From a virus (lineage: Duplodnaviria; Caudoviricetes): a DNA stretch of 64,000 nucleotides. A program made the position numbers and the translations under genes. The notes under the pieces are model-generated. The model ran no database searches. It saw only the letters and a list, made by a program, of their open reading frames with translations, and was not told where the DNA came from. The DNA lies in the IMG/VR virus record IMGVR_UViG_3300002220_000740, positions 28,246 through 92,245 of that record; one strand, given 5' to 3'. Positions 1 through 64,000 of the stretch are shown in pieces; the stretch's first letter is position 1, and the number at the start of each line of letters is the position of its first letter.

Positions 1-1
1 A

Positions 2-172
2 CACTCACTCCGGCTGCACAAGAAGGTTATGGCAGCCCTGAAGTATGGCATAGAAGTGAGTGCCATCAACATGGGGATAGGAAAGTGGTTCGATAGCCAG
101 CAATGGACCGAACTCGAAAAAGAAATGAACACACGCGTAAGAATCGAACAGTATGGAGACAAGGAGTTTTGA
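2..172 (+). CDS. 3' end of a hypothetical protein upstream of DnaB (partial, runs off the window)
   Basis: Frame +2 is open from base 2: HSLRLHKKVMAALKYGIEVSAINMGIGKWFDSQQWTELEKEMNTRVRIEQYGDKEF, TGA at 170-172, overlapping the helicase start. Confidence 0.65.
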   Translation, partial: HSLRLHKKVMAALKYGIEVSAINMGIGKWFDSQQWTELEKEMNTRVRIEQYGDKEF

Positions 173-1124
173 AAATACTCTGCTCTGCCGCCATAGCCAC
201 ATGGCTATACAGGATGCAAAGAAAGAGATTGAAGATGGGATGAATGGCGAACAGCTTTACCTGTTCTGCCGTTACCCCAAGCTCAATAAGATGATGCTCG
301 GGGGATTCCGCCTGAACAATTTCGTCTTGTTTGCAGGAGAAAGCGGCAGTGGCAAGAGTATGTTTCTTAATATCCTTCATCGTGATTTTATGAACCTCAA
401 GCTTAACAGCGGTTTCAAGTACCCGTTTCGCATCCTGCATTTCAACTTTGAGATGTCGGCTGCAGACGAGATGCTGAGAGCCGTCTCCGGACTGACCGAG
501 ACAAGCTATGGGGACCTGCTGAGTTCCGAGAAGCCTCTGACAACAGAGCAGTACACCAACATCATTGAAAAGCTCGATACGCTTGAAAATGATATGCTGT
601 ACTATGTGGATCATTCGGGCAACCGGCAGGAGATACGGAACACCATATATAAATTTCATGCGATGTTCCCCGACGAGAAAATGGTAATCACACTTGACCA
701 TTCTCTCCTGACCAAATACCTGGACGAGAAAGACGAAGTGGAACTGATATCCGAGCTTGCCAAGATGTTTATCGAGGTACGCAAGGATCTTGGTGCACTG
801 ATCATCATGGTCGGTCAGCTCAATGATAAGATCGAAGATCCCCGCCGGCGTGAGCCGTCAATGCACTATCCGACAAAAACGGATATCCATGGATCAAAGC
901 AAGTCTATCACGCAGCTGATGTGGTCATGGTGCTTCATCGCCCGGAGCTACTCAACATCACAGCCTACGGACCGAAGATGTATGATACAAATGGGAAACT
1001 GTTCCTGCATTGTTTAAAGCAACGAAAGGGAGATGTAGGCATCATACGGTTCCAGGAAGACTTTGCCCGTGGAAATATCCACCAGGCACCGGATATAATG
1101 GAAGAAAACGTTTATGGACTTTAA
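153..1124 (+). CDS. dnaB: DnaB-like (SF4) replicative helicase, ATPase domain only
   Basis: Walker A GESGSGKS, FNFEM, ITLDH, GQLN, IHGSKQVYHAAD, KQRKG motifs. Confidence 0.92.
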   Translation: METRSFENTLLCRHSHMAIQDAKKEIEDGMNGEQLYLFCRYPKLNKMMLGGFRLNNFVLFAGESGSGKSMFLNILHRDFMNLKLNSGFKYPFRILHFNFEMSAADEMLRAVSGLTETSYGDLLSSEKPLTTEQYTNIIEKLDTLENDMLYYVDHSGNRQEIRNTIYKFHAMFPDEKMVITLDHSLLTKYLDEKDEVELISELAKMFIEVRKDLGALIIMVGQLNDKIEDPRRREPSMHYPTKTDIHGSKQVYHAADVVMVLHRPELLNITAYGPKMYDTNGKLFLHCLKQRKGDVGIIRFQEDFARGNIHQAPDIMEENVYGL

Positions 1125-1144
1125 CAACTAATAATAATGAAACG

Positions 1145-1888
1145 ATGAAGTTATCAACAATGCCATCAGGACCGTCAAGACGCGATCCAAAAATGCTGAT
1201 CGTGTTCGGTCAGACCAAGGTCGGGAAGACTACAATGATGTCCCGGCTTCCGCAGGGGAAGTATCTGGTCGTTGACCTGGAACAGGGATCAGATTTCCTG
1301 TCTGTCAACCGCGTACAGGCTAACAGCCTTGCCGAACTTGCCGCAGTTCTCGCTGAACTCAGAACCGGCAATTACCCATTTGAGTTCATTGTCCTGGATA
1401 CGGTCGACAAGATCGTAGACTGGTCAGAAGCATACGTGCTGGCGTCCAACAACGCAACGATGCTTAAGGACATTCCCTTTGGCGGGGGATATTCACTGGT
1501 CAGAGAGCAGGTCATGAACATTCTTAACGCCTTTAACAGCCTTGGAAAACGCCTGATTGTCGTAGGTCATCGCAAGAAGACAACGACCGACGGTGATGCC
1601 AAGGATGAGTTTTCAATCAGTACGCTGGACATTTCCGGCAAGCTGAAGAATTTCATCTGCGCTGATGCAGATGCAATTGGATACACCTACCGCGGGGAAG
1701 ATTCATCGCTGATGATCACCTTTAAGCCTTCGGACTTCATTGAAGCCGGAGCACGTCCGGAACACCTTCGTGGGATGACCATCCCGTTCGAGTGGGAAGG
1801 TATTTACATCGACTACTATGGAATTGCCAAACCGCCTATTAAAGAGGTGGTGACAGACCCCAGAGCAGTCAAGGCACAGGTTGTTTAA
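1145..1888 (+). CDS. AAA_24/Sak4-like P-loop ATPase (phage recombination protein)
   Basis: GQTKVGKTT Walker A, DLEQGS, IVLDTVD Walker B, ADADAIGY, EAGAR; ATG at 1145 after an AT-rich spacer preferred over the ORF-track start at 1010. Confidence 0.82.
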   Translation: MKLSTMPSGPSRRDPKMLIVFGQTKVGKTTMMSRLPQGKYLVVDLEQGSDFLSVNRVQANSLAELAAVLAELRTGNYPFEFIVLDTVDKIVDWSEAYVLASNNATMLKDIPFGGGYSLVREQVMNILNAFNSLGKRLIVVGHRKKTTTDGDAKDEFSISTLDISGKLKNFICADADAIGYTYRGEDSSLMITFKPSDFIEAGARPEHLRGMTIPFEWEGIYIDYYGIAKPPIKEVVTDPRAVKAQVV

Positions 1889-1951
1889 ACCAGGCTACGG
1901 AATTTTTTATAAAAAATAAGTTATTCAGTATAATATCCCGAATAAGTTCCG

Positions 1952-1958
1952 TATCTTG
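1952..1958 (+). promoter_or_regulatory. possible Bacteroidota sigma-A -7 element (TATCTTG)
   Basis: TAnnTTG variant in the AT-rich 1889-2020 intergenic region. Confidence 0.3.
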
Positions 1959-2020
1959 TAACTCCTTTCCCTTAAACAGAATTATCTATCGTTACTCATT
2001 TAAACTCAAATTTTATCAGT

Positions 2021-2668
2021 ATGTACAACATTGATTCAAAAACCGAAAGCACATTTGTACCCTTTACACCGGGTATCAACGAGAACTGCGAACTTACAGC
2101 AGTAAAGTATGAACCTGCAGACAAAGAAGGTCTGAAGGAAAAAGTGCTCCGTTTCGTATTCAAAGGTCCCAAGGGTGAACTTCACACCGAGACTATTTTC
2201 CCGATCAACAAGGAGAATACAATCCGTGCAGCTCAGAGCTGGAACCGCAAACCCGAAGAAGTGCTCAAGGAAGAGATTGAAGCACTCACCGGCAAGGTCA
2301 TGCACATCATGACAACCTACCTTCCCAAAGAGCAGACATTCATGACTGCCACCAGCTGGGAAGAGTTCTGCACCCAGGTAATCAGCAAACTCGGCAACGC
2401 GTTTGTAGGAGTACCGGTCAGGCTTAAGTTCGTACTCAATGCCAAGGAGTACCTGCAGCTGCCGAAGAAGGCAAAAGCACCGTTCATCCAGAAGATGAGC
2501 GAAGCAAGTAAACTCAGCATCAATCCCAAGTACGACAACGTAACGTACAAGGCGAAGGCTGACGTTCTTCCTGATCCGTTCGCAGTCATGTCAGCTCCCG
2601 TTGGAGCTCCTGCTGCTCAGGATCTCGGACCTGCTGGTCCCGGCACACCGAAGCCGTTCGTATTTTAA
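2021..2668 (+). CDS. putative single-stranded DNA-binding protein
   Basis: Lies between the Sak4-like ATPase and primase; beta-rich N-terminus; flexible Pro/Ala tail ending PFVF. Confidence 0.5.
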   Translation: MYNIDSKTESTFVPFTPGINENCELTAVKYEPADKEGLKEKVLRFVFKGPKGELHTETIFPINKENTIRAAQSWNRKPEEVLKEEIEALTGKVMHIMTTYLPKEQTFMTATSWEEFCTQVISKLGNAFVGVPVRLKFVLNAKEYLQLPKKAKAPFIQKMSEASKLSINPKYDNVTYKAKADVLPDPFAVMSAPVGAPAAQDLGPAGPGTPKPFVF

Positions 2669-2679
2669 AGGTTTTAATC

Positions 2680-2710
2680 GGGGAAGGGGGTAACTCCTTC
2701 CCCTTTTATT
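2680..2710 (+). terminator. Rho-independent terminator
   Basis: GGGGAAGGGG-GTAA-CTCCTTCCCC followed by TTTTATT. Confidence 0.85.
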
Positions 2711-2718
2711 CTTTGCTC

Positions 2719-3729
2719 ATGTATACTATCCAACCAAAAATCTCAAAAGATTCAATCTTCAAATCAATTCCACAGGAGCAAGTTTTTGAAAAGTACCTTA
2801 ATATCAGAGTCCAGCTTGATGGATTAATATGTTCTCCTCTGCGTAGGGATAAGCGCCCTACATGCGGCTTTAAGTATTCCCGTTCGGGAGTGCTGTACTT
2901 CCGTGATTTCGGCGGACACTTCTGGGGCAACTGCGTTGACCTGGTGATGCACCTATATAATGTGCAATACACCCGGGCACTGGAGATCATCGCCCATGAC
3001 TTCAGTCTTCGCCAGATAGAACTCGGTGAGCTTCCCGCGCTGGTCTCCAGGTTTACCCCTGAAGACATCAAGCACGAAAGAGCACGCTTTGAGATCAGCT
3101 GGCGCAAGTACGAACGCCTTGACATGCTATACTGGAACAAGTTTCATATCACCGAGCAGGATCTGTACGATCTTAAGGTAGCACCGGTAAAAGCATTATG
3201 GATTAACGGACATCTTAACTACGGTTACAACTCATATGACCCTGCTTACGCCATAGTTCTCGCACCAGGCGAATACAAGGTCTACTTCCCTTACAGCCAG
3301 CAGCGCAGGTTTCTCTGCAACACATCGCTGGTAATGGGGATGGAACAGCTTCCCGAAAGCGGACCGCTTGTAATCATAACCAAAAGTTTCAAAGATATTC
3401 TTGTACTGAGGAAATTCAACGTACCTGCCGTATCATGGCAGGGTGAGACTATTGTCCCCGACTGGGACAGTATCAAAGCACTGCGCGACAGGTTTGAGCG
3501 CGTGTACAGCCTGTATGATTTCGATCTGGCAGGCATACGCACCGCAAACAAAATGCGCAAGCGGTATGGCATTCACCCCCTGTTCTTTACAAACGGCAGG
3601 TTCGGATACCATGACTGCCAGGCAAAAGACGCCGCCGAGTACATCGAAAAACACGGCATTGAGGGTGGCAAACAGTTATACAACAACTTTTTTAAAGTAA
3701 TGATAGATGACCAAACAAGTCCTTTTTGA
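2719..3729 (+). CDS. DnaG-like primase (crAss-type)
   Basis: N-terminal CSPLRRDKRPTC...FRDFG Zn-finger-like region; TOPRIM-like ITKSFKD, YDFDLAG, KDAAE. Confidence 0.88.
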   Translation: MYTIQPKISKDSIFKSIPQEQVFEKYLNIRVQLDGLICSPLRRDKRPTCGFKYSRSGVLYFRDFGGHFWGNCVDLVMHLYNVQYTRALEIIAHDFSLRQIELGELPALVSRFTPEDIKHERARFEISWRKYERLDMLYWNKFHITEQDLYDLKVAPVKALWINGHLNYGYNSYDPAYAIVLAPGEYKVYFPYSQQRRFLCNTSLVMGMEQLPESGPLVIITKSFKDILVLRKFNVPAVSWQGETIVPDWDSIKALRDRFERVYSLYDFDLAGIRTANKMRKRYGIHPLFFTNGRFGYHDCQAKDAAEYIEKHGIEGGKQLYNNFFKVMIDDQTSPF

Positions 3730-4300
3730 GGTAAACATACCCGACTACATAACCCATGTGCAGCTCTCCGAGCACAGGCGAACTAAGTATTATGCATTAG
3801 GAGATAAGATCCCTGCCAAGTACCCCAATGGGACATTTGACAAGAAGGGACGGCTGGTAGATACCAACGGTATCCCGGTAGTGAAGAACCCCAGGGTAGC
3901 CGGAACACCTTCATGGAAGAAGATCAACGGACAGGAGTTCTACAAGGGAACGACCAACCCGATCATACGCTCCAAGGTAATCGGTGCGATGAAAGATTTC
4001 TTCCGTCCATACTTCAACGACATTCCGCCTATAGCAGCCAATCAGATGCCAATAACCGTGGAGCTTGAGCTTCATGACAATCCTGTTGATGAGTTCGACA
4101 TTGACAACCTGGCATGGGTTTACACCAAGGTCATCCTTGATGTGATGGCAGAAAAGAGAATCATCCCCGATGACAACGTGAACTACGTTGCCAAAAGCGG
4201 AGGATGCCAGTTCGTCCGCACCAAGCCCGGAGAGATGCGGCAGCTTACAGTGATCATAAGCAAGAATGTATACCAACCGGTATCATACCAAACAGTATAA
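3707..4300 (+). CDS. RusA-like Holliday junction resolvase
   Basis: DIDNLAWVYTKVILD...IIPDD matches the RusA DxDN..K...D...DD pattern. Confidence 0.8.
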   Translation: MTKQVLFEVNIPDYITHVQLSEHRRTKYYALGDKIPAKYPNGTFDKKGRLVDTNGIPVVKNPRVAGTPSWKKINGQEFYKGTTNPIIRSKVIGAMKDFFRPYFNDIPPIAANQMPITVELELHDNPVDEFDIDNLAWVYTKVILDVMAEKRIIPDDNVNYVAKSGGCQFVRTKPGEMRQLTVIISKNVYQPVSYQTV

Positions 4301-4312
4301 TCTACAAATAAC

Positions 4313-6553
4313 ATGGAATTAAAGAATTTCACTGACGTCGAAACCGACGTTACTGAGGTTGATGAATCTATTGACTTTTCTATTGACCAGGAGAGCCTGG
4401 GAGTGCTGTTCAAAGGATTTTCCGACGGGCTGTATTCCAACAAGATAGGCTCTATTGTCAGGGAGATAACATCAAACTGCTTCGATTCACACATCGAAGC
4501 CGGCATCACCCGACCGGTGTCAATCGAGATGCTTGCTCCGGATCCCTATACAGGAACCCCGGGGAACATCAGCTTCATAGATTTTGGGGTAGGACTCTCC
4601 CCCGACAGGATTAAGAACGTTTACTCAAAGTATTTTGCATCCACCAAGCGTGCAACCAATGCCCAGATAGGCGGGTTTGGCATAGGAGCAAAGAGTCCTC
4701 TTTCATATACCGACAGCTTCATGGCGATCACACGCTTTGAGGGAATTGAGTATGTGTACATTATTCACCGCGGGGTGAAGGTACCCCAGATAGAACTCAT
4801 AGAGAAGAACCCTACAGACAAACATAACGGAACAGAAGTTAAGATACCTATAAAGAACGTTAACGATTTCAATACCTTTAAAAAGGAGATTAAAACCCAG
4901 CTCACATTCTTTGATAACATCAACTTTATCAACTGTGGGATGGACAACAACTACAAGCTCTACCAGGGCAAGCATTTCATTGTGCGCTGGGACAAATCCT
5001 TCGACAAGAACTCCGAGCGGAATGAGCCAAGCATTTGCCTGGGCAAGGTGAAGTATCCCATCGACTGGAGTCAAATAGGCTTACAGCGTTACAACTACGA
5101 CTCGCCCATAGCATTGCGCTTTGATGTAGGAGATTTAACGGTCACCATGAACAGGGAGACCATTGAGTACACCCCTGCAGTCATTTCAAGGATCCAGTTA
5201 AAGTTCAGCGAGGCAGCTCTTGAACTCCAGATGCTGGCAGACAATTCCCGAGAAACCGTCTCAGATTTTGAAACATACATGGAACTGGTAAAGTCTACCA
5301 CTCCGATGATCAAGATTGATAAGGATGTGTTTGTGCCGGTTGAAGGATTTGCCCATGTGGAGCCTGTTAAGTTTGCAGGATTTGATGGTTTTCCCGCAAA
5401 GTTTAAATTTCCGTCATCAGACCCATTCTTCCAATTCGAAGTAACTGGCTTGATAGATGGTAATGGAACCCTGAGAGGATTACAAAGTAAGAGAAGGTAC
5501 GTTAAAGACAACCTGCAATCTCTTATTAAGGACAAAGCAACTATCTACCGGGTGAACGGATCGCTGGGCAAGCGCAAGAATCTGTATCTGCATTCTCAGT
5601 ATGGAGATTTCTATGTAATAAGAAAGAACCCTGATGAACCGTATGCTCCAAGGGTAATTGGTATTCACAATGAATCTGATCCAGACAAGTATGCAGAAAT
5701 TTACTCCCAGGTCATCCTGAAATATCTCCTGGAGCATACCAGCAGCTACGACCGTGCCGAAGTAGATGAAACATGGATGAAAACCTATATTGCTGATCTT
5801 AAAAGCGGCAATGTTATTCGGGACAAGAGTGAGCTTTATTACCGCGAACTCCGCATGAATGAATATACTTCTGATGCCGAGTTTAAAGCTGATAAAGAAC
5901 AGTTCTCAGACTTCGTGAAATCCCTCAAGCAAGGACAGATGATTGTCTATGGATTCATAGAAGATCATGAGAAGCTTGGTACCCTGGGATTTGTACTCAG
6001 TAATCTCAAGTCTATGTCATCCAGAAATGGCACAGAACTAAATTCCCATGCAGTAAGAATATTGAAAATAAGCCGTGAGAACGCCAAACTGGTCAGTCAG
6101 ATCCCGGGAGCCATTTATGTCAATGATGCTTTCTCGAAAATGCATAAACATCTTAGTGCCATTCATTTGAAAAATAAGTTCAACAACCTGATGGAGAACG
6201 GTAAAGCATTTACAGCCTACCACGAAGTGTTGAAACGGGCTTTTCCGAGAATATCCGCATTATATCTTGCCGTAGAGGAAGGTTGTACCAGTAATGTATA
6301 TGCTTCCAGTGCACATGGTGATAAATGCCGCAGTGCGGTAAAGCAATTCATCGAGACAGAGGGATATCATTACACGATGCAGCACGTTGCAGACAATCTG
6401 ACAAAGCTACAACAGTGGATGGACCGGATGTCTATCCTGCAGACTCTTGACTATAATGCCGTGCATAGCATGTCAAAAACCAAACAGATATTCCTGTTTG
6501 AGTCCCTCAAGAAACTTGCAAAATTAAATTCAAAATCCATTCTAAATTATTAA
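4313..6553 (+). CDS. rIIA: rIIA-like protein (GHKL ATPase N-terminus)
   Basis: LYSNKIGSIVREITSNCFDSH, DFGVGLS, STK...IGGFGIGAKSPLSY, NRETIEY; followed directly by rIIB. Confidence 0.9.
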   Translation: MELKNFTDVETDVTEVDESIDFSIDQESLGVLFKGFSDGLYSNKIGSIVREITSNCFDSHIEAGITRPVSIEMLAPDPYTGTPGNISFIDFGVGLSPDRIKNVYSKYFASTKRATNAQIGGFGIGAKSPLSYTDSFMAITRFEGIEYVYIIHRGVKVPQIELIEKNPTDKHNGTEVKIPIKNVNDFNTFKKEIKTQLTFFDNINFINCGMDNNYKLYQGKHFIVRWDKSFDKNSERNEPSICLGKVKYPIDWSQIGLQRYNYDSPIALRFDVGDLTVTMNRETIEYTPAVISRIQLKFSEAALELQMLADNSRETVSDFETYMELVKSTTPMIKIDKDVFVPVEGFAHVEPVKFAGFDGFPAKFKFPSSDPFFQFEVTGLIDGNGTLRGLQSKRRYVKDNLQSLIKDKATIYRVNGSLGKRKNLYLHSQYGDFYVIRKNPDEPYAPRVIGIHNESDPDKYAEIYSQVILKYLLEHTSSYDRAEVDETWMKTYIADLKSGNVIRDKSELYYRELRMNEYTSDAEFKADKEQFSDFVKSLKQGQMIVYGFIEDHEKLGTLGFVLSNLKSMSSRNGTELNSHAVRILKISRENAKLVSQIPGAIYVNDAFSKMHKHLSAIHLKNKFNNLMENGKAFTAYHEVLKRAFPRISALYLAVEEGCTSNVYASSAHGDKCRSAVKQFIETEGYHYTMQHVADNLTKLQQWMDRMSILQTLDYNAVHSMSKTKQIFLFESLKKLAKLNSKSILNY

Positions 6554-6555
6554 CA

Positions 6556-7965
6556 ATGAATAGAGTATTTGCACTTAGGAGCGGTAAAAGCGTCACGCTC
6601 AATGTAAACGGCGCTTATAACCAAATGGTACTGGATACCGAGGAAGAAGCCATCGAGATGTTCAAGAGGGCTCTGGAGGTCAAGAACGACCCCACCGACG
6701 AGAAGGTAGCCGAGTTTCTGAATTACACCAACCCATCATTCAGGGTTATGGAGAGTGGTATCCTGGAGAAAGACAGGATAGGCAACTTCTTCCTGAAGGG
6801 TTACAACATTCCCATGCCTGTTTCACTTGTGCAGCGGATACGGGAATACGCTAAAGAGGGGTATCCTCTTACAGCACTGGAGAATTTCTGGAAGCTGTGT
6901 ATGCTCAATCCCGACGATAGGGCACGCAACGACCTGTTCACCTTCGCCGATCAGTTCAGCTTCCCAATCACGGACAGCGGTTATTTCATCGCTTACAAGT
7001 CTGTAGCGGGCATCAATATGCAGCATAAGAGTTATGCTGTATTTGTTGCACAGCAGTACATCGAGATGAAGGCTGCCATGCATGAGAACCCGGCAGATTT
7101 CTCGGTCATCCGTACCGGCAGGGATCCTGAAGACTGGACGTTTGATGTGGTGAAAACCGCCGAGATCGACCAGTTTATAGCTGCCGGAGTTGAAGACATG
7201 GAGGATTCCGTATCAGACACTGCAGCTGAATGGATGTACGAGAACCACAAGATCGAATGGCTTCCGCTTATTGGTCATCTCAGCGCTGACGAGATTATCG
7301 CACTTGCAAAGTCAAAGGGCTTTGAAGAGCAACATCCCGAAGACGTATGGATGGAGATTAACTACTTCAACAACCTGGGAACCCTGACAGAGCTCTTTAA
7401 CCAGCTCAATGATCTGTTCGAGCAGGAGGAGCTTTCATTCACCGACTGGCATACCAAGAAGATGAGCATCAAGCTCGGTCAAGTAGTCAGGATGGAACGA
7501 AAAGAGTGTGACACCGATCCTCACCAGACCTGTTCTTATGGTCTGCATGTAGGTGCACCGGCGTATGTCACTGATTTCAACAGGCGCGATGACCAGTTTG
7601 TCATTGCCGTTTTGGTCAACCCGGCTCATGTCATTGCAGTTCCCGTGGATCATTCATTCCAGAAGATGCGTGTATGCGAGTACTACCCGTACGCCATATG
7701 CGAGGTCACTGACAGTGGATATCTCAAGGAGCTTGAGACGCCATATTTCGAAGCCAACTATTGTGGCTACGAGAAAGAGCAGCTCGAAGCACAGTTGCGC
7801 GAGACGCAGAGGGTGCTGAACGAGAGCCTGGATCTCTCTCCTGAAGAGCAGGAAAGACTTCAAGAAGAAACTCAGCTGATTGTGAACAGGCTGTTCCTCA
7901 TTGGCGATGCAGCAATTGCACCCGTCGTTGAGACCAAGCCGCTTGCAGAAGGCGAGACATTCTAA
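6556..7965 (+). CDS. rIIB: rIIB-like protein
   Basis: PITDSGYFIAYKSV, CDTDPHQTCSYGLHVG, VNPAHVIAVPVD, KMRVCEY. Confidence 0.88.
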   Translation: MNRVFALRSGKSVTLNVNGAYNQMVLDTEEEAIEMFKRALEVKNDPTDEKVAEFLNYTNPSFRVMESGILEKDRIGNFFLKGYNIPMPVSLVQRIREYAKEGYPLTALENFWKLCMLNPDDRARNDLFTFADQFSFPITDSGYFIAYKSVAGINMQHKSYAVFVAQQYIEMKAAMHENPADFSVIRTGRDPEDWTFDVVKTAEIDQFIAAGVEDMEDSVSDTAAEWMYENHKIEWLPLIGHLSADEIIALAKSKGFEEQHPEDVWMEINYFNNLGTLTELFNQLNDLFEQEELSFTDWHTKKMSIKLGQVVRMERKECDTDPHQTCSYGLHVGAPAYVTDFNRRDDQFVIAVLVNPAHVIAVPVDHSFQKMRVCEYYPYAICEVTDSGYLKELETPYFEANYCGYEKEQLEAQLRETQRVLNESLDLSPEEQERLQEETQLIVNRLFLIGDAAIAPVVETKPLAEGETF

Positions 7966-7973
7966 TTTATAAT

Positions 7974-8006
7974 GGGAGAGGGGACGACCCTCTCCCTTAT
8001 ATTTTA
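7974..8006 (+). terminator. Rho-independent terminator
   Basis: GGGAGAGGG-loop-CCCTCTCCC then TTATATTTT, just after the rIIB stop. Confidence 0.75.
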
Positions 8007-8009
8007 CCT

Positions 8010-8354
8010 ATGAAAGTAGAAGTAAGCCAGGGACGGCTTGCGATGCTTGATGCATCCATCAACAAGATGCTGATGACCCCGTCCAGAGAGATGATCGCCC
8101 TTAAAGGGTATGGCATGATACAACAGAAAGTAAGAGTAGGGTGGTTCAAGCGCCGGACAGTAACAAAGACCTATATCACCGGGGTAACCATCATTGGTTA
8201 CAACAGAGATGGAAGGTTCATGGGTGTTTTAACAAAATCATCCTGCCGCAAATACCTGACATACGTCAACCTGTACCAGCTTAGAGGAAACTGGATTGAT
8301 CTCACTGAAGAATTAAGAGCATTTGGATTTAAACTTGAACACATTGAATCATGA
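8010..8354 (+). CDS. hypothetical protein
   Basis: 114-aa ORF with ATGA overlap into the dNMP kinase gene. Confidence 0.7.
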   Translation: MKVEVSQGRLAMLDASINKMLMTPSREMIALKGYGMIQQKVRVGWFKRRTVTKTYITGVTIIGYNRDGRFMGVLTKSSCRKYLTYVNLYQLRGNWIDLTEELRAFGFKLEHIES

Positions 8355-9043
8355 TAATAGGAATAAGCGGACACGCCAGAAGCGGTAAGGATACCGTGGG
8401 CACAATGATTGCCACTGCGGCAGTCCATGACGACACTTACCCCAAGTTCGAGCACAAGAAGTTTGCCGGCTATGTCAAGCAGGTAGCTTCATTGTTAACA
8501 GGCATTCCACTGCATTACTTCGAAGTAGACCATATCAAACGGTCTTACCTTCCCAAGGAGTGGAACGACCAGAACCTTATCAGGCTGGTAGGAGATGTGG
8601 ACGATGCGCGGATGACCATACGGGAAATGCTTCAGAAGATCGGTACAGACTGTATCCGGGAGAACCTTCACCCCAATGCGTGGGTGAATGCCCTGATGAA
8701 GGATTATAAGAAGCCAGCGACCGAAGCTATTGAAAAAACTGGAGGATACACCAATCATCCTCACCCAATGAATTTCCCCAACTGGATCATCACCGATGTC
8801 AGATTCCCTAACGAGTTTGATGCTATAAAAGAACGTGGTGGTATACTCATTCGTGTCAACCGGGACAACCTGGCTGAAGACGTACACATCTCTGAAGTTG
8901 CGCTGGATAAAGAGAAGCGGTGGGACTATGTCATTGATAACAATGGCACATTGGAACAACTAAGCACAAAAGTAGGAGAAATATGGAAAGATATAAGGAA
9001 CGTCCAGACGGAGTTGAGCGTTGGCTCACCCCTGGCGAGTTAA
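8351..9043 (+). CDS. deoxynucleoside monophosphate kinase
   Basis: IIGISGHARSGKDT, FAGYVK, REMLQKIGT, IITDVRFPNE, HISE, IDNNGT. Confidence 0.92.
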   Translation: MIIGISGHARSGKDTVGTMIATAAVHDDTYPKFEHKKFAGYVKQVASLLTGIPLHYFEVDHIKRSYLPKEWNDQNLIRLVGDVDDARMTIREMLQKIGTDCIRENLHPNAWVNALMKDYKKPATEAIEKTGGYTNHPHPMNFPNWIITDVRFPNEFDAIKERGGILIRVNRDNLAEDVHISEVALDKEKRWDYVIDNNGTLEQLSTKVGEIWKDIRNVQTELSVGSPLAS

Positions 9044-10398
9044 AAGCCATTTGCTTCAGTATCTGTAATCTCACTGATGAGACTTGCAAAGGAAAGAAAG
9101 GAGAGATTATATATGGTAAACAGTTTACTGTATACGCTCTCAAGTCCTTCTTTCCCAAACTCTCTCTCCAGACCCTGGCGGGAGCTGTTCACCTTACAAG
9201 CCATGCAACAGCATTGCATAATAGTAAGGTAATAGCAAACCAACTGGAACTGGAGAAGGATCGCAGGATGCAACGGTACACCGTAACGTGGCATAAGATC
9301 TATGAGATGGCAGAGAACCTGATCAAAGCAAAAGAACGGGCACAAGTAGACATTATTAACCGGCTTTCAGAAGCCTTATCTGTAAAAGAAATGGAGAATT
9401 ATTATCTTAACCCCGCTATCAGCAACTCATCACTGAGCTTAATAGATCCGGAGTCTGGCGGAGCACCGGCTAAGTTCAAAGATTACATCGACGGTAAATT
9501 TGACGACGAGAAGACCCCCTCCCTGGAGAAGGGTGATTACATTCACAAGTTCATCCTGACTCCGGCGGAGTTCTCGGTGCTGACCTGTGAGATGCCTTCA
9601 GAAACGATCCAATTCCTGGTCAAGAGCATATTCACCGCTGCAGCTCACAAGAAGACCGCAGAGGAGCAGAAAGCACTCGAACTTACCAATTACAAGACCG
9701 AGCTGCTGACTGCCGCAAATGCCATGGGATACCAGAAGAACTGGAAAGATGATACCCGCGTGAACAAGCTCGTTGAAATGGGTACTCCCTATTTCAATGC
9801 ACTCAAACAGGCAGGTGACAGGACCATTCTGGACGGTGATTTGTATGAGAATGTGAAGAAGTGTGCCGAGAGCGTTAAGAGGAACGCAGCTGCAAATCTG
9901 CTGCTGATTAACTCTCCGGGGCAGGAAGTGTTCAATGAGATCGAGATTTTCTGGACCGAAGAGTGGAATGGACTTAACCTAAGTTTCAAGGCAAAGCTTG
10001 ACCGCCTTGTCATTGACCATACGGCTAAAACTTTTTCCATTGTGGATTTTAAAACCACCAGCAAGTTCATTGTCAATTTCCCGGATGCAGTGGAGTATTA
10101 TCATTACTACCGGCAGATTGCATTCTATGAGCACGCAGTACGCCAGTGGCTGGAAGGCAAAGGGTTAACCGGATATCAGGCAGACGATCATTACATCGTT
10201 GCAGTCGAGACCACCCGAGGAAACCTGTGCAGGACATATGTTATCAGCGAGCCGTATCTTCGCAAAGGAAGGAAGGAAACGGCAGAGCTGTTAAACAGAA
10301 TTGTGTATCATTTCAGCACCGGGGACTGGATCAACCCCAAGGAAGAGCAGGAAACGGTGAATAAGACGTATATGCTTATGCCAAAGGAACATGAGTAG
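8983..10398 (+). CDS. RecE/DUF3799-like PD-(D/E)XK exonuclease with an N-terminal DnaA-domain-IV-like HTH
   Basis: YYLNPAISNSSLS, GDYIHKFIL, EIEIFW, KAKLDRL, IVDFKTT, YYRQIAFY; N-terminal SLQTLAGAVHLTSHATALH; possible internal start at 9391. Confidence 0.8.
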   Translation: MERYKERPDGVERWLTPGELKAICFSICNLTDETCKGKKGEIIYGKQFTVYALKSFFPKLSLQTLAGAVHLTSHATALHNSKVIANQLELEKDRRMQRYTVTWHKIYEMAENLIKAKERAQVDIINRLSEALSVKEMENYYLNPAISNSSLSLIDPESGGAPAKFKDYIDGKFDDEKTPSLEKGDYIHKFILTPAEFSVLTCEMPSETIQFLVKSIFTAAAHKKTAEEQKALELTNYKTELLTAANAMGYQKNWKDDTRVNKLVEMGTPYFNALKQAGDRTILDGDLYENVKKCAESVKRNAAANLLLINSPGQEVFNEIEIFWTEEWNGLNLSFKAKLDRLVIDHTAKTFSIVDFKTTSKFIVNFPDAVEYYHYYRQIAFYEHAVRQWLEGKGLTGYQADDHYIVAVETTRGNLCRTYVISEPYLRKGRKETAELLNRIVYHFSTGDWINPKEEQETVNKTYMLMPKEHE

Positions 10399-10413
10399 CG
10401 GTTAACAAAATTA

Positions 10414-10444
10414 TTGTAAAAAAAATAAAGTTTTGTTTACATTG
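10414..10444 (+). promoter_or_regulatory. possible Bacteroidota sigma-A promoter (TTG...TACATTG)
   Basis: TTG at 10414 and TACATTGCA at 10438 in an AT-rich intergenic region. Confidence 0.4.
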
Positions 10445-10498
10445 CAACGCCTTTAGTCAACAATTAATCTACTGCTAATCTTCATTAAAATATAGTCG

Positions 10499-10711
10499 AT
10501 GTCCAAACAATTTTCTCCTGTTTGCAGTGTGTGTGGTTATGAGAGTCCGGCGCTTGTTCAAGCAACCGGACATTGCGCAAACTGTGGCAACGATCTTCCA
10601 TTAGTAACTTTAAGTAATGAACCTCGAAAAAATACAGCAACTAATACAGAAAGAGGACTCCAAAGGAAACTACATCCAGTTGGAACGTCCAAGTCTAAGC
10701 GTACTGCTTAG
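10499..10711 (+). CDS. small zinc-ribbon protein
   Basis: CSVC...CANC pairs; first ORF after the putative promoter; 3' part overlaps the next gene. Confidence 0.5.
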   Translation: MSKQFSPVCSVCGYESPALVQATGHCANCGNDLPLVTLSNEPRKNTATNTERGLQRKLHPVGTSKSKRTA

Positions 10712-11669
10712 GGATAACGGCAACAAAGAACGCCGAATAGGCAACATCATTGAACGAGAAGGTAGCGTGATCTACCACAAGCACGAAAGTGAAGCCGAAA
10801 TCCACCGTAAATCTAAATCCTGGTCAATCAATAGGAACGTGCTCGATGCAGTAGACATGGTCGAGTATGAAACAGACAGAGCCGTTTACACGATAGAAGC
10901 AAGGAAAGCCCGTTCAGTCGGGCTTTCTTTTAAATGGGACAACAAGTCCTTTGTGGATCGTAAATGCTTTGTACCTATTAAGCACTGGGATATAGTCTGG
11001 AAGGATAGCAACACCGGTCCAATCATCAACCTGTTCGGTTATGAATGGTACTCCGAGATTGCAACCATCGTTTACCAAGACTATGTAACAGCTCTCACAA
11101 AAACCCTGGCATCTGAATATCGGACGCATACGATGTACCCGGCAAAGGAGGATATCTTCCTTCCATACCGGCTCACCTCGTTTATGGATACCAAGGTCAT
11201 TATTGTAGCCCCGTACGTTTTCCCGACAAAGGGATCGAACGGGTTGGCATTCGGCTTCGAAGGCGAAGGTTCCGTTCCCCAGGCAACCAAAGAGTTGCTC
11301 AAGGAAATTGAATGGGACATTTACCAGGGATGCCTAATGCTCTCATCCGACGCAAGCATGCGAACTTATGCTGATCAGGGCGTGTTGCTGCTGAATTACC
11401 TGGCAACATCCAACGAACAGTTTCCGCATATGAATATCGGATGGGAGAAATTTACTGCAGATATCGTGTCTGCTTTGAGTGAAAAAAGAGAACATCTTGT
11501 GTTCATGTTCTACGGTTTTGCGACTGAATTAAGTCAGTATGTTGATAACTCAAAGCACTATGTGATCAATAATGGGGCACTTTATACCCCTGATTATGTG
11601 AGGGATAAGTACTTTACTAAGTGCAATAACTTCCTGATATCGCGTAAGTTAACCCCAATCAGCTGGTAA
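10617..11669 (+). CDS. family-1 uracil-DNA glycosylase-like protein, probably catalytically inactive, with an extra N-terminal domain
   Basis: MYPAKEDIF, TKVIIV, NGLAF, ADQGVLLLN, HMNIGWEKFT, VFMFYG fit the UNG scaffold, but GQDPY is replaced by APYVF and HPSP is absent. Confidence 0.75.
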   Translation: MNLEKIQQLIQKEDSKGNYIQLERPSLSVLLRDNGNKERRIGNIIEREGSVIYHKHESEAEIHRKSKSWSINRNVLDAVDMVEYETDRAVYTIEARKARSVGLSFKWDNKSFVDRKCFVPIKHWDIVWKDSNTGPIINLFGYEWYSEIATIVYQDYVTALTKTLASEYRTHTMYPAKEDIFLPYRLTSFMDTKVIIVAPYVFPTKGSNGLAFGFEGEGSVPQATKELLKEIEWDIYQGCLMLSSDASMRTYADQGVLLLNYLATSNEQFPHMNIGWEKFTADIVSALSEKREHLVFMFYGFATELSQYVDNSKHYVINNGALYTPDYVRDKYFTKCNNFLISRKLTPISW

Positions 11670-11736
11670 CAGAACAAATTTAATTCTGTTAAATGCAACT
11701 ATTTTACTATAAATGTGCGTATATACGAAATTAAAT

Positions 11737-11744
11737 TATATTTG
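11737..11744 (+). promoter_or_regulatory. Bacteroidota sigma-A -7 element TATATTTG
   Basis: Exact TAnnTTTG 33 nt upstream of the ATG at 11778. Confidence 0.6.
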
Positions 11745-11777
11745 TATAGTGGATTCGTAGTATTTAACTTGAACAAA

Positions 11778-12275
11778 ATGAAAAAGCGTGAAGTCGATCG
11801 AATAGATATTCAAATACTGAATATCCTTCAGGAGAACGCCTACATTAACAACAAGGACCTTGCTGAGAAGATAGGACTCTCCCCAAGCCCAACACTGGTT
11901 CGAATCCAGAACCTGCAGGAAAAAGGCATAATAGCCCATTATACGATTGAGCCGAACTATGGATACTTTGGATACACAAGCCTATTGCTCGCTAACATAA
12001 AGGTTCTTCGGGATAAATCAAGGATTTTTGAAGAAAGAGTGATCAATGCCGATTGTGTTACGAAGTGCCTGCGCCTGGATCAAGGTGGGAAGTCACTGGC
12101 AGTAAATGAATATTGGATTCATATCATGGGTAAATCAGATGCAGACTGCAAGGAATGCATTGACAACCTTACAAACCAGAATGGCGTGCCCATGGCGGTA
12201 TTCATAGAATCCACACTGGTAAAGACTGTTGTTAAAAACAGCAAGCTGAAGCTGGGTCCCGATGACGTTAAATAA
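11778..12275 (+). CDS. Lrp/AsnC family transcriptional regulator
   Basis: DRIDIQILNILQENAYINNKDLAEKIGLSPSPTLVRIQNLQEKGII is a typical AsnC HTH; C-terminal RAM-like domain; 165 aa from ATG 11778. Confidence 0.9.
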   Translation: MKKREVDRIDIQILNILQENAYINNKDLAEKIGLSPSPTLVRIQNLQEKGIIAHYTIEPNYGYFGYTSLLLANIKVLRDKSRIFEERVINADCVTKCLRLDQGGKSLAVNEYWIHIMGKSDADCKECIDNLTNQNGVPMAVFIESTLVKTVVKNSKLKLGPDDVK

Positions 12276-12315
12276 AGAAGAAGGGCTGTCCGATTGGGCA
12301 GCCCTTTCTTTTTTT
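12274..12315. terminator. bidirectional terminator between the convergent replication and virion blocks
   Basis: A-rich tract, AAGGGCTGTCC-GATT-GGGCAGCCCTT, then T-tract. Confidence 0.88.
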
Positions 12316-15300
12316 AGAACCGTGATGCTCCAAGCTGATAAGGATTTTTCTTATCCTGAGCATAGATCTCAATGAATTTACGAAGCTGGTTTACACCAGG
12401 CACCCACTGTGAGGAGTAATATCCCCATGGAGTGATATCCCTGGCAGAGTTCTCTCCGAATATCAGATCCCGCATTTCATCTCCGGTGTTGGTAAGGGTT
12501 TTCATAGCCGTACCGAGTATGCCGAATGCCGGGAATGGTGAAGATGTCAACCGGATAAACTCGGTGGGGTTATAGGTAAACATGAGTTCCGAAAGAGCAC
12601 GGCTCAGCGCCTTGTTCATTGTTCTCCCAGCCCAGGTATCATAGTACCACGGGTTCTCATCATCATCCCCTTTGCTCCCCATCAGGGTAATGACCCCAAG
12701 GAGTGCAAGGATTATACGCAACTCGTTGACCATTGCTTTGATCTGGCGATGCTTCATATCCAGGAACTGGTCATAGATCATCTTGTTGGCTTCTCCACTG
12801 TGTGAGGAAATCCACTCTTTGAATGAGATTTTGGGATTGCCGTTAAGGTTCTTCCACGTACGAAAGGCTGCCCTGTACCAGGTATCCAGTTTGTCGGTGT
12901 TCTCTTCAGCCATTCTCCACCGGTTAAAATGTGCCTTGGCGCGAGCCTCATTGACCCGCTTGATGCCCAGCTTGGTGGAAATACCGAATGTCCCCATGTC
13001 CAGGATTAACTTGCCCATATTTGGCACGACAACCTTACCAATGTACTCAGCCCAGGATGCCCCCTGTATATGATCGTATTCAGACATGTACGCCCGGAAC
13101 CTGCCGTAGTTGACAGCGTCCAGCGTCTTGTTGTAGCTGAGCTTACCGAAGCGTTCTTCCAATACGCCCGGGATCCATGTCTTGAACTGCATTGCCATTG
13201 ACATCGCCATGTTCAGACTGTGCTGGGCAATGTCCTGATCATTCATCGTACCTTTAATACGGATTGAGGCTTCCCTGACTGCATTCTTAAATTGGATGTA
13301 GCCACGCTCTCCCAGGTCCAGCTGGAACTTACCGTCCTTGTCCATGCTTGCCATATCCAGTACACTCTTGGTACCTTTGGGCAAATTCATCAACCTGGCG
13401 AGGTTCCCATCGACATCCAGACCATAATTCTGAGCCATGGCAATCAATATGGTATCATCCACGGATTCGTCGGCAAGACGTATCGGAAAGAATGCCGTCC
13501 GCGAAGAGAACATCTTCGTAGCCTTTGCACCAGCAAGCTTATGAGCCCGCTTCTGAGTAAAGTCCTCGGCGTATATGTTAAAGAACTCGCATATTCCACG
13601 CATTCTCCTGGTGTCAGTAGCGGCTAACTTGAACACATTCCTCCACTGTTTCATATCAAATGCTATGCCCTTTTTTGCCTCTACGATCGCATTGACATGA
13701 CCCTGCGCACCTGCCGCAAACCCCGGGAAGAATCCGAAGCCGAGTTTGCTGAGTGAGATGTAGCCTTTGAGGTTAAGCAGGGTCTTCTTGGTAGAGATGC
13801 CCTTCTTGGAGGTCTTGTCCAGCATACCACCTTCACCGTACTTTACTCCGTACACATGAAAGTTGTTTATCTTTTCAAAAGCATCCAGTGTGTCCGAAAC
13901 AGCCCCGAACTGTTTGGTCGCAAGACCACCGGCACGGTTGATCAGCTTCTTCCCTTTACCAGTAGTCTGATATTCATTATAATATTTGCTTGAGAGATAT
14001 TCCTTAAGCCCCAGCGCCTGATCCTCAATCTCGGACATGTACTTATAGTTGTACGCCACGTTTGCCCACTGCAGCATGACGTTGCTCAAATCGAAACTCT
14101 TCTTGTCAATCCTCTTGACCCCATCTTCGTCCAGGATCGGGTTGTGGAAAATGATCGGTATATGCCGACGCATCTTACCCGTGTTCAGATCCTGTCCCTT
14201 GATATAGATATCCTCCTCACGAACCTTAAGATTGTCCATCAGCTCTCGTATGGAACTTCCAAACTGCTTGACCCCGCCCTGCACCAGGATATCCAGTGAG
14301 TCCTTACGCACCCATGGAATAAAGTTCGAGGGAAGCTCATTGTAGTTGAATCCCATCATCTTACGAAACTCATCATTGAACTTCTGATACATATCATAGT
14401 AGCCCTTGAGTGCCGGGTTGTTCTCAATGAACCGGTACTCCTGGGACTTATACTTCTCCAGAACTTCTTTCTTAATCCTCAGCTGGTAAAGGTTAGACTC
14501 CCGCGTCCAGGCTTCATTGCTCGTCTCCAGGTTATTCTCCTTTATCCAGTTGGCTATATTATTGTCAATGATTGATTTATAATAAGACCCGGTACGTACA
14601 ACCTCCCCGTTCATCACAAGATCCTGACCGTTATTATGATCACGATACTGCTTGGAGGTATATGCCTTCAGCCGGCGCGCATAGCGTTCCTTGGACCGCT
14701 CATCAATATCGTAATGAGCTTTCATCCACTTATGATCCCGGGACTCCAGTGCTTCCTTCTGCTCATCCCAGAACTTCTGAACGAGCATCGGATGCAGGTT
14801 ACCCGTGGACATATTAACAAGCTTCATGAAAGCCTGCTTGTGTGACATGCCATTATCGGATGCCCACTTGAACAGGGCTTTCTGCGCTTCTTCCACCTCG
14901 GCATAGACCCTGCGGACCGCCTGATCCTTGCGATAGTATGCCTGGTCATATAGCTCTTTGGACTTTTGAAAGATAGCATTCTCCACCTGAGAGTGACGTC
15001 CGACAGTCTTATCAATGAGATCCAGTTCCTGCTGGGTCTTCAGCTGTCCGTTGTCCAGCTTGGCAGCCTCGTCCATGATCTCCATGGTTCTCTTGCAGAG
15101 CAGTTCATCCAACAGACCCAGAGACCGGTTAGCCATGTTCTGAGCATACGATATTTTATCAAACAGAGTCTTGAATTTCTGTGTGAACTGTACCGCATCC
15201 TCCTCTTCGGCTGTCTCAAGTGATGTGCTGAGATCCTCGATCATCGTGCTGTAAAGCACCAGCTGGTTCTTGTAATCAAGAAGCTCCTTGATATCCAGGT

Positions 15301-16525
15301 ACTCCGGGTTCAGGTCTCCGCTTGCAAGCTCCCGCGGTATCTTCATACCGGAATTGATTTGCTGGGTCAGCTCATACACATCCACCATGAGTGAGCCGAT
15401 GTCATGTTTGATCATGAGCTGGTTGAGCCCCTTGGTGATCGTGGTAATACGTTTGTAAATCCCCTCACGTTCACTGGCGGGAGCTGTCTTTACCTGCTCA
15501 CGCAGACGTTCGACGATGTTGATCTGTCCCTTGATGAGCTTATCCAGCCCCGGGATACCGGTCTTTTCATTTATGGCAATCTGCTCCAGGTACTCGGAAA
15601 CCTCTGATCCCATCTGGATGATACCAATCTTGTTGTTCAACCGGCTATCCTCTGTCCGTCCCGTTTTTTCCTTTAAGGTGTTCTGGACCATAATGGGTAT
15701 AATGCGGCTCTCGCGGATGTCCTTCACCCCGTACTTCTGGGTGAGTATCCTCTGGTATTCCCCCAGCTGCATGGTGAAACCCTCGTACTTGTACATGGGT
15801 ACAAGGTCTTTTATCAGCTGTACGTTCCCATCAACCAGGAGCAAGTCCTGACTGTGGGCACGCATGGTCTTATAGTCGTATATGGAAGCGGTGTTATCCG
15901 AGAAGAGTGCAACGATGTCCATGGTTCCCCCGATGCTGCGCTCGGCATCCATTACCAGGTGTTCAAGGTAGATCTTCACCTCACCTTTGGTACCTGTCTG
16001 CAGGTTTATCTGATCCTGAATCGCCTGGATCTGATCATAGATATGCTGTGCCCCATTGCGAAGCATTTCAAAGTCTTCGGCACTTACCCCGTAGATCGAG
16101 TCCCGGGCTGCAAAACGAATCTTGTTCATGACCGTCTCACTGCCACCGGCGATGATGTTCGTCATGATCTCCTGGAGCACACTGTGGACATAGGTCCCAG
16201 TGTCACGCTTGACCACGTTATCAGGCAGGTTTGAAATCCGGTCAGCTTCGATCTTGCCCTTGTGTGCACGGAACGTACGAGCCTGCTCGTCGGTCACGCG
16301 ATGCTCCAGCGCCTGTTCCCCGGTTGCAGCATATGTGTACACATTCTGCTTTTCCCCTTTGGCATTCATAACCTCGCCGATCTTCACCCGCTTGGGTGTA
16401 TCTTCAAGGTATTCTGCCGTGATACTTTGTGACTGATCCGGGTACAGAGTATAAACCTGCTCAAAGTTAGAGAGCATGTTCCGGAACTCCTGGTCGGTGA
16501 ATGTTACTTGCTTACAATTTGCCAT
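12314..16525 (-). CDS. large virion cargo/ejection protein with an N-terminal PD-(D/E)XK nuclease domain
   Basis: GTYVHSVLQE...EHLV...GGTMDIV...IYDYKT...QLGEY; long helical C-terminus; directly follows the vRNAP gene. Confidence 0.75.
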   Translation of the reverse strand: MANCKQVTFTDQEFRNMLSNFEQVYTLYPDQSQSITAEYLEDTPKRVKIGEVMNAKGEKQNVYTYAATGEQALEHRVTDEQARTFRAHKGKIEADRISNLPDNVVKRDTGTYVHSVLQEIMTNIIAGGSETVMNKIRFAARDSIYGVSAEDFEMLRNGAQHIYDQIQAIQDQINLQTGTKGEVKIYLEHLVMDAERSIGGTMDIVALFSDNTASIYDYKTMRAHSQDLLLVDGNVQLIKDLVPMYKYEGFTMQLGEYQRILTQKYGVKDIRESRIIPIMVQNTLKEKTGRTEDSRLNNKIGIIQMGSEVSEYLEQIAINEKTGIPGLDKLIKGQINIVERLREQVKTAPASEREGIYKRITTITKGLNQLMIKHDIGSLMVDVYELTQQINSGMKIPRELASGDLNPEYLDIKELLDYKNQLVLYSTMIEDLSTSLETAEEEDAVQFTQKFKTLFDKISYAQNMANRSLGLLDELLCKRTMEIMDEAAKLDNGQLKTQQELDLIDKTVGRHSQVENAIFQKSKELYDQAYYRKDQAVRRVYAEVEEAQKALFKWASDNGMSHKQAFMKLVNMSTGNLHPMLVQKFWDEQKEALESRDHKWMKAHYDIDERSKERYARRLKAYTSKQYRDHNNGQDLVMNGEVVRTGSYYKSIIDNNIANWIKENNLETSNEAWTRESNLYQLRIKKEVLEKYKSQEYRFIENNPALKGYYDMYQKFNDEFRKMMGFNYNELPSNFIPWVRKDSLDILVQGGVKQFGSSIRELMDNLKVREEDIYIKGQDLNTGKMRRHIPIIFHNPILDEDGVKRIDKKSFDLSNVMLQWANVAYNYKYMSEIEDQALGLKEYLSSKYYNEYQTTGKGKKLINRAGGLATKQFGAVSDTLDAFEKINNFHVYGVKYGEGGMLDKTSKKGISTKKTLLNLKGYISLSKLGFGFFPGFAAGAQGHVNAIVEAKKGIAFDMKQWRNVFKLAATDTRRMRGICEFFNIYAEDFTQKRAHKLAGAKATKMFSSRTAFFPIRLADESVDDTILIAMAQNYGLDVDGNLARLMNLPKGTKSVLDMASMDKDGKFQLDLGERGYIQFKNAVREASIRIKGTMNDQDIAQHSLNMAMSMAMQFKTWIPGVLEERFGKLSYNKTLDAVNYGRFRAYMSEYDHIQGASWAEYIGKVVVPNMGKLILDMGTFGISTKLGIKRVNEARAKAHFNRWRMAEENTDKLDTWYRAAFRTWKNLNGNPKISFKEWISSHSGEANKMIYDQFLDMKHRQIKAMVNELRIILALLGVITLMGSKGDDDENPWYYDTWAGRTMNKALSRALSELMFTYNPTEFIRLTSSPFPAFGILGTAMKTLTNTGDEMRDLIFGENSARDITPWGYYSSQWVPGVNQLRKFIEIYAQDKKNPYQLGASRF

Positions 16526-16526
16526 C

Positions 16527-19500
16527 TTAACAGTATATTTCTATTTGTCCTTCACTCATCATCTTTACGAATGCTGTGCGCTCTTCGTTGCTAAAATCAG
16601 CGTAGTCAGGGAAATACTTTTCGAAGTTGTTCAGTATCTCCATGGCAGCCGCATCTACAGAGTCTTTACTCTCCTCGGCATGCTTGTTAACCTCCTGAAC
16701 GGTGGTTACCTTGTTGTTCTTACGATCTTCGGCTTCCTTGAGCCTGCGCTCACGGATGCTTGCTTCCAGCGACGCCTGGTATGCATCCGACCGGCGCTGA
16801 TTGGTTGCCTTGGAGTAGAATGCATCCGTTGACTCTACGGCTTCCGGAGCCACGGTCAGTTCATTGATCTTATTAATAAGAATCTGGTGCGCAGCTGCTG
16901 CGTAAGGATCATTACGGAACCCGCGGAACAGACGTACCAGCTTGTTCCAGATAGCTTTCCACCAGCTCTGGATCTTGGCATCGGTGTACTCACCGACCAT
17001 GTATTTTGCAATGAGTTTGCCAACCGCCTCTTTCCGTAATTTCATATCATCTGCGTTATACACCTTTGCGTAATCGCTCTCAACCACATCCCGGTACTCC
17101 TTGTACCCGGTAATATCCCTCATCATCTTCTGATAGACAGGATTATCCGCCCCCAGCAGCTCGACGTACCAATGCGCGGCTTCCTCCGGGAGTTCAGCTA
17201 TGCCTATCTTGCCTTCGACGAACTTAACCGTACGGGTTGCCAGGTCAGCCACTGCGATGTAATCGGTGGACATTCCCTTCTCGTCCAGGATCTGCATGAC
17301 CGGTTCCAGCGGGATACCCAGACCGGCTAAGAATGTTTTGACAGCCGTGTTTAATTCGGAATCTGATTCCCGATTATCACTGCGGTGAAGGGCGTACTGG
17401 GGAGCGTACTTAAACTCCTCCTCAATATCGGTTTTAGCTGCAGGTTTGACAATTTTCGGCATTCCACCATTTGACGCCAGGACGGATCCGTGCTCTTCAG
17501 CGTAGAATTCCTTCAGATAAATACCTTCACCCTTGCCATCCGAAACCGCCCGATAGATAAAGTAGGTGTTGAAGCCATACTTCTCAGGGACCGGGTCTTT
17601 CTTGTAGATCACGATCTTGCGGGGAACCGGCTTACCAGCTTTCTGCAAAGCAGCTTTGGTCGTCAAGTCAACTGCATCAACCTCGTAGGTCAGGTAGTCA
17701 AAGGCTGTTAAAGTGGAAGTGGTAGCGATCTTGCCATAGTGGTAATGCTTGTTGCGGTAGATCTCCTCGGGCACACTATCGGACATCTGGTAGAAGTTCA
17801 TCCGCGGGACGATCCTCTTGTCACGGTAGTTCACCATCAAAAAAGAGTTGAACACATGGTCCTTCTCTGCTGCCCATGCTGCCTGGCTCATGCCGGCAAC
17901 CTCAGACTGGTACTTGGCGATGATAGCCCGGAAGATTGGCTGTATAAGAGTATTGGGGATGATGTCCGTAAAGTTCAACGGTGTCCTGGTGAACCCGTTT
18001 TGAACGATAGCCAGCTCGGCAAGATCAACAGCGAACTGCTTGACCGCCGGGTCCTGACTGTCAAAGAGCTCATTGAACCCGTTGACCAACTGGTTTACCT
18101 CCTGTGCAGTGTACTTGCGCATGAACAGCTTGATGTTTTCGGTCTCAGTGCGCTCGTCGCGGCGTCCCAGCTTGGCGTTGAAGATCTCGTACAACTCCTT
18201 CATCAGGTAGTTGTCTCCGACCTGTGCACGCATGCCAGGCATCCGGGATGCTACTGAGCTTTCTCCCATTACAAGTCGCTCGTACTCCTCATTCAGAGGA
18301 CGCGGGAAGAAAGGCTCAGCCGACAGCTCGGTGCGAGTGTGGATGATGTAATTTACAAAGTCATTCTCGAAACGGTCCAGAACGTACTCAACGTCCATTC
18401 CAAACTGATCGTCATAGACCTTGATGACATGGTCAACCAGCTCACTCATTGCTCCGTTGCCGGTAAGGAAGAAGCTGCCGTAAAGATTGGTGTTGTTCTC
18501 CCATGCATCATGGAAAGGCTTCAGCTCAGTGTCATTGAGGAACCTGTCAATATCTTCGGTTGCAAAGAACCCTACTTTGCGAACCTGCTGCAGTTTATGC
18601 CGGTGGTACACGGCACCACCCATGGTCTTGGGATAGCTACCGTCGGGACGGGTCACCTGATGGAACGCATCCAGCTGCTTGCCGAACTCACGGTACACCA
18701 GGAACTGATCGAGTATCCCGATGCCAAGCGTATCCTTCAGTTGTTTTACATTCAACATAGGATAGTCCAGCGCTGCCTTAAGTTCGTTAATCTCTGTAAG
18801 CAACGTCTCACGCTTCTTTGAACCCTTGACCGCGTTGTAGTAGTCCCGATAAAGCTTAGCCAGAGAGTTCTCATACTTGGGTCCGTTACCAAACTCCTTG
18901 GAGAGCGCGTTGTAAATCTTCTCGATGCTCTCATCCATCTCGACCGACATGTCCTCACGGTTCTTGGCTGTTTTCATCAGCATCGAACGTGACTTCTCGT
19001 ACTCAGTCATGAACCTGGTGATGATAGGCTGGGTCATGAATGCGGAGATTGTCTCCATGTCCACCGGAGCGGTTACGGAAAATCTGTTAAGGAATGAGAA
19101 CACGGGGAACCCGACCTTGTTGGCATTCAGGAAGAAGACGAACGGCTTCTTGGCTACGTCAACATAGGCTGAAAGAAACTCGGCAAAGTTCTCGGAGATA
19201 GTCCTACCACTCTTATCCGTTATATGTCCCATGGTAATGCTTTCGCCTTCAGGGATCTCCTGACCTTCAAACCAAAACTGCACTGCAGGATCTTCAATCC
19301 GGACCGGTGCACGCTGGGAGATCGCATGACTCACGTTGTGGATAGCGGCAAGGGATATCATTTCCCTACCAGCCCAGAACGCCCGGGATATTTTCATGTT
19401 GGTGCTCCAGAGGACCAGCTCAGTAGCGGTATACGCTGTCTGCTTGTCAGCCCCACCGTATTTGTCGGCATATGCCTCAAGGGTTGCCGCGGTGTTAGGA

Positions 19501-22500
19501 GTGATCAGCAGCCTGAAATTCTGCGGAATGAGCAGCAGCTCCATGGATACCTCGTTCAGCCTGTTCTCCAGTGCTTTGGAGGACTGCTCCCCGGTGGTAA
19601 CCTTTGAGTTCATCTCGATGTACCGAGGAGTAGCTCCCTTCATCTCATAGTTGGGAAGATAGCAGGTGAGTTTGTCAACATCAAAGTCAGATCCTGACTT
19701 GACCACGATAGCCGCCGGAAGAACGATCCGGGAACCAGCGTAGAACGGAAGGAATTTCTTCACGCGGAACACCTCCAGGGAATTGAGACCCTGAGACGGT
19801 ATGCGGTTGGCGCTGAACTCCAGCAGACGGGGATCTATGCCGGCTTGCCTGTACTTGCGTGCGGCTATCAGCGCGTTGAAGGCATCCAGACCGCCTGCCT
19901 GTTCAACCAGAGGGATCCAGTCCTTGGGAAGCGAGATCATGACCTCTGCCTTAGAGATGCGCCTCATTCCCTTTTTATACTGGTAAAATGCAAGTTCTTC
20001 ATCATAACCGATAGAGCTCTCCTGGATCATCATATCCCCGTTTGTCTTCAAAGAGATAACCCGGTTTCTCACAAGGGAGTTAAGTACCTGCTGGATCTTA
20101 CCCTTTATGAAGAGTGTATCGAACAGGACCTGGTCGCTGCTTGTAACCACATCAATACCGTCAATGGCATTATCAGGCATCAGCCTGCGTTCGAATTCAG
20201 CCTTAAGGAGCTTACGGAACTTAGCCACCGACTCGGCATTGGTAGTATCAAGTATATAGCCATCCTCTGTCTTTGTAAGTCCAAGCTCTGTTACCAACCT
20301 TGTCCATTGCCTTTGTGAAAGTTCAGTAGTAAGTGCTATCTGCTCATCTTTGAGAGTACCCACATAAGGTTTGTCATTCTCGTCTTTAACAGCCTGTCCA
20401 ACACTGTATAGGTTGGTTGCCTCCAACTTACGTTTCTGAGTTGAATTGGTAACGTTGTCATGTACTTCAGGCTCTATGTCCTGCTGGATACCTATGTAAT
20501 CATAAGACACCTCTGTGATCCGGCTCTCATCGGTGACCCGGGTCATGTTGCCCTCGCCGTCGTAGAAATCTTCCAGAACCAGTGTTTCCATCTTGGCTGC
20601 CGAACCGAACACGACCATGTCAGTATTCCTGTTAAGCATGCTCAAATAGTATATCAGCATCGGGCTGTTATCCTTCAGCATTGACGGGAAGATAGGAGCT
20701 ACCGAAGTCTTAAGGTTAAACTTGGTGGTTATAAAGCTACCTTCGTCGTTTGCAAGGGGACCGTATCCCTGGGGTTTGAGAATGGGTATGATCCCAAGTT
20801 CGACATAGTTAATTGGTTTACCCTTATACATCGGTACTGAGGGAACCTCACCGTTTGTATGCTGAGCAAAGACCGTTGAAAATAAACCCTTAAGTTGATT
20901 TTCAGTTATGGCTTCAAGTTTACGAAGTCTAAGTGCCAGCAACTGGTGCTCCCACTGGTATGTTTTCTCCTGAGCCTCTGACCAGGAGTTCTCCTGAAGC
21001 AGTATCTGGCGATGGAAATCAAGCGTACTCTTGCTCTGACCATCAGCAATGTCAAAGCCTACTTCGTATGCATTACCCTCACCGAGAACATCGTTGTAGT
21101 CCTTGGTACTCCTCATTGAGAGTGGGATAGAGCTGTCAGCAACAACGTGCATACGCACATTCTCACTGTAGGCACCGGACCACCGTGGGTGACTCTCCGA
21201 GAGAGCCGCCAGGTTATCGGGATCAACGCGCTGACCTTTCTTCGAAGATGAAGCCGCCTTGGCACGCTTGGGCACATCAGATGATTTGGCATAACCTGCG
21301 ATGTCCCCGACAAATACCTGGGTCTGCTCGATAGCACCCTGCAGATAGCGGAATGCACCAAACTCAATGACCTTGCTCAGCTGGGACTCGTCCAACTCGG
21401 TAATCCGATTTCCGAGTATCTTTGCAATGGACTCCATGTTGATACCCACCGGCTGGAATTTACCAGACTGGGTCTCCACGATCACGCCCGCATCCAGAAG
21501 CATCTGCTTACTTGCAGCAGTCTCCTCCTTGAGCATAGTGTCAAAGAGTTGAGCCACCTTAGCCCGGTTGGCTACAACAAACCCTTTTGCCATAGCCAGG
21601 AAAGAGCCGGCTATATCCTTACCAAACTCGGAGTTATCGGTAACCGTCTGCTTCTGGTAATATTCCTGGAGATCAGCATCGGTTATGAAATCACCGAAGT
21701 CAAATATGCGAAGCTTACCTCCGTTTTTGGAGAAGTTTTTAAGATCCTTTCCCAGCCCGTACTTATGAGCGAACACCGTGGCAACCTCATTGATCAGGTG
21801 CTGCGACAGTATTGCGTACATGCCCTTGCGGTCCAGACGATACATTGCATCGCGCTCTTCCTTGGTGAGCAGCATATCAAGCGCATACTCCATCGTTCTG
21901 TCACCAGCACGCATGAAGGGAAAGTACCCGTTCAGGATAGCCCCGAAGCTGGTAGTGATAAGGTCTGTGAAGTTCAGTGCAGCTGTAGACTCGTTGTCGC
22001 TGGTCTCGGTCTTGGTTGCACTCAGCAGCACCACCCTTGTCTTTCTTCCATCCATTGCAGAATTAACAATGGTGTTTCCCACTGTAGAGATGTTCTTGCC
22101 ACCTCTATCAGCCGGAATCAGCTCAGAGGGAATATTGTCTTCATTTAACAGGTCAACGAGCTGGCTCACGTACGACCGGAGTGCGATGCTGTACTGGGTT
22201 TTGTTATCCGCGTTCAAAAACTGCAGATCCTGCACATCGGTAGATTGCTCTACTGCGATTTCAAGAACGTCAGTTATCTCCTTGTTGATTGCCATAACGT
22301 CTTTGCTGTAGAGATCATCCAGGGAAGTCTCTGCGGTAACGTCGTTAATTATCTTATGTACAAGGGCTGACAGCTTGGCATTATCCACCAGTGGATTCTC
22401 CTTCTGGGTAACGTTCATTCCGAATGAACGAAGGAAGGAGAGGTTCTGCCCGGCGGTAAGTCCAACCTTAAGTTTGGCGTTTGACTTCAGCTGAGTGAGT

Positions 22501-25500
22501 GTATATGACTTCTCCTTGTCTAACGTTATGAGTTGTTCCAGGTCGATAATTAACTCATCCCTGGAATTGCGTTTAAAAGCCGATTTAGGCGTACCTGCCT
22601 CCTGGCGGACATTGTTTCTCCATTCGTTGCTGATCCTCTCAGAGATCGCTCCCACGACAGCGTCAAGGAACACTATGTCCCCGCTGGATCTCAGGAATGT
22701 AATAATGGGTGTTTCCTTGGTCTTGCAGAACTGTACAAAGAAGGCTGTCTGAAGGGCACGCTGATCGGGGGTAGGAGTGTAGTTCTCGAACCATGAGCGC
22801 AGCCTGCTGATCAGCACACCTATCTCAGGATGATTCTGATTTTCAAGAGACTTAAGCTTCTGTACCATTCTCGGATAAGAGCTGATCCCTGCCAGGTTAC
22901 TGTGAAGATAATTCACCATCTTGGTGTATTGCTCCATGCGGTAGTATGTGAACCCGTCCACCTGGGAGCCTCTGGGCACATAGTCGACGTCCTCACCTTG
23001 TACCAGCCTGTCGGATACCGGCAGACTCATGAGCAAAAGCTTGACGGGAGTGGGCATGAGGAGCTTCACATCGGTAAGATGCGGATCGGCTATCCCCAGA
23101 CTATCTTTGCTCTCTATCTTTGTTTCAGCAGTCTCCTCGACCTCGTCCACCTTTTCGGTGTTCTCGATCTTCTTGATAGGAGTAACCTCAATACCATTCT
23201 GATGAAGGAACTTGATGTGCTGAGCCTGAAGAGTATCCCAGTTGTTGAGCGTATGCTCCACCAGGTCATACTCATTGGCATTCTCCGCAGTACGTACCGT
23301 GCTGTTCTTATATTCGAGCATTGACAATGCAATGTTCGTATAGGTATCCTTCAGCTGATCAGGATTGGCAACCAGATCAGAGTAGTTTACGTCTTCGTTT
23401 CCGAAGACCGAGTCGAAGAACTCAAAGTGCAGGTTCTCCAGAAGAGCATTGGATGCTGCTTCTGAAAGACCCCCAAGCTTCTTCTTAAAGGTACCCTCAA
23501 CCTTGCTCTTGCGATCCTTGCTCAGGTAGGGCTTTGCATCCAGCGTACTGAACGTATCCTCGATCGAGGTGAACAGTCTGAGCTTTTGCATCAGCCTGGT
23601 AAGAAGTGAGACCAGTTTCTCAAACCAGTTCTGTTTCTGACGCTGACCCGTGCCGAACGTATAGCTGCCACCAGACAGTTTGTAAAGTCTGAACTCCTCA
23701 GCCAGGAACTCTTCAGCCTCGACATCTGTCATGGTGGTCTTCCCGGTGCGCATCCGGAGTTCATTATACAATTTATTGCGTTGTCTGGGAGTCATGAACG
23801 CCAGGGAGACAACGTGGTAAGCTTCGTGATACTGAGTACCCTCTGCAGCGCGGGGAGCGAGCAGGAGCTGCATGGAGTCAATCACCATGCCACCGGTGTT
23901 ACCCTCAAGCGGAGTGATTGCCATGTCAAACTCAGGAAACAGTTCCTCCAGATACTTCAGATCCATATCTACCAGAGGTTCGGATGACAAGTTGGTACGC
24001 ATGCGCTTAGTGCTCGTACGCCTGCTCGGCACATTAACCCCGGGGTTAAGTATAGAGCGTAAGATGATCTTGAACAGGTCCTTGGTAGCCCCAGGATTTT
24101 GCTTGAGAGCAATCATAGCTCCGTCCATCATCTGCTGAGAGATTACCTTACCGGTCTCTGTCTGTATCTCCTGAACCGCGGCATCAATGTCCGCCTTGGA
24201 GAGAGTAGTCGCTGTTTGAGGCTTGGAGATCTCAACACGCAGGATATCGAACTTGGCATTATGCTCGCCAAAGGCTGCCTGTGCTTTTGCAAGCGATGGT
24301 TCAGGCACAGAGAACACTCTGTTCAGATTAGATTTAGCAGATGCCACTGCATCTTCGGCTCCTTCATAGGTAAACTTATTTGTCTGGTTATTCCAAGTAA
24401 GCTTGACGCCGTCAAAGTTACCCTTTGACCCGTCTTCCCTTGTTATGCTTAACACATAGGGAACACCATGTTCGAATATTCCAAATTTCTTAACAATGGG
24501 TTGTGGAGCGGGAGCTTCCACTGGCTTGGCTACGGGTTTAGCTGCGGGCTTATCCATAACAGGCTCTGCAACCACTCTCTTGCCATAAGGCTTGAGACCA
24601 ACCTTGCCACTGAGATACTGGGGAGTTTTTGCATTCTCCACCGGATCCTGGCTGAGCTTTGAACGTACCTTACAGGTCAGCTTGGCTGCACGGTCACCTT
24701 TAGTGCTGAACAGGAATGCCTTATATCCGCCCTGAGCTCTGTCCCATGTGATTACTTCCACGCCATTTTCGGTGAATGCAAACTCCTTGAAATCCTCGTC
24801 TATCTTCAGCTCAGCGTACTTAACACCAAACCGTTTGTCAGAAAGGAACTCACGGAACGCAGCCATCTTTGGACCATTCTCAAGGATATCTTCGTAGGTA
24901 AGCTCTTCAGCTCCAAACTTGACATGGCGGAACTCGCCGGTTGTAAAGCCTGTGCTAACATCATACCTGTACTGCCCTTCCTTGGAATTGAAGGGGGTCA
25001 TGATATTCAGGAATTGGACAATCTGCATACGATCCATTGCATTGATCTTACGCGTCTGCCCGTCCCGAGTAATCATCACATCTTCCTTCAGCGCCTTGAG
25101 CAGACCTATGTAGGTCTCGATCTCCTGGGCATTCATGTTACGGTAGTCCAGCTCTTCCAGCGTACCAGCCGTGGCATTCCATATATGTACCTTGCCCGAT
25201 GTGAGCAGGAAATCCCTTCCCTCAATGTTGATAGGGTAGGTACCTTTACCCTTGCTGGTGTACTCCAGGCGTGCGGTCGGTATCTGCTCCTCGGTGATTA
25301 TGGAACCTACAATATCATTGGTATTCTGTCCTGTAGGAAGTGCAACACGTTTGCCGGGATGCTTCACCGAGATGTAGTAAGTCTGGGACGTAGTCTTGTA
25401 CGCTTCCCTGCGCTGCTTATGGGTGGCTATCGCCTGTTCCTTCTTCTCCTTTAACAGCCTGTCCACCTCTTTGCGCACCTGCAGTTCTTCTTCTGAACCC

Positions 25501-28490
25501 TTAACAGGCTCGCGTCCACTCAGCAGTTTGGCTTTCACATCCTCCTTCAGAATACTCTCAATGGTCTTAGTGCTGAACCTCTGAACTCCCCTGTCAGTTG
25601 CCCAACTGGCTGTCGGAAGCGAGTTCCATACCAGCCTGGAGTCCATGGTGTAGGGGACAAAGGATTCTTTTCCCTCACTGACGACCCGGGTTTGAACCAC
25701 GAGTTTAATGTCTTCTTCTGCAGTTGCCTGCACTTCAGGCGTATGATATGCTAGTTCTTCTACAGTCAGGCTGAGCTTAAGTGACGGAACCCAGAACCTG
25801 AGCTGTTCTCTGATAGGATCGTTGACGAGTAATGCTTTGACCTGCCGAAGGGACATTGTGGTCAGTACCTGTTCAGGCTTCTCAGATACTTTATAAGCAT
25901 CCTGAAAAGCGAACCAGCGGAGAGCATCGTGTGCTTCTCCCTTTTTAACCGCACTGGCAGTAGGATCATTGATGACTGCAACCACGGCTTCAAGATTGCC
26001 TGTGGTTGTCTCAAACGAAGTATCATCAAAGAACGGTGTGTGAGGGTCTTTCTCATCAAACACAATAGGAGCAGGACCTTCCTTCAGCACCTGCTGTATC
26101 CTCTTCAGTTTGGAGGTGATCATCGGGGCTTCCCCGGATTTGTCCAGCTGGTAAGAAATGGAACCATCAGGTCTGAGGAACACCCGGTGACCCGAGTCAA
26201 CGTTCTCAAAGACCAGGCTGCCGCGGGAGCGTCCCGCGATCTTGTACTTATTGGTAAGTGGCTTCTTGCCCAGCTCCGGCTTATCCTCGTCAAGGAGCAC
26301 CTCGTTAGTGACAACCTCACCCTTCTCGTCGAGCATGTCTATTTCCAGCTCATCACTCTCGGTTCCGATCTTCTCCTCGTTGTTGACTATAGTCACACTC
26401 TTTCGTGTGTGGTTCTTGAGCAGAGCATCAATCTCCTCTGAGGACTGGTCTTCAGGTTTGGGAGCATTAGCCATGTCATCCTGGAGTTTGGTCTTCTTAT
26501 CAACCTCAGCTTCAAACGTTGCCTGCTGCTGCTTCTTGTTATAGATCAGCTTCTGGTTCTTAATGGCTATGTCCCGGAGCTTCTTCATCCCCTCGATTTG
26601 CTTTTCGAGTTTGGCGTTTACACGCTCTAAATTCTCTGCGTTGATGGACTTGTTCTCAAGTATCTCCATCTCACGCTTGGCAATCTGAGTGTCAAAGAAG
26701 AACTCCCTGGATGCTTCTATAATAGCGTTGTTATGCAGCCTGTGGATGAACTGGTTGCGCATAGACTTCTCTTCAGCAGTCTTAGCGTCTATTTTGTAGA
26801 AGTCATTGTCGTACGTTGCAATTTTATCATACACCTTCTGCAGTTTGGCAGATCGCGATTTCCACTCACGTTTAAACTCCTCGATCTCCTTTCCACCTTC
26901 CAGCTGGGCAACCTGAGCTGCAATCGAAGGATCAAGCTCAGCGAGCTTTGCCTCCATGGCTTCAAGTCCGCCTTCCTGGTGAAGGTAGGGAAGAGCAAAC
27001 CGGGTGAGAACATCGTTTGCCATAGCATAATACTCATCTGCCCGTCCCTCTTTTGCATAATAATCCAGCATGTAAGAGGTCATCTCTTCGCCGAGATTGT
27101 TCTTGGCATTGTTGACAAACTTGTCATAGTTGGCAACCGGCATTCCCTCGACCAGTTTAAGAGAGCCATCCTCCTCGGTTTCATATGATGACATAAAAGC
27201 TGCAAGAGTACCCTCAAAGTTCTGGTTAAGAAGATCCGACAGGTTTGAGACGTTCCTGGTCTTGGCATGTTGTTCTCTGATACCACCGACCACACCGCCA
27301 ACACCACCAAGGATTGAACCAAGCAGTACACTCTTCTGACCGTCTGTGGTGGTCATCATTTCAGCATACTCATCCATCAATTCTCCGATCAGGTCGTCAG
27401 TGGCTACCTTAGTGCCTTTAGCCCGGTTAGTGAACAAGTTCGTAGTAGCTGTCTGCATACCTTCTTCAAAGAACCCTTCAGAAGCAATGGATGCCATAAG
27501 ACGTTTCATCGCTATACCGCGGGTACCCTTTACGGCAACCCCGGCTTCCTTGGCGGCAGCCTGTCCAATGATATTCTGCGCTTCCTTTTTACCTATGCCA
27601 AATGCCCCGATGACATTCTTGTTCATCAGGTAGTTCGGTCCCATCAGCAGGACGGTGTTTGTCAGGAAAGCATTCTGTCCAGCAATACCGATTGCCTCTG
27701 TGGCATCCTTCTCAGTATAAACTCTGCCGGTTGCAGGATTGGTAAGTCCCTCGGCAATTGCCATACTGTAAAATTTCTTGAGATCCTGCACTACACCACC
27801 GGCTTCAGCTGCGGCTTCAAGTACAGTATTTGTAACGGTAGCCAGTCCAAGATCAATCTTGGCTGCTGTTTTGGCTGTAGCTTTCAGCCCCCGTGCGATC
27901 TTTGTTCCAATACCAATGCTCTTAAGTGCAGCACCGGGCATAAGATATGCGGCAAGGAACCCAAGTCCGTCAGCAGCATCTGTAGCCCAGAACTCCGGGG
28001 AGATAAGCTGTCTCCAGACATTACCTTCCTCAACAACGCGTCTTGTATGAACAGGGAGCAAACTTTTAATACTCTCATCAACACTCTCCATTGCCTGAGT
28101 CCAGCCATTGTCAACCATCATGCCGATGTTGTCGGAATCAGCGCCATCTGCTATCCAGTTCGCTGCACCGCCAACGTAACCCGGCATCTTGGCAATCTCG
28201 GTGAGTGTTTTACCCAGGACCCGGGGAACAAACATTGCAAGCTTGGCTCCTTTGGTCTGTACCTGAGCTCTGCTCTCGTTCATGACCTCCGGGTCATTTA
28301 TGAATGTACCGCCGGATTTGCCCAGGTATTTGCTGAACTCATCCAGGTCTACATTGTACTCATCAGATTGTACAGCAGGTCCTTCACCTTGCTTAAAATA
28401 AACCGGCGTATGAGCCGGTGTAGAAGAAGGAGTAGCAACTTCAGGATTCTTAGGCAGTTTAAAATATACCTTATCAATGTTTTCATTCAT
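16527..28490 (-). CDS. giant virion-packaged RNA polymerase polyprotein (crAss/phi14:2 gp66-type) with zincin-like motifs
   Basis: NRIPSQG and KSGSDFDVDKL (DxDxD at 19674-19688), DIADGQ, LKPQ; HEAYH at 23814-23828; EEAAH at 17172-17186; Gly/Ala-rich hydrophobic N-terminus. Confidence 0.88.
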   Translation of the reverse strand: MNENIDKVYFKLPKNPEVATPSSTPAHTPVYFKQGEGPAVQSDEYNVDLDEFSKYLGKSGGTFINDPEVMNESRAQVQTKGAKLAMFVPRVLGKTLTEIAKMPGYVGGAANWIADGADSDNIGMMVDNGWTQAMESVDESIKSLLPVHTRRVVEEGNVWRQLISPEFWATDAADGLGFLAAYLMPGAALKSIGIGTKIARGLKATAKTAAKIDLGLATVTNTVLEAAAEAGGVVQDLKKFYSMAIAEGLTNPATGRVYTEKDATEAIGIAGQNAFLTNTVLLMGPNYLMNKNVIGAFGIGKKEAQNIIGQAAAKEAGVAVKGTRGIAMKRLMASIASEGFFEEGMQTATTNLFTNRAKGTKVATDDLIGELMDEYAEMMTTTDGQKSVLLGSILGGVGGVVGGIREQHAKTRNVSNLSDLLNQNFEGTLAAFMSSYETEEDGSLKLVEGMPVANYDKFVNNAKNNLGEEMTSYMLDYYAKEGRADEYYAMANDVLTRFALPYLHQEGGLEAMEAKLAELDPSIAAQVAQLEGGKEIEEFKREWKSRSAKLQKVYDKIATYDNDFYKIDAKTAEEKSMRNQFIHRLHNNAIIEASREFFFDTQIAKREMEILENKSINAENLERVNAKLEKQIEGMKKLRDIAIKNQKLIYNKKQQQATFEAEVDKKTKLQDDMANAPKPEDQSSEEIDALLKNHTRKSVTIVNNEEKIGTESDELEIDMLDEKGEVVTNEVLLDEDKPELGKKPLTNKYKIAGRSRGSLVFENVDSGHRVFLRPDGSISYQLDKSGEAPMITSKLKRIQQVLKEGPAPIVFDEKDPHTPFFDDTSFETTTGNLEAVVAVINDPTASAVKKGEAHDALRWFAFQDAYKVSEKPEQVLTTMSLRQVKALLVNDPIREQLRFWVPSLKLSLTVEELAYHTPEVQATAEEDIKLVVQTRVVSEGKESFVPYTMDSRLVWNSLPTASWATDRGVQRFSTKTIESILKEDVKAKLLSGREPVKGSEEELQVRKEVDRLLKEKKEQAIATHKQRREAYKTTSQTYYISVKHPGKRVALPTGQNTNDIVGSIITEEQIPTARLEYTSKGKGTYPINIEGRDFLLTSGKVHIWNATAGTLEELDYRNMNAQEIETYIGLLKALKEDVMITRDGQTRKINAMDRMQIVQFLNIMTPFNSKEGQYRYDVSTGFTTGEFRHVKFGAEELTYEDILENGPKMAAFREFLSDKRFGVKYAELKIDEDFKEFAFTENGVEVITWDRAQGGYKAFLFSTKGDRAAKLTCKVRSKLSQDPVENAKTPQYLSGKVGLKPYGKRVVAEPVMDKPAAKPVAKPVEAPAPQPIVKKFGIFEHGVPYVLSITREDGSKGNFDGVKLTWNNQTNKFTYEGAEDAVASAKSNLNRVFSVPEPSLAKAQAAFGEHNAKFDILRVEISKPQTATTLSKADIDAAVQEIQTETGKVISQQMMDGAMIALKQNPGATKDLFKIILRSILNPGVNVPSRRTSTKRMRTNLSSEPLVDMDLKYLEELFPEFDMAITPLEGNTGGMVIDSMQLLLAPRAAEGTQYHEAYHVVSLAFMTPRQRNKLYNELRMRTGKTTMTDVEAEEFLAEEFRLYKLSGGSYTFGTGQRQKQNWFEKLVSLLTRLMQKLRLFTSIEDTFSTLDAKPYLSKDRKSKVEGTFKKKLGGLSEAASNALLENLHFEFFDSVFGNEDVNYSDLVANPDQLKDTYTNIALSMLEYKNSTVRTAENANEYDLVEHTLNNWDTLQAQHIKFLHQNGIEVTPIKKIENTEKVDEVEETAETKIESKDSLGIADPHLTDVKLLMPTPVKLLLMSLPVSDRLVQGEDVDYVPRGSQVDGFTYYRMEQYTKMVNYLHSNLAGISSYPRMVQKLKSLENQNHPEIGVLISRLRSWFENYTPTPDQRALQTAFFVQFCKTKETPIITFLRSSGDIVFLDAVVGAISERISNEWRNNVRQEAGTPKSAFKRNSRDELIIDLEQLITLDKEKSYTLTQLKSNAKLKVGLTAGQNLSFLRSFGMNVTQKENPLVDNAKLSALVHKIINDVTAETSLDDLYSKDVMAINKEITDVLEIAVEQSTDVQDLQFLNADNKTQYSIALRSYVSQLVDLLNEDNIPSELIPADRGGKNISTVGNTIVNSAMDGRKTRVVLLSATKTETSDNESTAALNFTDLITTSFGAILNGYFPFMRAGDRTMEYALDMLLTKEERDAMYRLDRKGMYAILSQHLINEVATVFAHKYGLGKDLKNFSKNGGKLRIFDFGDFITDADLQEYYQKQTVTDNSEFGKDIAGSFLAMAKGFVVANRAKVAQLFDTMLKEETAASKQMLLDAGVIVETQSGKFQPVGINMESIAKILGNRITELDESQLSKVIEFGAFRYLQGAIEQTQVFVGDIAGYAKSSDVPKRAKAASSSKKGQRVDPDNLAALSESHPRWSGAYSENVRMHVVADSSIPLSMRSTKDYNDVLGEGNAYEVGFDIADGQSKSTLDFHRQILLQENSWSEAQEKTYQWEHQLLALRLRKLEAITENQLKGLFSTVFAQHTNGEVPSVPMYKGKPINYVELGIIPILKPQGYGPLANDEGSFITTKFNLKTSVAPIFPSMLKDNSPMLIYYLSMLNRNTDMVVFGSAAKMETLVLEDFYDGEGNMTRVTDESRITEVSYDYIGIQQDIEPEVHDNVTNSTQKRKLEATNLYSVGQAVKDENDKPYVGTLKDEQIALTTELSQRQWTRLVTELGLTKTEDGYILDTTNAESVAKFRKLLKAEFERRLMPDNAIDGIDVVTSSDQVLFDTLFIKGKIQQVLNSLVRNRVISLKTNGDMMIQESSIGYDEELAFYQYKKGMRRISKAEVMISLPKDWIPLVEQAGGLDAFNALIAARKYRQAGIDPRLLEFSANRIPSQGLNSLEVFRVKKFLPFYAGSRIVLPAAIVVKSGSDFDVDKLTCYLPNYEMKGATPRYIEMNSKVTTGEQSSKALENRLNEVSMELLLIPQNFRLLITPNTAATLEAYADKYGGADKQTAYTATELVLWSTNMKISRAFWAGREMISLAAIHNVSHAISQRAPVRIEDPAVQFWFEGQEIPEGESITMGHITDKSGRTISENFAEFLSAYVDVAKKPFVFFLNANKVGFPVFSFLNRFSVTAPVDMETISAFMTQPIITRFMTEYEKSRSMLMKTAKNREDMSVEMDESIEKIYNALSKEFGNGPKYENSLAKLYRDYYNAVKGSKKRETLLTEINELKAALDYPMLNVKQLKDTLGIGILDQFLVYREFGKQLDAFHQVTRPDGSYPKTMGGAVYHRHKLQQVRKVGFFATEDIDRFLNDTELKPFHDAWENNTNLYGSFFLTGNGAMSELVDHVIKVYDDQFGMDVEYVLDRFENDFVNYIIHTRTELSAEPFFPRPLNEEYERLVMGESSVASRMPGMRAQVGDNYLMKELYEIFNAKLGRRDERTETENIKLFMRKYTAQEVNQLVNGFNELFDSQDPAVKQFAVDLAELAIVQNGFTRTPLNFTDIIPNTLIQPIFRAIIAKYQSEVAGMSQAAWAAEKDHVFNSFLMVNYRDKRIVPRMNFYQMSDSVPEEIYRNKHYHYGKIATTSTLTAFDYLTYEVDAVDLTTKAALQKAGKPVPRKIVIYKKDPVPEKYGFNTYFIYRAVSDGKGEGIYLKEFYAEEHGSVLASNGGMPKIVKPAAKTDIEEEFKYAPQYALHRSDNRESDSELNTAVKTFLAGLGIPLEPVMQILDEKGMSTDYIAVADLATRTVKFVEGKIGIAELPEEAAHWYVELLGADNPVYQKMMRDITGYKEYRDVVESDYAKVYNADDMKLRKEAVGKLIAKYMVGEYTDAKIQSWWKAIWNKLVRLFRGFRNDPYAAAAHQILINKINELTVAPEAVESTDAFYSKATNQRRSDAYQASLEASIRERRLKEAEDRKNNKVTTVQEVNKHAEESKDSVDAAAMEILNNFEKYFPDYADFSNEERTAFVKMMSEGQIEIYC

Positions 28491-28507
28491 AACTCTGGTA
28501 GATTTAA

Positions 28508-30487
28508 CTATTCTGCAGAGTCCATCTGCATCTGCGACAATATACGTGCAAACCCTGCTGCACTGGAGAACTGGATCGGCTGACCTTCCTTACCCATCAA
28601 TGGAGTATAGGTAGCATTGCCGCCTTCATTACCAAGCTTGAATAGCCCGTAGATCCCATCAGACAGTTTCTTATAGACAACAGCACTGTTGCTCGGATCT
28701 TCCGGGTTCGTAAAGAGACCAGGCACCTTGCCTTCGCTTCTCTCCCTGAATTTTGTTGCCTGTACAATTGGCATTGAGAAAGCAGCATCCAGGTACTTAT
28801 AGCCCATCTCCATAATGGCAGGTCTGCCGGTGGATACCATTTCCATACCAGCGTCCACGAGTTGTTCGCGATATACATCTTGATTCTTGGGAGCCAGAGA
28901 AATCTGTTTAACGGGTTTACCATTTTCGTCAAACGTGTGAAGAATAACTGTATACTTGCCGTCAGACATCTTATCTGATAATGTAACCGTATCATGTTCC
29001 GGATCACGAGCTTTCATTGCCTTTGAATTAAGCTCTACATCCAACTGCACTCCATCATCCACTGCCTCATAATTGGAGATTGTGGTCTGAAAGTCTGTAG
29101 TAAGATGCTTATTCAAAAGTCCGACCCTTGTATCTTCCTTCTCAGTACCCTCTGATCCGGTAACAAAAGAGCTTTCAGCTGCCATTTCAACATCACCAGA
29201 TTTAATTGCTTTTACAACAGCTTGTACACCATCCATAATATATTGATTTTCACTCCTGAATGTGGCAATTTCTCCTCGTCTTATCTGATCAAACGCTTGT
29301 CCAAACCTTGTTTTACCGGTAGGATCTTCCATAAATGAAGCCTGTACCATTCGATCAAAGTCATCCATGCTTATAGGATCTTTCTTTCCTACAGGAGACT
29401 CCAGGTACTTCTGATAGATATTGCCAAGCTTAGCCTTCAGCTCAGGCGATTTAGCCATCTCGTAAAGATCCCTTATATTGTTTTCCTCAGCCTGGCGCTC
29501 ATACTGAGCATCAGCATCGTCGGGATTTTGTTTAGCCTTAATACGTGCAGCCTCCAGCCTCTCTTGTGACTCTTTAAGTTTAACTGTAGGAACCACGGTG
29601 CCTGTAGTAGTACCCACGTTCCATGTTCTTCCAGCATCTCCTCCTTTTCTGCTACCACTATCCGTGTCTTTATCCGGCTTAATGTAATTGGTGAACGCAG
29701 TCTCCTGAACAGCCAGTTCGATGGCAGGATTAATAACATCCCTTTCGAAATTCTGTTCTTCTTCCTTCATTCTGAAGTCCATCTCATCCTGGGTCAGTTC
29801 TCCCTTACGGACCATAGCTGCATAGCGGTTACGGGCAATGTTCATCTTGCTATCGCGGTATGCTATCAGCTGAGGACTGTTCTTCAAAGCTTCAGGCAAT
29901 GCATCTCTGACCTCTTTTTCGGTGATACCCAGGTTGGATGCTTTCCATGGCTTGACATAGTCCAGGGCAAGCGCAGCAACGTCAACGGTGCTGGCATAAC
30001 TGCCCGGTTTATAGCTGGTCTTTATAGGAACAAGATCCTTATCGTATTTCACACCGGTATACCTGCGATCAATATCTTCCATTGCAGCTACCTTATCCTG
30101 CTCGGTCATATCATTGCGTCGGCGTATCTGCTCCTTTTCGGCTTCAAGCTTTGCCTTCTCCTCGACAGCAGGTCTTACACGCATGGCATACTCAGAAGCA
30201 TACTTGTTGATTTTTTTTGTCATGTTATGATAGTCCCCGGACTTAGCCATCGCTTCCAGTTCTCCACGCATGGTTTCGTTGAATGAATCAATGGCTTCCC
30301 TGTCCTGATCTGCAACACTCAGTGCTATCGTTGACATAGAGCTCTGAAGATCATCAGCAGCTGCCTTATTGACGTCCCACCGATCCTGAAAAGTATCTCC
30401 GGTCTTTTTCATCTCATCCAACGGCAATGCCGTCCGAAGAGAGACATACGGTGAGTCTTGTATATTAGCAAATGGATTTACAGCCAT
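28508..30487 (-). CDS. virion cargo (ejection) protein
   Basis: 659 aa helical protein directly upstream of the vRNAP gene; N-terminal PYVS..LPLD. Confidence 0.6.
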   Translation of the reverse strand: MAVNPFANIQDSPYVSLRTALPLDEMKKTGDTFQDRWDVNKAAADDLQSSMSTIALSVADQDREAIDSFNETMRGELEAMAKSGDYHNMTKKINKYASEYAMRVRPAVEEKAKLEAEKEQIRRRNDMTEQDKVAAMEDIDRRYTGVKYDKDLVPIKTSYKPGSYASTVDVAALALDYVKPWKASNLGITEKEVRDALPEALKNSPQLIAYRDSKMNIARNRYAAMVRKGELTQDEMDFRMKEEEQNFERDVINPAIELAVQETAFTNYIKPDKDTDSGSRKGGDAGRTWNVGTTTGTVVPTVKLKESQERLEAARIKAKQNPDDADAQYERQAEENNIRDLYEMAKSPELKAKLGNIYQKYLESPVGKKDPISMDDFDRMVQASFMEDPTGKTRFGQAFDQIRRGEIATFRSENQYIMDGVQAVVKAIKSGDVEMAAESSFVTGSEGTEKEDTRVGLLNKHLTTDFQTTISNYEAVDDGVQLDVELNSKAMKARDPEHDTVTLSDKMSDGKYTVILHTFDENGKPVKQISLAPKNQDVYREQLVDAGMEMVSTGRPAIMEMGYKYLDAAFSMPIVQATKFRERSEGKVPGLFTNPEDPSNSAVVYKKLSDGIYGLFKLGNEGGNATYTPLMGKEGQPIQFSSAAGFARILSQMQMDSAE

Positions 30488-30490
30488 GAT

Positions 30491-31486
30491 TTATCTTTTT
30501 ATAGAAAGCAGTTTCTCAATATCTTTTAATACTGTAGGATCATACTTGGCAGCTTCCAAAGCCCACTTCATCATATCCTCACGGGAATCAACCTGATCCC
30601 GCATTACCATCGAGGTGTCGCCCAGCAGATCACTCATTGCATTTTGCCTGGCACCGATCCTGTTATTATTAAACCCGGTAAGTTCGTCGGCATACTGGTT
30701 GAACTGCATGATGTTACGCGCACGAGTGCTGTGATTCATATAGTTCTCCTGGTTGCCCATCTGGGTAGCATAATTCTGCTCCTTGCTATGAACACGACTC
30801 ATATTATTGAGATAGTCCACACCAGCCTTCTGCTTGAGTGCAGTACTGGTCTGCATACCCGGGATCCTGTCTGCAATTCTTTCGTTGCTGATTCGATTGC
30901 GAGAAATGTCGTTGCGCTCTGCGCCGGTATCAAGTGTTTTGTTAAGAGCTATCTGGGGAGCGTCAATTGGTTTGGGGGGTGCCTGCATCTTGCGGATAGC
31001 ACTCATCTTGGAAAAATAATCAATGCCGTTAAGCACGGTATTGCCAGCAGCTGCCATCTTGTTACCCTTTGCCCAATCGGCAAATCCTGCAACGCCCGGA
31101 GATTCCGTAGAGCTTGGTGTGAACCCGCTCAGATCTGTCGGACCCAGGCTGAGAGGAGTATTGTGCTGACTATCCTTGAGCAGATTACCGCTAAACCCTA
31201 TCTCATTGGCATTGTTCATATTAGAATCCTTCAGAAGATCTCCTGAAAATCCATTGACCCCATACTTCTTAAAGTCAATACCCCCACCATGCTGGGGCAG
31301 TCCTTCAGCCCCGGGTTCGGGTGTCTTCTGTCCTTCCTGAGCATCGAATAGCAGATTCTCTGCATTGACCGCACGGGCGTGCATCATCATAGCCGCAGTA
31401 CGATCCGCCATATTGGAGGAGTTCATCAGTTTTTCGTACTTGGCTTTGCGCCTGGCTATCTTAAGCTGAGTTTCAGCGAATGTCAT
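30491..31486 (-). CDS. putative virion cargo protein
   Basis: Low-complexity N/Q/M-rich helical protein in the cargo cluster; QHGGG motif. Confidence 0.55.
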   Translation of the reverse strand: MTFAETQLKIARRKAKYEKLMNSSNMADRTAAMMMHARAVNAENLLFDAQEGQKTPEPGAEGLPQHGGGIDFKKYGVNGFSGDLLKDSNMNNANEIGFSGNLLKDSQHNTPLSLGPTDLSGFTPSSTESPGVAGFADWAKGNKMAAAGNTVLNGIDYFSKMSAIRKMQAPPKPIDAPQIALNKTLDTGAERNDISRNRISNERIADRIPGMQTSTALKQKAGVDYLNNMSRVHSKEQNYATQMGNQENYMNHSTRARNIMQFNQYADELTGFNNNRIGARQNAMSDLLGDTSMVMRDQVDSREDMMKWALEAAKYDPTVLKDIEKLLSIKR

Positions 31487-31488
31487 GA

Positions 31489-32778
31489 TTACAATTTTTT
31501 AAGCATTTTTGAGAAATCCTTCGGAACCTTCAGACGGGGATCGTCAGAGAATATCCTGCCGCCACCTGTCATACCGACTCCCTGTGAGGCATCGCTGTGC
31601 TTGGCACCTTTGATCAGGCTGGTAGAGGCGTTAATGCGATTGAGCTTGCCTGAGCTATCGGTAGCGGGTTCTTCACCTGGATTGAACTGGATGGTTTCTC
31701 CGCCCTCTGCAAGGTACTCTGCTGCCTGCCCTGGTATCTTCTTACCGGTAGGAGGGAGGTTGCCTCCAAGCGCCTTTACGGTGTAGTCCTTGGTAAGCTT
31801 GTCCGTGAACCTGAATGCGTTCTCCTTGTCTTCGGGGTTATACTCGGCAGAGATCTCCCCTTCGGAATATCTTGAACCCTGCTTATTGTCATATACATAG
31901 GAGCGGGCAGCTGCGGGCACATTCCATGAGTTGCGAAGACCCCAGGCAGTATCCTCTGCTGAAACATCCCCTTCTCTTGCACCGGCAACATCACCGACCC
32001 CGGCGACCTTGTCCTCATTGGCAAAGTACTTACGTAGCTCATTGGTACGCTTGTAATATTCCGGCTGCATCTTCTCCATCTCCTCAAGGGTCAGCTTCTC
32101 AGCGTATTCACCCTTGTTGTAAATAGAATCCGCAGCAGCGGTCAGATGATCAATGCGCTTAGATGCCGGCTTAGCGGCAATAGCTTTCTTATAGGCTTCA
32201 GGGTTTTTGCTTTCGAGAGCTTTATCCCAGTAGTTCTTATAGTAGTTGAGTTCGGCAAGGTTGCGCAAGCGCTCGTTCTTCTGGCTTTCCTTTGTCCAGA
32301 CGCTGTGGTAGCCCTTGGTGTCTATTTCACCACCACCTTCAAGCATTTTCACCACTCCACCTTTACCAGCCCGGGGACGGTCAATGCCTGCGGTATTGAA
32401 GTTGCGCATGATCTGCCATGAAGCATCATTGTTGGCAGCAGTCACACCCTCAATGCGCTTGGCTTCCGCCTCGGCGGCTGCCTTCTCGGCTGCACGCTCC
32501 TGGGCTTTCTGGGTGAACAGGCTGGTCACACCGCCTATGACCGCACCTGCGGCAGCACCCCATGGTCCGAATGCCATACCGGAGCCGGCTCCCTTGAGAG
32601 CTCCACTGAGTGCACCTAACCCCGCATTATCATTTACATTGAGTGCATCAACAGCTCCACCGGCGATACCGGCACCCATTCCTACACCACCCTGGTTCTT
32701 ATCGAGCCACTCTCCAAACCCCTTCTTAGGCAGGTTCAAAGGATGATTTGCGTTGTTGAATTTGCGTTTAGGAGTCAT
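31489..32778 (-). CDS. putative virion cargo protein with a glycine-zipper transmembrane region
   Basis: GALSGALKGAGSGMAFGPWGAAAGAVIGG; AEGGET..GAKH..GGRIFSD C-terminal motif; repeated xxGG motifs. Confidence 0.6.
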   Translation of the reverse strand: MTPKRKFNNANHPLNLPKKGFGEWLDKNQGGVGMGAGIAGGAVDALNVNDNAGLGALSGALKGAGSGMAFGPWGAAAGAVIGGVTSLFTQKAQERAAEKAAAEAEAKRIEGVTAANNDASWQIMRNFNTAGIDRPRAGKGGVVKMLEGGGEIDTKGYHSVWTKESQKNERLRNLAELNYYKNYWDKALESKNPEAYKKAIAAKPASKRIDHLTAAADSIYNKGEYAEKLTLEEMEKMQPEYYKRTNELRKYFANEDKVAGVGDVAGAREGDVSAEDTAWGLRNSWNVPAAARSYVYDNKQGSRYSEGEISAEYNPEDKENAFRFTDKLTKDYTVKALGGNLPPTGKKIPGQAAEYLAEGGETIQFNPGEEPATDSSGKLNRINASTSLIKGAKHSDASQGVGMTGGGRIFSDDPRLKVPKDFSKMLKKL

Positions 32779-32831
32779 AGTATATAAGAATTTGATATGA
32801 GGACTGTGCAGTGCTATATAAACTCTTTATA

Positions 32832-35800
32832 CTATCTAACTACTGGACGTCCTGATGTTTCCAGATCATATAAATATACTATCCCGGGGTTGGTATTTGT
32901 GTGTTCGAGACGAATGATGCAGTAGGTGTCTATAAACCTTTTGCGCAGGTTCCAGGACTTGCCGGTGTCAATGTTTACCGGGTTACCGCTGATATCAACC
33001 AGAAGTTCATGATCTCTCTGGACAGGATTGTTGACCGGAGGAGCAGACCCCACGGTAGATGTCATGTCACGAAAGTCGTTAAAATGCCAGCGACCGCCGG
33101 TAAAGCGAGAATTCCTCCCAGTACCGGCAGAGTCAATTGATCTCCATCCGCTGCACTGGTGGGTGTTATAGATCAGCATGCGATCCCATGTGCGGTAGAA
33201 ATCAGGACTGCCATTGGCATCAAGCACCGCACTTGTCCAGCTGATAGAGGATGTGATGGAATGCTGTCCAGCCTTATCGGGGAACGTTGCATCAATCCAT
33301 GAGGGTTTGACTGCAATGCCCATGTAATTACCGTTCTGGTAATCCTCGTTGAACCGGTAGAAGTTTGCAGCCACCGAGTTGATAGGAGTTATTGCTCCGT
33401 AGAAATGGCGCTTGCTTGAGCACATGAACGTCGGCAGGTAGCTATGGAAGCTTGCCCACTTCTGGGTGACCATGTCGTAGCTCAGTGTAAAAGAGTTGTC
33501 CTCAAGGTAACCGGCAGTAACCAGTGACGCCAGGGTTACTCTTGAAGATCCACTCTTTGTACATATTGCTCCGCCGCGCATCTTATAGCTTATGTCCAGC
33601 AGAGAGCCGGTACCCGGACTTACCACACGGAAGTCACGCTTGGTCACTATCAGCCGGAGATAACGGTCGTCAAAGGTGACGATGTAGCCCACTCCAAACG
33701 GAGAGAATGCATTATCGTTATAGAGTTCCCCCTGGTCGTCCCATGTATTGAGGTACGTACGCAGGTCCTTCAAAAGCTGGAACTGCAGGTTCTCCTCGAA
33801 GAAGTTTCTCAGTCCCACGTTGGAGACTTCGTCCATACTCTCGCGCAGGATGAACATCTTGGCTGCCCGCTCGTCGATGAAAAAGTATCCTGCCTTGGAA
33901 ACATTTGCTGCAAAGGGATGACGGCAGCCGGCGTATCCGCCCGGGATCGTTATGATCTCCGTGGGTTCTATGCCAAAAATGTTGCCTGATCCGATAACAA
34001 CGGCTTCCTGGTCGGACTGCAGCTGCACCTTTCCGGTGGTCTTGTACAGTGAGTCCTCCATGTGAATAAGCAGCATACCGTTGTAACCTTCCAGGTTCGT
34101 AATGGGACCCCGGTTCTTGGGCATCTCGTAATAATCCAGTGGCAGGAACTTGCGCAGTGACCCACCGGTGTCCTCTGCCTGTATGGGCTGTGAAGAGATT
34201 ATCCGATTAGGGAAGCTGCTGATGTTGTTATCCCCATAGACGTAAGGATACACCATGTTTAGCTCATTGGACTTGGAGTAATCGTCATAAACTTTAATAT
34301 AATTGTCCACCTTAAATTCAGCATCAGGCAGCAGATCCGAAGGAGCAGTACCATAATCAATACCGGTCAGACTCGGATATGTTCCCAGCGCATCCATGGA
34401 AAGAAACTTCTCTCCGTACTCAGTTCCTTCGACTCTCAGTCCAAGATTAGAATGACTCCAGTATGGCATCACATAATGCTTACGCTGTTTGGAAGTACCA
34501 CCGGATGCGTAAATATTGGTGTAATGCGAGAACCTGCTGGTGTAAATATCCCCGCCGTAAATGCCATCGGAGTACCCCACGGTTGCCCACAGGCAGTTCA
34601 CACCGTTTACCAGAGCGGGATCCATAGACGCCGAGTCGCGGGTAAAGAACTGCTTGCCTGTATTTATCAGCTGCTGGTAGAAAAGTCCCGTGTAAACGTT
34701 TGTCCTGAATGCATTAATGGTGATTGGAACCATCATGTACTCACTGGGGTTGACCCCCTGGAAATTATATATCCATGAATTAGCCTGATCACAAGTAACC
34801 TTCAGACCGGATTCCTGATATTTATCGGGTGTAAACGGAACATACTCATGTTGGTTTACTGACATAATATTTTTCTGCAAGTCAGCTCCTCTTAAGAAGT
34901 TCAGAGAGGCATCAGGAAGACCAATGGGGTATGAATAATAGGGGCTCTGTATGGTAATCTCTTCTTCAAGCCGGATATAATCAGCGGCTATAGCCGGGTA
35001 CTCTTCATTCTTTTGCAGATCCGGGCAGAAAAGTCTGGCTACTATAGAATACCCATATGGGTCTAATGGAAATGTGGTAGAAGGCGGAGAAGTTAAATAT
35101 GCGCCCTCCAGCATCAGATAAGTCATTGCGCTAACAAGGGAGTTGTTATAGGTACGCTTGACGTAGAATATCTCAAACCCCTGGACAAGACCTGCAATGC
35201 TTGCAGGGACAGGAACGTTATGAAGCTTCAGACCAAGCGTAAGAGCCGTAGATCCACCCCCGGCAAGCATAGGTATTGAGTGTCCCCCACCGTACGAAGT
35301 TGAGATCTTTGCAAAAGTGGGAAACCGGTGATGTCTGATATTGGCATTAGCAAGAACAGCGCCTGTATAACTGTTCGGGAAGTTCGCCGGGTACTTTTCT
35401 TCATTCTCCCAGTAACTCATCTCACCTGAGACAGTAGAGCCATCACGGGTGTGAAAATATTTGGCATTCGGATTAACAATCAAATCCATTTCAAGATCAG
35501 CGACCGAATATCCGTAAGTACCATTATCCAGAACATCTATGCGAATGTCCTCTGAGAAAGCGGATCCACCATTGGTCAGATTGGTCTTCAACCTTCCGGG
35601 TATATGAAATGCCTGGGAGTAAGACCCGTCGTTAAGCAGCCACGCGATGTACAGAGAGTAAACCTCGCCCGGCATGAATCCCTTGTCGTAAACACACACG
35701 CTTCCATCCTTGAAGGACTCAGTTACAGGAGTGTCGATTGGGGTATACTTTGAGGTCCAGCGAACCTTGATGTCATTTGCGTAGGGCTGGTAATCAGGAA

Positions 35801-36725
35801 AGTCTGTGATAGCGACCCCGCCCATGAAGAGCTTGCGATTCTCGTAAGTGAGTGTTTCTGCCTTAGTGTAATTTGCCCTGTTGATGGTAACGTCTTCCAG
35901 GAGTATGTCGACGGTGTTATTCAAATCGGAAATCACAACCTCGGTTGAACCCTGAAGATAATAAGCTGATGTTTCCCTGGCAGCGTACACACCATTGATA
36001 TAGGAAACAACCGCAACACGAAACTTCGTGTAGCGCAGGTCCATGTCAGAAAGCGTGAGCTTGACGCCCATGTTGGTCGTCTCCCCCGGGGTACCGCCAC
36101 CACGCCAGTTATTGTCTCCAAGCTCAGGTGTGAATATGGGGATAGGGTTGCTTATACAGAGGTAATCTGTCAGGAACCCGTCTGCCATTTCATAGGCTAT
36201 GGCAAAGTAGTATGAGCCGGCTGGAAGATTACCCGAACCCTCTGCAACAGTGACAGCCATTTCAGGAACAACTGCGGTAGGAAACAGATCCATCATAGAC
36301 TCGTCGGTGAACGGAGTATCAATGTTGTAGATGCTCGGTTTGTAAATACCATCAGTCCACACGATGATACGGTCGTTGCGGTAGTTGCGGTAGGCTATGA
36401 TCTTGATGGGATGATCCAGGGAAAGCTCCCTGGTAAGAGAATGATACTTCTGGGTGTAGACCCCGGTGGTTTCATTGAAGACCCCGATGTCCATGCCGGC
36501 AGTGCTGTCGCTTTTTGCAAAGAGTACAGCTATGTTACTGGCGTCAATCAGGACGCTGGCAACGGGAACCATGTTCGCGGGTCCTGTAAATTCAAAAGCG
36601 GTACCGCCTTCGACCGCTACAGCTCCCTTAAGCCGGTTAAGCACGATATTCAACGCACGACGGTAAGTCCCCTGCGGTTGATCCGCCGGTGCACAGTCCA
36701 GAAACATTCCTCCTATAGGCTTCAT
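32832..36725 (-). CDS. tail stabilization/muzzle protein (crAss Tstab-like)
   Basis: GMFLD..YRRALN N-terminus, IVWTDG..KP, KGFMPGEVY, YWENEEKYP, TLSYD...WASFHSY; position after the ring proteins. Confidence 0.8.
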   Translation of the reverse strand: MKPIGGMFLDCAPADQPQGTYRRALNIVLNRLKGAVAVEGGTAFEFTGPANMVPVASVLIDASNIAVLFAKSDSTAGMDIGVFNETTGVYTQKYHSLTRELSLDHPIKIIAYRNYRNDRIIVWTDGIYKPSIYNIDTPFTDESMMDLFPTAVVPEMAVTVAEGSGNLPAGSYYFAIAYEMADGFLTDYLCISNPIPIFTPELGDNNWRGGGTPGETTNMGVKLTLSDMDLRYTKFRVAVVSYINGVYAARETSAYYLQGSTEVVISDLNNTVDILLEDVTINRANYTKAETLTYENRKLFMGGVAITDFPDYQPYANDIKVRWTSKYTPIDTPVTESFKDGSVCVYDKGFMPGEVYSLYIAWLLNDGSYSQAFHIPGRLKTNLTNGGSAFSEDIRIDVLDNGTYGYSVADLEMDLIVNPNAKYFHTRDGSTVSGEMSYWENEEKYPANFPNSYTGAVLANANIRHHRFPTFAKISTSYGGGHSIPMLAGGGSTALTLGLKLHNVPVPASIAGLVQGFEIFYVKRTYNNSLVSAMTYLMLEGAYLTSPPSTTFPLDPYGYSIVARLFCPDLQKNEEYPAIAADYIRLEEEITIQSPYYSYPIGLPDASLNFLRGADLQKNIMSVNQHEYVPFTPDKYQESGLKVTCDQANSWIYNFQGVNPSEYMMVPITINAFRTNVYTGLFYQQLINTGKQFFTRDSASMDPALVNGVNCLWATVGYSDGIYGGDIYTSRFSHYTNIYASGGTSKQRKHYVMPYWSHSNLGLRVEGTEYGEKFLSMDALGTYPSLTGIDYGTAPSDLLPDAEFKVDNYIKVYDDYSKSNELNMVYPYVYGDNNISSFPNRIISSQPIQAEDTGGSLRKFLPLDYYEMPKNRGPITNLEGYNGMLLIHMEDSLYKTTGKVQLQSDQEAVVIGSGNIFGIEPTEIITIPGGYAGCRHPFAANVSKAGYFFIDERAAKMFILRESMDEVSNVGLRNFFEENLQFQLLKDLRTYLNTWDDQGELYNDNAFSPFGVGYIVTFDDRYLRLIVTKRDFRVVSPGTGSLLDISYKMRGGAICTKSGSSRVTLASLVTAGYLEDNSFTLSYDMVTQKWASFHSYLPTFMCSSKRHFYGAITPINSVAANFYRFNEDYQNGNYMGIAVKPSWIDATFPDKAGQHSITSSISWTSAVLDANGSPDFYRTWDRMLIYNTHQCSGWRSIDSAGTGRNSRFTGGRWHFNDFRDMTSTVGSAPPVNNPVQRDHELLVDISGNPVNIDTGKSWNLRKRFIDTYCIIRLEHTNTNPGIVYLYDLETSGRPVVR

Positions 36726-37465
36726 ACCACGGGATCTATATCGTAATCAAGTTCACTGAACGCATCTGTATCCCAGTCCAGGTTGGGCACCAGTCCGACC
36801 CACATCTCGCGGAAGCGTTCCGCCTTGTCGGGTGATGGGAACATGCAATCGTTGCCCGCCTGTACGCAGGCTTTCTCCCACATCCGCTGGGCATCGGCGA
36901 AGGTGAAGGTGCCTATCAGATTACCACCCTGAGCCATCATCATCGCCACATACCAGCTACAGGCTTTCTTCACGTAGATGTTGTCGGGGATCAGGGGCAG
37001 TCCGCTTGTATCAAGCGGGTAGCGGTAGTACTGCACCAAGATCTCTCCAGTGGCAAAGGATGTCTGGATGTAGTTGGGGTTGACCAGGTAGTAGTCCCCG
37101 GCATACTGATCGGGGTTGATGGTCACCACATGATTGGGGTCAAGCGCATCGGTCTGGGATACCAGCCCGGGTATAACCTCAATGGCAAAGACACTCTGGT
37201 CACTGTAGAAGTTACCGCCGTAGGGCAGGGGCTCGTTGTTATAGTTCACCCCGCGCAGGGTGTAGAAGTTTGCAGGCAGGATCGCACGGTGATTCTTCAC
37301 CGGTATCATCTCTGAGTGTTTTTCAAAGCCCGAAGCGCACCCAATGTAATCAAGTGCTTCACCGATCCACTCTATGGCATCAGCTTCCCAGCCGGAGTAC
37401 CCGGGTTTGAAGTCCCGGTGGATCTTTGCCAGGACGGCTCTGGAGGAAATGTTTCTGTATACCAT
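36722..37465 (-). CDS. tail tubular/ring protein
   Basis: IEWIGEALDYIG, YIQTSFATG, GLPLIPDN; crAss tail-gene position. Confidence 0.75.
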   Translation of the reverse strand: MVYRNISSRAVLAKIHRDFKPGYSGWEADAIEWIGEALDYIGCASGFEKHSEMIPVKNHRAILPANFYTLRGVNYNNEPLPYGGNFYSDQSVFAIEVIPGLVSQTDALDPNHVVTINPDQYAGDYYLVNPNYIQTSFATGEILVQYYRYPLDTSGLPLIPDNIYVKKACSWYVAMMMAQGGNLIGTFTFADAQRMWEKACVQAGNDCMFPSPDKAERFREMWVGLVPNLDWDTDAFSELDYDIDPVV

Positions 37466-37905
37466 TATTCTTTAAAGTTTAAGTGTGCGAATTCATCTGA
37501 TTTAAGCAGGCGGACCAAACTCTTTCTGTTACCATTGTCCCCGCCGGTCGGACGAAAGCTGTACACACTCTTGTTGGGTATTGTACAAGTGCGTTTCTCC
37601 CAGTACCAGCGATACCAGTAGTCGTCGGTGAAATAGACGAGCTTCATGATACCGCGCTTCTTGAGATTGTTACTCTCAAGCCAGTCCACTGTTTTGCTGT
37701 TAAAGTTCCTTTTGACTTTTTTGATCCGGATCTTACCGAGCCGGTTGTGCAGGTTAAGCACTCTTCCCTGAAGGATGTACGCCGCTGCCTTCTTATTGAA
37801 CAGCGAGAGGATGTATTTAAACTGGGTGTACGTTACGTACGTGCCCGGGTTGTTCTTCTGATAGTACTTGAATATATCAATTGCTGTGTGATTAAGCTTG
37901 TCCAT
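37465..37905 (-). CDS. IHF/HU-like protein (crAss tail-cluster type)
   Basis: ILQGRVLNLHNRLGKIRIKK, YWYRWYW, YSFRPT. Confidence 0.7.
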   Translation of the reverse strand: MDKLNHTAIDIFKYYQKNNPGTYVTYTQFKYILSLFNKKAAAYILQGRVLNLHNRLGKIRIKKVKRNFNSKTVDWLESNNLKKRGIMKLVYFTDDYWYRWYWEKRTCTIPNKSVYSFRPTGGDNGNRKSLVRLLKSDEFAHLNFKE

Positions 37906-38536
37906 CTATAGTTACTTCGTTCGATTTCTGGTCTTGCAGGAATTTCAACTCCCCATTGATCAGACCCTGGGTGATGCCCTGGATCATGTCATCGGGTAAA
38001 GGAAAATCCATCTCCTCGGTATAGGCGAGACTGCCGTCGGAGCGCAGATAACGTTCGAGCCTTGTGGGATCGGCGAACACTGCTTCAACCAAAATCTTTG
38101 AAGGTTTCTTATTCACAACATATAAATGACCACGGCGCAGATACACTCTGGGTATCAGCTTGGTGAACTGGGCGTAGGGAACATACTGGGCTTCACGGGC
38201 TGGTATGATGCTGAATGGATCAATGCCGTCAATGGGACCGATGAACTCAAATGCATCACGCGTCTTAAGGCGCACCACCTGCGGAAGGGATTCCTTGGTG
38301 CGGGATATGTCAGAGCCCGCTTCAATGCCGGTAAGCTCAATGGTTTTGACAATAACCATATCGCATACAATCTGCTGTACGGCTGCCGAAGGGAGAGTTT
38401 TGTTCCTCTCCTGATCCCTGCGTATAAACAGCGACCGGTAATGAATGTAGTTGTAGCGGCACAACTCCACGAATTGTGGATCATTTTCCTTTTCAAGCAA
38501 CTGAGCGAGACTGTATGCGAGTTGGTTAAGTGTCAT
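37892..38536 (-). CDS. tail ring protein
   Basis: MTLNQLAY, YRSLFIRRD, EAVFADP, DFPLPDDM; ATG at 38536. Confidence 0.7.
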   Translation of the reverse strand: MTLNQLAYSLAQLLEKENDPQFVELCRYNYIHYRSLFIRRDQERNKTLPSAAVQQIVCDMVIVKTIELTGIEAGSDISRTKESLPQVVRLKTRDAFEFIGPIDGIDPFSIIPAREAQYVPYAQFTKLIPRVYLRRGHLYVVNKKPSKILVEAVFADPTRLERYLRSDGSLAYTEEMDFPLPDDMIQGITQGLINGELKFLQDQKSNEVTIDGQA

Positions 38537-38538
38537 TA

Positions 38539-39021
38539 TCAAACGGTTATAATATATTTGTTTAATATCTCCATGGCTTCTGCTTCCATATCCGGCGGCA
38601 GGTAAGCCTGCTTGAGCTTCATCGAGTTGAACTTGGTCTTGTTCGCAAGCTTGGCTTCAAACTCTGCCTGTTGTCCTTCCCACTCCTTGAGCTGAACTTC
38701 GTACTCCGCTTTAAGTGCGGTCTCCTTGGCATCTACTTCTTCTTTGCGGACTGCCCACATCTCGTCGGTTTCTCCTTCTACCCTGGCAAGGCTGGTTCTC
38801 AGTTCGCCACTCTTGGTGTAGTACTCCTTCACCTGTTCACTTGGTTCGGGACGGTCTTTTTCAAACTCCTCAAGGAGCTTGAACGTACGTTCCTTGTTAG
38901 TGAGAAGGAAGTTAAGGAACATTCCATGCGCTCTCAATTTCTTCTGTTTCAGATCATTGATCACATGATTGCAAACACCGTACACGTTGTACAGTTCTTC
39001 ATAAGTTGTTTCTGTTGTCAT
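38539..39021 (-). CDS. hypothetical coiled-coil protein
   Basis: 160-aa Glu/Lys-rich ORF preceded by a TAnnTTTG element. Confidence 0.7.
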   Translation of the reverse strand: MTTETTYEELYNVYGVCNHVINDLKQKKLRAHGMFLNFLLTNKERTFKLLEEFEKDRPEPSEQVKEYYTKSGELRTSLARVEGETDEMWAVRKEEVDAKETALKAEYEVQLKEWEGQQAEFEAKLANKTKFNSMKLKQAYLPPDMEAEAMEILNKYIITV

Positions 39022-39043
39022 ACTATTATTTACTGGTTATACA

Positions 39044-39051
39044 CAAACTTA
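39044..39051 (-). promoter_or_regulatory. Bacteroidota sigma-A -7 element TAAGTTTG
   Basis: Exact TAnnTTTG 22 nt upstream of the ATG at 39021. Confidence 0.5.
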
Positions 39052-39158
39052 CACCTATTTTATCCTTATTATATAGATGAAATTCAGCGAGTTAATAAGT
39101 ACTTTGGCACATCGGTGAGTGTGAATCAATTACACCCTGGCTCTGCCGGACGTATATA

Positions 39159-39479
39159 CTACAACTCCCTGATCTTTTTACACATCTCAAACATGCTGGT
39201 ATGGATTGCTTCTGCCTTGTCCAGCTGATCGACTCCTTTCTTCATGACTTCGATGAACGAATCCTCGAACTCATACTCCACCTCCTTGGCGGCTTCCACA
39301 CTCCAGGCAGTCCTGCCGTCGGGCAGATCTGTCATCTTGAACTCTTCAATCTCGGCAGCGGTGAACTTGATCATCTTCTTGATCAGATCCACGATCTCCT
39401 GCTGAACGAACGCGCCCCTTTCGGGCAACACTGAGGGCAGCTCAAGCCGCTCTCGGATACTTAACAATACTTTCTTCAT
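39159..39479 (-). CDS. hypothetical protein
   Basis: 106-aa ORF colinear with its neighbours; codon usage like the rest of the block. Confidence 0.75.
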   Translation of the reverse strand: MKKVLLSIRERLELPSVLPERGAFVQQEIVDLIKKMIKFTAAEIEEFKMTDLPDGRTAWSVEAAKEVEYEFEDSFIEVMKKGVDQLDKAEAIHTSMFEMCKKIREL

Positions 39480-39489
39480 CTTGATAGTT

Positions 39490-39855
39490 TTAAAATATGT
39501 ACAATGTGAGCATGATTACCGCGGCAGTAGCAACTGCACCCATGGCAAACAGCTTCACCCTTTTTACCAGCATCTGACGTTCCAGACGAAGGATTCTTTC
39601 TTCATGATCCACGTAAACCTTGGTTTTAATTTCACCTAACTCCTTATTGATTTTCTCAAACGCATTATAGAACGGTGAGAGAGTTTCGGCAATAGCCTTC
39701 ATGAGTTCCTCGCGTTCCAGGGCATGGTACTTATCCTGTTCATTGAACAAGTGCTTAATAACCACCAGGTCATCAAATGACAAATGCATCTTCGAATAAT
39801 CGACCTGGTAATCTTTGTCCCCCAGAATTTTTTCTATCTCCTTAGCGCTACTCAT
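39490..39855 (-). CDS. coiled-coil protein with a C-terminal transmembrane helix
   Basis: DHEERILRLE coiled coil; C-terminal LFAMGAVATAAVIMLTLYIF. Confidence 0.7.
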   Translation of the reverse strand: MSSAKEIEKILGDKDYQVDYSKMHLSFDDLVVIKHLFNEQDKYHALEREELMKAIAETLSPFYNAFEKINKELGEIKTKVYVDHEERILRLERQMLVKRVKLFAMGAVATAAVIMLTLYIF

Positions 39856-39874
39856 TTCAAGTATCCTCTCTTAT

Positions 39875-40327
39875 TTAGTATTTTATTTTTCGTACACTGA
39901 TCTTCGGGTCAGGCAGTTCCGACTCAACCATTTCCTGATTGGTTATTATTGAGCGCTCTATCAGATCCATCATCTTTGCCCAGTCAGCCTTACTGACCTC
40001 TGGTGATGTCTGGATGTGATAGTTGAATGCCTTGTTCACTCCCTTGACATAAGTGTTTACATTCTCCACGTAGTTGCCTATCAGCACCGTATTGTCATTG
40101 ATGCCTTCCATCTGCAGGTTGATATCATCCACCCGGCAGGACAGTGCGGCTATGCTGTCCTGAATGCTTATGAGTTTATCCTGTACGCTGCATATCACCC
40201 GGGTCTGCTCACTGACATTGTCGATGAACTTGAACCCTCCGAACATGACGACTACAATGGCAGAGATGCCAGCAATGTATTTGCTGACATCCATGACCTT
40301 TGTAATTAATGTTTTAACGGGAGCCAT
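39875..40327 (-). CDS. N-terminally anchored coiled-coil membrane protein (spanin/holin-like, uncertain)
   Basis: YIAGISAIVVVMFGGF transmembrane segment then heptad repeats. Confidence 0.6.
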   Translation of the reverse strand: MAPVKTLITKVMDVSKYIAGISAIVVVMFGGFKFIDNVSEQTRVICSVQDKLISIQDSIAALSCRVDDINLQMEGINDNTVLIGNYVENVNTYVKGVNKAFNYHIQTSPEVSKADWAKMMDLIERSIITNQEMVESELPDPKISVRKIKY

Positions 40328-40332
40328 TACTC

Positions 40333-41103
40333 TTAAAGGCTTTTAACTATGCCGAGTCTAAGAACCCATTCGTTCTGTCCACCAAAGTTCCACTGGTAGC
40401 CATATCCAACCTTTATCCAATTCAGTAGGGATACGACCGGAGTGAGTTCGAAGCGGAAAATATCGGGGTTGGTTTCATCCAGGGCTGCACTTGCAAAGAG
40501 TCCAAAGCCGGCAAGATAATTTCGATCCCAGAGGAAGGGATTATAAACGATGTTGTAGCCTATGCCAGGTATCGCACCCACGGTATGATTACCGGTTGTG
40601 ATTCCCCGGGTAAAGATGTCAAAGCTGACAGCCGGCGCAAAGTAAAGTGTAGAGTCCGCAGAATAGATAGGCATGTCAGCAGCCTGTTCACCAGATGCTA
40701 CCATTTCTTTTCCGAAAGGATACCATCGGTAACTCTTCTTCTGTGCAGATGCGGTAAGTGTGAAGGCAGAAAGCAGAACGGCTATCATTAGTATCTTAGA
40801 AAACCCGTAGAATTTATTCATCCGTTTCATCTTCGGAGAGAGTGTGGCTTTCTTGCGAACAAGGTTCAGAGCCATATTAAGAAGTTTCCTCCAGATAGAA
40901 CCCTCGGGAAGCTTATCGCTTTCACCTACCAGCTCGGATACGAAGAACAACACGACAAAGAGGAGTGTCCACATATTAGCCTTGAGGAACTCCAGGAAGG
41001 AATCACCGAAGTCATACGTGACAACTGCTGTAGAATCTGTAGTTTGTCCGATCGCAATTGCAGAAGAGACAAATAACGCAAATAAGATAAAGTACTTTTT
41101 CAT
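40333..41103 (-). CDS. membrane protein with two signal-peptide-like segments and a C-terminal beta-barrel-like domain
   Basis: MKKYFILFALFVSSAIAIG-Q; TM MWTLLFVVLFFVS; MNKFYGFSKILMIAVLLSAFTLTASA-Q; alternating beta strands ending WVLRLGIVKSL. Confidence 0.65.
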   Translation of the reverse strand: MKKYFILFALFVSSAIAIGQTTDSTAVVTYDFGDSFLEFLKANMWTLLFVVLFFVSELVGESDKLPEGSIWRKLLNMALNLVRKKATLSPKMKRMNKFYGFSKILMIAVLLSAFTLTASAQKKSYRWYPFGKEMVASGEQAADMPIYSADSTLYFAPAVSFDIFTRGITTGNHTVGAIPGIGYNIVYNPFLWDRNYLAGFGLFASAALDETNPDIFRFELTPVVSLLNWIKVGYGYQWNFGGQNEWVLRLGIVKSL

Positions 41104-41129
41104 TTTCAATATTTATTGGTTTAACATTA

Positions 41130-41957
41130 TTACTCAGATAAATACAAGACCCAGAAGTCCATGCACTGCTTACTGTCCAGCACATACTCCCAGGGCACAT
41201 GACACTCACCGCATTTCCCCCAGGATCTTCCCCATGAGTTCAGCTCCACGGTCCCATACTCGTCATAGTCAAAGATGACCATGCAATGTCCGCCATGACA
41301 GGTTTCTCCTTTATAAGGGACGGGCACGTTACCGCTGAGAGCAACCTTCTCGGACATGAAGCTTTCATAGATCAGCTTACCATACACCACAGGATAGCCT
41401 TGGGAGACTGCGTCCATGATTGCCTGGCGGGATTGAGGCAGACGTTCATATCTTATCGCCTGGTGATCCTGAGCCTCGGCAAGTGCCTCCAGCGAAGGAG
41501 CCTCGGCGAACTTACGGGTGCGGTAGGGGACAGTCTTCTCGCTACAGAGTCCGAGACGGTTGATGGCTTTGAATGCATCGCGTATGGATGCACCGGTATC
41601 GTTATCCTTGTCCACGCGTGCTATGTAGTAAGCGAACAGGCGTGAGGGAGCGAAGTCAGGCTGATGGTTGATCATCAGCACCCGGCGGAAAGCTTCTACC
41701 ACACCGTGACCTACGCAAGAGCCAATGTCGCCCTGGTCGTAACGGTGAGAGAATTCCTTAATGTTTTTGCGGCTGGTAGTGGATGGAAGAGCTTTGAAAC
41801 GTCTGACCTTATACATGACATCTCGGGGATCCAGGATGTCCTTGTTTGCACCAAGGCTATAAGGCTTGTCATGCACCACGTAGCGGCGCAGAAACTTGTA
41901 CAAGGCTACGAAGTCTACCGTAAAGCCCATCTGCTTTATGCGATCCAGCAAACTCAT
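41130..41957 (-). CDS. papain-family (C1) cysteine peptidase
   Basis: DQGDIGSCVG (Q,C), SRLFAYY, GGHCM (H), NSWG (N); ATG at 41957 overlaps the upstream TGA. Confidence 0.9.
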   Translation of the reverse strand: MSLLDRIKQMGFTVDFVALYKFLRRYVVHDKPYSLGANKDILDPRDVMYKVRRFKALPSTTSRKNIKEFSHRYDQGDIGSCVGHGVVEAFRRVLMINHQPDFAPSRLFAYYIARVDKDNDTGASIRDAFKAINRLGLCSEKTVPYRTRKFAEAPSLEALAEAQDHQAIRYERLPQSRQAIMDAVSQGYPVVYGKLIYESFMSEKVALSGNVPVPYKGETCHGGHCMVIFDYDEYGTVELNSWGRSWGKCGECHVPWEYVLDSKQCMDFWVLYLSE

Positions 41958-42064
41958 CACACACAGTATTTTACAAGTACGTAAGCGCTCATCACAATGC
42001 AACCCAGGAGAGCAATTTCTACTGTCCTCATTGTGAAGGTTATAAACACCATTGCTGTTTTCAT
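41957..42064 (-). CDS. 35-aa hydrophobic peptide (not in the ORF track)
   Basis: MKTAMVFITFTMRTVEIALLGCIVMSAYVLVKYCV; TGATG coupling to the peptidase start. Confidence 0.5.
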   Translation of the reverse strand: MKTAMVFITFTMRTVEIALLGCIVMSAYVLVKYCV

Positions 42065-42142
42065 AGAATTCCCTGTTGGTATTATATCGTACCAAATTAA
42101 TTCAGAGGGAACTTTGAGTCTGTCCGAGTGACAGAAAGGGCT

Positions 42143-42182
42143 GTTATATCTATAGCCCTTTTATGGAGAAAAGGTTTATAAG
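42143..42182. repeat. ~40-bp imperfect palindromic direct repeat, copy 1
   Basis: GTTATATCTATAGCCCTTTTATGGAGAAAAGGTTTATAAG, matching 44934-44972. Confidence 0.8.
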
Positions 42183-42219
42183 TTTCTATCAGAAACGAAT
42201 CCTGATATAAGTTATGTAA

Positions 42220-44463
42220 CTATTTTATCTTTTTTAAAATATTGTAAGCATCCTCAGTCTTGCAGAACCTTATCATATCCCCGGCATTTGCTTTAGCAAT
42301 GATATAATCAAACACAGTGCCCTGGTTGGTTAAGGTATTTGCATTATGCGAGTAAGTATGGGAGTAAAATACGGTCCATCCCTTAACGGAGATCAGAGTA
42401 TCCACATTCGCTTCAATGGCTGTTACCTCATTTGCATCAAGGAACTCCCTGCCACTCCTGCCGATATGCTGATATTTAATGATAGGCGCCCTGTTCATCC
42501 TGTCAGATCCCGTTGCCAGAAACAGCATCTTGAAGTAACTTAATCCTAAAGTCTGAGTAAGTTGAGAGTTTTGTCCCCCCGGGAGAATATGTGCACCACT
42601 ATAGTATGCTTTGCTCTCTGCCCAAGCCTTTACATCCTGGTAGTAAGTGGCAAGCTGAGATTCATTGTAATTCTCCTCATCCTCATGAAAACCTCTGTTC
42701 GAAGGTAATGTAGCTCCAAATGCAGGAGTGTGTGTGATTATCTCATGCCCGGCATTTTTAACAACAAGCGTCTGAGCTTCCGTTACGTTATCGCTGAAAT
42801 AGATTGCCCTGGTGACTTTAAGTTTTCTGTTGTCAAATACAGCCAGGCAATTCTGATAGTCAGCCTGCGTCCAACTATCATAGACAAATGATATCATTGC
42901 AAACGTAGGCTCTTCAATTCTCTTGAAGGTAGCATTGAAAGCTATCTTCTGTTTATCAGTAAGGAATACCGTATCCTTTAAGATAGTGAGATTTGTAATT
43001 TTGTTGGTATCCTTGTACTCTTTCCACCCGTTGACGTTTACGTTATCGTACAGGTTCAGCGGATAAAGTCCGGGCGTGTCATTACTATAGTGATAATACT
43101 TCTCAAACTTTTCCCTGTCCATATAAACATAATGTGTCATTATGTTTTTTAACTCAGAGAAAGACCGGGGGTGAGGAGTTTCATTATCATCAAAGAAAAA
43201 ACCTCTCTGTGCCACATGAGGTATCAGTTGTCTCACTATGTTATTGTCATCCAGCACTTCCGTACCAGCAGCAACAAACTCATTGAAGACAACCTTTCCA
43301 GATCCAAAGTGATTGGTCTCAGTCTTCTCAATAAGATAAGTCTTTCCGGTAACACAATACCCCTGGTTCATATAGTCAGACCAATAACCCTTCTGGTCTG
43401 CGGAAATGAGTGCATCTGGCAATTGAAGCTGGCAAGTGTAATTCAATAAGGTTACTCCGTCTGGAACAAACTCAATGGTATTACCTACGGCATCAAGAGT
43501 ACCTGTCATTCTTGCAGGCACAACCACCATCAGATAGCACTTCGGATTATAAATTTCGTTTACTTCAACCCCAATACCATTAGAAGCACCCAGCATAAAG
43601 TGTGCAGCTGTGGCAACTCCATCCAGATCAATTGTCTGCCTTTCAGTTGTTATAAACCATTTTTTATTTGCAGCAGTCAGACCCAGGTTACTTACAGCAA
43701 GTCCTGCCATACCTGTTGAAGCAGATATCACACGGAAGTCAACCACTACCCTGTATCTTTTTCCTATAGTCAGTATGCTTAATTCTGCTAACGAAAACGC
43801 AGTAGCATTCCTGGTATACTTGCAGCCTAACCCATCCGTGGTTGGTTCAAGATACCGGTTTGCATTTTGAGTATCAGACAAGGCTACACCTGCAAAAATT
43901 GCTGTATATGATGCCTTATCTCCGGTCCATGAACCGGTATTCCACCCAAGAAGATCTGCAGCTCTTAGCGAATAGCCGTACTGCTGCAGGTAAAAATAGT
44001 TGCTTTGTGTAGTTATGTTCCCAGATGCCAAAACATTGCATGTAGCATGCCTACCGTTGCCGGAAACATCATAAGAAATGGTAGGAATGTTCTCATTAAT
44101 ATACGGTTCACAGAAAGGAATTATAGCCCATACTACTCCAATTCTTTTGATAGTTACTCCGTACACTGTTTGTGCTGCACCTATCCGAAGCGTTCCATTT
44201 GCAGGAATTGTAGGTGCATCTGACCCACTGACTACCTCAATAGTATCTGTAGTAAGGAGTCCGGTAACAGTATAATCAAGATTAGACCCATTGCCTCTGC
44301 GGGCAGAAGCATTCTTGAGAAGTACATGATTATTATTGCCAGTCTTATCTGTCCATGTATTTGTGGTAAAGTTAAACGTATCAGATGCAAAAGCCTGGCG
44401 TGAACGCCAGTTTATTCCCCCACCCGACATGGACGTTGCCCAACTTTTTAATAAACTGCTCAT
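42220..44463 (-). CDS. putative virion-associated protein with a C-terminal polysaccharide deacetylase (CE4/NodB-like) domain
   Basis: WTDKTGNNNH and YDVSGNGRH LamG-like motifs; ISFVYDSW, GHEIITHT, ILPGG, GWTVFYSH. Confidence 0.65.
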   Translation of the reverse strand: MSSLLKSWATSMSGGGINWRSRQAFASDTFNFTTNTWTDKTGNNNHVLLKNASARRGNGSNLDYTVTGLLTTDTIEVVSGSDAPTIPANGTLRIGAAQTVYGVTIKRIGVVWAIIPFCEPYINENIPTISYDVSGNGRHATCNVLASGNITTQSNYFYLQQYGYSLRAADLLGWNTGSWTGDKASYTAIFAGVALSDTQNANRYLEPTTDGLGCKYTRNATAFSLAELSILTIGKRYRVVVDFRVISASTGMAGLAVSNLGLTAANKKWFITTERQTIDLDGVATAAHFMLGASNGIGVEVNEIYNPKCYLMVVVPARMTGTLDAVGNTIEFVPDGVTLLNYTCQLQLPDALISADQKGYWSDYMNQGYCVTGKTYLIEKTETNHFGSGKVVFNEFVAAGTEVLDDNNIVRQLIPHVAQRGFFFDDNETPHPRSFSELKNIMTHYVYMDREKFEKYYHYSNDTPGLYPLNLYDNVNVNGWKEYKDTNKITNLTILKDTVFLTDKQKIAFNATFKRIEEPTFAMISFVYDSWTQADYQNCLAVFDNRKLKVTRAIYFSDNVTEAQTLVVKNAGHEIITHTPAFGATLPSNRGFHEDEENYNESQLATYYQDVKAWAESKAYYSGAHILPGGQNSQLTQTLGLSYFKMLFLATGSDRMNRAPIIKYQHIGRSGREFLDANEVTAIEANVDTLISVKGWTVFYSHTYSHNANTLTNQGTVFDYIIAKANAGDMIRFCKTEDAYNILKKIK

Positions 44464-44484
44464 TCTATATATTATTATCGAACT

Positions 44485-44850
44485 TTAAACTGGTTGTATA
44501 ATTGAGTACCAATGAAAGCCCCCATCGTAAATGAATGTAATGAGGTTATGTACACCCACTGTAGGATCGTAATCTGAACTCCCCGAGCTTTTAACGAATG
44601 TGGAATCAAAGGTAGGAGTATGAACGCCATCCGCTACCAAATGATATATAGCTCCAAACCCAATTTCATCAGGCTTGGTGTCATCAACAATAAATTCATC
44701 TGAGGATTCTAACGTATGATAAATTACAGAACATGCAAGATCGAATGGAACAAACAGACTATACGGTCTCACCCGCGGTAATAGTTTCTTTATATCTATT
44801 TGCAGTCTTTCTTCCTCAGTTACACCAACTGGTCTCTTAAATCTTTTCAT
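44485..44850 (-). CDS. hypothetical protein (tail-fibre-associated)
   Basis: 121 aa beta-rich; NLITFIYDG..WYSI C-terminus. Confidence 0.6.
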   Translation of the reverse strand: MKRFKRPVGVTEEERLQIDIKKLLPRVRPYSLFVPFDLACSVIYHTLESSDEFIVDDTKPDEIGFGAIYHLVADGVHTPTFDSTFVKSSGSSDYDPTVGVHNLITFIYDGGFHWYSIIQPV

Positions 44851-44933
44851 GACCCTATTATTTATTTAATACAATGTTTAACGCTAAATTAATCTACGTG
44901 ATCCCCGACACCGGAAAATCCTGCGCCAGGAAC

Positions 44934-44972
44934 GTTGTATCTATAACCCTTTTACCATAAAAGGTTTATAAG
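44934..44972. repeat. ~40-bp imperfect palindromic direct repeat, copy 2
   Basis: GTTGTATCTATAACCCTTTTACCATAAAAGGTTTATAAG. Confidence 0.8.
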
Positions 44973-44981
44973 GATTAAACC

Positions 44982-45956
44982 TTAGTAGTTTATAGCTTCT
45001 ACCCTAATTGTACATATGTATCCATTGGCATAGATGAAGTATTCTCCATTTGGCTGTCCTGATCCATCTGCAAAATCATCATGATGCCAAGGGATGAACG
45101 TGTCTATAAGGATTTCACTTCCAATAGGTCCTTCTCTGTACCCCCAGATACTTGCATATACTCTGACCTCATCATATGTAGCCAACGCCTCAAGGTTAGT
45201 ATACCATACTGTTCCAAAATTAGGACTGTTGGTAAATCCTACCATGGCTGTAAATCCAACCGGAGCATCGAGTACAACTGTTGTAGCCGGTAAGATTCTC
45301 ACCTGCCTTGTGTAATTTGTTGTGTTTGGCAGTCGACAAACATTATCATTTTCAGTGTAATCAACCAGGTGACTGACCAAAAATACCTTTCCTGTATATG
45401 TTTTGGTTATTGTCTGATTTAAGAGTGTAACACTTATATCTATAATGTTGTCTGCAACCAGATCATCATCAAAATCAATTCCTACGTAGGCTACCAGGGT
45501 TGCTCCATCATAAATAGCATGAACAACCCCAATGATACCTAACTCATTCCATCTTACTTCACCTATAACAAGTGAAGCGTCAAAAACTGCACTTCCACCG
45601 GAAGCAATCCAAATATCCCCTGGAGTGGGTGCATTAAGCCATCCGGGTGTTACAGCCTGGTGATTATACCCGGCAAAATCTTCCATACCACCTTCTGTCG
45701 AAAGTGAATTAACCAATGCTTCGGCTACAACCGATCTTACAGTAGGTCCAAATCCTGACCATACATTTACATTGGCATTTCTGGCTAATGCTCTGACTTT
45801 GGAAGTAGAAGCTTTTAGAACCCTTCGGATATCACTTACGGGAATATCTCTACAGTCTACATCATCTACTATAATAGTCATATCAGCTTGCGCAGGAATG
45901 TCGGCTTTGCTTTTAATTGCCGCCGCTGTGAACCCTCTGTATTTCGATATTATCAT
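44982..45956 (-). CDS. putative tail fibre/receptor-binding accessory protein
   Basis: VSDIRRVL...VNVWSGFGP and DFAGYNH motifs typical of Bacteroidota phage tail accessory proteins; beta-rich. Confidence 0.55.
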   Translation of the reverse strand: MIISKYRGFTAAAIKSKADIPAQADMTIIVDDVDCRDIPVSDIRRVLKASTSKVRALARNANVNVWSGFGPTVRSVVAEALVNSLSTEGGMEDFAGYNHQAVTPGWLNAPTPGDIWIASGGSAVFDASLVIGEVRWNELGIIGVVHAIYDGATLVAYVGIDFDDDLVADNIIDISVTLLNQTITKTYTGKVFLVSHLVDYTENDNVCRLPNTTNYTRQVRILPATTVVLDAPVGFTAMVGFTNSPNFGTVWYTNLEALATYDEVRVYASIWGYREGPIGSEILIDTFIPWHHDDFADGSGQPNGEYFIYANGYICTIRVEAINY

Positions 45957-45961
45957 AACTT

Positions 45962-46366
45962 TTAGCTACAAGTTAAAACTGTTCCATCCTGAAAAATTGT
46001 CAAATCTATGTGTTCAGTACCTCGTGTAATCCTGATTGTTGCTCCATGACAATCCTCTATTACTGTATTAGTAAACACTGATACTTGAAGAGGATCTCCA
46101 TTAACCCCTCCTGTCGTAAACCAATCAATTATGCTGTACGTATCATTATAAATTGCCGCAGACCATAGTCCCGAAGAATATACCTGCACCCAATCATCAC
46201 CATAAGCTATACCATAAGTATCATAATATAAACTATTTACTGAAAGAGAGACAGCATCAACAGGAACTGTTTGTCCATCAATAGCACTTATGGCTTCTCT
46301 TAATGCAGAGTTCACTCTGCCAAAAAGAGATTCATTAACACTATCCATATATTGAATTACCCCCAT
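45962..46366 (-). CDS. BACON-like domain protein
   Basis: VYSSGLW...DW...G..LQVSVFTN....ATIRIT.....LTIFQDG pattern. Confidence 0.6.
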   Translation of the reverse strand: MGVIQYMDSVNESLFGRVNSALREAISAIDGQTVPVDAVSLSVNSLYYDTYGIAYGDDWVQVYSSGLWSAAIYNDTYSIIDWFTTGGVNGDPLQVSVFTNTVIEDCHGATIRITRGTEHIDLTIFQDGTVLTCS

Positions 46367-49300
46367 TTAAGCTAAAGTTATTCTGTTAAGTGAAGGATTA
46401 AAATATATTGTAGTAGCAGATAATACGACTCCTATAACTTGGACTACATATCCTGTTACTCCCGAAGGTGCAGTTACTGAAAAGCTTCCTCCTGATGTAG
46501 TTAAGTATAAAACATCTCCTCCTGTTCCTAAACTCCAACTACTATTGTAAACTCTTCCCGAAAGTAAAATATCAGCTGCTCCATTTGCTGAAACCGTACC
46601 CATACACATACCCATGACAGGGGTAGTTGTTATACCCGAAGCCGCAGCTTTCCATACCTTTCCATCACTTTTCATATAAACAAGGTTCCCAAATGCCAAT
46701 GCTTCACCCGCAGTAAATGAGGAACGAATACCTGACCCAGTACCTGAAGTTGAAGGTGCAGTGAGTTTTATACCACGTTCAATAGTTAATACTGCTCCAT
46801 CATAGGTAAGGTTTGCATTACTTGTAATATTACTGCCTGATGACCAGTACGCTATTCTTGTATTTGATCCTGATCCTGTTACATATGTGTTGTTATCCCA
46901 ACTCCAGGTTCCCGAACCGTTATTCTTCAGAAATCCTGTACCATTAATAATACTGTTTACAGTATGAGTAGTCGCAATATAAGCGTGGGTGTGACTGGAA
47001 AGAGCATATGTTTCATTCTTAAATTCCCATGCTGAACCTGTATACCTGAGATACCCCGTCGATTTAGATATAATCGGCTCATAGGTTGCTGCATGGTTAT
47101 GCGTTGTAAGACTGTATCGTGCATCACCTCGTGTTTGATTATAATATTGAGTATGATCATCATCACCAAGTCCAGTCAATGCACCATGATCTGTAACCCC
47201 CCCTGACGATGCAGCTCCATAACTTATTTTACCTGTTGTAGAATCATAATAAACTATATTTGTTTCTGATGCTTTGGCTGCCAGATCAAGAATATAAACA
47301 TCTCCGGCTTCAGCAATTCTGAAAAGACCAGTCCCAGCAGAATTGTTTACCGCAAAAGCATATGTCATTGGAGTTGTCTGGTCAGGATCCTGAACCGTGA
47401 GAAAAGTTGCAGAAGACTTATGCATCCCTATTCCTACCTGTGCACCATCCGCATTTATCCCGGATATGGTTATACCTATACCTCTTATCGTTCCTCCAAC
47501 AGTAGAAGCTCCAAGACGCAAAGAAGGAACAGTATTGTATGTCAGTGTCAAATAAGCATTTTCGGCTGAGGCACAAGCAAGATTTAAGGTGTGTTCTGAT
47601 GCATCATAACTGAAATTAGATGAATATAAAAAGTTATTAACGGTTGTATTCGTATATGGGATTTGTTCAGACAAACCGAAAGATACTGAAGCTCCTGATG
47701 CAGCTTGCCACGTACCGTCCTCACGAAGGAATAAAGAGCTACCTGACCCAAGTTGTATACCACCTACACTTGTAGACGTAGCCAGCGGCATGGACTCCCA
47801 TATCGTGGGAGGAAACTGAGAAAAATCAGACCATGCCTGGATTTCATAATCACAAGCAATGGGCAATTTAATCCTTAAGTATGGGCTACCGCCGTTAGGA
47901 ACGTATTCCAGGCTATTGTAAATATTGGCTATCAGGTGATAATACTCTCCCGTTGCACCCCCTTGTTTTGAGGTGGTATCGTTATGCGCCGGCACATAGG
48001 AAATCGGTCTGTAAAGACCCGCGTGGTTTCCCCACCCGTAAGCAGTGTTCCAGTTGGTGGAGTTATTGGTGAGAATAGAGTATATCCCCGCGGATGCATC
48101 CCTGAGCATTATGCCCTGAGAGGTAAAATCACCGTCCACTACCACATCAGCATGAGAGGTTTGCGAGGTTAAATACCCGGCTGATGCGTGATTACCCCAT
48201 CCATAGGCAGTATTCCAATTCGCCGAATTGTTTGTTATAGAAGTTCCCCAAGCACTGCCAGTCGACAATGCTATTCCGGCGCCAGGATAAACCATGCTGC
48301 TACCGGTCATTACTGTCTGCCAGGTGCCGTCTTCTCTAAGAAACAGTGTAGCTCCACTCCCAAGTTGAATACCACCCACCGTAGTTGAAGTGGCAAGCGG
48401 CATGGATTCCCATATTGTAGGAGGAAGCCACCCTGTATCACTCCAGGCTTGAATCTCGTAGTCCCCGGCGAAAGGAAATTTACACCTTATATATTGATTA
48501 GGCGCAGTACCTACAAGTTCAAACCAGGAGTTTATTTCAGTCTCGGTGAAGTACCGATCGTCATGATTATGTACAGCAGGAGCATATAATCCAGCATGAT
48601 CTCCCCATCCATATGCAGTGTTCCAGTTGGCAGAGTTATTTGTAATTGATGCCCCCCAGGCAATCCCATTGGATACCGGAATACCGGCTGGAGGATAAAC
48701 AGCGCCCCCTGAAGCTTCCTGCCATGTACCGTCCTCACGAAGGAATAAAGTATTCCCGGAGCCTAATTGAATACCACCTATTGAAGTAGATGTGGCAAGG
48801 GGCATACTTTCCCAGATAGTAGGAGGGAGCCATCCGGTTGAAGTCCATGCCTGGATCTCGTAATCGCCGGCAAAAGGTTTCTTGCAACGCAGGTATTCAT
48901 TTGGAAGACCCGGGTTGACAATCTCAAACCAATCACTTACATCCGCACCACTACCAGGGACGTAATCCGTGATGTCTACAATCAAATGGGTATGAATTAT
49001 GGGAGCGTAAACCCCCGTATGAGTATGTGCAATCGGAGAATATATTCCAGAATGGTCATGTCCAATCAGGGAATAGCGTGCATCACCACGCGTAATATTG
49101 AAGTATTGCAGGTGGTCATCCTCTCCCAAGTTGATCAGATCCCCATGTGAAGTCACTATGCTGCTGATATCCAGGGCAGCATCCCAGTCAGTGAGCTGAT
49201 ATGCTCCTGTGGACGCGTTAACACAGACATATAACCGCTCTGAGGTTATATAAAGGTCATTTACATTGTAAGGGTGGGTGGGTTCGGAGTAAAATACCTG

Positions 49301-49417
49301 AGCCTTGGTCAGGTCAAGATCCGTCAGGCTTCGATTAACCCGAATGAAAGCATCGCGGAGAGGTGTTCCTGTACCGTCATTTGCTACAAGTCCAACATTT
49401 ACCAGTTCTATTGCCAT
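46367..49417 (-). CDS. tail fibre protein with internal repeats
   Basis: N-terminal VNVGLVANDGTGTPLRDAF; HxH motifs; DDHxQY..RGDARYS twice; three ~70-aa repeats; C-terminal AGEAL..GNLVY..GKVWKA domain. Confidence 0.8.
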   Translation of the reverse strand: MAIELVNVGLVANDGTGTPLRDAFIRVNRSLTDLDLTKAQVFYSEPTHPYNVNDLYITSERLYVCVNASTGAYQLTDWDAALDISSIVTSHGDLINLGEDDHLQYFNITRGDARYSLIGHDHSGIYSPIAHTHTGVYAPIIHTHLIVDITDYVPGSGADVSDWFEIVNPGLPNEYLRCKKPFAGDYEIQAWTSTGWLPPTIWESMPLATSTSIGGIQLGSGNTLFLREDGTWQEASGGAVYPPAGIPVSNGIAWGASITNNSANWNTAYGWGDHAGLYAPAVHNHDDRYFTETEINSWFELVGTAPNQYIRCKFPFAGDYEIQAWSDTGWLPPTIWESMPLATSTTVGGIQLGSGATLFLREDGTWQTVMTGSSMVYPGAGIALSTGSAWGTSITNNSANWNTAYGWGNHASAGYLTSQTSHADVVVDGDFTSQGIMLRDASAGIYSILTNNSTNWNTAYGWGNHAGLYRPISYVPAHNDTTSKQGGATGEYYHLIANIYNSLEYVPNGGSPYLRIKLPIACDYEIQAWSDFSQFPPTIWESMPLATSTSVGGIQLGSGSSLFLREDGTWQAASGASVSFGLSEQIPYTNTTVNNFLYSSNFSYDASEHTLNLACASAENAYLTLTYNTVPSLRLGASTVGGTIRGIGITISGINADGAQVGIGMHKSSATFLTVQDPDQTTPMTYAFAVNNSAGTGLFRIAEAGDVYILDLAAKASETNIVYYDSTTGKISYGAASSGGVTDHGALTGLGDDDHTQYYNQTRGDARYSLTTHNHAATYEPIISKSTGYLRYTGSAWEFKNETYALSSHTHAYIATTHTVNSIINGTGFLKNNGSGTWSWDNNTYVTGSGSNTRIAYWSSGSNITSNANLTYDGAVLTIERGIKLTAPSTSGTGSGIRSSFTAGEALAFGNLVYMKSDGKVWKAAASGITTTPVMGMCMGTVSANGAADILLSGRVYNSSWSLGTGGDVLYLTTSGGSFSVTAPSGVTGYVVQVIGVVLSATTIYFNPSLNRITLA
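47705..48931 (-). repeat. three ~70-aa repeat units within the fibre gene
   Basis: YxRxKxPxAxDYEIQAW...PPTIWESMPLATSTxxGGIQLGSGxxLFLREDGTWQ at about 48719-48931, 48317-48526 and 47705-47912, interleaved with TNNSxNWNTAYGWGxHA x3. Confidence 0.85.
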
Positions 49418-49698
49418 CAGATCTCGGTTGCATCAGAGAATATAAATGTCATGTCAGCTGTTAAAGGAATGGTAATGCGGACAGTGGAACCTGCATAAGT
49501 CAGGCTACTGGCTTCATATTCGATTTCATATTCTGCCCGAAGCAGGAACTCGTGCAGGATCTCCTGGAACAGGTCTTCGTGCTCGATCCCCAGCGCCATA
49601 CAGGTAGCCAGCTCCTTTGTCTTATGAGTAATGGAACTGTCAAGCGCAACAATAAAGTCTGCTACACTGTTATAATCGGCGGGATTGAGTGAGAACAT
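49417..49698 (-). CDS. hypothetical structural protein (possible tail hub)
   Basis: 93 aa; stop/start overlaps with both neighbours. Confidence 0.6.
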   Translation of the reverse strand: MFSLNPADYNSVADFIVALDSSITHKTKELATCMALGIEHEDLFQEILHEFLLRAEYEIEYEASSLTYAGSTVRITIPLTADMTFIFSDATEI

Positions 49699-50390
49699 TA
49701 ATGTCCGGGTTTAAAGATGTATACTCCAGTGTCCACAATTGTCTTCAGGGAAGCTGCCTTAATGTTTGCTTCCGAGTAGTAGCCGTGAGAGAAGTCATAG
49801 CGCAGGGCATACTGAATGATCATAAGCTTAAGCACCAGGTCCTTCATGTTGTCCAGGTCCTGCTTGTACGCAGTTTCGTCAGCACGAAGCAACAAGTACG
49901 AATTGATAGAGGTCGAAAGATATTCGTCTGACACCGCGGTCGTGAGCACCCGGCTGGTATAGGTTACCGTACCACCGGACCCACTGGTAAAGACCTTGTA
50001 GACGCCGTCCGGTAGGACTGAGTAATCAAATGGAATCACTGAACCGGCTGCGTCCTTATAGGTAAACTTGGCACTGTTACCGGCTGCCTTCAGATCATCC
50101 ACGGATATATGCATGAAAAGATCCAGGGCATCCGTATCATATCCCCATTTTTGCAGGTCTGCAAGCAGGTTGATAGAATAGTAAGAAGTGAGCAACGTAT
50201 CTATGTTGCCTACCGGCAGGTAGTACGGGGAAAGAAAGAAGGTACTCTTGAGAGTGAGCACCGACAGATCCGGGAATGTAATAACAACCGCATCTCCATC
50301 GGGGGTAAATACCTCATAGGTGCCATCGTTAAGAAGCTGCATGATGAGAGCTTCGCCTTTACGGATTGCAGTTTTTGCTATTACAGCCAT
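49698..50390 (-). CDS. hypothetical structural protein (possible tail hub)
   Basis: LPDGVYKV motif, helical C-terminus; lies between capsid accessory and fibre genes. Confidence 0.6.
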   Translation of the reverse strand: MAVIAKTAIRKGEALIMQLLNDGTYEVFTPDGDAVVITFPDLSVLTLKSTFFLSPYYLPVGNIDTLLTSYYSINLLADLQKWGYDTDALDLFMHISVDDLKAAGNSAKFTYKDAAGSVIPFDYSVLPDGVYKVFTSGSGGTVTYTSRVLTTAVSDEYLSTSINSYLLLRADETAYKQDLDNMKDLVLKLMIIQYALRYDFSHGYYSEANIKAASLKTIVDTGVYIFKPGH

Positions 50391-50402
50391 GGTTGAAAAT
50401 AT

Positions 50403-50430
50403 AAAAGAAAGGGGAGGATCACCTCCCCTC
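50403..50430 (-). terminator. Rho-independent terminator
   Basis: Minus strand AGGGGAGG-TGAT-CCTCCCCT followed by TTCTTTT. Confidence 0.82.
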
Positions 50431-50438
50431 TTAGGTGA

Positions 50439-51341
50439 TTAAAGTGAAACAGGAAGAGCAGCCTCAAGGAGATCGCCAAAGCTGGAAACAGCACCAGCAG
50501 TTTCAACGATGTACAGCTTGTGTACGTTTACACCCTGATATTTGCCACCGTCGACCGGATTGTATGCTTTTGCAAGCTCAAGCACATATATGTCAAAGGT
50601 TGAAACAGAAGGCTGAGCCTTGGAAGGAGCAACCTTGGGGAACAGAACCTTGTTCCACACGCCAAACTGGTAGGAGTTGCACTCCTGCTCCAGAGCCAGT
50701 ACCTTGGCAAGAGTACCCGTTGCCGGGATCATCTTGGTTGTCAGGACGGTCGTGAAGACAGATGCAAGATCATCAGTTGCCGAAGCAAAAGTGATGTCCT
50801 TGTCAGCGGTGAGAATCAGGGTAGTTGTACCGGAGGCAGTAATTGCAAAGTCCTCATCGGCATTGATCTGAGCCCTGAATGCATCCCCTACAGTTGTAGC
50901 TGTAAAGTCGGTACCCGTGTGAACAACCTGAAATGACTTGCGAAGCATCGGCATGGTGCCGGTCGTAAGGTCAATCAGCTTGATCGTGTAGATGTCACCG
51001 GGATACTGCGTTGCGGGAAGGACCGGGGTAATGGTAGTTACCTGGGCAGTTCCTGCGCTGTATGCAATCTTCTGGTATCTTACGATCTCAGAGAGACTGA
51101 ATTCAGGTGAGCAATAGAGAGTGAGGTCAGTGGCAGATCTGCGTGTGACAACCTTGAATTGGCGTTTCTCATTAGCGTTTGTATTCGCATCGGCGGCAAT
51201 AAAGCCAGCCAACGTAATTGCAAACGTGTCAGTAGGAAGCATTGAAGAGTCAGCAGGGACAATGCCGTACTGACCTGCGGCGAGAGTGCTTAAGGCACCG
51301 GCTACGCCGACTGTAGCTCCAGGAAAATAGATAGATTTCAT
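50439..51341 (-). CDS. auxiliary capsid/head structural protein
   Basis: Thr/Ala-rich; YSAGTAQVTTIT, GTLAKVLALE; followed by a terminator; crAss position. Confidence 0.6.
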   Translation of the reverse strand: MKSIYFPGATVGVAGALSTLAAGQYGIVPADSSMLPTDTFAITLAGFIAADANTNANEKRQFKVVTRRSATDLTLYCSPEFSLSEIVRYQKIAYSAGTAQVTTITPVLPATQYPGDIYTIKLIDLTTGTMPMLRKSFQVVHTGTDFTATTVGDAFRAQINADEDFAITASGTTTLILTADKDITFASATDDLASVFTTVLTTKMIPATGTLAKVLALEQECNSYQFGVWNKVLFPKVAPSKAQPSVSTFDIYVLELAKAYNPVDGGKYQGVNVHKLYIVETAGAVSSFGDLLEAALPVSL

Positions 51342-51363
51342 AATCGTTTAATTTTAAAGGTTT

Positions 51364-52398
51364 TTACTCGTTTTTCAGTGACTCCTGACTTGAACTCTGG
51401 TACCTCTGCGATTCTATAACCTCTAAAATGTGATTGACCACCAGGTCTACTATTTCCAAATGCGTGTGTTCAGGTAATTCACAATTGTATGACGAAGTTA
51501 AACTAACAGCCCTCGGTTTGCGCAAATAGACCATAAAGAGGTCTTTTAATATAAACCTTTCACCGCAGGGCATTACCAGAGTATTCTCCCTGATCACTCC
51601 AAGTGGCGATCTCTCAGTGGCTTTGGCATATGGATTTTCCTGGTTGTTATAAAGGTTCTCATGCTCAACGATTCTCACCGGCTTATTGTATACCGGAAAA
51701 TTATACACCGGATAATCCTTTACTATCCATGCCGTACCATTATAATATATAAGAGCGTTCTTTGCTACTACATGTCCAAGAACTGTTCCTGCCATGGCAG
51801 AGATGTAAAAGTCTCCCCTGGCTGGTACGGGCAAGACTGCGCTGGTGGTGTCCTTTGCCATGCCAAGATAGCGGGTTGCAATGCCGGTTTCAAGGACAAG
51901 CGGACGGACGTTGACAACCAGGTTCACGCGCATGGATACTTGTACAAAGAAGTCAAAAGCAGCAACCGTTCCCGTTCCTGTACCAGCCCCTGACGCGGTA
52001 AACACCGTGCCCACGTTGTTATTAGGAGCGCCTATGGTCATGAAATTGGTATTGCCCACCGTTACTATCTGGTAAGAAGAGCCGGATACCGTACCCGTAA
52101 CTGCACCCGGGGAAGCCGGACTCAACAGGTATTTCCTCTCGTCTGGGCTGGTATTGTCAATTATGGGCAGCAGGGTAACTTCTTTTACGATGGTCTGGAG
52201 ATCGGCAAGCCGTTTGGAGGTATCCTCGAACCCACGCCGTTTGGGATTGGAATCCGGATACAGGCGCTGCTTGATAAACGCTTCCTGCATATTGTTAATA
52301 AACAGGTCAATCTCCTGGGGTTGAAAATTCTCAAACACGTAGGAGTTCATATTCTGAAGCTTCTGCTCTATGGCAGTGTGCATGGCTTGTATTATCAT
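51364..52398 (-). CDS. head-tail ring protein with inserted domains
   Basis: EIDLFINNMQ, GFEDTSKRLADL, YLRKP, CELPEHTHLEIVDL are ring-protein motifs. Confidence 0.72.
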   Translation of the reverse strand: MIIQAMHTAIEQKLQNMNSYVFENFQPQEIDLFINNMQEAFIKQRLYPDSNPKRRGFEDTSKRLADLQTIVKEVTLLPIIDNTSPDERKYLLSPASPGAVTGTVSGSSYQIVTVGNTNFMTIGAPNNNVGTVFTASGAGTGTGTVAAFDFFVQVSMRVNLVVNVRPLVLETGIATRYLGMAKDTTSAVLPVPARGDFYISAMAGTVLGHVVAKNALIYYNGTAWIVKDYPVYNFPVYNKPVRIVEHENLYNNQENPYAKATERSPLGVIRENTLVMPCGERFILKDLFMVYLRKPRAVSLTSSYNCELPEHTHLEIVDLVVNHILEVIESQRYQSSSQESLKNE

Positions 52399-52409
52399 CG
52401 CTCTGAAGT

Positions 52410-52997
52410 TTAAATTATACCTTCAACTTTGAGTATCCCCATTATGTGCATGTTTGCAACACGTTGCCGGAACTCATTTGTCATCATCAGTCTGCATTCT
52501 TCCTCTGTGTCAAAGAAGAAGTTCTCAGTAAGAATCGCAGGACAGAGCGTGTTCTTCAGGATCGTAAAGTTCATTTCCTTATCAGGATCCTCTATTGAAG
52601 TGCCAATGCGCATCTTCATTTCAGGGAATTCTTTTGCTGCTTCCCCGTAGAACACTTTCGCCACCCTGTCTGAGGGCGTCTGTCCTTTTGATGTCCACAC
52701 CTCCCAGCCCCGACCCTTGCCTGCGTTTCCGTGAATGCTGATCAACACGGAGTTGTAGTTGGTTTTCACCAAGGTGTTCACGCGCTCAACTCGTTCGGAC
52801 AGGTTGACGTCATAATCCTCGGGCACCAGAATATGGAACCGGACATCCTCGCGACGTCCAAGCGTATACGCAATTCTGCGTACTATATCCCTGTTGTACT
52901 CCCACTCAAAGAGCTGGGAGCCGTCTGCCCATATCGGAGAGCGTTTGCCCACGGTGTTCTTTCCGTGTCCGCCATCCAGTATCCAGAGTCTGTTCAT
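52410..52997 (-). CDS. N-acetylmuramoyl-L-alanine amidase (Amidase_3), probable endolysin
   Basis: ILDGGHG, EWEYN, ISIHGNA, GWEVW, PAILTENFF. Confidence 0.92.
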   Translation of the reverse strand: MNRLWILDGGHGKNTVGKRSPIWADGSQLFEWEYNRDIVRRIAYTLGRREDVRFHILVPEDYDVNLSERVERVNTLVKTNYNSVLISIHGNAGKGRGWEVWTSKGQTPSDRVAKVFYGEAAKEFPEMKMRIGTSIEDPDKEMNFTILKNTLCPAILTENFFFDTEEECRLMMTNEFRQRVANMHIMGILKVEGII

Positions 52998-53000
52998 AAG

Positions 53001-53030
53001 TAGAAGTACCAGGCGTTACCCTGGTACTCT
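53001..53030 (-). terminator. stem-loop, possible weak terminator
   Basis: AGTACCAGG-GTAACG-CCTGGTACT followed by a weak U tail. Confidence 0.45.
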
Positions 53031-53035
53031 CTATA

Positions 53036-53848
53036 TTATTTAAACTCAGCCAATCTTGCTTTGAGGACGGTCACAGTCTCGCTGTGAGATTTGTCCTTAA
53101 AGTATTCGATCGTTTCCTCGACCGTGCCTCCCAGGCGCTCATCGCCGTTAAGGATCGAAGTGCCTACCCGGCGCAGCACGCTGCAACGGACGCAGTTCTC
53201 GATAAAGGCTTTGTACTCCAGGTTTGCATCCTTGAGAACCGCAAGAAATTTGTCGGGGGAATCCATCACGAATTTCTCCATCGAAAGTTCTCTTTGTTTC
53301 TCATCCATCTTGACCGCACCGTCAATTCCGCATACGTTCATCACCATGACAAGTTTCTCTTCGTTGGCGGTGAGCTTGATGAACTCCTTGTAGGCGTCCT
53401 TCTTGCCGCGAAGCTTCTCATAGTCAGCCTCAAGTTTCTTGGCTGTGTCAAGGATGAAGTACAGGTACTTGGCTGCCTTGGCATGTTCCTCGTCGGGAGC
53501 TACCTCGGGACAACCGACGCAAAAGCGGTACTTGATGTAATCGTTCAGGTTCAAAGGCTCACCGTCTTTGTCAACGCCTATCTCCAGTGGAGTGCCGCCC
53601 GGATGCAAAACTTCGACCGTAAGATTGGCAAAGTAATCCTTGACCTGCTTCTGGTAGGTGATGTCTGTGGACAGGATGCCGAGAACCCGTGGCATAAACC
53701 GGCGCTCTTCCTCGATTGTCATTCCCGAGCCTATGTCGCCTGTAGGAGTAAAATATGACCCGATCTTTTTCTTACTGTCTTCGTAAAGGTTTGCCGGGAT
53801 GTTTGTCGTATTCTTACGACGCTTGATTACTACGGTTTTTGAACTCAT
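53036..53848 (-). CDS. conserved crAss-like protein downstream of the MCP
   Basis: PLNLNDYIKYRF, LGGTVEETIEYF; directly after the major capsid gene. Confidence 0.7.
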   Translation of the reverse strand: MSSKTVVIKRRKNTTNIPANLYEDSKKKIGSYFTPTGDIGSGMTIEEERRFMPRVLGILSTDITYQKQVKDYFANLTVEVLHPGGTPLEIGVDKDGEPLNLNDYIKYRFCVGCPEVAPDEEHAKAAKYLYFILDTAKKLEADYEKLRGKKDAYKEFIKLTANEEKLVMVMNVCGIDGAVKMDEKQRELSMEKFVMDSPDKFLAVLKDANLEYKAFIENCVRCSVLRRVGTSILNGDERLGGTVEETIEYFKDKSHSETVTVLKARLAEFK

Positions 53849-53869
53849 ACTTTTTTCTTGGTTAGTATT

Positions 53870-53908
53870 AAAAAACTCTGGTACTACCCCTATTGATAGT
53901 ACCAGAGT
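53870..53908 (-). terminator. Rho-independent terminator after the MCP
   Basis: ACTCTGGTACTA-loop-TAGTACCAGAGT then TTTTT on the minus strand. Confidence 0.82.
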
Positions 53909-53917
53909 CTGAATTAT

Positions 53918-55372
53918 TTATGCAGCAACACAACGCAGGTGTAAGCAGTTGGTGGCACGTTTGATCTGGATACCGCCAGTCTTCATGAAATGGACAGAAG
54001 CTCCGTCAATGTCATTAGCCCTGGTGTTGTTTCCGGTAAAGCCCGGAGGAACAGTAGCACCGGCAACAGCCCATCTGAGCATGTCGCGTCCGGTCTGAAC
54101 TACCATCTGGATGTTGGGTTCGCCATCGTATGTTGAATGGTCAAGGAAGAACATCCTGTATGATTCCAGCGGTAAGCCGGTACGGGGATGCTTCGGTGAG
54201 TTCAGGGCGCGGGCGCCGTTGTCCAGAAGCGGGAGATGTCTCACGGTAATTACGTGACCGTCGATGTGCTTGTAAGAGGTGAAGAAACCGCCGAATTGCA
54301 TCGAGTTTCCTGAGCCGGTGATGAACGAACCCGGATCGGTATTCTTGATGTAGGATCCTGCAGAGATCTCGCTCTTGATAGCATTGTCAAACTCCTCAAG
54401 ACCACCGAGACCGGTGTAGAGTATGATGTTCATTGCCTGAGCATCCGATGCGCCAAAGAGAGCATCACGAACAGCATTCTTCAGTTTTGAAGTAGTAAGA
54501 ACAGTGTAGGTGTCAGTGTTGGGGATCTGCTCCATAACACCTGAACCCAAGGGAATAGGTTTGCCGTTCTCGTCGCGCAGGTTGATAACGCCATTGGCGT
54601 CCCTGTTGTACTTCGAAAACCACAGCTGGTATTCACCTTCTTCTTTCCAGCGAAGCATGTGCTGGTACTCTTCGAAGTCATACCACAGCTTGGTCTTCTT
54701 GCCATTGACGTTGAATTCAACGTTGACAACCTTGTTGGGCATGTTACCTTCGTAGCGGTAGGACTTACGGATCTGAGTGATCTGGTTGCGAGCCCTTGAG
54801 GGAGCGACCCAGTTCGATTCATTACCGCGTGATCCAGAAGCAGCCACGGGGGCGAATAACTGTACGAACAGCTTGTTCAGAAGGTCAGTTGTGCTAACCG
54901 TAGCTGTTACGTCAGTGGTGATCATCTTCGTGGTGTAGCTCCATCCGCCACTTGCAGTCTCAGAGCCGTCATCCATGATACGGAACTGGGTTCCATCAGG
55001 AGACTCTATGATGTACTGGCGTACGAACCACTTCTCAGTGAAGGTGAGCGTAATGTTGGCGAAGCCAGCTCCCAGCGATACGCCAGCAGTTGTTCCACCG
55101 TTTACAGCGGTACACATGACGGCTTTGTTCTGCCTGCCCATGATCGGGTAGTCATATTCAAATCCGTTGATGTAATGGATATTTCCCAGTCCTTCTGTAA
55201 GGAAAGAAAGCGGAAACCTTTTGTCTTCCCGACCTGCAAGGTGGGTAAGAACCGGTGACAGAACATCGGGCTGCGTAAGCAGTGCGTTAGCCAACGAGTT
55301 CTCGTCGGTCATCCCCTGCGGGTTCCAGATGTCTGCGTATAACCGGAGTTTTTGAATGTTGTCAGCAGCCAT
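53918..55372 (-). CDS. major capsid protein (crAss-type HK97 fold)
   Basis: MTDENSLA, FPLSFLTEG, RNQITQIRKS, LYTGLGG, HPRTGLPLESYRM; follows portal and scaffold. Confidence 0.9.
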   Translation of the reverse strand: MAADNIQKLRLYADIWNPQGMTDENSLANALLTQPDVLSPVLTHLAGREDKRFPLSFLTEGLGNIHYINGFEYDYPIMGRQNKAVMCTAVNGGTTAGVSLGAGFANITLTFTEKWFVRQYIIESPDGTQFRIMDDGSETASGGWSYTTKMITTDVTATVSTTDLLNKLFVQLFAPVAASGSRGNESNWVAPSRARNQITQIRKSYRYEGNMPNKVVNVEFNVNGKKTKLWYDFEEYQHMLRWKEEGEYQLWFSKYNRDANGVINLRDENGKPIPLGSGVMEQIPNTDTYTVLTTSKLKNAVRDALFGASDAQAMNIILYTGLGGLEEFDNAIKSEISAGSYIKNTDPGSFITGSGNSMQFGGFFTSYKHIDGHVITVRHLPLLDNGARALNSPKHPRTGLPLESYRMFFLDHSTYDGEPNIQMVVQTGRDMLRWAVAGATVPPGFTGNNTRANDIDGASVHFMKTGGIQIKRATNCLHLRCVAA

Positions 55373-55476
55373 TGTTTAATTGGTTTTTAGTAAGACAATA
55401 AGATTCGTTTGCCCATCCTTTGAAGGAGCGTGCTGCCTGTTCAACATTACTGGAAAAAATCACTTTTGCTGTAGTC

Positions 55477-56499
55477 TTAAAAAATCTCGTTTATGCCTGG
55501 GAGCTTAACCGGCATCTTCACCGGCTGTGATCCCGATCCACTCAGTTTCTTACCCGTCGTACTGCCGCCGAGTCCTGCCCTGAGTGAGCGTGCCTGGATT
55601 GTCTGAGCCTTGGCTGTTATAAGTTTGCCGAGGTCGAAGTTCTTGTAGAGAAGATATTCCATGGCTATCATGGTTTCAACATCCATCTTCTCCCTTGTCA
55701 GATCTCTCTGCGATCTTCCCTGCTTGTCAGCAGGCTTTGCCATCCAGTCAAAAAACTTCTTCTTTTCCGAATCCGGAATTTGTATGCCTTTGATCACGCC
55801 TGTGGTGACCGTGTTTTCAATTTTGCCCCAGAACTCCCGGGTCTCAGCGACCTCCTGGTCTTTTGCCTTCTGCTGGTTTGCCACTATTGCAGCGTGTTCC
55901 TTTTCCGACATCTTTGCCAGCTTGGTCTGGGCGTTCTTTGCTTGTTTAAACAGCAGTCCTGTATTGGAGTAGTCTGTGATTATCTCCTCAATCTCGGCTG
56001 CCTCGTATCCCTGTTTCACCAGGTACTTGTTAAGCATCGTCTTCTGCGTAGCTTCATCCTCTTCGGTCAGGGTTACCTTTTCGATCCCTGCTCCTGCAAC
56101 TGCCTCGCGGTACTTGTCCGGGTCACCCCCGTTTATGCGGTACCTTGTATACTCCTCGACGTCAGGGAACTGCTGGAAGAACTCAAGCAGCTGTGCGCTT
56201 GCCATCTTCTCTGCGACCTTGGGTACGAACGACTTCAATCCGTCCTCGTCATCGGGATATTCTTCGCCCTCTTCGAACTGATAACCGAAGCTGGTAGCCA
56301 GGTTAGCAATTACTGTGGGCTCATCTGTAGGTTCTCCAATCTCTGCTTCCTGTTCCTCAGCCACTTCAGGCTCAGGTTCTGGTTCAGGACTTGGTGCTGG
56401 CTCCGGTTCCGGATTAATATCAGGCTCTGGAGTTTGATCTGGTTCTGGTTCGGGATCGTTCGAAAACAGATCCGTCAGTTTAATGTCTTTGAAATCCAT
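55477..56499 (-). CDS. acidic scaffold-like protein between portal and MCP
   Basis: (EP)n repeat, very acidic N-terminus, coiled coil; ATG at 56499. Confidence 0.7.
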   Translation of the reverse strand: MDFKDIKLTDLFSNDPEPEPDQTPEPDINPEPEPAPSPEPEPEPEVAEEQEAEIGEPTDEPTVIANLATSFGYQFEEGEEYPDDEDGLKSFVPKVAEKMASAQLLEFFQQFPDVEEYTRYRINGGDPDKYREAVAGAGIEKVTLTEEDEATQKTMLNKYLVKQGYEAAEIEEIITDYSNTGLLFKQAKNAQTKLAKMSEKEHAAIVANQQKAKDQEVAETREFWGKIENTVTTGVIKGIQIPDSEKKKFFDWMAKPADKQGRSQRDLTREKMDVETMIAMEYLLYKNFDLGKLITAKAQTIQARSLRAGLGGSTTGKKLSGSGSQPVKMPVKLPGINEIF

Positions 56500-56505
56500 A
56501 CTATA

Positions 56506-56513
56506 CAAATTTA
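56506..56513 (-). promoter_or_regulatory. Bacteroidota sigma-A -7 element TAAATTTG
   Basis: Exact TAnnTTTG 6 nt upstream of the ATG at 56499. Confidence 0.45.
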
Positions 56514-56564
56514 TGTTACCTATTACCTATGGGTGGTTGCTATGTAAATGCGTTATTATATCGA

Positions 56565-58931
56565 CTATTTCTTCGCAGCAGGCTTTTTGGCAGCTGCTTT
56601 TTTGATGATTTTGTCCGCAGCAATCTTCTTTTCAGCTACATCCAACTTGCGGTTTTCTATCTTCTCCTTGGAGGAAAGTTCCTTCATGCGCATGTCTATT
56701 TCAGCCAGGCGTGAGGCACGCTTCTCAGCCAGTTCACCGGTGTTCTTCTCACGGTCCACACTGATGCGTTCGGTTTCGATCGAGTCTGTGGTGCCGTCGT
56801 TATCAGCATCATTGTCCCCGTAGAGCTTACCGTTGATATTGAGCAATGCAATTTTCTCCTTGCTCAGGCGGTCAAGTTCGTTCTGCTCGGCTTCGAATGC
56901 CTGTGCGGCTTCCTGTTCCTGTGCTTTAGCCTGGAGCATCATCTGCTGGGCTTCCTGTTCGGCAGCCATCTGCTGCTGTTCAAGTGCATCGGCAGCTGCA
57001 TCAACCTCGGCAAGCTTGAGCTTAATTTTCGAGAAGTTCTTGCTGTCCAGGATCTCGGCTATTGTAGAAGGCTTAGCCTTGTTCTGAGCGAACTCCAGGG
57101 CAAGAGATTTAAGTGCCTGCAGTTTATCCTGCTCTTCACCACTCTTGGTTACAAACACACCGTAGTCGGCGTTGCAGTAAACCTCGGGATTGATTTGCAA
57201 AAATGCCTGGCGGAAATCGCTGGTAGTGTATGAAGACTTCTTCCCATCAGCCCAGGCAATCTGGGAGATATCAACAAGACCCTGGAGGTCACGTTGCTCG
57301 ACGGTCTCGAACTTACGGAATAGATCCTCGGTCATTACCGTAGACTGGTACACCGCACGCTCGCTGGTGCCCTGACCATCGGAAGCCATGATGTTGCCTT
57401 TCCTCTGGCGCGAGATACCCATCATCTCTTCCCACTCGCCCTTGATGGCGGCAAGCAGCTCGAACTGAGCAGAGATGTATTGTCCCAGGGACATATCCAG
57501 AACCTGGAACTGGTTGAAAGCTACCCTCTCTTTATCCTTACCCTCAGCAGTTGAATCAATAAAAGCAAAGCCATTAGCGTCAGCATGATACATGAATTTT
57601 TCCTCATCCCAGCCGTGGCGCTTTGGTATCGTGTTGATCTCTATGAGGGCGATCTTATCTTTATTCTTGGCTATAGACAGTTCAAGCCGATAATGGAAAA
57701 TGTTGTAAAGCATCTGATAGGGCATCCCCAGGGAGACTACCGATACCGGATCTGAGTTCCTGTCAGAATAGATCCGCCCGTTGTAGGGGAGCTTGCACAG
57801 CGAAGGATTGTTCATTCGGTTGCGCTGCTCGGCTATGGGTTTGATGCCCAGGTAAATGTCCTTGTCTACACGGTAGCCTTCCCAGACCTCGTTGATCCAG
57901 AACCACTCGATCCACTCGCCGGCGGCGTGATCCACCTTGTAGATCTCCGATACGCGAGCTTCTTCATCGGTCCCTGTCACAGGGTCCTTGTAATGCAGGA
58001 TACCTTCCTTGCGGAAAGATTTCCATACACCGTGATAAACATCTATGAGCTCACCCGGGAGAGCATTAATCCCCGGTCGGTTAAGGGTGAACCCGTCTTT
58101 GGTGCCGGCATAAAAGCCGCTACCCGGGCTCTCAAGGTAATCTATTTGAGCAGGAGTGAGTTCATCATAGAACTTATCAACAATATCATTTACACTCATC
58201 TGTGCGCTACGCACACATGAGGGAAGATCTTCAATAAACCGGACGTTGGGGACGATCGGGTAGGAGAGGTCCATCGGGTTAACTATCTCATAGGATGGCT
58301 CCTCATGATCAATGCACTTATAAGTACACACCGTCCCCGTTACCAGCCAGTCAAAAAAGCCGGTCATCAAATGATCTGGAATCTCCAGGGCGGACATCAT
58401 GTAATCCAGGGCTTCACCGCCCATGATTGCACGCTGATCACGGTAGTTCTTGGCTACCTCAGCCTGTACCTCAGCAGGATCCTGCGTCTCCTCGCTGGGG
58501 ATACCCGTGGGAAGCCCGGCTTCGTTGACGGCATTGATGAACTGCTGCTGAAGGGTCTTCATCACAGCAGCCTGCTCAGCCTCTTCACGGCGTGTGACGG
58601 CATCGGCATTCTTTACAATGACCTGGTAGTTAAGGGGACGCTTGGTCTTTTCTCCCAGCAGGAGATCGACAACCGGTCGGATAATATTGTAGCTCCGCAG
58701 TCGTGCGGGCATCTTGTATGTCTTATTCCCTGCCTTGTAGGGATCGGTCACGTATTTGTATTCGACAGGATTGATCACTCCGTTATACCCGTCGTAATAA
58801 CTCTTGTACTTGGTATACTCCGTTGTGGTGGTGAACGACGCATTAATAATAGCATCGAGGGATTGCTCCCCCCACACCTTATCTTTGGCGCCCTGCGCAA
58901 CCTTCTGCTTCGGGAAATTAGGAATGCTCAT
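56565..58931 (-). CDS. portal protein
   Basis: YNIIRPVVDLLLGE, WINEVWEG, KLPYNG, GISRQRKG; directly after TerL. Confidence 0.9.
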   Translation of the reverse strand: MSIPNFPKQKVAQGAKDKVWGEQSLDAIINASFTTTTEYTKYKSYYDGYNGVINPVEYKYVTDPYKAGNKTYKMPARLRSYNIIRPVVDLLLGEKTKRPLNYQVIVKNADAVTRREEAEQAAVMKTLQQQFINAVNEAGLPTGIPSEETQDPAEVQAEVAKNYRDQRAIMGGEALDYMMSALEIPDHLMTGFFDWLVTGTVCTYKCIDHEEPSYEIVNPMDLSYPIVPNVRFIEDLPSCVRSAQMSVNDIVDKFYDELTPAQIDYLESPGSGFYAGTKDGFTLNRPGINALPGELIDVYHGVWKSFRKEGILHYKDPVTGTDEEARVSEIYKVDHAAGEWIEWFWINEVWEGYRVDKDIYLGIKPIAEQRNRMNNPSLCKLPYNGRIYSDRNSDPVSVVSLGMPYQMLYNIFHYRLELSIAKNKDKIALIEINTIPKRHGWDEEKFMYHADANGFAFIDSTAEGKDKERVAFNQFQVLDMSLGQYISAQFELLAAIKGEWEEMMGISRQRKGNIMASDGQGTSERAVYQSTVMTEDLFRKFETVEQRDLQGLVDISQIAWADGKKSSYTTSDFRQAFLQINPEVYCNADYGVFVTKSGEEQDKLQALKSLALEFAQNKAKPSTIAEILDSKNFSKIKLKLAEVDAAADALEQQQMAAEQEAQQMMLQAKAQEQEAAQAFEAEQNELDRLSKEKIALLNINGKLYGDNDADNDGTTDSIETERISVDREKNTGELAEKRASRLAEIDMRMKELSSKEKIENRKLDVAEKKIAADKIIKKAAAKKPAAKK

Positions 58932-58998
58932 AACCCCAAATTAAGTCTCGCGCGCGCGTTGTAATGTGAACTGTTTTCATCCTTATAGTATAGCCTAT

Positions 58999-61044
58999 TC
59001 AAAAGAAGTCTCTGTCCCAGAAGCTGCTGGTCGACTCCTCGACCGCCTCGGTAACCTCCTTGTTATATAAATCCTTCATATGGTACATCCCCACGATCAT
59101 AGAAGAAACCCTATCGTAATTGCCGTTACCGTAACGGATGAGCTCATCAAGAAGCTGTAAGTCGTAGATATAGTGAAGGTTCATTTTTATCTTACCCTCT
59201 TCATCCTCACTCCGCTTGGTTGTGAGCCAGTCACGCAGGTAGATCTCGCCCTGTCCTTTACGCTCTTTGTTCGAGATACTCATCCCGTAGGTACGCCCGA
59301 GCTTGCGTATGTTGATGTTCTCCCGCTTGTCAATAATCTCCACCTCTTCGAGCAGCATGCGAAGTTTCTTCTTGCGCTTGGCAAACTCGATGATGTTACC
59401 CCGGTCGTTCTCAAAGCCTATTCTCGCGCCATAATACTCGGCAAGCAGGAACAGTGTTTCGTTGTATTCGTCCTGGGTCCCGGGGCGTCCCACCCAGGAA
59501 GCGACGATCATATCGTCAGGCTTGGACCACTGGTTCACACGCTTGATCACGTACGCCGCTCCCAGCGACTGCCCTGCTCCCTCGTCCTGTGCGTAAGGGT
59601 CACAGACCACAACATACAGGTTAGTGGGAATACTGCCATCCGCAGCATAATAAGGGGGCTGGTAAATGGTTACACAACCGTGGACATCGTCTCCCTTTTC
59701 ATGGGGGAACTTCGCCACCGGGCGTGCTTTGTCCGAAGGCTTAAAGATTACCTTGCCTTCGACGCCGTCGCCCAGGAAACCATGTACACCCAGGTTCTTA
59801 TAAAGTCCGTGGGTAAAGACATGGTTACGCCACTCGGAAATAGCGACCGTCGGGAAAATGTTACCGCTGGTACGCAGGAAAGCCTCTCGCGGATTAAATG
59901 GACGCTCAGTGACGTATTTGTCCAATATTGCCGGAGATTTGGCAGTGCGTCTGATGTTCTCGCGCTTGGCTTCTTCATATTCTTTTGCAGCTTCTATGTT
60001 TGAGTTCCCATTGGAGTCTATGAATCCCTTTTTATTCTGGTAGTCGGGGAAGAAGAATCCGCAATGCGTACCGCGGGCATTGTCATCCCACACGTTCTCA
60101 ATGGGGTAGAGATTATACGGCTCGGGGTTATAGAACATCGACTCGAAGTCAATTGTTCCCCCTTCCATGTCACCACCGGTGCCATAGAGGATGATCTGCC
60201 CGGTAATCAGGGCGCCGTCCTCGACGGTTGCCTGGGTTGCAAGATATGCAGCCTTCAGGTTGTTGAACGCCCCGCACTCTTCCAACAGGATCAGCGATGC
60301 ATCCTTACCACGGGCAGCATCGGGGTTGTCGGCAAAGGTGGTGGCTATGATCTGTGAGCGGTAGCCCTTCTCGACGTAGATCCCGTTGATCTGCTCCAGG
60401 TACGAAGCCTTAACGTGCTCCATACGGTTGGTCACACCCCGGCGCTTTGTCCAGGCGGTGTGCTCATTCATGAAGTTCAGATTGTCCACGATCATCGACA
60501 TGGTCCCGTTGGGGTACAGGTACTTTTTATCAAAAGCACCCACCAACGTGATCGAGTCACGGATCGTGTTATACTTATTTGCGGCTTTCGCCGCATTCTT
60601 GTAGGAGAATCCCTTTCTACGCGCCTTGCCGCAGATCACATGATGACCTCCGTCCAGCCACATTGGCTGCTGGTCAAGAGCCAGTTCCAGGAGAAGCTCC
60701 TCGGAGATCCCCTTCTCGGCGATGTCAATATGCCAGTAGTAGTCGTAGTCCCCGTCCCAGAAGTCCGGGAAGGTCACGGTCTTAATCTTGAACCGTGTTC
60801 GCTTTTTGGTTACCCCCTTGATCTCATCAACATCCTCGGTGAGTTTGATTTGGTTGAAGTTCAGGTAATGGTAATGGTCTCCGGTAATGCGCTTTCCTCC
60901 CGAAGAGTATCCCTCGCTACAGCGCCTGGACTGCTCGGTCCAGTACTCCATGAATCCCATGGACCCTGGCGGGTCGTCACAGTAGCGTCCGTACTTGAGG
61001 AAGGTTCTTGACTCCTCGCGGAACATTTCGGAGTTTACCCACAT
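58999..61044 (-). CDS. terL: terminase large subunit
   Basis: KARRKGFS Walker A, LLEECG Walker B, YGTGG, CDPY, FENDRG, NYDRVS nuclease motifs; no intron or intein seen. Confidence 0.94.
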   Translation of the reverse strand: MWVNSEMFREESRTFLKYGRYCDDPPGSMGFMEYWTEQSRRCSEGYSSGGKRITGDHYHYLNFNQIKLTEDVDEIKGVTKKRTRFKIKTVTFPDFWDGDYDYYWHIDIAEKGISEELLLELALDQQPMWLDGGHHVICGKARRKGFSYKNAAKAANKYNTIRDSITLVGAFDKKYLYPNGTMSMIVDNLNFMNEHTAWTKRRGVTNRMEHVKASYLEQINGIYVEKGYRSQIIATTFADNPDAARGKDASLILLEECGAFNNLKAAYLATQATVEDGALITGQIILYGTGGDMEGGTIDFESMFYNPEPYNLYPIENVWDDNARGTHCGFFFPDYQNKKGFIDSNGNSNIEAAKEYEEAKRENIRRTAKSPAILDKYVTERPFNPREAFLRTSGNIFPTVAISEWRNHVFTHGLYKNLGVHGFLGDGVEGKVIFKPSDKARPVAKFPHEKGDDVHGCVTIYQPPYYAADGSIPTNLYVVVCDPYAQDEGAGQSLGAAYVIKRVNQWSKPDDMIVASWVGRPGTQDEYNETLFLLAEYYGARIGFENDRGNIIEFAKRKKKLRMLLEEVEIIDKRENINIRKLGRTYGMSISNKERKGQGEIYLRDWLTTKRSEDEEGKIKMNLHYIYDLQLLDELIRYGNGNYDRVSSMIVGMYHMKDLYNKEVTEAVEESTSSFWDRDFF

Positions 61045-61142
61045 CAGATCTTGGTTCTACTACCGGAAAAAACAGCATCCTCAAGGCTGGTAAGGAATGA
61101 CTTGCGGTATTCCTCTTCCTGCAGCTCGATCCAGGATTTCAT
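61044..61142 (-). CDS. 32-aa ORF translationally coupled on both sides
   Basis: MKSWIELQEEEYRKSFLTSLEDAVFSGSRTKI; ATGA overlap upstream and TGATG overlap with terL. Confidence 0.5.
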   Translation of the reverse strand: MKSWIELQEEEYRKSFLTSLEDAVFSGSRTKI

Positions 61143-62104
61143 AACTCGATGACTTTTCTCCTCTGACTCTCGGGTGAGTGTAGGACCTCGTGGAATTCGT
61201 AGTGTCCGTCTGAGAAGATGTCCACGTAGGCAAAGCCCCAGTGGACCACCTTTGTACACCGCAGGGTGCCGAACTTGGTCATGGCTCCCTGGAGCGCCGG
61301 CAGCACAACGGCTGTGCGGAACCCATCATCTATGCGGATGAACGTATGCGCATGCGAGCGTACCACGATGTCCGCGGTGGGGTTATGCTCCATCTGCGCC
61401 CAGAGATCACTCCAGAGTGCGTCTTTGAGTAAGGGGGTGGCAGCACCATAGGGCGTTGAAGACCCACCCACATGGTGCTTTACATTGAAGATAATGCCAC
61501 CTATGTTAAGAAGGTTCTCGGCATTGAGGATCGCCCCGGTCTGCTGGGCGATGTTGTACTCGAAGGCTTCCCCGTCGCCGGCATGGTACGGGGTGCCGTA
61601 GGAGATCACGTTGACGTTGGCTCCGACGGTATCCATCACTTTAACAGCCATGTCCACCTGGATATTCCGGTCGGTGGTGATAAGTTCGGTTCCCTTGCTC
61701 TTTTTACCATCCCCGTCAATGAGGTCACCGTTGAAGATGGCGTGAGTGAAAGGTTTCAGGCTGTCAATGGTGTTTATAAAGAAATTCCAGGTCTCCCTCT
61801 GGAACTCAGCAAAGGTCTTGTCTGCCACCGAGTCCAGGGGAAGCTGATATCCCTGTGGGGTTAGACCGGCTTTGTGACCGCAGTGAAAATCTCCGGCAAG
61901 CAGAACCCTGTATTTGGGACGCTCGCGGAGAGCTTCACGCATTGCCTGCTCGTTGTAAAGAGCAAAACTTATCAGTGTTGCTTCCCTGGAAGACAACTTA
62001 AGGTCCCGGATTATCTGAGGTTTTGTCAGTTCTGGGTGCATCCGCCTGTAGGCGAATATTTTAGCCAACTCAATAGGCGAGTATTTCTTTGGTACAGAAG
62101 CCAT
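61139..62104 (-). CDS. calcineurin-like metallophosphoesterase with an N-terminal HTH-like segment
   Basis: GDFHCG, NGDLIDG, GTPYH, KHH, SHAH. Confidence 0.85.
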   Translation of the reverse strand: MASVPKKYSPIELAKIFAYRRMHPELTKPQIIRDLKLSSREATLISFALYNEQAMREALRERPKYRVLLAGDFHCGHKAGLTPQGYQLPLDSVADKTFAEFQRETWNFFINTIDSLKPFTHAIFNGDLIDGDGKKSKGTELITTDRNIQVDMAVKVMDTVGANVNVISYGTPYHAGDGEAFEYNIAQQTGAILNAENLLNIGGIIFNVKHHVGGSSTPYGAATPLLKDALWSDLWAQMEHNPTADIVVRSHAHTFIRIDDGFRTAVVLPALQGAMTKFGTLRCTKVVHWGFAYVDIFSDGHYEFHEVLHSPESQRRKVIEL

Positions 62105-62106
62105 GG

Positions 62107-62703
62107 TTAGTTTTCAAATGCGTTAATATCTCCACCGCCACGGATCTTACGTCCGTTACTTTGCTCCGTCTTGACTTTCTCTTCCAGGTCCTCAAGTGTA
62201 CCTATAGCCTTTGGCAGCTTATCGGCAAGTACGAGGAGACTGGAAACGGATTGAACTATCTGATTAATTTCTTCAATATCAGAGTCTCCCCCGTCGGTTT
62301 CGGAAGGAGTATTAAACTTTATCAGGCGATCCTCAATGCGGGACCGCAGTGTTTCTATGACCTTGGTTGATGTCATCAGCGACTCACGGATTGCGATCAA
62401 GGTGCTGATCGAAGGGGTGCGCTGCAGCTCGTCGTACTTGCGTTCAGCGTCCATGACAGCCTTATCGGGCGTCCAGTCCGGGGAGAACCCCAGCTCGCGT
62501 TTGACCCTCTGGATGCGTTCATCCTTGGGGTAGATGACATATGGGGACTTGTAATCGGTGACAAAGTAGATGTATGCCAGCTCCTGGAACGAGCGTTTTT
62601 TATCCGGGGTCTTATCGCGCCGGATCAGAATGGCAAACTCCGGGATCATCTTGATCTCCGGAGCTATTATTATTTGGTGATTTTCTTCTGCGAAGACTCC
62701 CAT
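62107..62703 (-). CDS. conserved protein upstream of terL (putative terminase small subunit)
   Basis: ELAYIYFVTDYKSPY, helical, C-terminal KIRGGG; position in the packaging block. Confidence 0.55.
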   Translation of the reverse strand: MGVFAEENHQIIIAPEIKMIPEFAILIRRDKTPDKKRSFQELAYIYFVTDYKSPYVIYPKDERIQRVKRELGFSPDWTPDKAVMDAERKYDELQRTPSISTLIAIRESLMTSTKVIETLRSRIEDRLIKFNTPSETDGGDSDIEEINQIVQSVSSLLVLADKLPKAIGTLEDLEEKVKTEQSNGRKIRGGGDINAFEN

Positions 62704-62951
62704 ACCTTGGATTGTTTTTCGAGCCGGCGGTTAGCCATAGACTCATTGAGCTTCTTGAGCCTCCCGGGCTTGACCAGGAACTTGCCCAGGTAGGGCAGGC
62801 TGATGGCTTCAAACCCGCTGTGCTCAATTATGTGGGTGGCATACTTGCTCTGTGTACGCACGATGGACATCACTTCTTCCACCGGGGCGCCTATCTCCTT
62901 GGAGATCTCTCTGCATATCTGCAGTTCGAGGTCGTTCTTATCGTAGCCCAT
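62670..62951 (-). CDS. HU/IHF-like DNA-binding protein
   Basis: EISKEIG...ISLPYLGKFLVKP. Confidence 0.7.
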   Translation of the reverse strand: MGYDKNDLELQICREISKEIGAPVEEVMSIVRTQSKYATHIIEHSGFEAISLPYLGKFLVKPGRLKKLNESMANRRLEKQSKVWESSQKKITK

Positions 62952-63286
62952 TATGCGTCGACGAATTTGAATGCAAGTCCATTGCGGAAGTTCTCAGGAT
63001 CGAGTATCGGGTTGTAGGAGTATATTCCAAACTTGTTCACGTTCATGATGCCCTTGTCCTTAAACTTCTTTATGTAGTTGTTCAAAACCGCAACGTTTTT
63101 CATTTCGCACTTCTGTACGACTATGGCTTTGACTTCGGGGGAGCAGGGCTCCTTTGTGTTCACCGCCAGGAATGTCTCAAGAACCTTAAGTTCTTTGTCG
63201 GATAGTTTCAGGAGTCCGTTCAGGATCTCCAGGTAAGCGTTGATGTAACTGGTACCTTCTTTAATTCGGATGGTTAGTGTCTTCAT
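62951..63286 (-). CDS. winged-helix DNA-binding protein
   Basis: LSDKELKVL...LNNYIKKFKDKGIM...YSYNP. Confidence 0.6.
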   Translation of the reverse strand: MKTLTIRIKEGTSYINAYLEILNGLLKLSDKELKVLETFLAVNTKEPCSPEVKAIVVQKCEMKNVAVLNNYIKKFKDKGIMNVNKFGIYSYNPILDPENFRNGLAFKFVDA

Positions 63287-63560
63287 TATGCTGTTTTACA
63301 TTCTGCACTTTCCGGGCAAGCCGCTTCTTGAGCAGTCGCCGGATATTCTTAAGCTCGTATATGATGTGTTGGTTTTCGGCAGAGTAGCGGGTCTTCTGTA
63401 AATGATAGAAGCGTTCGATAAGCATGTCAATGACTTCCTCGTTGGTCGTGCCGTTACTGTACCCGCTTGGGGCAAGTTTTTCGGTGAACCTGATGAACTG
63501 TGTGCTCTCTCCATTGAAATTCGCAAGCTCGAATTCTGTCCCTTCTTTTATTACTTTCAT
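63261..63560 (-). CDS. Tad1-like (Acb2/Tad1 family) cyclic-nucleotide sponge, divergent
   Basis: IRF....NGTTNEEVIDMLIERFYHLQ....SAEN...L...R...R pattern resembles Tad1. Confidence 0.6.
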   Translation of the reverse strand: MKVIKEGTEFELANFNGESTQFIRFTEKLAPSGYSNGTTNEEVIDMLIERFYHLQKTRYSAENQHIIYELKNIRRLLKKRLARKVQNVKQHNEDTNHPN

Positions 63561-63710
63561 CTTCGCAGTATAAAATGTTGTATAGGGAACGAATATACTT
63601 GCTATTCAAAAATAAGCAGAATAATGTTCTGTTTAACAGGATCTATATAGACTTTTTATATACTGTTGATAAGTATTAGATTTTAAACGGAATAAAACAT
63701 AACTTTGGGT

Positions 63711-63739
63711 AAAGAAAAATGCCCCGAAAAGGGGGGCAT
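63711..63739 (-). terminator. terminator downstream of tRNA-Asp
   Basis: Minus strand ATGCCCC-CCTTTTC-GGGGCAT followed by TTTTCTTT. Confidence 0.75.
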
Positions 63740-63758
63740 CCGTACTTCTTCCGTACTT
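63739..63758. repeat. tandem 9-bp direct repeat (TCCGTACTT x2, 11-bp period)
   Basis: Copies at 63739-63747 and 63750-63758. Confidence 0.7.
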
Positions 63759-63776
63759 GGAACGTTCTTTGTTGTT

Positions 63777-63796
63777 GTAACTGATTGAAAATCAGC
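63777..63796. other. short palindrome immediately 3' of the tRNA (possible recombinase-binding site)
   Basis: GTAA-CTGATT-GAA-AATCAG-C. Confidence 0.5.
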
Positions 63797-63804
63797 AAAC
63801 TCAG

Positions 63805-63879
63805 CGGTGCGGACGGGACTCGAACCCGCGACCCTCGGCGTGACAGGCCGATATTCTAACCAAACTGAACTACCGCACC
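63805..63879 (-). tRNA. trnD: tRNA-Asp (GTC), CCA not encoded
   Basis: GGTGCGG/CCGCACC acceptor stem, D-loop with GG, TCGGC-CTGTCAC-GCCGA anticodon arm, GGTTCGAGTCC T-loop. Confidence 0.97.
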
Positions 63880-63889
63880 AAAAGCGATG

Positions 63890-63919
63890 CAAAATTAATG
63901 CATTTTTCCATTCCTCAAA
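63890..63919 (-). promoter_or_regulatory. Bacteroidota sigma-A promoter of the tRNA (TTTG...TAATTTTG)
   Basis: TTTG at 63916-63919 and TAATTTTG at 63890-63897, 10 nt before the tRNA. Confidence 0.7.
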
Positions 63920-64000
63920 ATAATTTGTTCAAATATATCTGGCATGCCCATGATCCCAACCAATTAGCCTCCGCGGCTGACTTAAAACCTATGATATATA

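Follow-up and report, generated by a model that had tools for sequence, protein, structure and literature searches.

The locus examined here raises the question of whether a short open reading frame at the head of a phage gene string encodes a relative of Tad1, a sponge of immune signals, and, if it does, what such a protein might capture. The window, meaning the whole 64-kb stretch of DNA that was analysed, covers the final 64 kb of a virus record of 92,245 bp, and the DNA was obtained from hydrocarbon metagenomes that belong to a single study. The gene in question is the following:

63261..63560, minus strand: short gene of the Tad1 family, 99 aa, open reading frame with an ATG start

A first-pass annotation had described a 99-aa frame here without naming its strand and had read it as a divergent Tad1-like protein. 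The frame is present on the minus strand, and every motif quoted for it was found in the translation, which holds FIRF, NGTTNEEVIDMLIER, LQ, SAEN and KNIRRL followed by KKRLARK.

We collected 12 close relatives of the protein with identities of 57–84%, and 108 clusters of relatives in all (50% identity, E <= 1e-3), nearly all of which are 92–110 residues long and start at the same methionine; two long repeat proteins (P0039 and P0112) that matched only via many short stretches were left out of the set. A relative is encoded by 228 IMG/VR contigs, and a search of 185,579 species genomes with the alignment of closer relatives gave only five loci, every one of them on contigs of metagenome-assembled genomes (MAGs), so the short gene is confined to phages and prophages. 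Compared with its 83%-identical copy in L006, an unintegrated 92.5-kb contig, the gene showed a dN of 0.12 with dS saturated, and the terminase gene, compared likewise, showed a dN of 0.117, which is the same amino-acid rate. The gene is therefore under purifying selection and, given its close relatives, its 108 clusters and its spread over 228 contigs, is a real gene and not a chance frame.

Taken by itself, the query sequence matches phrog_2428, a PHROG family, at E 1.6e-6, and each of the 12 close relatives matches it too. This family is unnamed in PHROG, and its identity was worked out via Bacillus phage vB_BceH_LBC2, whose 123-aa protein is a weak tblastn match of the query; because that protein matches both phrog_2428 (3.6e-47) and CmTad1 (8KBB; 7.5e-21), phrog_2428 is the Tad1 family. 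A profile built from the 12 close relatives reached CmTad1 at E 0.0043, and a profile of 96 diverse relatives reached CmTad1 at 3.9e-11 and CbTad1 at 8.6e-9. When aligned by hhalign with 11 canonical Tad1 proteins, the family matched with 99.1% probability (E 6e-19) over 87 columns, pairing query residues 7–93 with canonical residues 33–122. The check by HMM and HHpred against the Acb2/Tad1 family, suggested in the first-pass annotation, thus favoured Tad1 by profiles and by hhalign, but the query itself missed Pfam PF24729 (Acb2_Tad1_hairpin), with no match at E <= 1, and scanning it directly against Pfam and NCBIfam produced noise only. PF24729 was matched by 7 of the 96 relatives (best 5e-9), and is carried by 20–30% of the members of protein-atlas clusters around the query.

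In HMMER alignments, CmTad1 and CbTad1 display NG..NED/..SD, I.R/DRL, FQ, REN, QEC/EEA-L-MW and R...R, in agreement with the Tad1 pattern given in the first-pass annotation; the query's AEN aligns to REN, and its KNIRRL aligns to QECLMW/EEALMW. Two other kinds of hit were discarded. The top PDB sequence matches, dTor_12x31L and dTor_9x31L (E 4e-7), both designed repeat proteins, arise artefactually from the summing of 12 weak matches to one short GTT.EE-like motif, each with an individual E above 1000, and matches to MazF (E 0.08) were weak and covered one helix only. Our literature search for Tad1 in crAss-like phages found only unrelated fungal papers.

The predicted fold points the same way. 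An AlphaFold model built with a deep alignment reached a pLDDT of 95, with strands predicted at residues 2–5, 9–13 and 20–25 and helices at 40–57 and 61–96. This is the architecture of Tad1, in which an antiparallel sheet at the N terminus is followed by two C-terminal helices (bioRxiv 10.1101/2023.11.15.567273). In a Foldseek search of the PDB, ranks 1–20 were all Tad1 chains (TM 0.69 to 7uav, rmsd about 4 A), and the first match outside Tad1 had an E of 0.27 and a TM of 0.38; an earlier model from a shallower alignment gave the identical ranking with lower scores. VIA-align of this first model found Tad1 as the sole whole-chain match (Z 6.5 over 85 residues), the matches to LINE-1 ORF2p, Mediator and other helical hairpins being restricted to residues 37–99, and structural matches in BFVD were Tad1-type phage proteins. 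Profile, profile-profile and fold comparisons all bear out the description of the 99-aa protein as a divergent Tad1 homologue, which we regard as solid.

A homodimer was also predicted, as had been proposed for checking by AlphaFold multimer together with Foldseek. Its score was 0.81 and the best of three controls scored 0.00; 20 out of 30 proteins whose solved structures are same-chain pairs attained that mark, as did 1 out of 23 with single-chain structures, but the run used our own alignment and Tad1 dimers have already been solved, so the pass may reflect likeness or memory and not binding. Runs agreed in at least 94% of contacts, with a partner pLDDT of at least 86. The predicted contacts pair helices 1 and 1', helices 2 and 2', and strand 20–25 with its mate, and set the alpha1-alpha2 loop against the partner, just as has been described for Tad1 (10.1101/2022.05.03.490397). 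The 99-aa protein is accordingly modelled as an interlocked, Tad1-like homodimer.

To see which binding residues are kept, we took residue roles from bioRxiv 10.1101/2022.05.03.490397 and 10.1101/2023.11.15.567273. CbTad1 contacts gcADPR through 11 residues (H29, G55, R57, R78, F82, F87, N92, R109, R113, G120 and N122): F82 and R109 stack the adenine, the Hoogsteen edge of which is recognised by N92; the diphosphate is gripped by R57, R109 and R113; F87 supports the ribose, the hydroxyls of which are held by H29, G55, R78 and N122; and G120, in a lid formed by residues 116–122, makes a backbone contact. The F82A/N92A and R109A/R113A mutants lose binding of both gcADPR and 2'3'-cGAMP. Cyclic trinucleotides occupy a separate, hexamer-dependent site with R90 and T97 in CbTad1 (R88 and T95 in CmTad1), the hexamer is held by CmTad1 Q98, E99, M102, W103 and K106, and Tad1 without the hexamer no longer binds trinucleotides (10.1101/2023.11.15.567273). 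The equivalent positions in the query, mapped via HMMER and hhalign alignments with frequencies counted in the 96-sequence short family, are listed below.

CbTad1 R78: query R50; R in 93 of 96
CbTad1 N92: query N63; 91 of 96
CbTad1 R109: query R80; 91 of 96
CbTad1 R113: query K84; K or R in 89 of 96
CbTad1 F82, the stacking Phe: query L54; L in 83 of 96
CbTad1 H29, the His of the beta2-beta3 loop: query T8; H in 29 of 96
CbTad1 R57: query A30
CbTad1 G120: query Q90; G in 40 of 96
CbTad1 R90 (CmTad1 R88): query A61; R in 10 of 96
CbTad1 T97 (CmTad1 T95): query Y68; T in 15 of 96
CmTad1 W103: query L76; W in 19 of 96
CmTad1 M102: query R75
CmTad1 Q98, E99 and K106: query K71, N72 and K79

Within the helices, conservation in the short family is highest at the counterparts of the CbTad1 residues that have been tested by mutation, and the GTTNEE loop (residues 37–42), the counterpart of the canonical NGVTNED beta4-alpha1 loop that closes over the ligand, is nearly invariant. 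N122 is possibly kept as query N92. Of the 11 gcADPR contacts published for CbTad1, six are changed or unmatched: the equivalents of F87 and G55 were not confidently placed, and the actual changes to the pocket are F82 to L54, the H29 equivalent to T8, R57 to A30 and, in the lid, G120 to Q90. The lid motif RGVEGT is invariant in canonical Tad1 and kept by about one third of the short family, and the query has N87-V88-K89-Q90-H91 in its place. Both the Arg and the Thr of the trinucleotide site are absent from the query (A61, Y68), as are the hexamer interface residues save for the Lys (K79).

These assignments alter the basis of an earlier suggestion that the pocket appears remodelled. The ligand-binding surface is indeed altered, but AEN and KNIRRL, on which the suggestion was built, lie outside the gcADPR pocket: REN contributes the Arg of the cyclic-trinucleotide site (CmTad1 R88, CbTad1 R90), and EEAxxW belongs to the hexamer interface (CmTad1 Q98, E99, M102 and W103; bioRxiv 10.1101/2023.11.15.567273).

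The query belongs to a short branch of the Tad1 family, about 100 aa in length, within which two subgroups can be told apart. Subgroup A, about a third of the branch, keeps H8, R84, R87 and the VEGT lid and often has R61, T68 and W76, whereas the query's subgroup B has none of these. The isoelectric point separates them as well, with a median of 9.1 in subgroup B (9.3 for the query) against about 5.9 in subgroup A and about 6.1 in canonical Tad1, and the added positive charge of subgroup B lies in helix 2 and the tail. Compared with a subgroup A protein such as P0046, the query shares the length of about 100 aa, the start and the core residues, but it is basic where subgroup A is acidic and is without H8, R84, R87 and the VEGT lid. 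Subgroup A genes are mostly found in other phage types, and the short family at large is spread over unrelated phage backgrounds; L093, a distant crAss-like contig with a 28% identical TerL (large terminase subunit), carries a subgroup A gene directly before orf198 and TerL. The family is thus mobile among phages, the region before TerL accepts Tad1-like genes repeatedly, and one crAss-like lineage has fixed one there.

Among characterised sponges, the nearest comparison is with CbTad1 (PDB 7UAV, 7UAW, 8SMD, 8KBE-H) and CmTad1 (8KBB-D), for which structures are solved, and also with SBSphiJ7 Tad1. Like these, the query is homologous over residues 7–93, combines a sheet with a two-helix hairpin, is predicted to form an interlocked homodimer, retains counterparts of R78, N92, R109 and R113 together with the beta4-alpha1 loop, and is restricted to phages and prophages. 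Unlike them (120–142 aa), it has 99 aa and is without the first 25–30 residues; it is also without the stacking Phe (Leu instead), the beta2-beta3 His, the R57 equivalent, the RGVEGT lid, the Arg and Thr for cyclic trinucleotides and the Trp and Met of the hexamer, is basic instead of acidic, and has its gene fixed in front of the packaging genes in a lineage of crAss-like Bacteroidota phages. Acb2 (anti-CBASS 2; T4 Vs.4 and PaMx33 Acb2) is likewise a sponge, similar in size and belonging to the PF24729 hairpin superfamily. It is all-helical, whereas the query has a predicted Tad1-type beta sheet. No Acb2 chain appeared in the query's sequence or Foldseek match lists, and a distant kinship is implied by the common Pfam hairpin family.

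A more distant case is PhiKZ gp184 (PDB 8Y6V chain I), of which the C-terminal 75 residues, about 152–226, match a Bacillus phage Tad1 at E 3.2e-7 and the short-family profile weakly (E 0.037). Unlike the query, gp184 is a 230-aa virion protein that is processed by the head protease. A Tad1-like domain is thus packaged inside the head of a jumbo phage, a likeness that goes unremarked in the PhiKZ capsid paper (PMC11297242).

The phage itself is crAss-like. Its TerL matches phrog_6681 at E 2.4e-134, it also has a 3,987-codon frame, and among cultured phages it is closest to the Flavobacterium phage FpV4 group, with 38.5% TerL identity. Going inward from the end of the phage, the features around the Tad1-like gene are these:

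63804..63879, minus strand: tRNA-Asp (GTC), found by ARAGORN
63717..63741, minus strand: terminator-like hairpin and T run between tRNA-Asp and the Tad1-like gene, in the phage arm of the attachment site
63561..63716, minus strand: promoter-sized AT-rich spacer of 156 nt, 5' of the Tad1-like gene
63607-63614, minus strand: Bacteroidota-type -7 box, TATTTTTG, 47 nt before the ATG
62951..63286, minus strand: orf111, conserved crAss-like gene, homologue of FpV4 gp04 (synteny)
62670..62951, minus strand: orf93, conserved crAss-like gene, homologue of FpV4 gp05 (synteny)
62107..62703, minus strand: orf198, homologue of FpV4 gp09, directly preceding TerL in most relatives (synteny)
61139..62104, minus strand: orf321, metallophosphoesterase-like, 321 aa, found only in the window phage and L006
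58999..61044, minus strand: large terminase subunit (TerL), phrog_6681
56565-58931: portal gene, next after TerL (synteny)

The 3' 41 nt of tRNA-Asp (63804–63844) recur at positions 125–165 of the record, at the left end of its 92 kb, and a gene for a tyrosine integrase at record 289–1446 adjoins this left repeat. The phage is thus integrated at tRNA-Asp, and the region at 63804–63879 is the attR junction of a prophage. In L006, with an integrase 80% identical, the integrase and Tad1-like genes diverge from a composite attP (L006:4395-6000) that joins the left-end arm, the tRNA core and a right arm with a terminator hairpin; the hairpin at 63717–63741 is also found in the attP region of L006. 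The tRNA content of the window is limited to the host tRNA-Asp, and in L006 ARAGORN reports a putative ochre suppressor tRNA of 69 nt (anticodon TTA) beside tRNA-Met (L006:1355-1423, minus strand).

The Tad1-like gene is the first phage gene inward from attR and heads a tight string of orf111, orf93, orf198, orf321, TerL and portal, in which the start of orf111 overlaps the 3' end of the Tad1-like gene by 26 nt. This layout is consistent with one transcription unit that would include the packaging genes. The -7 box of the spacer is kept as TATATTTG in L006 and may hint at reading of the string by the host RNA polymerase, although this is suggestive only; across the window, the promoter motif TAnnTTTG was not enriched (36 found against 35.7 expected). 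The order is widely shared: 77–80 of 85 related loci have the Tad1-like gene followed by homologues of orf111, orf93, orf198, TerL and portal, with identities across loci of about 58% for TerL and about 50% for the Tad1-like protein. Since orf321 occurs only in the window phage and L006, it is an insertion, an accessory gene of the region before TerL; it has GDxH, GDxxD and HAH-type motifs and weak PHROG matches to exonucleases and phosphoesterases. FpV4 retains orf111, orf93, orf198 and TerL as gp04, gp05, gp09 and gp10, with an unrelated gp03 in the Tad1 slot.

The gene had been called the first of a late operon, and this position is true of the window phage and L006. It does not extend to most relatives, since 40 of the 49 loci with enough upstream sequence have a co-directional frame of about 91 aa some 30 nt upstream; in the window phage, attP and the integrase occupy that side. 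The upstream frame is conserved where it occurs (e.g., L048:5695-5970, L060:5692-5970 and about 38 more loci) and is absent from the window.

With moderate confidence, we favour a dimer-based sponge for a nucleotide signal, in which the adenine/phosphate core is kept, the trinucleotide site is absent and specificity is probably altered. Two chains would interlock so that their beta sheets meet in a seam and their four helices form a bundle, leaving two pockets at the dimer interface that would be lined by R50, L54, N63, R80, K84 and the GTTNEE loop. These pockets may enclose an adenine- or phosphate-bearing immune signal and so withhold it from the host effector, candidates being a TIR-derived derivative of ADP-ribose or a cyclic dinucleotide. 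Ligand binding and an anti-defence effect are what we infer for the protein, and its ligand is probably not identical to that of the studied Tad1 proteins, judging from the loss of the second site, the hexamer contacts, the linkage-specific His and the Gly-containing lid. TIR and CD-NTase signalling both exist in the host phylum: among 301 genomes, an even sample of Bacteroidota (the phylum of a Chitinophagaceae MAG), 55 have a ThsB_TIR domain and 28 a CD-NTase domain.

Several properties sit uneasily with a sponge, namely the six gcADPR contacts that are changed or unmatched, the replaced lid motif, the missing PF24729 match of the query, the basic isoelectric point of the subgroup, which could indicate nucleic-acid binding, and the fixed slot in about 80 related contigs combined with a TerL-like rate, which is unusual for an arms-race gene. 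The basic charge and the fixed slot would suit the main rival, a repurposed fold, in which the protein serves as a nucleic-acid-binding or virion-associated helper of packaging or head assembly and sequesters no immune signal, a reading that we judge unlikely. It would account for the conserved position ahead of orf111, orf93, orf198, TerL and portal in 77–80 of 85 loci, for an amino-acid rate equal to that of TerL, for the basic helix 2 and tail (9 K/R in residues 59–99, pI 9.3, against an acidic canonical Tad1) and for the disappearance of the lid, the His and the hexamer residues, and the C-terminal domain of PhiKZ gp184 shows a Tad1-like domain in an inner-capsid vertex protein (PMC11297242). 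However, conservation is strongest on the pocket positions and the pocket loop, and the exposed basic stripe is weaker (K71 in 55 of 96, R74 in 31, R75 in 17 and K78 in 22). The unrelated gene that fills the Tad1 slot of FpV4, a phage with orf111, orf93, orf198 and TerL, indicates that the Tad1-like protein is not needed for packaging, and the wider family sits in unrelated phage backgrounds, a distribution that, by analogy with accessory anti-defence genes, speaks for the sponge.

A fully canonical Tad1, that is, a hexamer with six gcADPR pockets and two cyclic-trinucleotide pockets like CbTad1 and CmTad1, would agree with the family membership, the fold and the retention of R50, N63, R80 and K84. 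We find it highly improbable given A61 and Y68 at the trinucleotide site, the replacement of Q98, E99, M102 and W103 by K71, N72, R75 and L76, and the absence of the lid and the His. Hardly credible at all is a decaying remnant or chance frame with no function: the protein is about 25–40 residues shorter than canonical Tad1 and has lost several hallmark residues, but more than 100 clusters preserve an uninterrupted frame, the conserved N-terminus of which begins at the same Met, the fold is predicted confidently (pLDDT 95), and the selection data, with a dN of 0.12 and saturated dS, contradict this reading. Finally, there is a more specific version of the sponge, tentative and on balance doubtful, in which subgroup B, basic, without a lid and probably limited to dimers, would be a distinct Tad1-derived functional class that catches an undescribed signal and stands nearly fixed in front of the packaging module throughout a crAss-like lineage. 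If that were true, the signal might be a product of a Bacteroidota TIR protein, for instance, or an oligonucleotide of greater length and higher charge.

Tad1 is a large family, with 799 homologues in the work of Leavitt et al. and 1,587 non-redundant ones counted in IMG/VR (PMC12393519). Functional plasticity of sponges has already been published, and the present gene extends known biology and overturns none of it; what is new is a Tad1 relative of reduced length and basic charge that has neither the lid nor the trinucleotide site and has become fixed in a lineage of crAss-like phages. Sponges have previously revealed the signals that they capture, with Tad1 leading to the structure of gcADPR and MoTad2 to that of His-ADPR (PMC12393519). 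Because the adenine/phosphate core is kept, the rest of the pocket is rebuilt and conservation is strong in crAss-like phages of Bacteroidota, this branch of Tad1 offers a cheap, well-defined bait for the signalling molecule that these abundant phages would have to neutralise. The locus also shows that the place of a Tad1 gene can be a stable one in front of packaging genes, and not among early accessory genes.

Follow-up and report, generated by a model that had tools for sequence, protein, structure and literature searches.

The junction at the right end of the window (the whole stretch of 64,000 nucleotides analysed here) is very probably the attR site of a complete crAss-like prophage of around 91.9 kb, inserted by a tyrosine integrase in the tRNA-Asp(GTC) gene of a Rikenellaceae bacterium. 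A tyrosine integrase gene is present, a 41-bp direct repeat corresponds to the 3' part of the tRNA, the outer flanks are host DNA that is contiguous in uninfected relatives, and a joined attP exists in a relative of the phage. The window corresponds to positions 28246-92245 of record IMGVR_UViG_3300002220_000740 (92,245 bases, from a hydrocarbon metagenome, CheckV completeness given as 100%) and ends at the last base of the record, so that both share the same right edge. The phage unit is 91,924 bp long (record 125 to 92048) and the host flanks in the record are short, around 120 bp each. The integrase gene, the three GTACGG sites of the P' arm (record 243-269) and attL all lie outside the window, in the left part of the record. 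Features are listed in Table 1.

Table 1. Features of the prophage, its attachment sites and its flanks; positions are those of the window unless the record is indicated.
Feature	Position	Strand	Basis and remarks
Intact tRNA-Asp(GTC)	63804-63879	-	ARAGORN; the one tRNA in the whole window
tRNA-Asp promoter, Bacteroidota type		-	TTTG, 18 nt, TAATTTTG; ends 10 nt before the tRNA 5' end
attR core, 41 bp	63804..63844 (record 92049-92089)		From the first base of the anticodon to one base past the discriminator
Palindrome CTGATT-GAA-AATCAG	63781-63795		CTGATTGAAAATCAG (CTGATTTTCAATCAG on the minus strand); P arm, 8 bp from core
Two arm-type repeats (presumed integrase sites)	63739-63747 and 63750-63758		TCCGTACTT (minus strand: AAGTACGGA); 11 bp start to start; P arm
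Intrinsic terminator	63717-63741	-	Terminator scan; 9 pairs, then T-run; directly after the repeat pair
First gene of late operon (packaging/structural), 99 aa	63261-63560	-	ORF list
Right host flank (Rikenellaceae DNA)	63880..64000		Carries the tRNA-Asp promoter, read on the minus strand
Prophage body within the window	1..63803		Prophage runs on leftward to record base 166
Major capsid gene	53918-55372	-	Pfam PF23898 Crass_capsid, E = 1.8e-84, profile 5-493 of 496
Portal gene	56565-58931	-	phrog_6547, E = 1.7e-121
TerL gene	58999-61044	-	phrog_6681, E = 2.4e-134
attL core, 41 bp	record 125-165		Record searched with the att region; same orientation as attR core
P'-arm sites GTACGG, GTACGG, inverted CCGTAC (presumed integrase sites)	record 243, 254, 264		From 77 bp right of core
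Tyrosine integrase gene, 385 aa	record 289-1446		PF00589, E = 1.1e-10; PHROG phrog_1, E = 4e-25
AntA-type antirepressor gene	record 3736-4380		PF08346, E = 1.2e-14; 2.3 kb from the integrase gene

A previous reading of the DNA based on its letters only (the sequence-only reading) had described at this place a complete tRNA-Asp with a Bacteroidota promoter and no encoded CCA, followed on its 3' side by a palindrome, two repeats, a terminator and the first gene of the late operon, and ARAGORN and the sequence itself confirmed each of these elements in its position. The phage has no tRNA of its own within the window according to ARAGORN. All 76 nt of the tRNA-Asp are identical to those of the tRNA-Asp in both empty host sites (loci L005 and L007), the 5' part of the gene being host-derived and the 3' part supplied by, or shared with, the phage, while the CTGA after the discriminator G implies that no CCA is encoded. 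A 28-mer covering the tRNA start and the promoter region in the right flank was found without mismatches in seven Bacteroidales/Rikenellaceae genome assemblies. On the minus strand, the tRNA is followed by 8 nt, the palindrome, 22 nt, the repeat pair, the terminator, around 150 nt and the first late gene, homologues of which head the same operon in a sister phage (IMGVR_UViG_3300037486_000490, hereafter G350) and in two other crAss-like loci, L041 and L085. The palindrome alone is close to what chance would give in an AT-rich stretch of 300 bp; a TGAT...ATCA inverted repeat occupies the same relative place in the attP of G350 and beside a tRNA-Gln gene in a Rikenellaceae genome (L115). The palindrome may serve as a site for an accessory protein or, in the tRNA transcript, fold into a hairpin within the 3' trailer. 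As for the suggestion of the sequence-only reading that TAACTGATTGAAAATCAG-type motifs flank integrative elements of Bacteroidota, only the short TGAT..ATCA inverted repeat recurs.

The sequence-only reading had also proposed that a duplicate of the tRNA 3' end, more copies of the repeat and a tyrosine integrase, absent from the window, would be located beyond its left edge, and the three were found in the left part of the record. The attL and attR cores are identical in 41 of 41 positions and their neighbouring bases differ on both sides, the intact tRNA-Asp being present at the right end of the prophage only. The junction had been interpreted as attL/attR (or attP) of an integrating crAss-like phage; the data support this and specify it as attR, the junction more distant from the integrase, instead of attP. 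The integrase scores 42 bits with PF00589 (cut-off 27.1) and aligns to the XerC-like recombinase 4A8E, with the catalytic motifs TGMR(236), H333TAR336, GH359 and RPY368 in place. There are 37 copies of GTACGG in the 92,245-base record, five of them within the two 150-bp phage-side arms, versus around 0.12 expected, which excludes chance as the origin of the arm repeats. According to their position and conservation, they are presumed to be the binding sites of the N-terminal domain of the integrase. The P' arm also contains a perfect 10-bp inverted repeat, GGTATAACCT..(21 nt)..AGGTTATACC (record 166-215), starting 8 bp from the core and with 9 of the 10 positions conserved in G350, which may be a site for an accessory factor. 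Regarding lysogeny functions, Pfam and PHROGs searches recognised neither an excisionase nor a CI-type repressor, the AntA antirepressor being the only match of this kind. The small ORFs at record 1600-3636, a divergent cluster between the integrase and AntA genes, gave no Pfam or PHROG match, and the repressor and the excisionase could be located there.

The same target in its uninterrupted form was identified in relatives of the host. In the Rikenellaceae metagenome-assembled genome (MAG) contig CAVYRA010000014.1 the left flank, the tRNA and the right flank are contiguous (93.9% identity over 297 bp), constituting attB, with genes for XdhC, a MobA-like transferase and an amidohydrolase as neighbours of the tRNA-Asp; a second empty attB with a single intact tRNA-Asp is present in another Rikenellaceae MAG contig, CAVOLF010000006.1 (92.3% over 248 bp). 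The right flank (121 bp) is 90% identical to the empty-site contig L005, where it is contiguous with a single tRNA-Asp and the left flank, and 98% identical to a stretch of a 112-kb contig (L126) that continues into host genes. Public assemblies contain the exact integrase on nine contigs and the exact 99-aa late protein also on nine. A JGI contig of 165,400 bp (3300002219) is identical to the record over the first 11,446 bases, which indicates that the record is the provirus part of a longer host contig. Two ENA contigs, k127_15751 (111,743 bp) and k141_309781 (165,060 bp), cover the capsid gene, the late operon, attR and the tRNA before entering host genes. The presence of host genes to the right of window base 64000, suggested beforehand as a way to check the integration, was thus observed in these longer assemblies: past attR, the 112-165 kb contigs encode XdhC, an NTP transferase (MobA-like), a 2Fe-2S protein, a Mo-hydroxylase large subunit, SusD and a SusC-type receptor, XdhC and the transferase being the same genes found beside the empty site. 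The notion that the contig ends represent a cut at a gene boundary was rejected, since the record corresponds to the first 92,245 bases of the 165,400-bp contig; in the empty site the next host gene begins 55 bp past the equivalent of window base 64000. On the left side, only 124-240 bp of host flank have been assembled (L123:1-240, L124:1-226 and record 1-124), all assemblies ending there, and from record base 24 outward the flank no longer resembles the empty-site genomes. This would be explained by a repeat, a second insertion or differences between strains at that place.

The joined arrangement was found in G350, a genome of 92,500 bp with a 126-bp terminal repeat and the sole close relative of this phage in IMG/VR (80% identity in the integrase and 84% in TerL), which over its whole length is a collinear circular permutation of the record. 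Its attP region comprises, uninterrupted and in this order, the homologue of the 99-aa gene, a terminator, two TCCGTACT repeats, the TTGATAATCAA inverted repeat, a tRNA-Asp fragment, GGTATAACC..GGGTATACC, three GTACGG sites and the integrase gene. Thus, in the free form the two ends of the prophage adjoin each other, which is what an attP should look like. G350 carries 34 bp of the 3' end of tRNA-Asp and no whole tRNA at that place. Compared with the prophage, the arm repeats show no base changes in the midst of variable sequence, and the hairpin of the terminator has been maintained in spite of different bases in its stem. Elsewhere in G350, ARAGORN identified a 'tRNA-Stop' with anticodon TTA (L032:940-1008), a possible ochre suppressor, and a tRNA-Met. 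For the attP of the phage itself, neither a 71-mer of the exact junction in viral contigs nor a 29-mer of the junction between core and P' arm in metagenome contigs gave any match; a search with the conserved pattern of P'-arm repeats returned the known relative only among viral contigs and nothing among metagenome contigs. No excised, circular or attB form was found for this phage either, every contig with the exact integrase showing attL.

The identity of the phage was assessed from its gene content, the long late operon on the minus strand encoding TerL, portal and major capsid protein. The Crass_capsid gene was recovered again in the genome-wide search, and the matches of TerL in GenBank are all below 60% identity, the best being Flavobacterium phages of the genus Fipvunavirus (38.5%), followed by Bacteroides, Cellulophaga, IAS and crAssphage records. 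Together with the capsid, TerL and portal matches, these distant relatives indicate that the phage is crAss-like in a broad sense and far from the human-gut families. The nearest cultured relatives by TerL, the Fipvunavirus phages FpV4 and Fpv3, resemble it in size (around 88-92 kb) and in the order small genes-TerL-portal-major head protein, and differ in that the 12 kb inspected contain no annotated integrase; they are listed by NCBI outside Crassvirales. The phage studied here is called crAss-like on the basis of its gene matches. Two ORFs of 3987 and 1403 aa occupy the place expected for the giant virion-packaged RNA polymerase and have no PHROG match. Other contents of the genome include adjacent RIIA-like (phrog_612, E = 7e-62) and RIIB-like (phrog_609, E = 8e-38) genes in the early region (window 4313-7965) and a complete Type III restriction-modification pair inside the prophage (record 10257-15829; Mod, PDLC03638, E = 2e-173; Res, PDLC03654, E = 1.3e-25). 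The latter is part of a block of around 17 kb (record 2.6-20.2 kb), whose counterpart in the alignment with G350 is only around 7.7 kb long, and is likely cargo for lysogenic conversion or defence.

In the mechanism that we propose from this organization, the integrase would bind the two GTACGG sites of the P arm, 47 bp from the core, and the two direct and one inverted sites of the P' arm, 77 bp from the core, and strand exchange between attP and the tRNA-Asp gene would take place inside the 41 bp of identity. As attP copies the 3' part of the tRNA, an intact tRNA-Asp is rebuilt at attR. The rebuilt gene would still be driven by the host promoter, and its transcript would end at the terminator supplied by the phage, which would also shield the late operon from tRNA read-through in the lysogen. 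The displaced 3' fragment of the host gene and the host terminator would be left at attL, beside the integrase gene. Excision would be the reverse reaction, probably requiring a directionality factor.

How far the att sites are still functional has to be considered along with these results. They likely constitute a working switch, an activity that we infer, given that the attP of the phage itself was not found and that only integrated forms were seen. The alternative that this is a domesticated or defective prophage, which no longer excises or makes virions and whose att sites are scars, would agree with the finding of integrated forms only, on nine contigs from several assemblies, with the failure to detect its attP and with the lack of a recognised excisionase or repressor; we nevertheless consider it unlikely, because the two cores have kept full identity, the integrase is not truncated and retains its catalytic motifs, and the genome is collinear from end to end with a circular free relative, with its long ORFs intact and a CheckV completeness of 100%. 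The enrichment metagenomes were sequenced as total DNA and not as virion preparations, so the absence of attP is weak evidence for a defective element.

The remaining explanations deny the integration itself and we regard them as very improbable. In one of them, a phage that is in fact free and circular, with an attP having 41 bp in common with the host tRNA, might have been wrongly joined to the tRNA-Asp locus during assembly, since such a repeat could mislead an assembly done with a short k and the flanks in the record reach only around 120 bp. Against such a chimera, the same continuity between attR and the host is present in the k127 and k141 assemblies, which come from different samples, and in two JGI assemblies, and both junctions exist with the exact geometry of site-specific recombination; k127 and k141 both exceed the 41-bp repeat, which makes a mis-join very unlikely. 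An even more remote prospect is that the tRNA-Asp simply belongs to a non-integrating crAss-like phage. Genes for tRNAs are common in crAss-like phages, and the tRNA-Met of G350 is an example, but in the present case the host contributes the 5' half and the promoter, which continue into host genes, a second copy of the 3' part is located next to the integrase at the opposite end, and G350 has at this place the 34-bp fragment only, not a tRNA. The empty sites and the host genes past attR refute this reading. Integration of the crAss-like prophage at tRNA-Asp is the explanation followed below.

Related integrases, 51-66% identical, were found in five Rikenellaceae genomes. In one of them (G169:C82, L115:600-2640), downstream of a tRNA-Gln gene there are TGATTATCA, two GTACGG with a spacing of 11 bp, a terminator and a gene for a 51%-identical integrase, i.e. 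the P-arm layout of the attR described here, associated with another tRNA; past the integrase, the 4-kb locus contained no second tRNA-Gln fragment. Two crAss-like sequences from IMG/VR sample 3300025133 (L041:4600-6100 and L085:3500-4800), with TerL 56-58% identical and integrase 31-34% identical, have the integrase gene adjoining a full tRNA-Gln or tRNA-Asn at the junction between early and late genes, with phage genes on both sides, and the position of the cassette relative to three small ORFs differs between them, each having it on a different side. These observations lead us to put forward, tentatively, that the integrase-attP unit could be a portable lysogeny cassette which moves between crAss-like phages and other mobile elements of Rikenellaceae and is retargeted to different tRNAs. 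Such a cassette might comprise the mimic of the tRNA 3' end, the TGAT..ATCA inverted repeat, two GTACGG 11 bp apart, the terminator and int. If this possibility were true, the temperate lifestyle would arise repeatedly within the crAss-like assemblage instead of being a one-off event.

Elements of this type are rare in genome collections, given that Crass_capsid gave no match above cut-off in 349 Rikenellaceae species genomes, with a positive control that worked, and matched in 3 of the 401 Bacteroidales species genomes sampled. The best of these matches, with a full gene, was on a Bacteroidales MAG contig of 96,369 bp (G717:C25, L136), which encodes a TerL 59% identical and, 3 kb upstream of it, a recombinase homologue of 259 aa (32% identical), a third hint of a portable cassette. 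The first 13 kb of the contig lack a tRNA and it provides no evidence of integration, and its size suggests that it is a binned free phage.

Integration in tRNA genes by tyrosine recombinases is a classical process, known from the lambda-type Int with its arm-type sites, from P4/P22-type phages that reside in tRNA genes and, in Bacteroides, from NBU1 and NBU2, whose targets are the 3' ends of tRNA-Leu and tRNA-Ser. The element described here shares with them the tyrosine recombinase, regeneration of the tRNA thanks to an attP core that reproduces its 3' part, short repeats clustered in both arms, and the int gene beside att. It differs in its carrier, a 92-kb crAss-like genome of podovirus type, in the length of the core (41 bp), in that no excisionase was recognised, and in the terminator supplied by the phage directly beside the P-arm repeats. 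With respect to crAss-like phages, their temperate nature has been argued since their discovery; to our knowledge, the cultured members have no lysogeny genes, and the group is usually called non-integrating.

The prototypic crAssphage, Carjivirus communis, has been reported to be a phage-plasmid that does not integrate (bioRxiv 10.1101/2024.03.20.585998), and epsilon crAss-like phages were reported to have a repressor and antirepressors, with no integrase found (PMC11054128). The phage described here has in common with them the crAss-type capsid and packaging module, persistence without obligate lysis and an AntA-type antirepressor; while they persist extrachromosomally or by unknown means, it is inserted in the chromosome by site-specific recombination. 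According to a mouse catalogue from 2026, some crAss lineages are enriched in integrases (PMC13503771). In the Metagenomic Gut Virus catalogue (2021), 48 of the 9,395 crAss-like genomes (0.51%) were host-flanked and had an integrase (PMC8241571), which resembles the present case in all three features, so that integration in the group had already been counted. Those 48 contigs come from the human gut and were given as a statistic only, whereas the phage studied here derives from a hydrocarbon metagenome and a Rikenellaceae host. In the papers searched we found no description of the att sites, target gene, attB or attP of those contigs, nor any account of a crAss-like prophage at the level of its att sites.

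This work therefore provides a rare fully resolved case of lysogeny in the crAss-like group, for which the 48 host-flanked contigs were the only published sign of integration found. All four sites are available for one lineage, since the prophage provides attL and attR, uninfected genomes related to the host provide attB, and the sister phage provides attP. The mechanism is classical, and being textbook knowledge its surprise is limited; it is new for this phage lineage. Besides offering in its tRNA-Asp-targeting integrase a possible integration tool for Bacteroidales, the identification of the att sites, the integrase with its likely arm sites, the host family Rikenellaceae and the source cultures makes crAss-like lysogeny directly testable.
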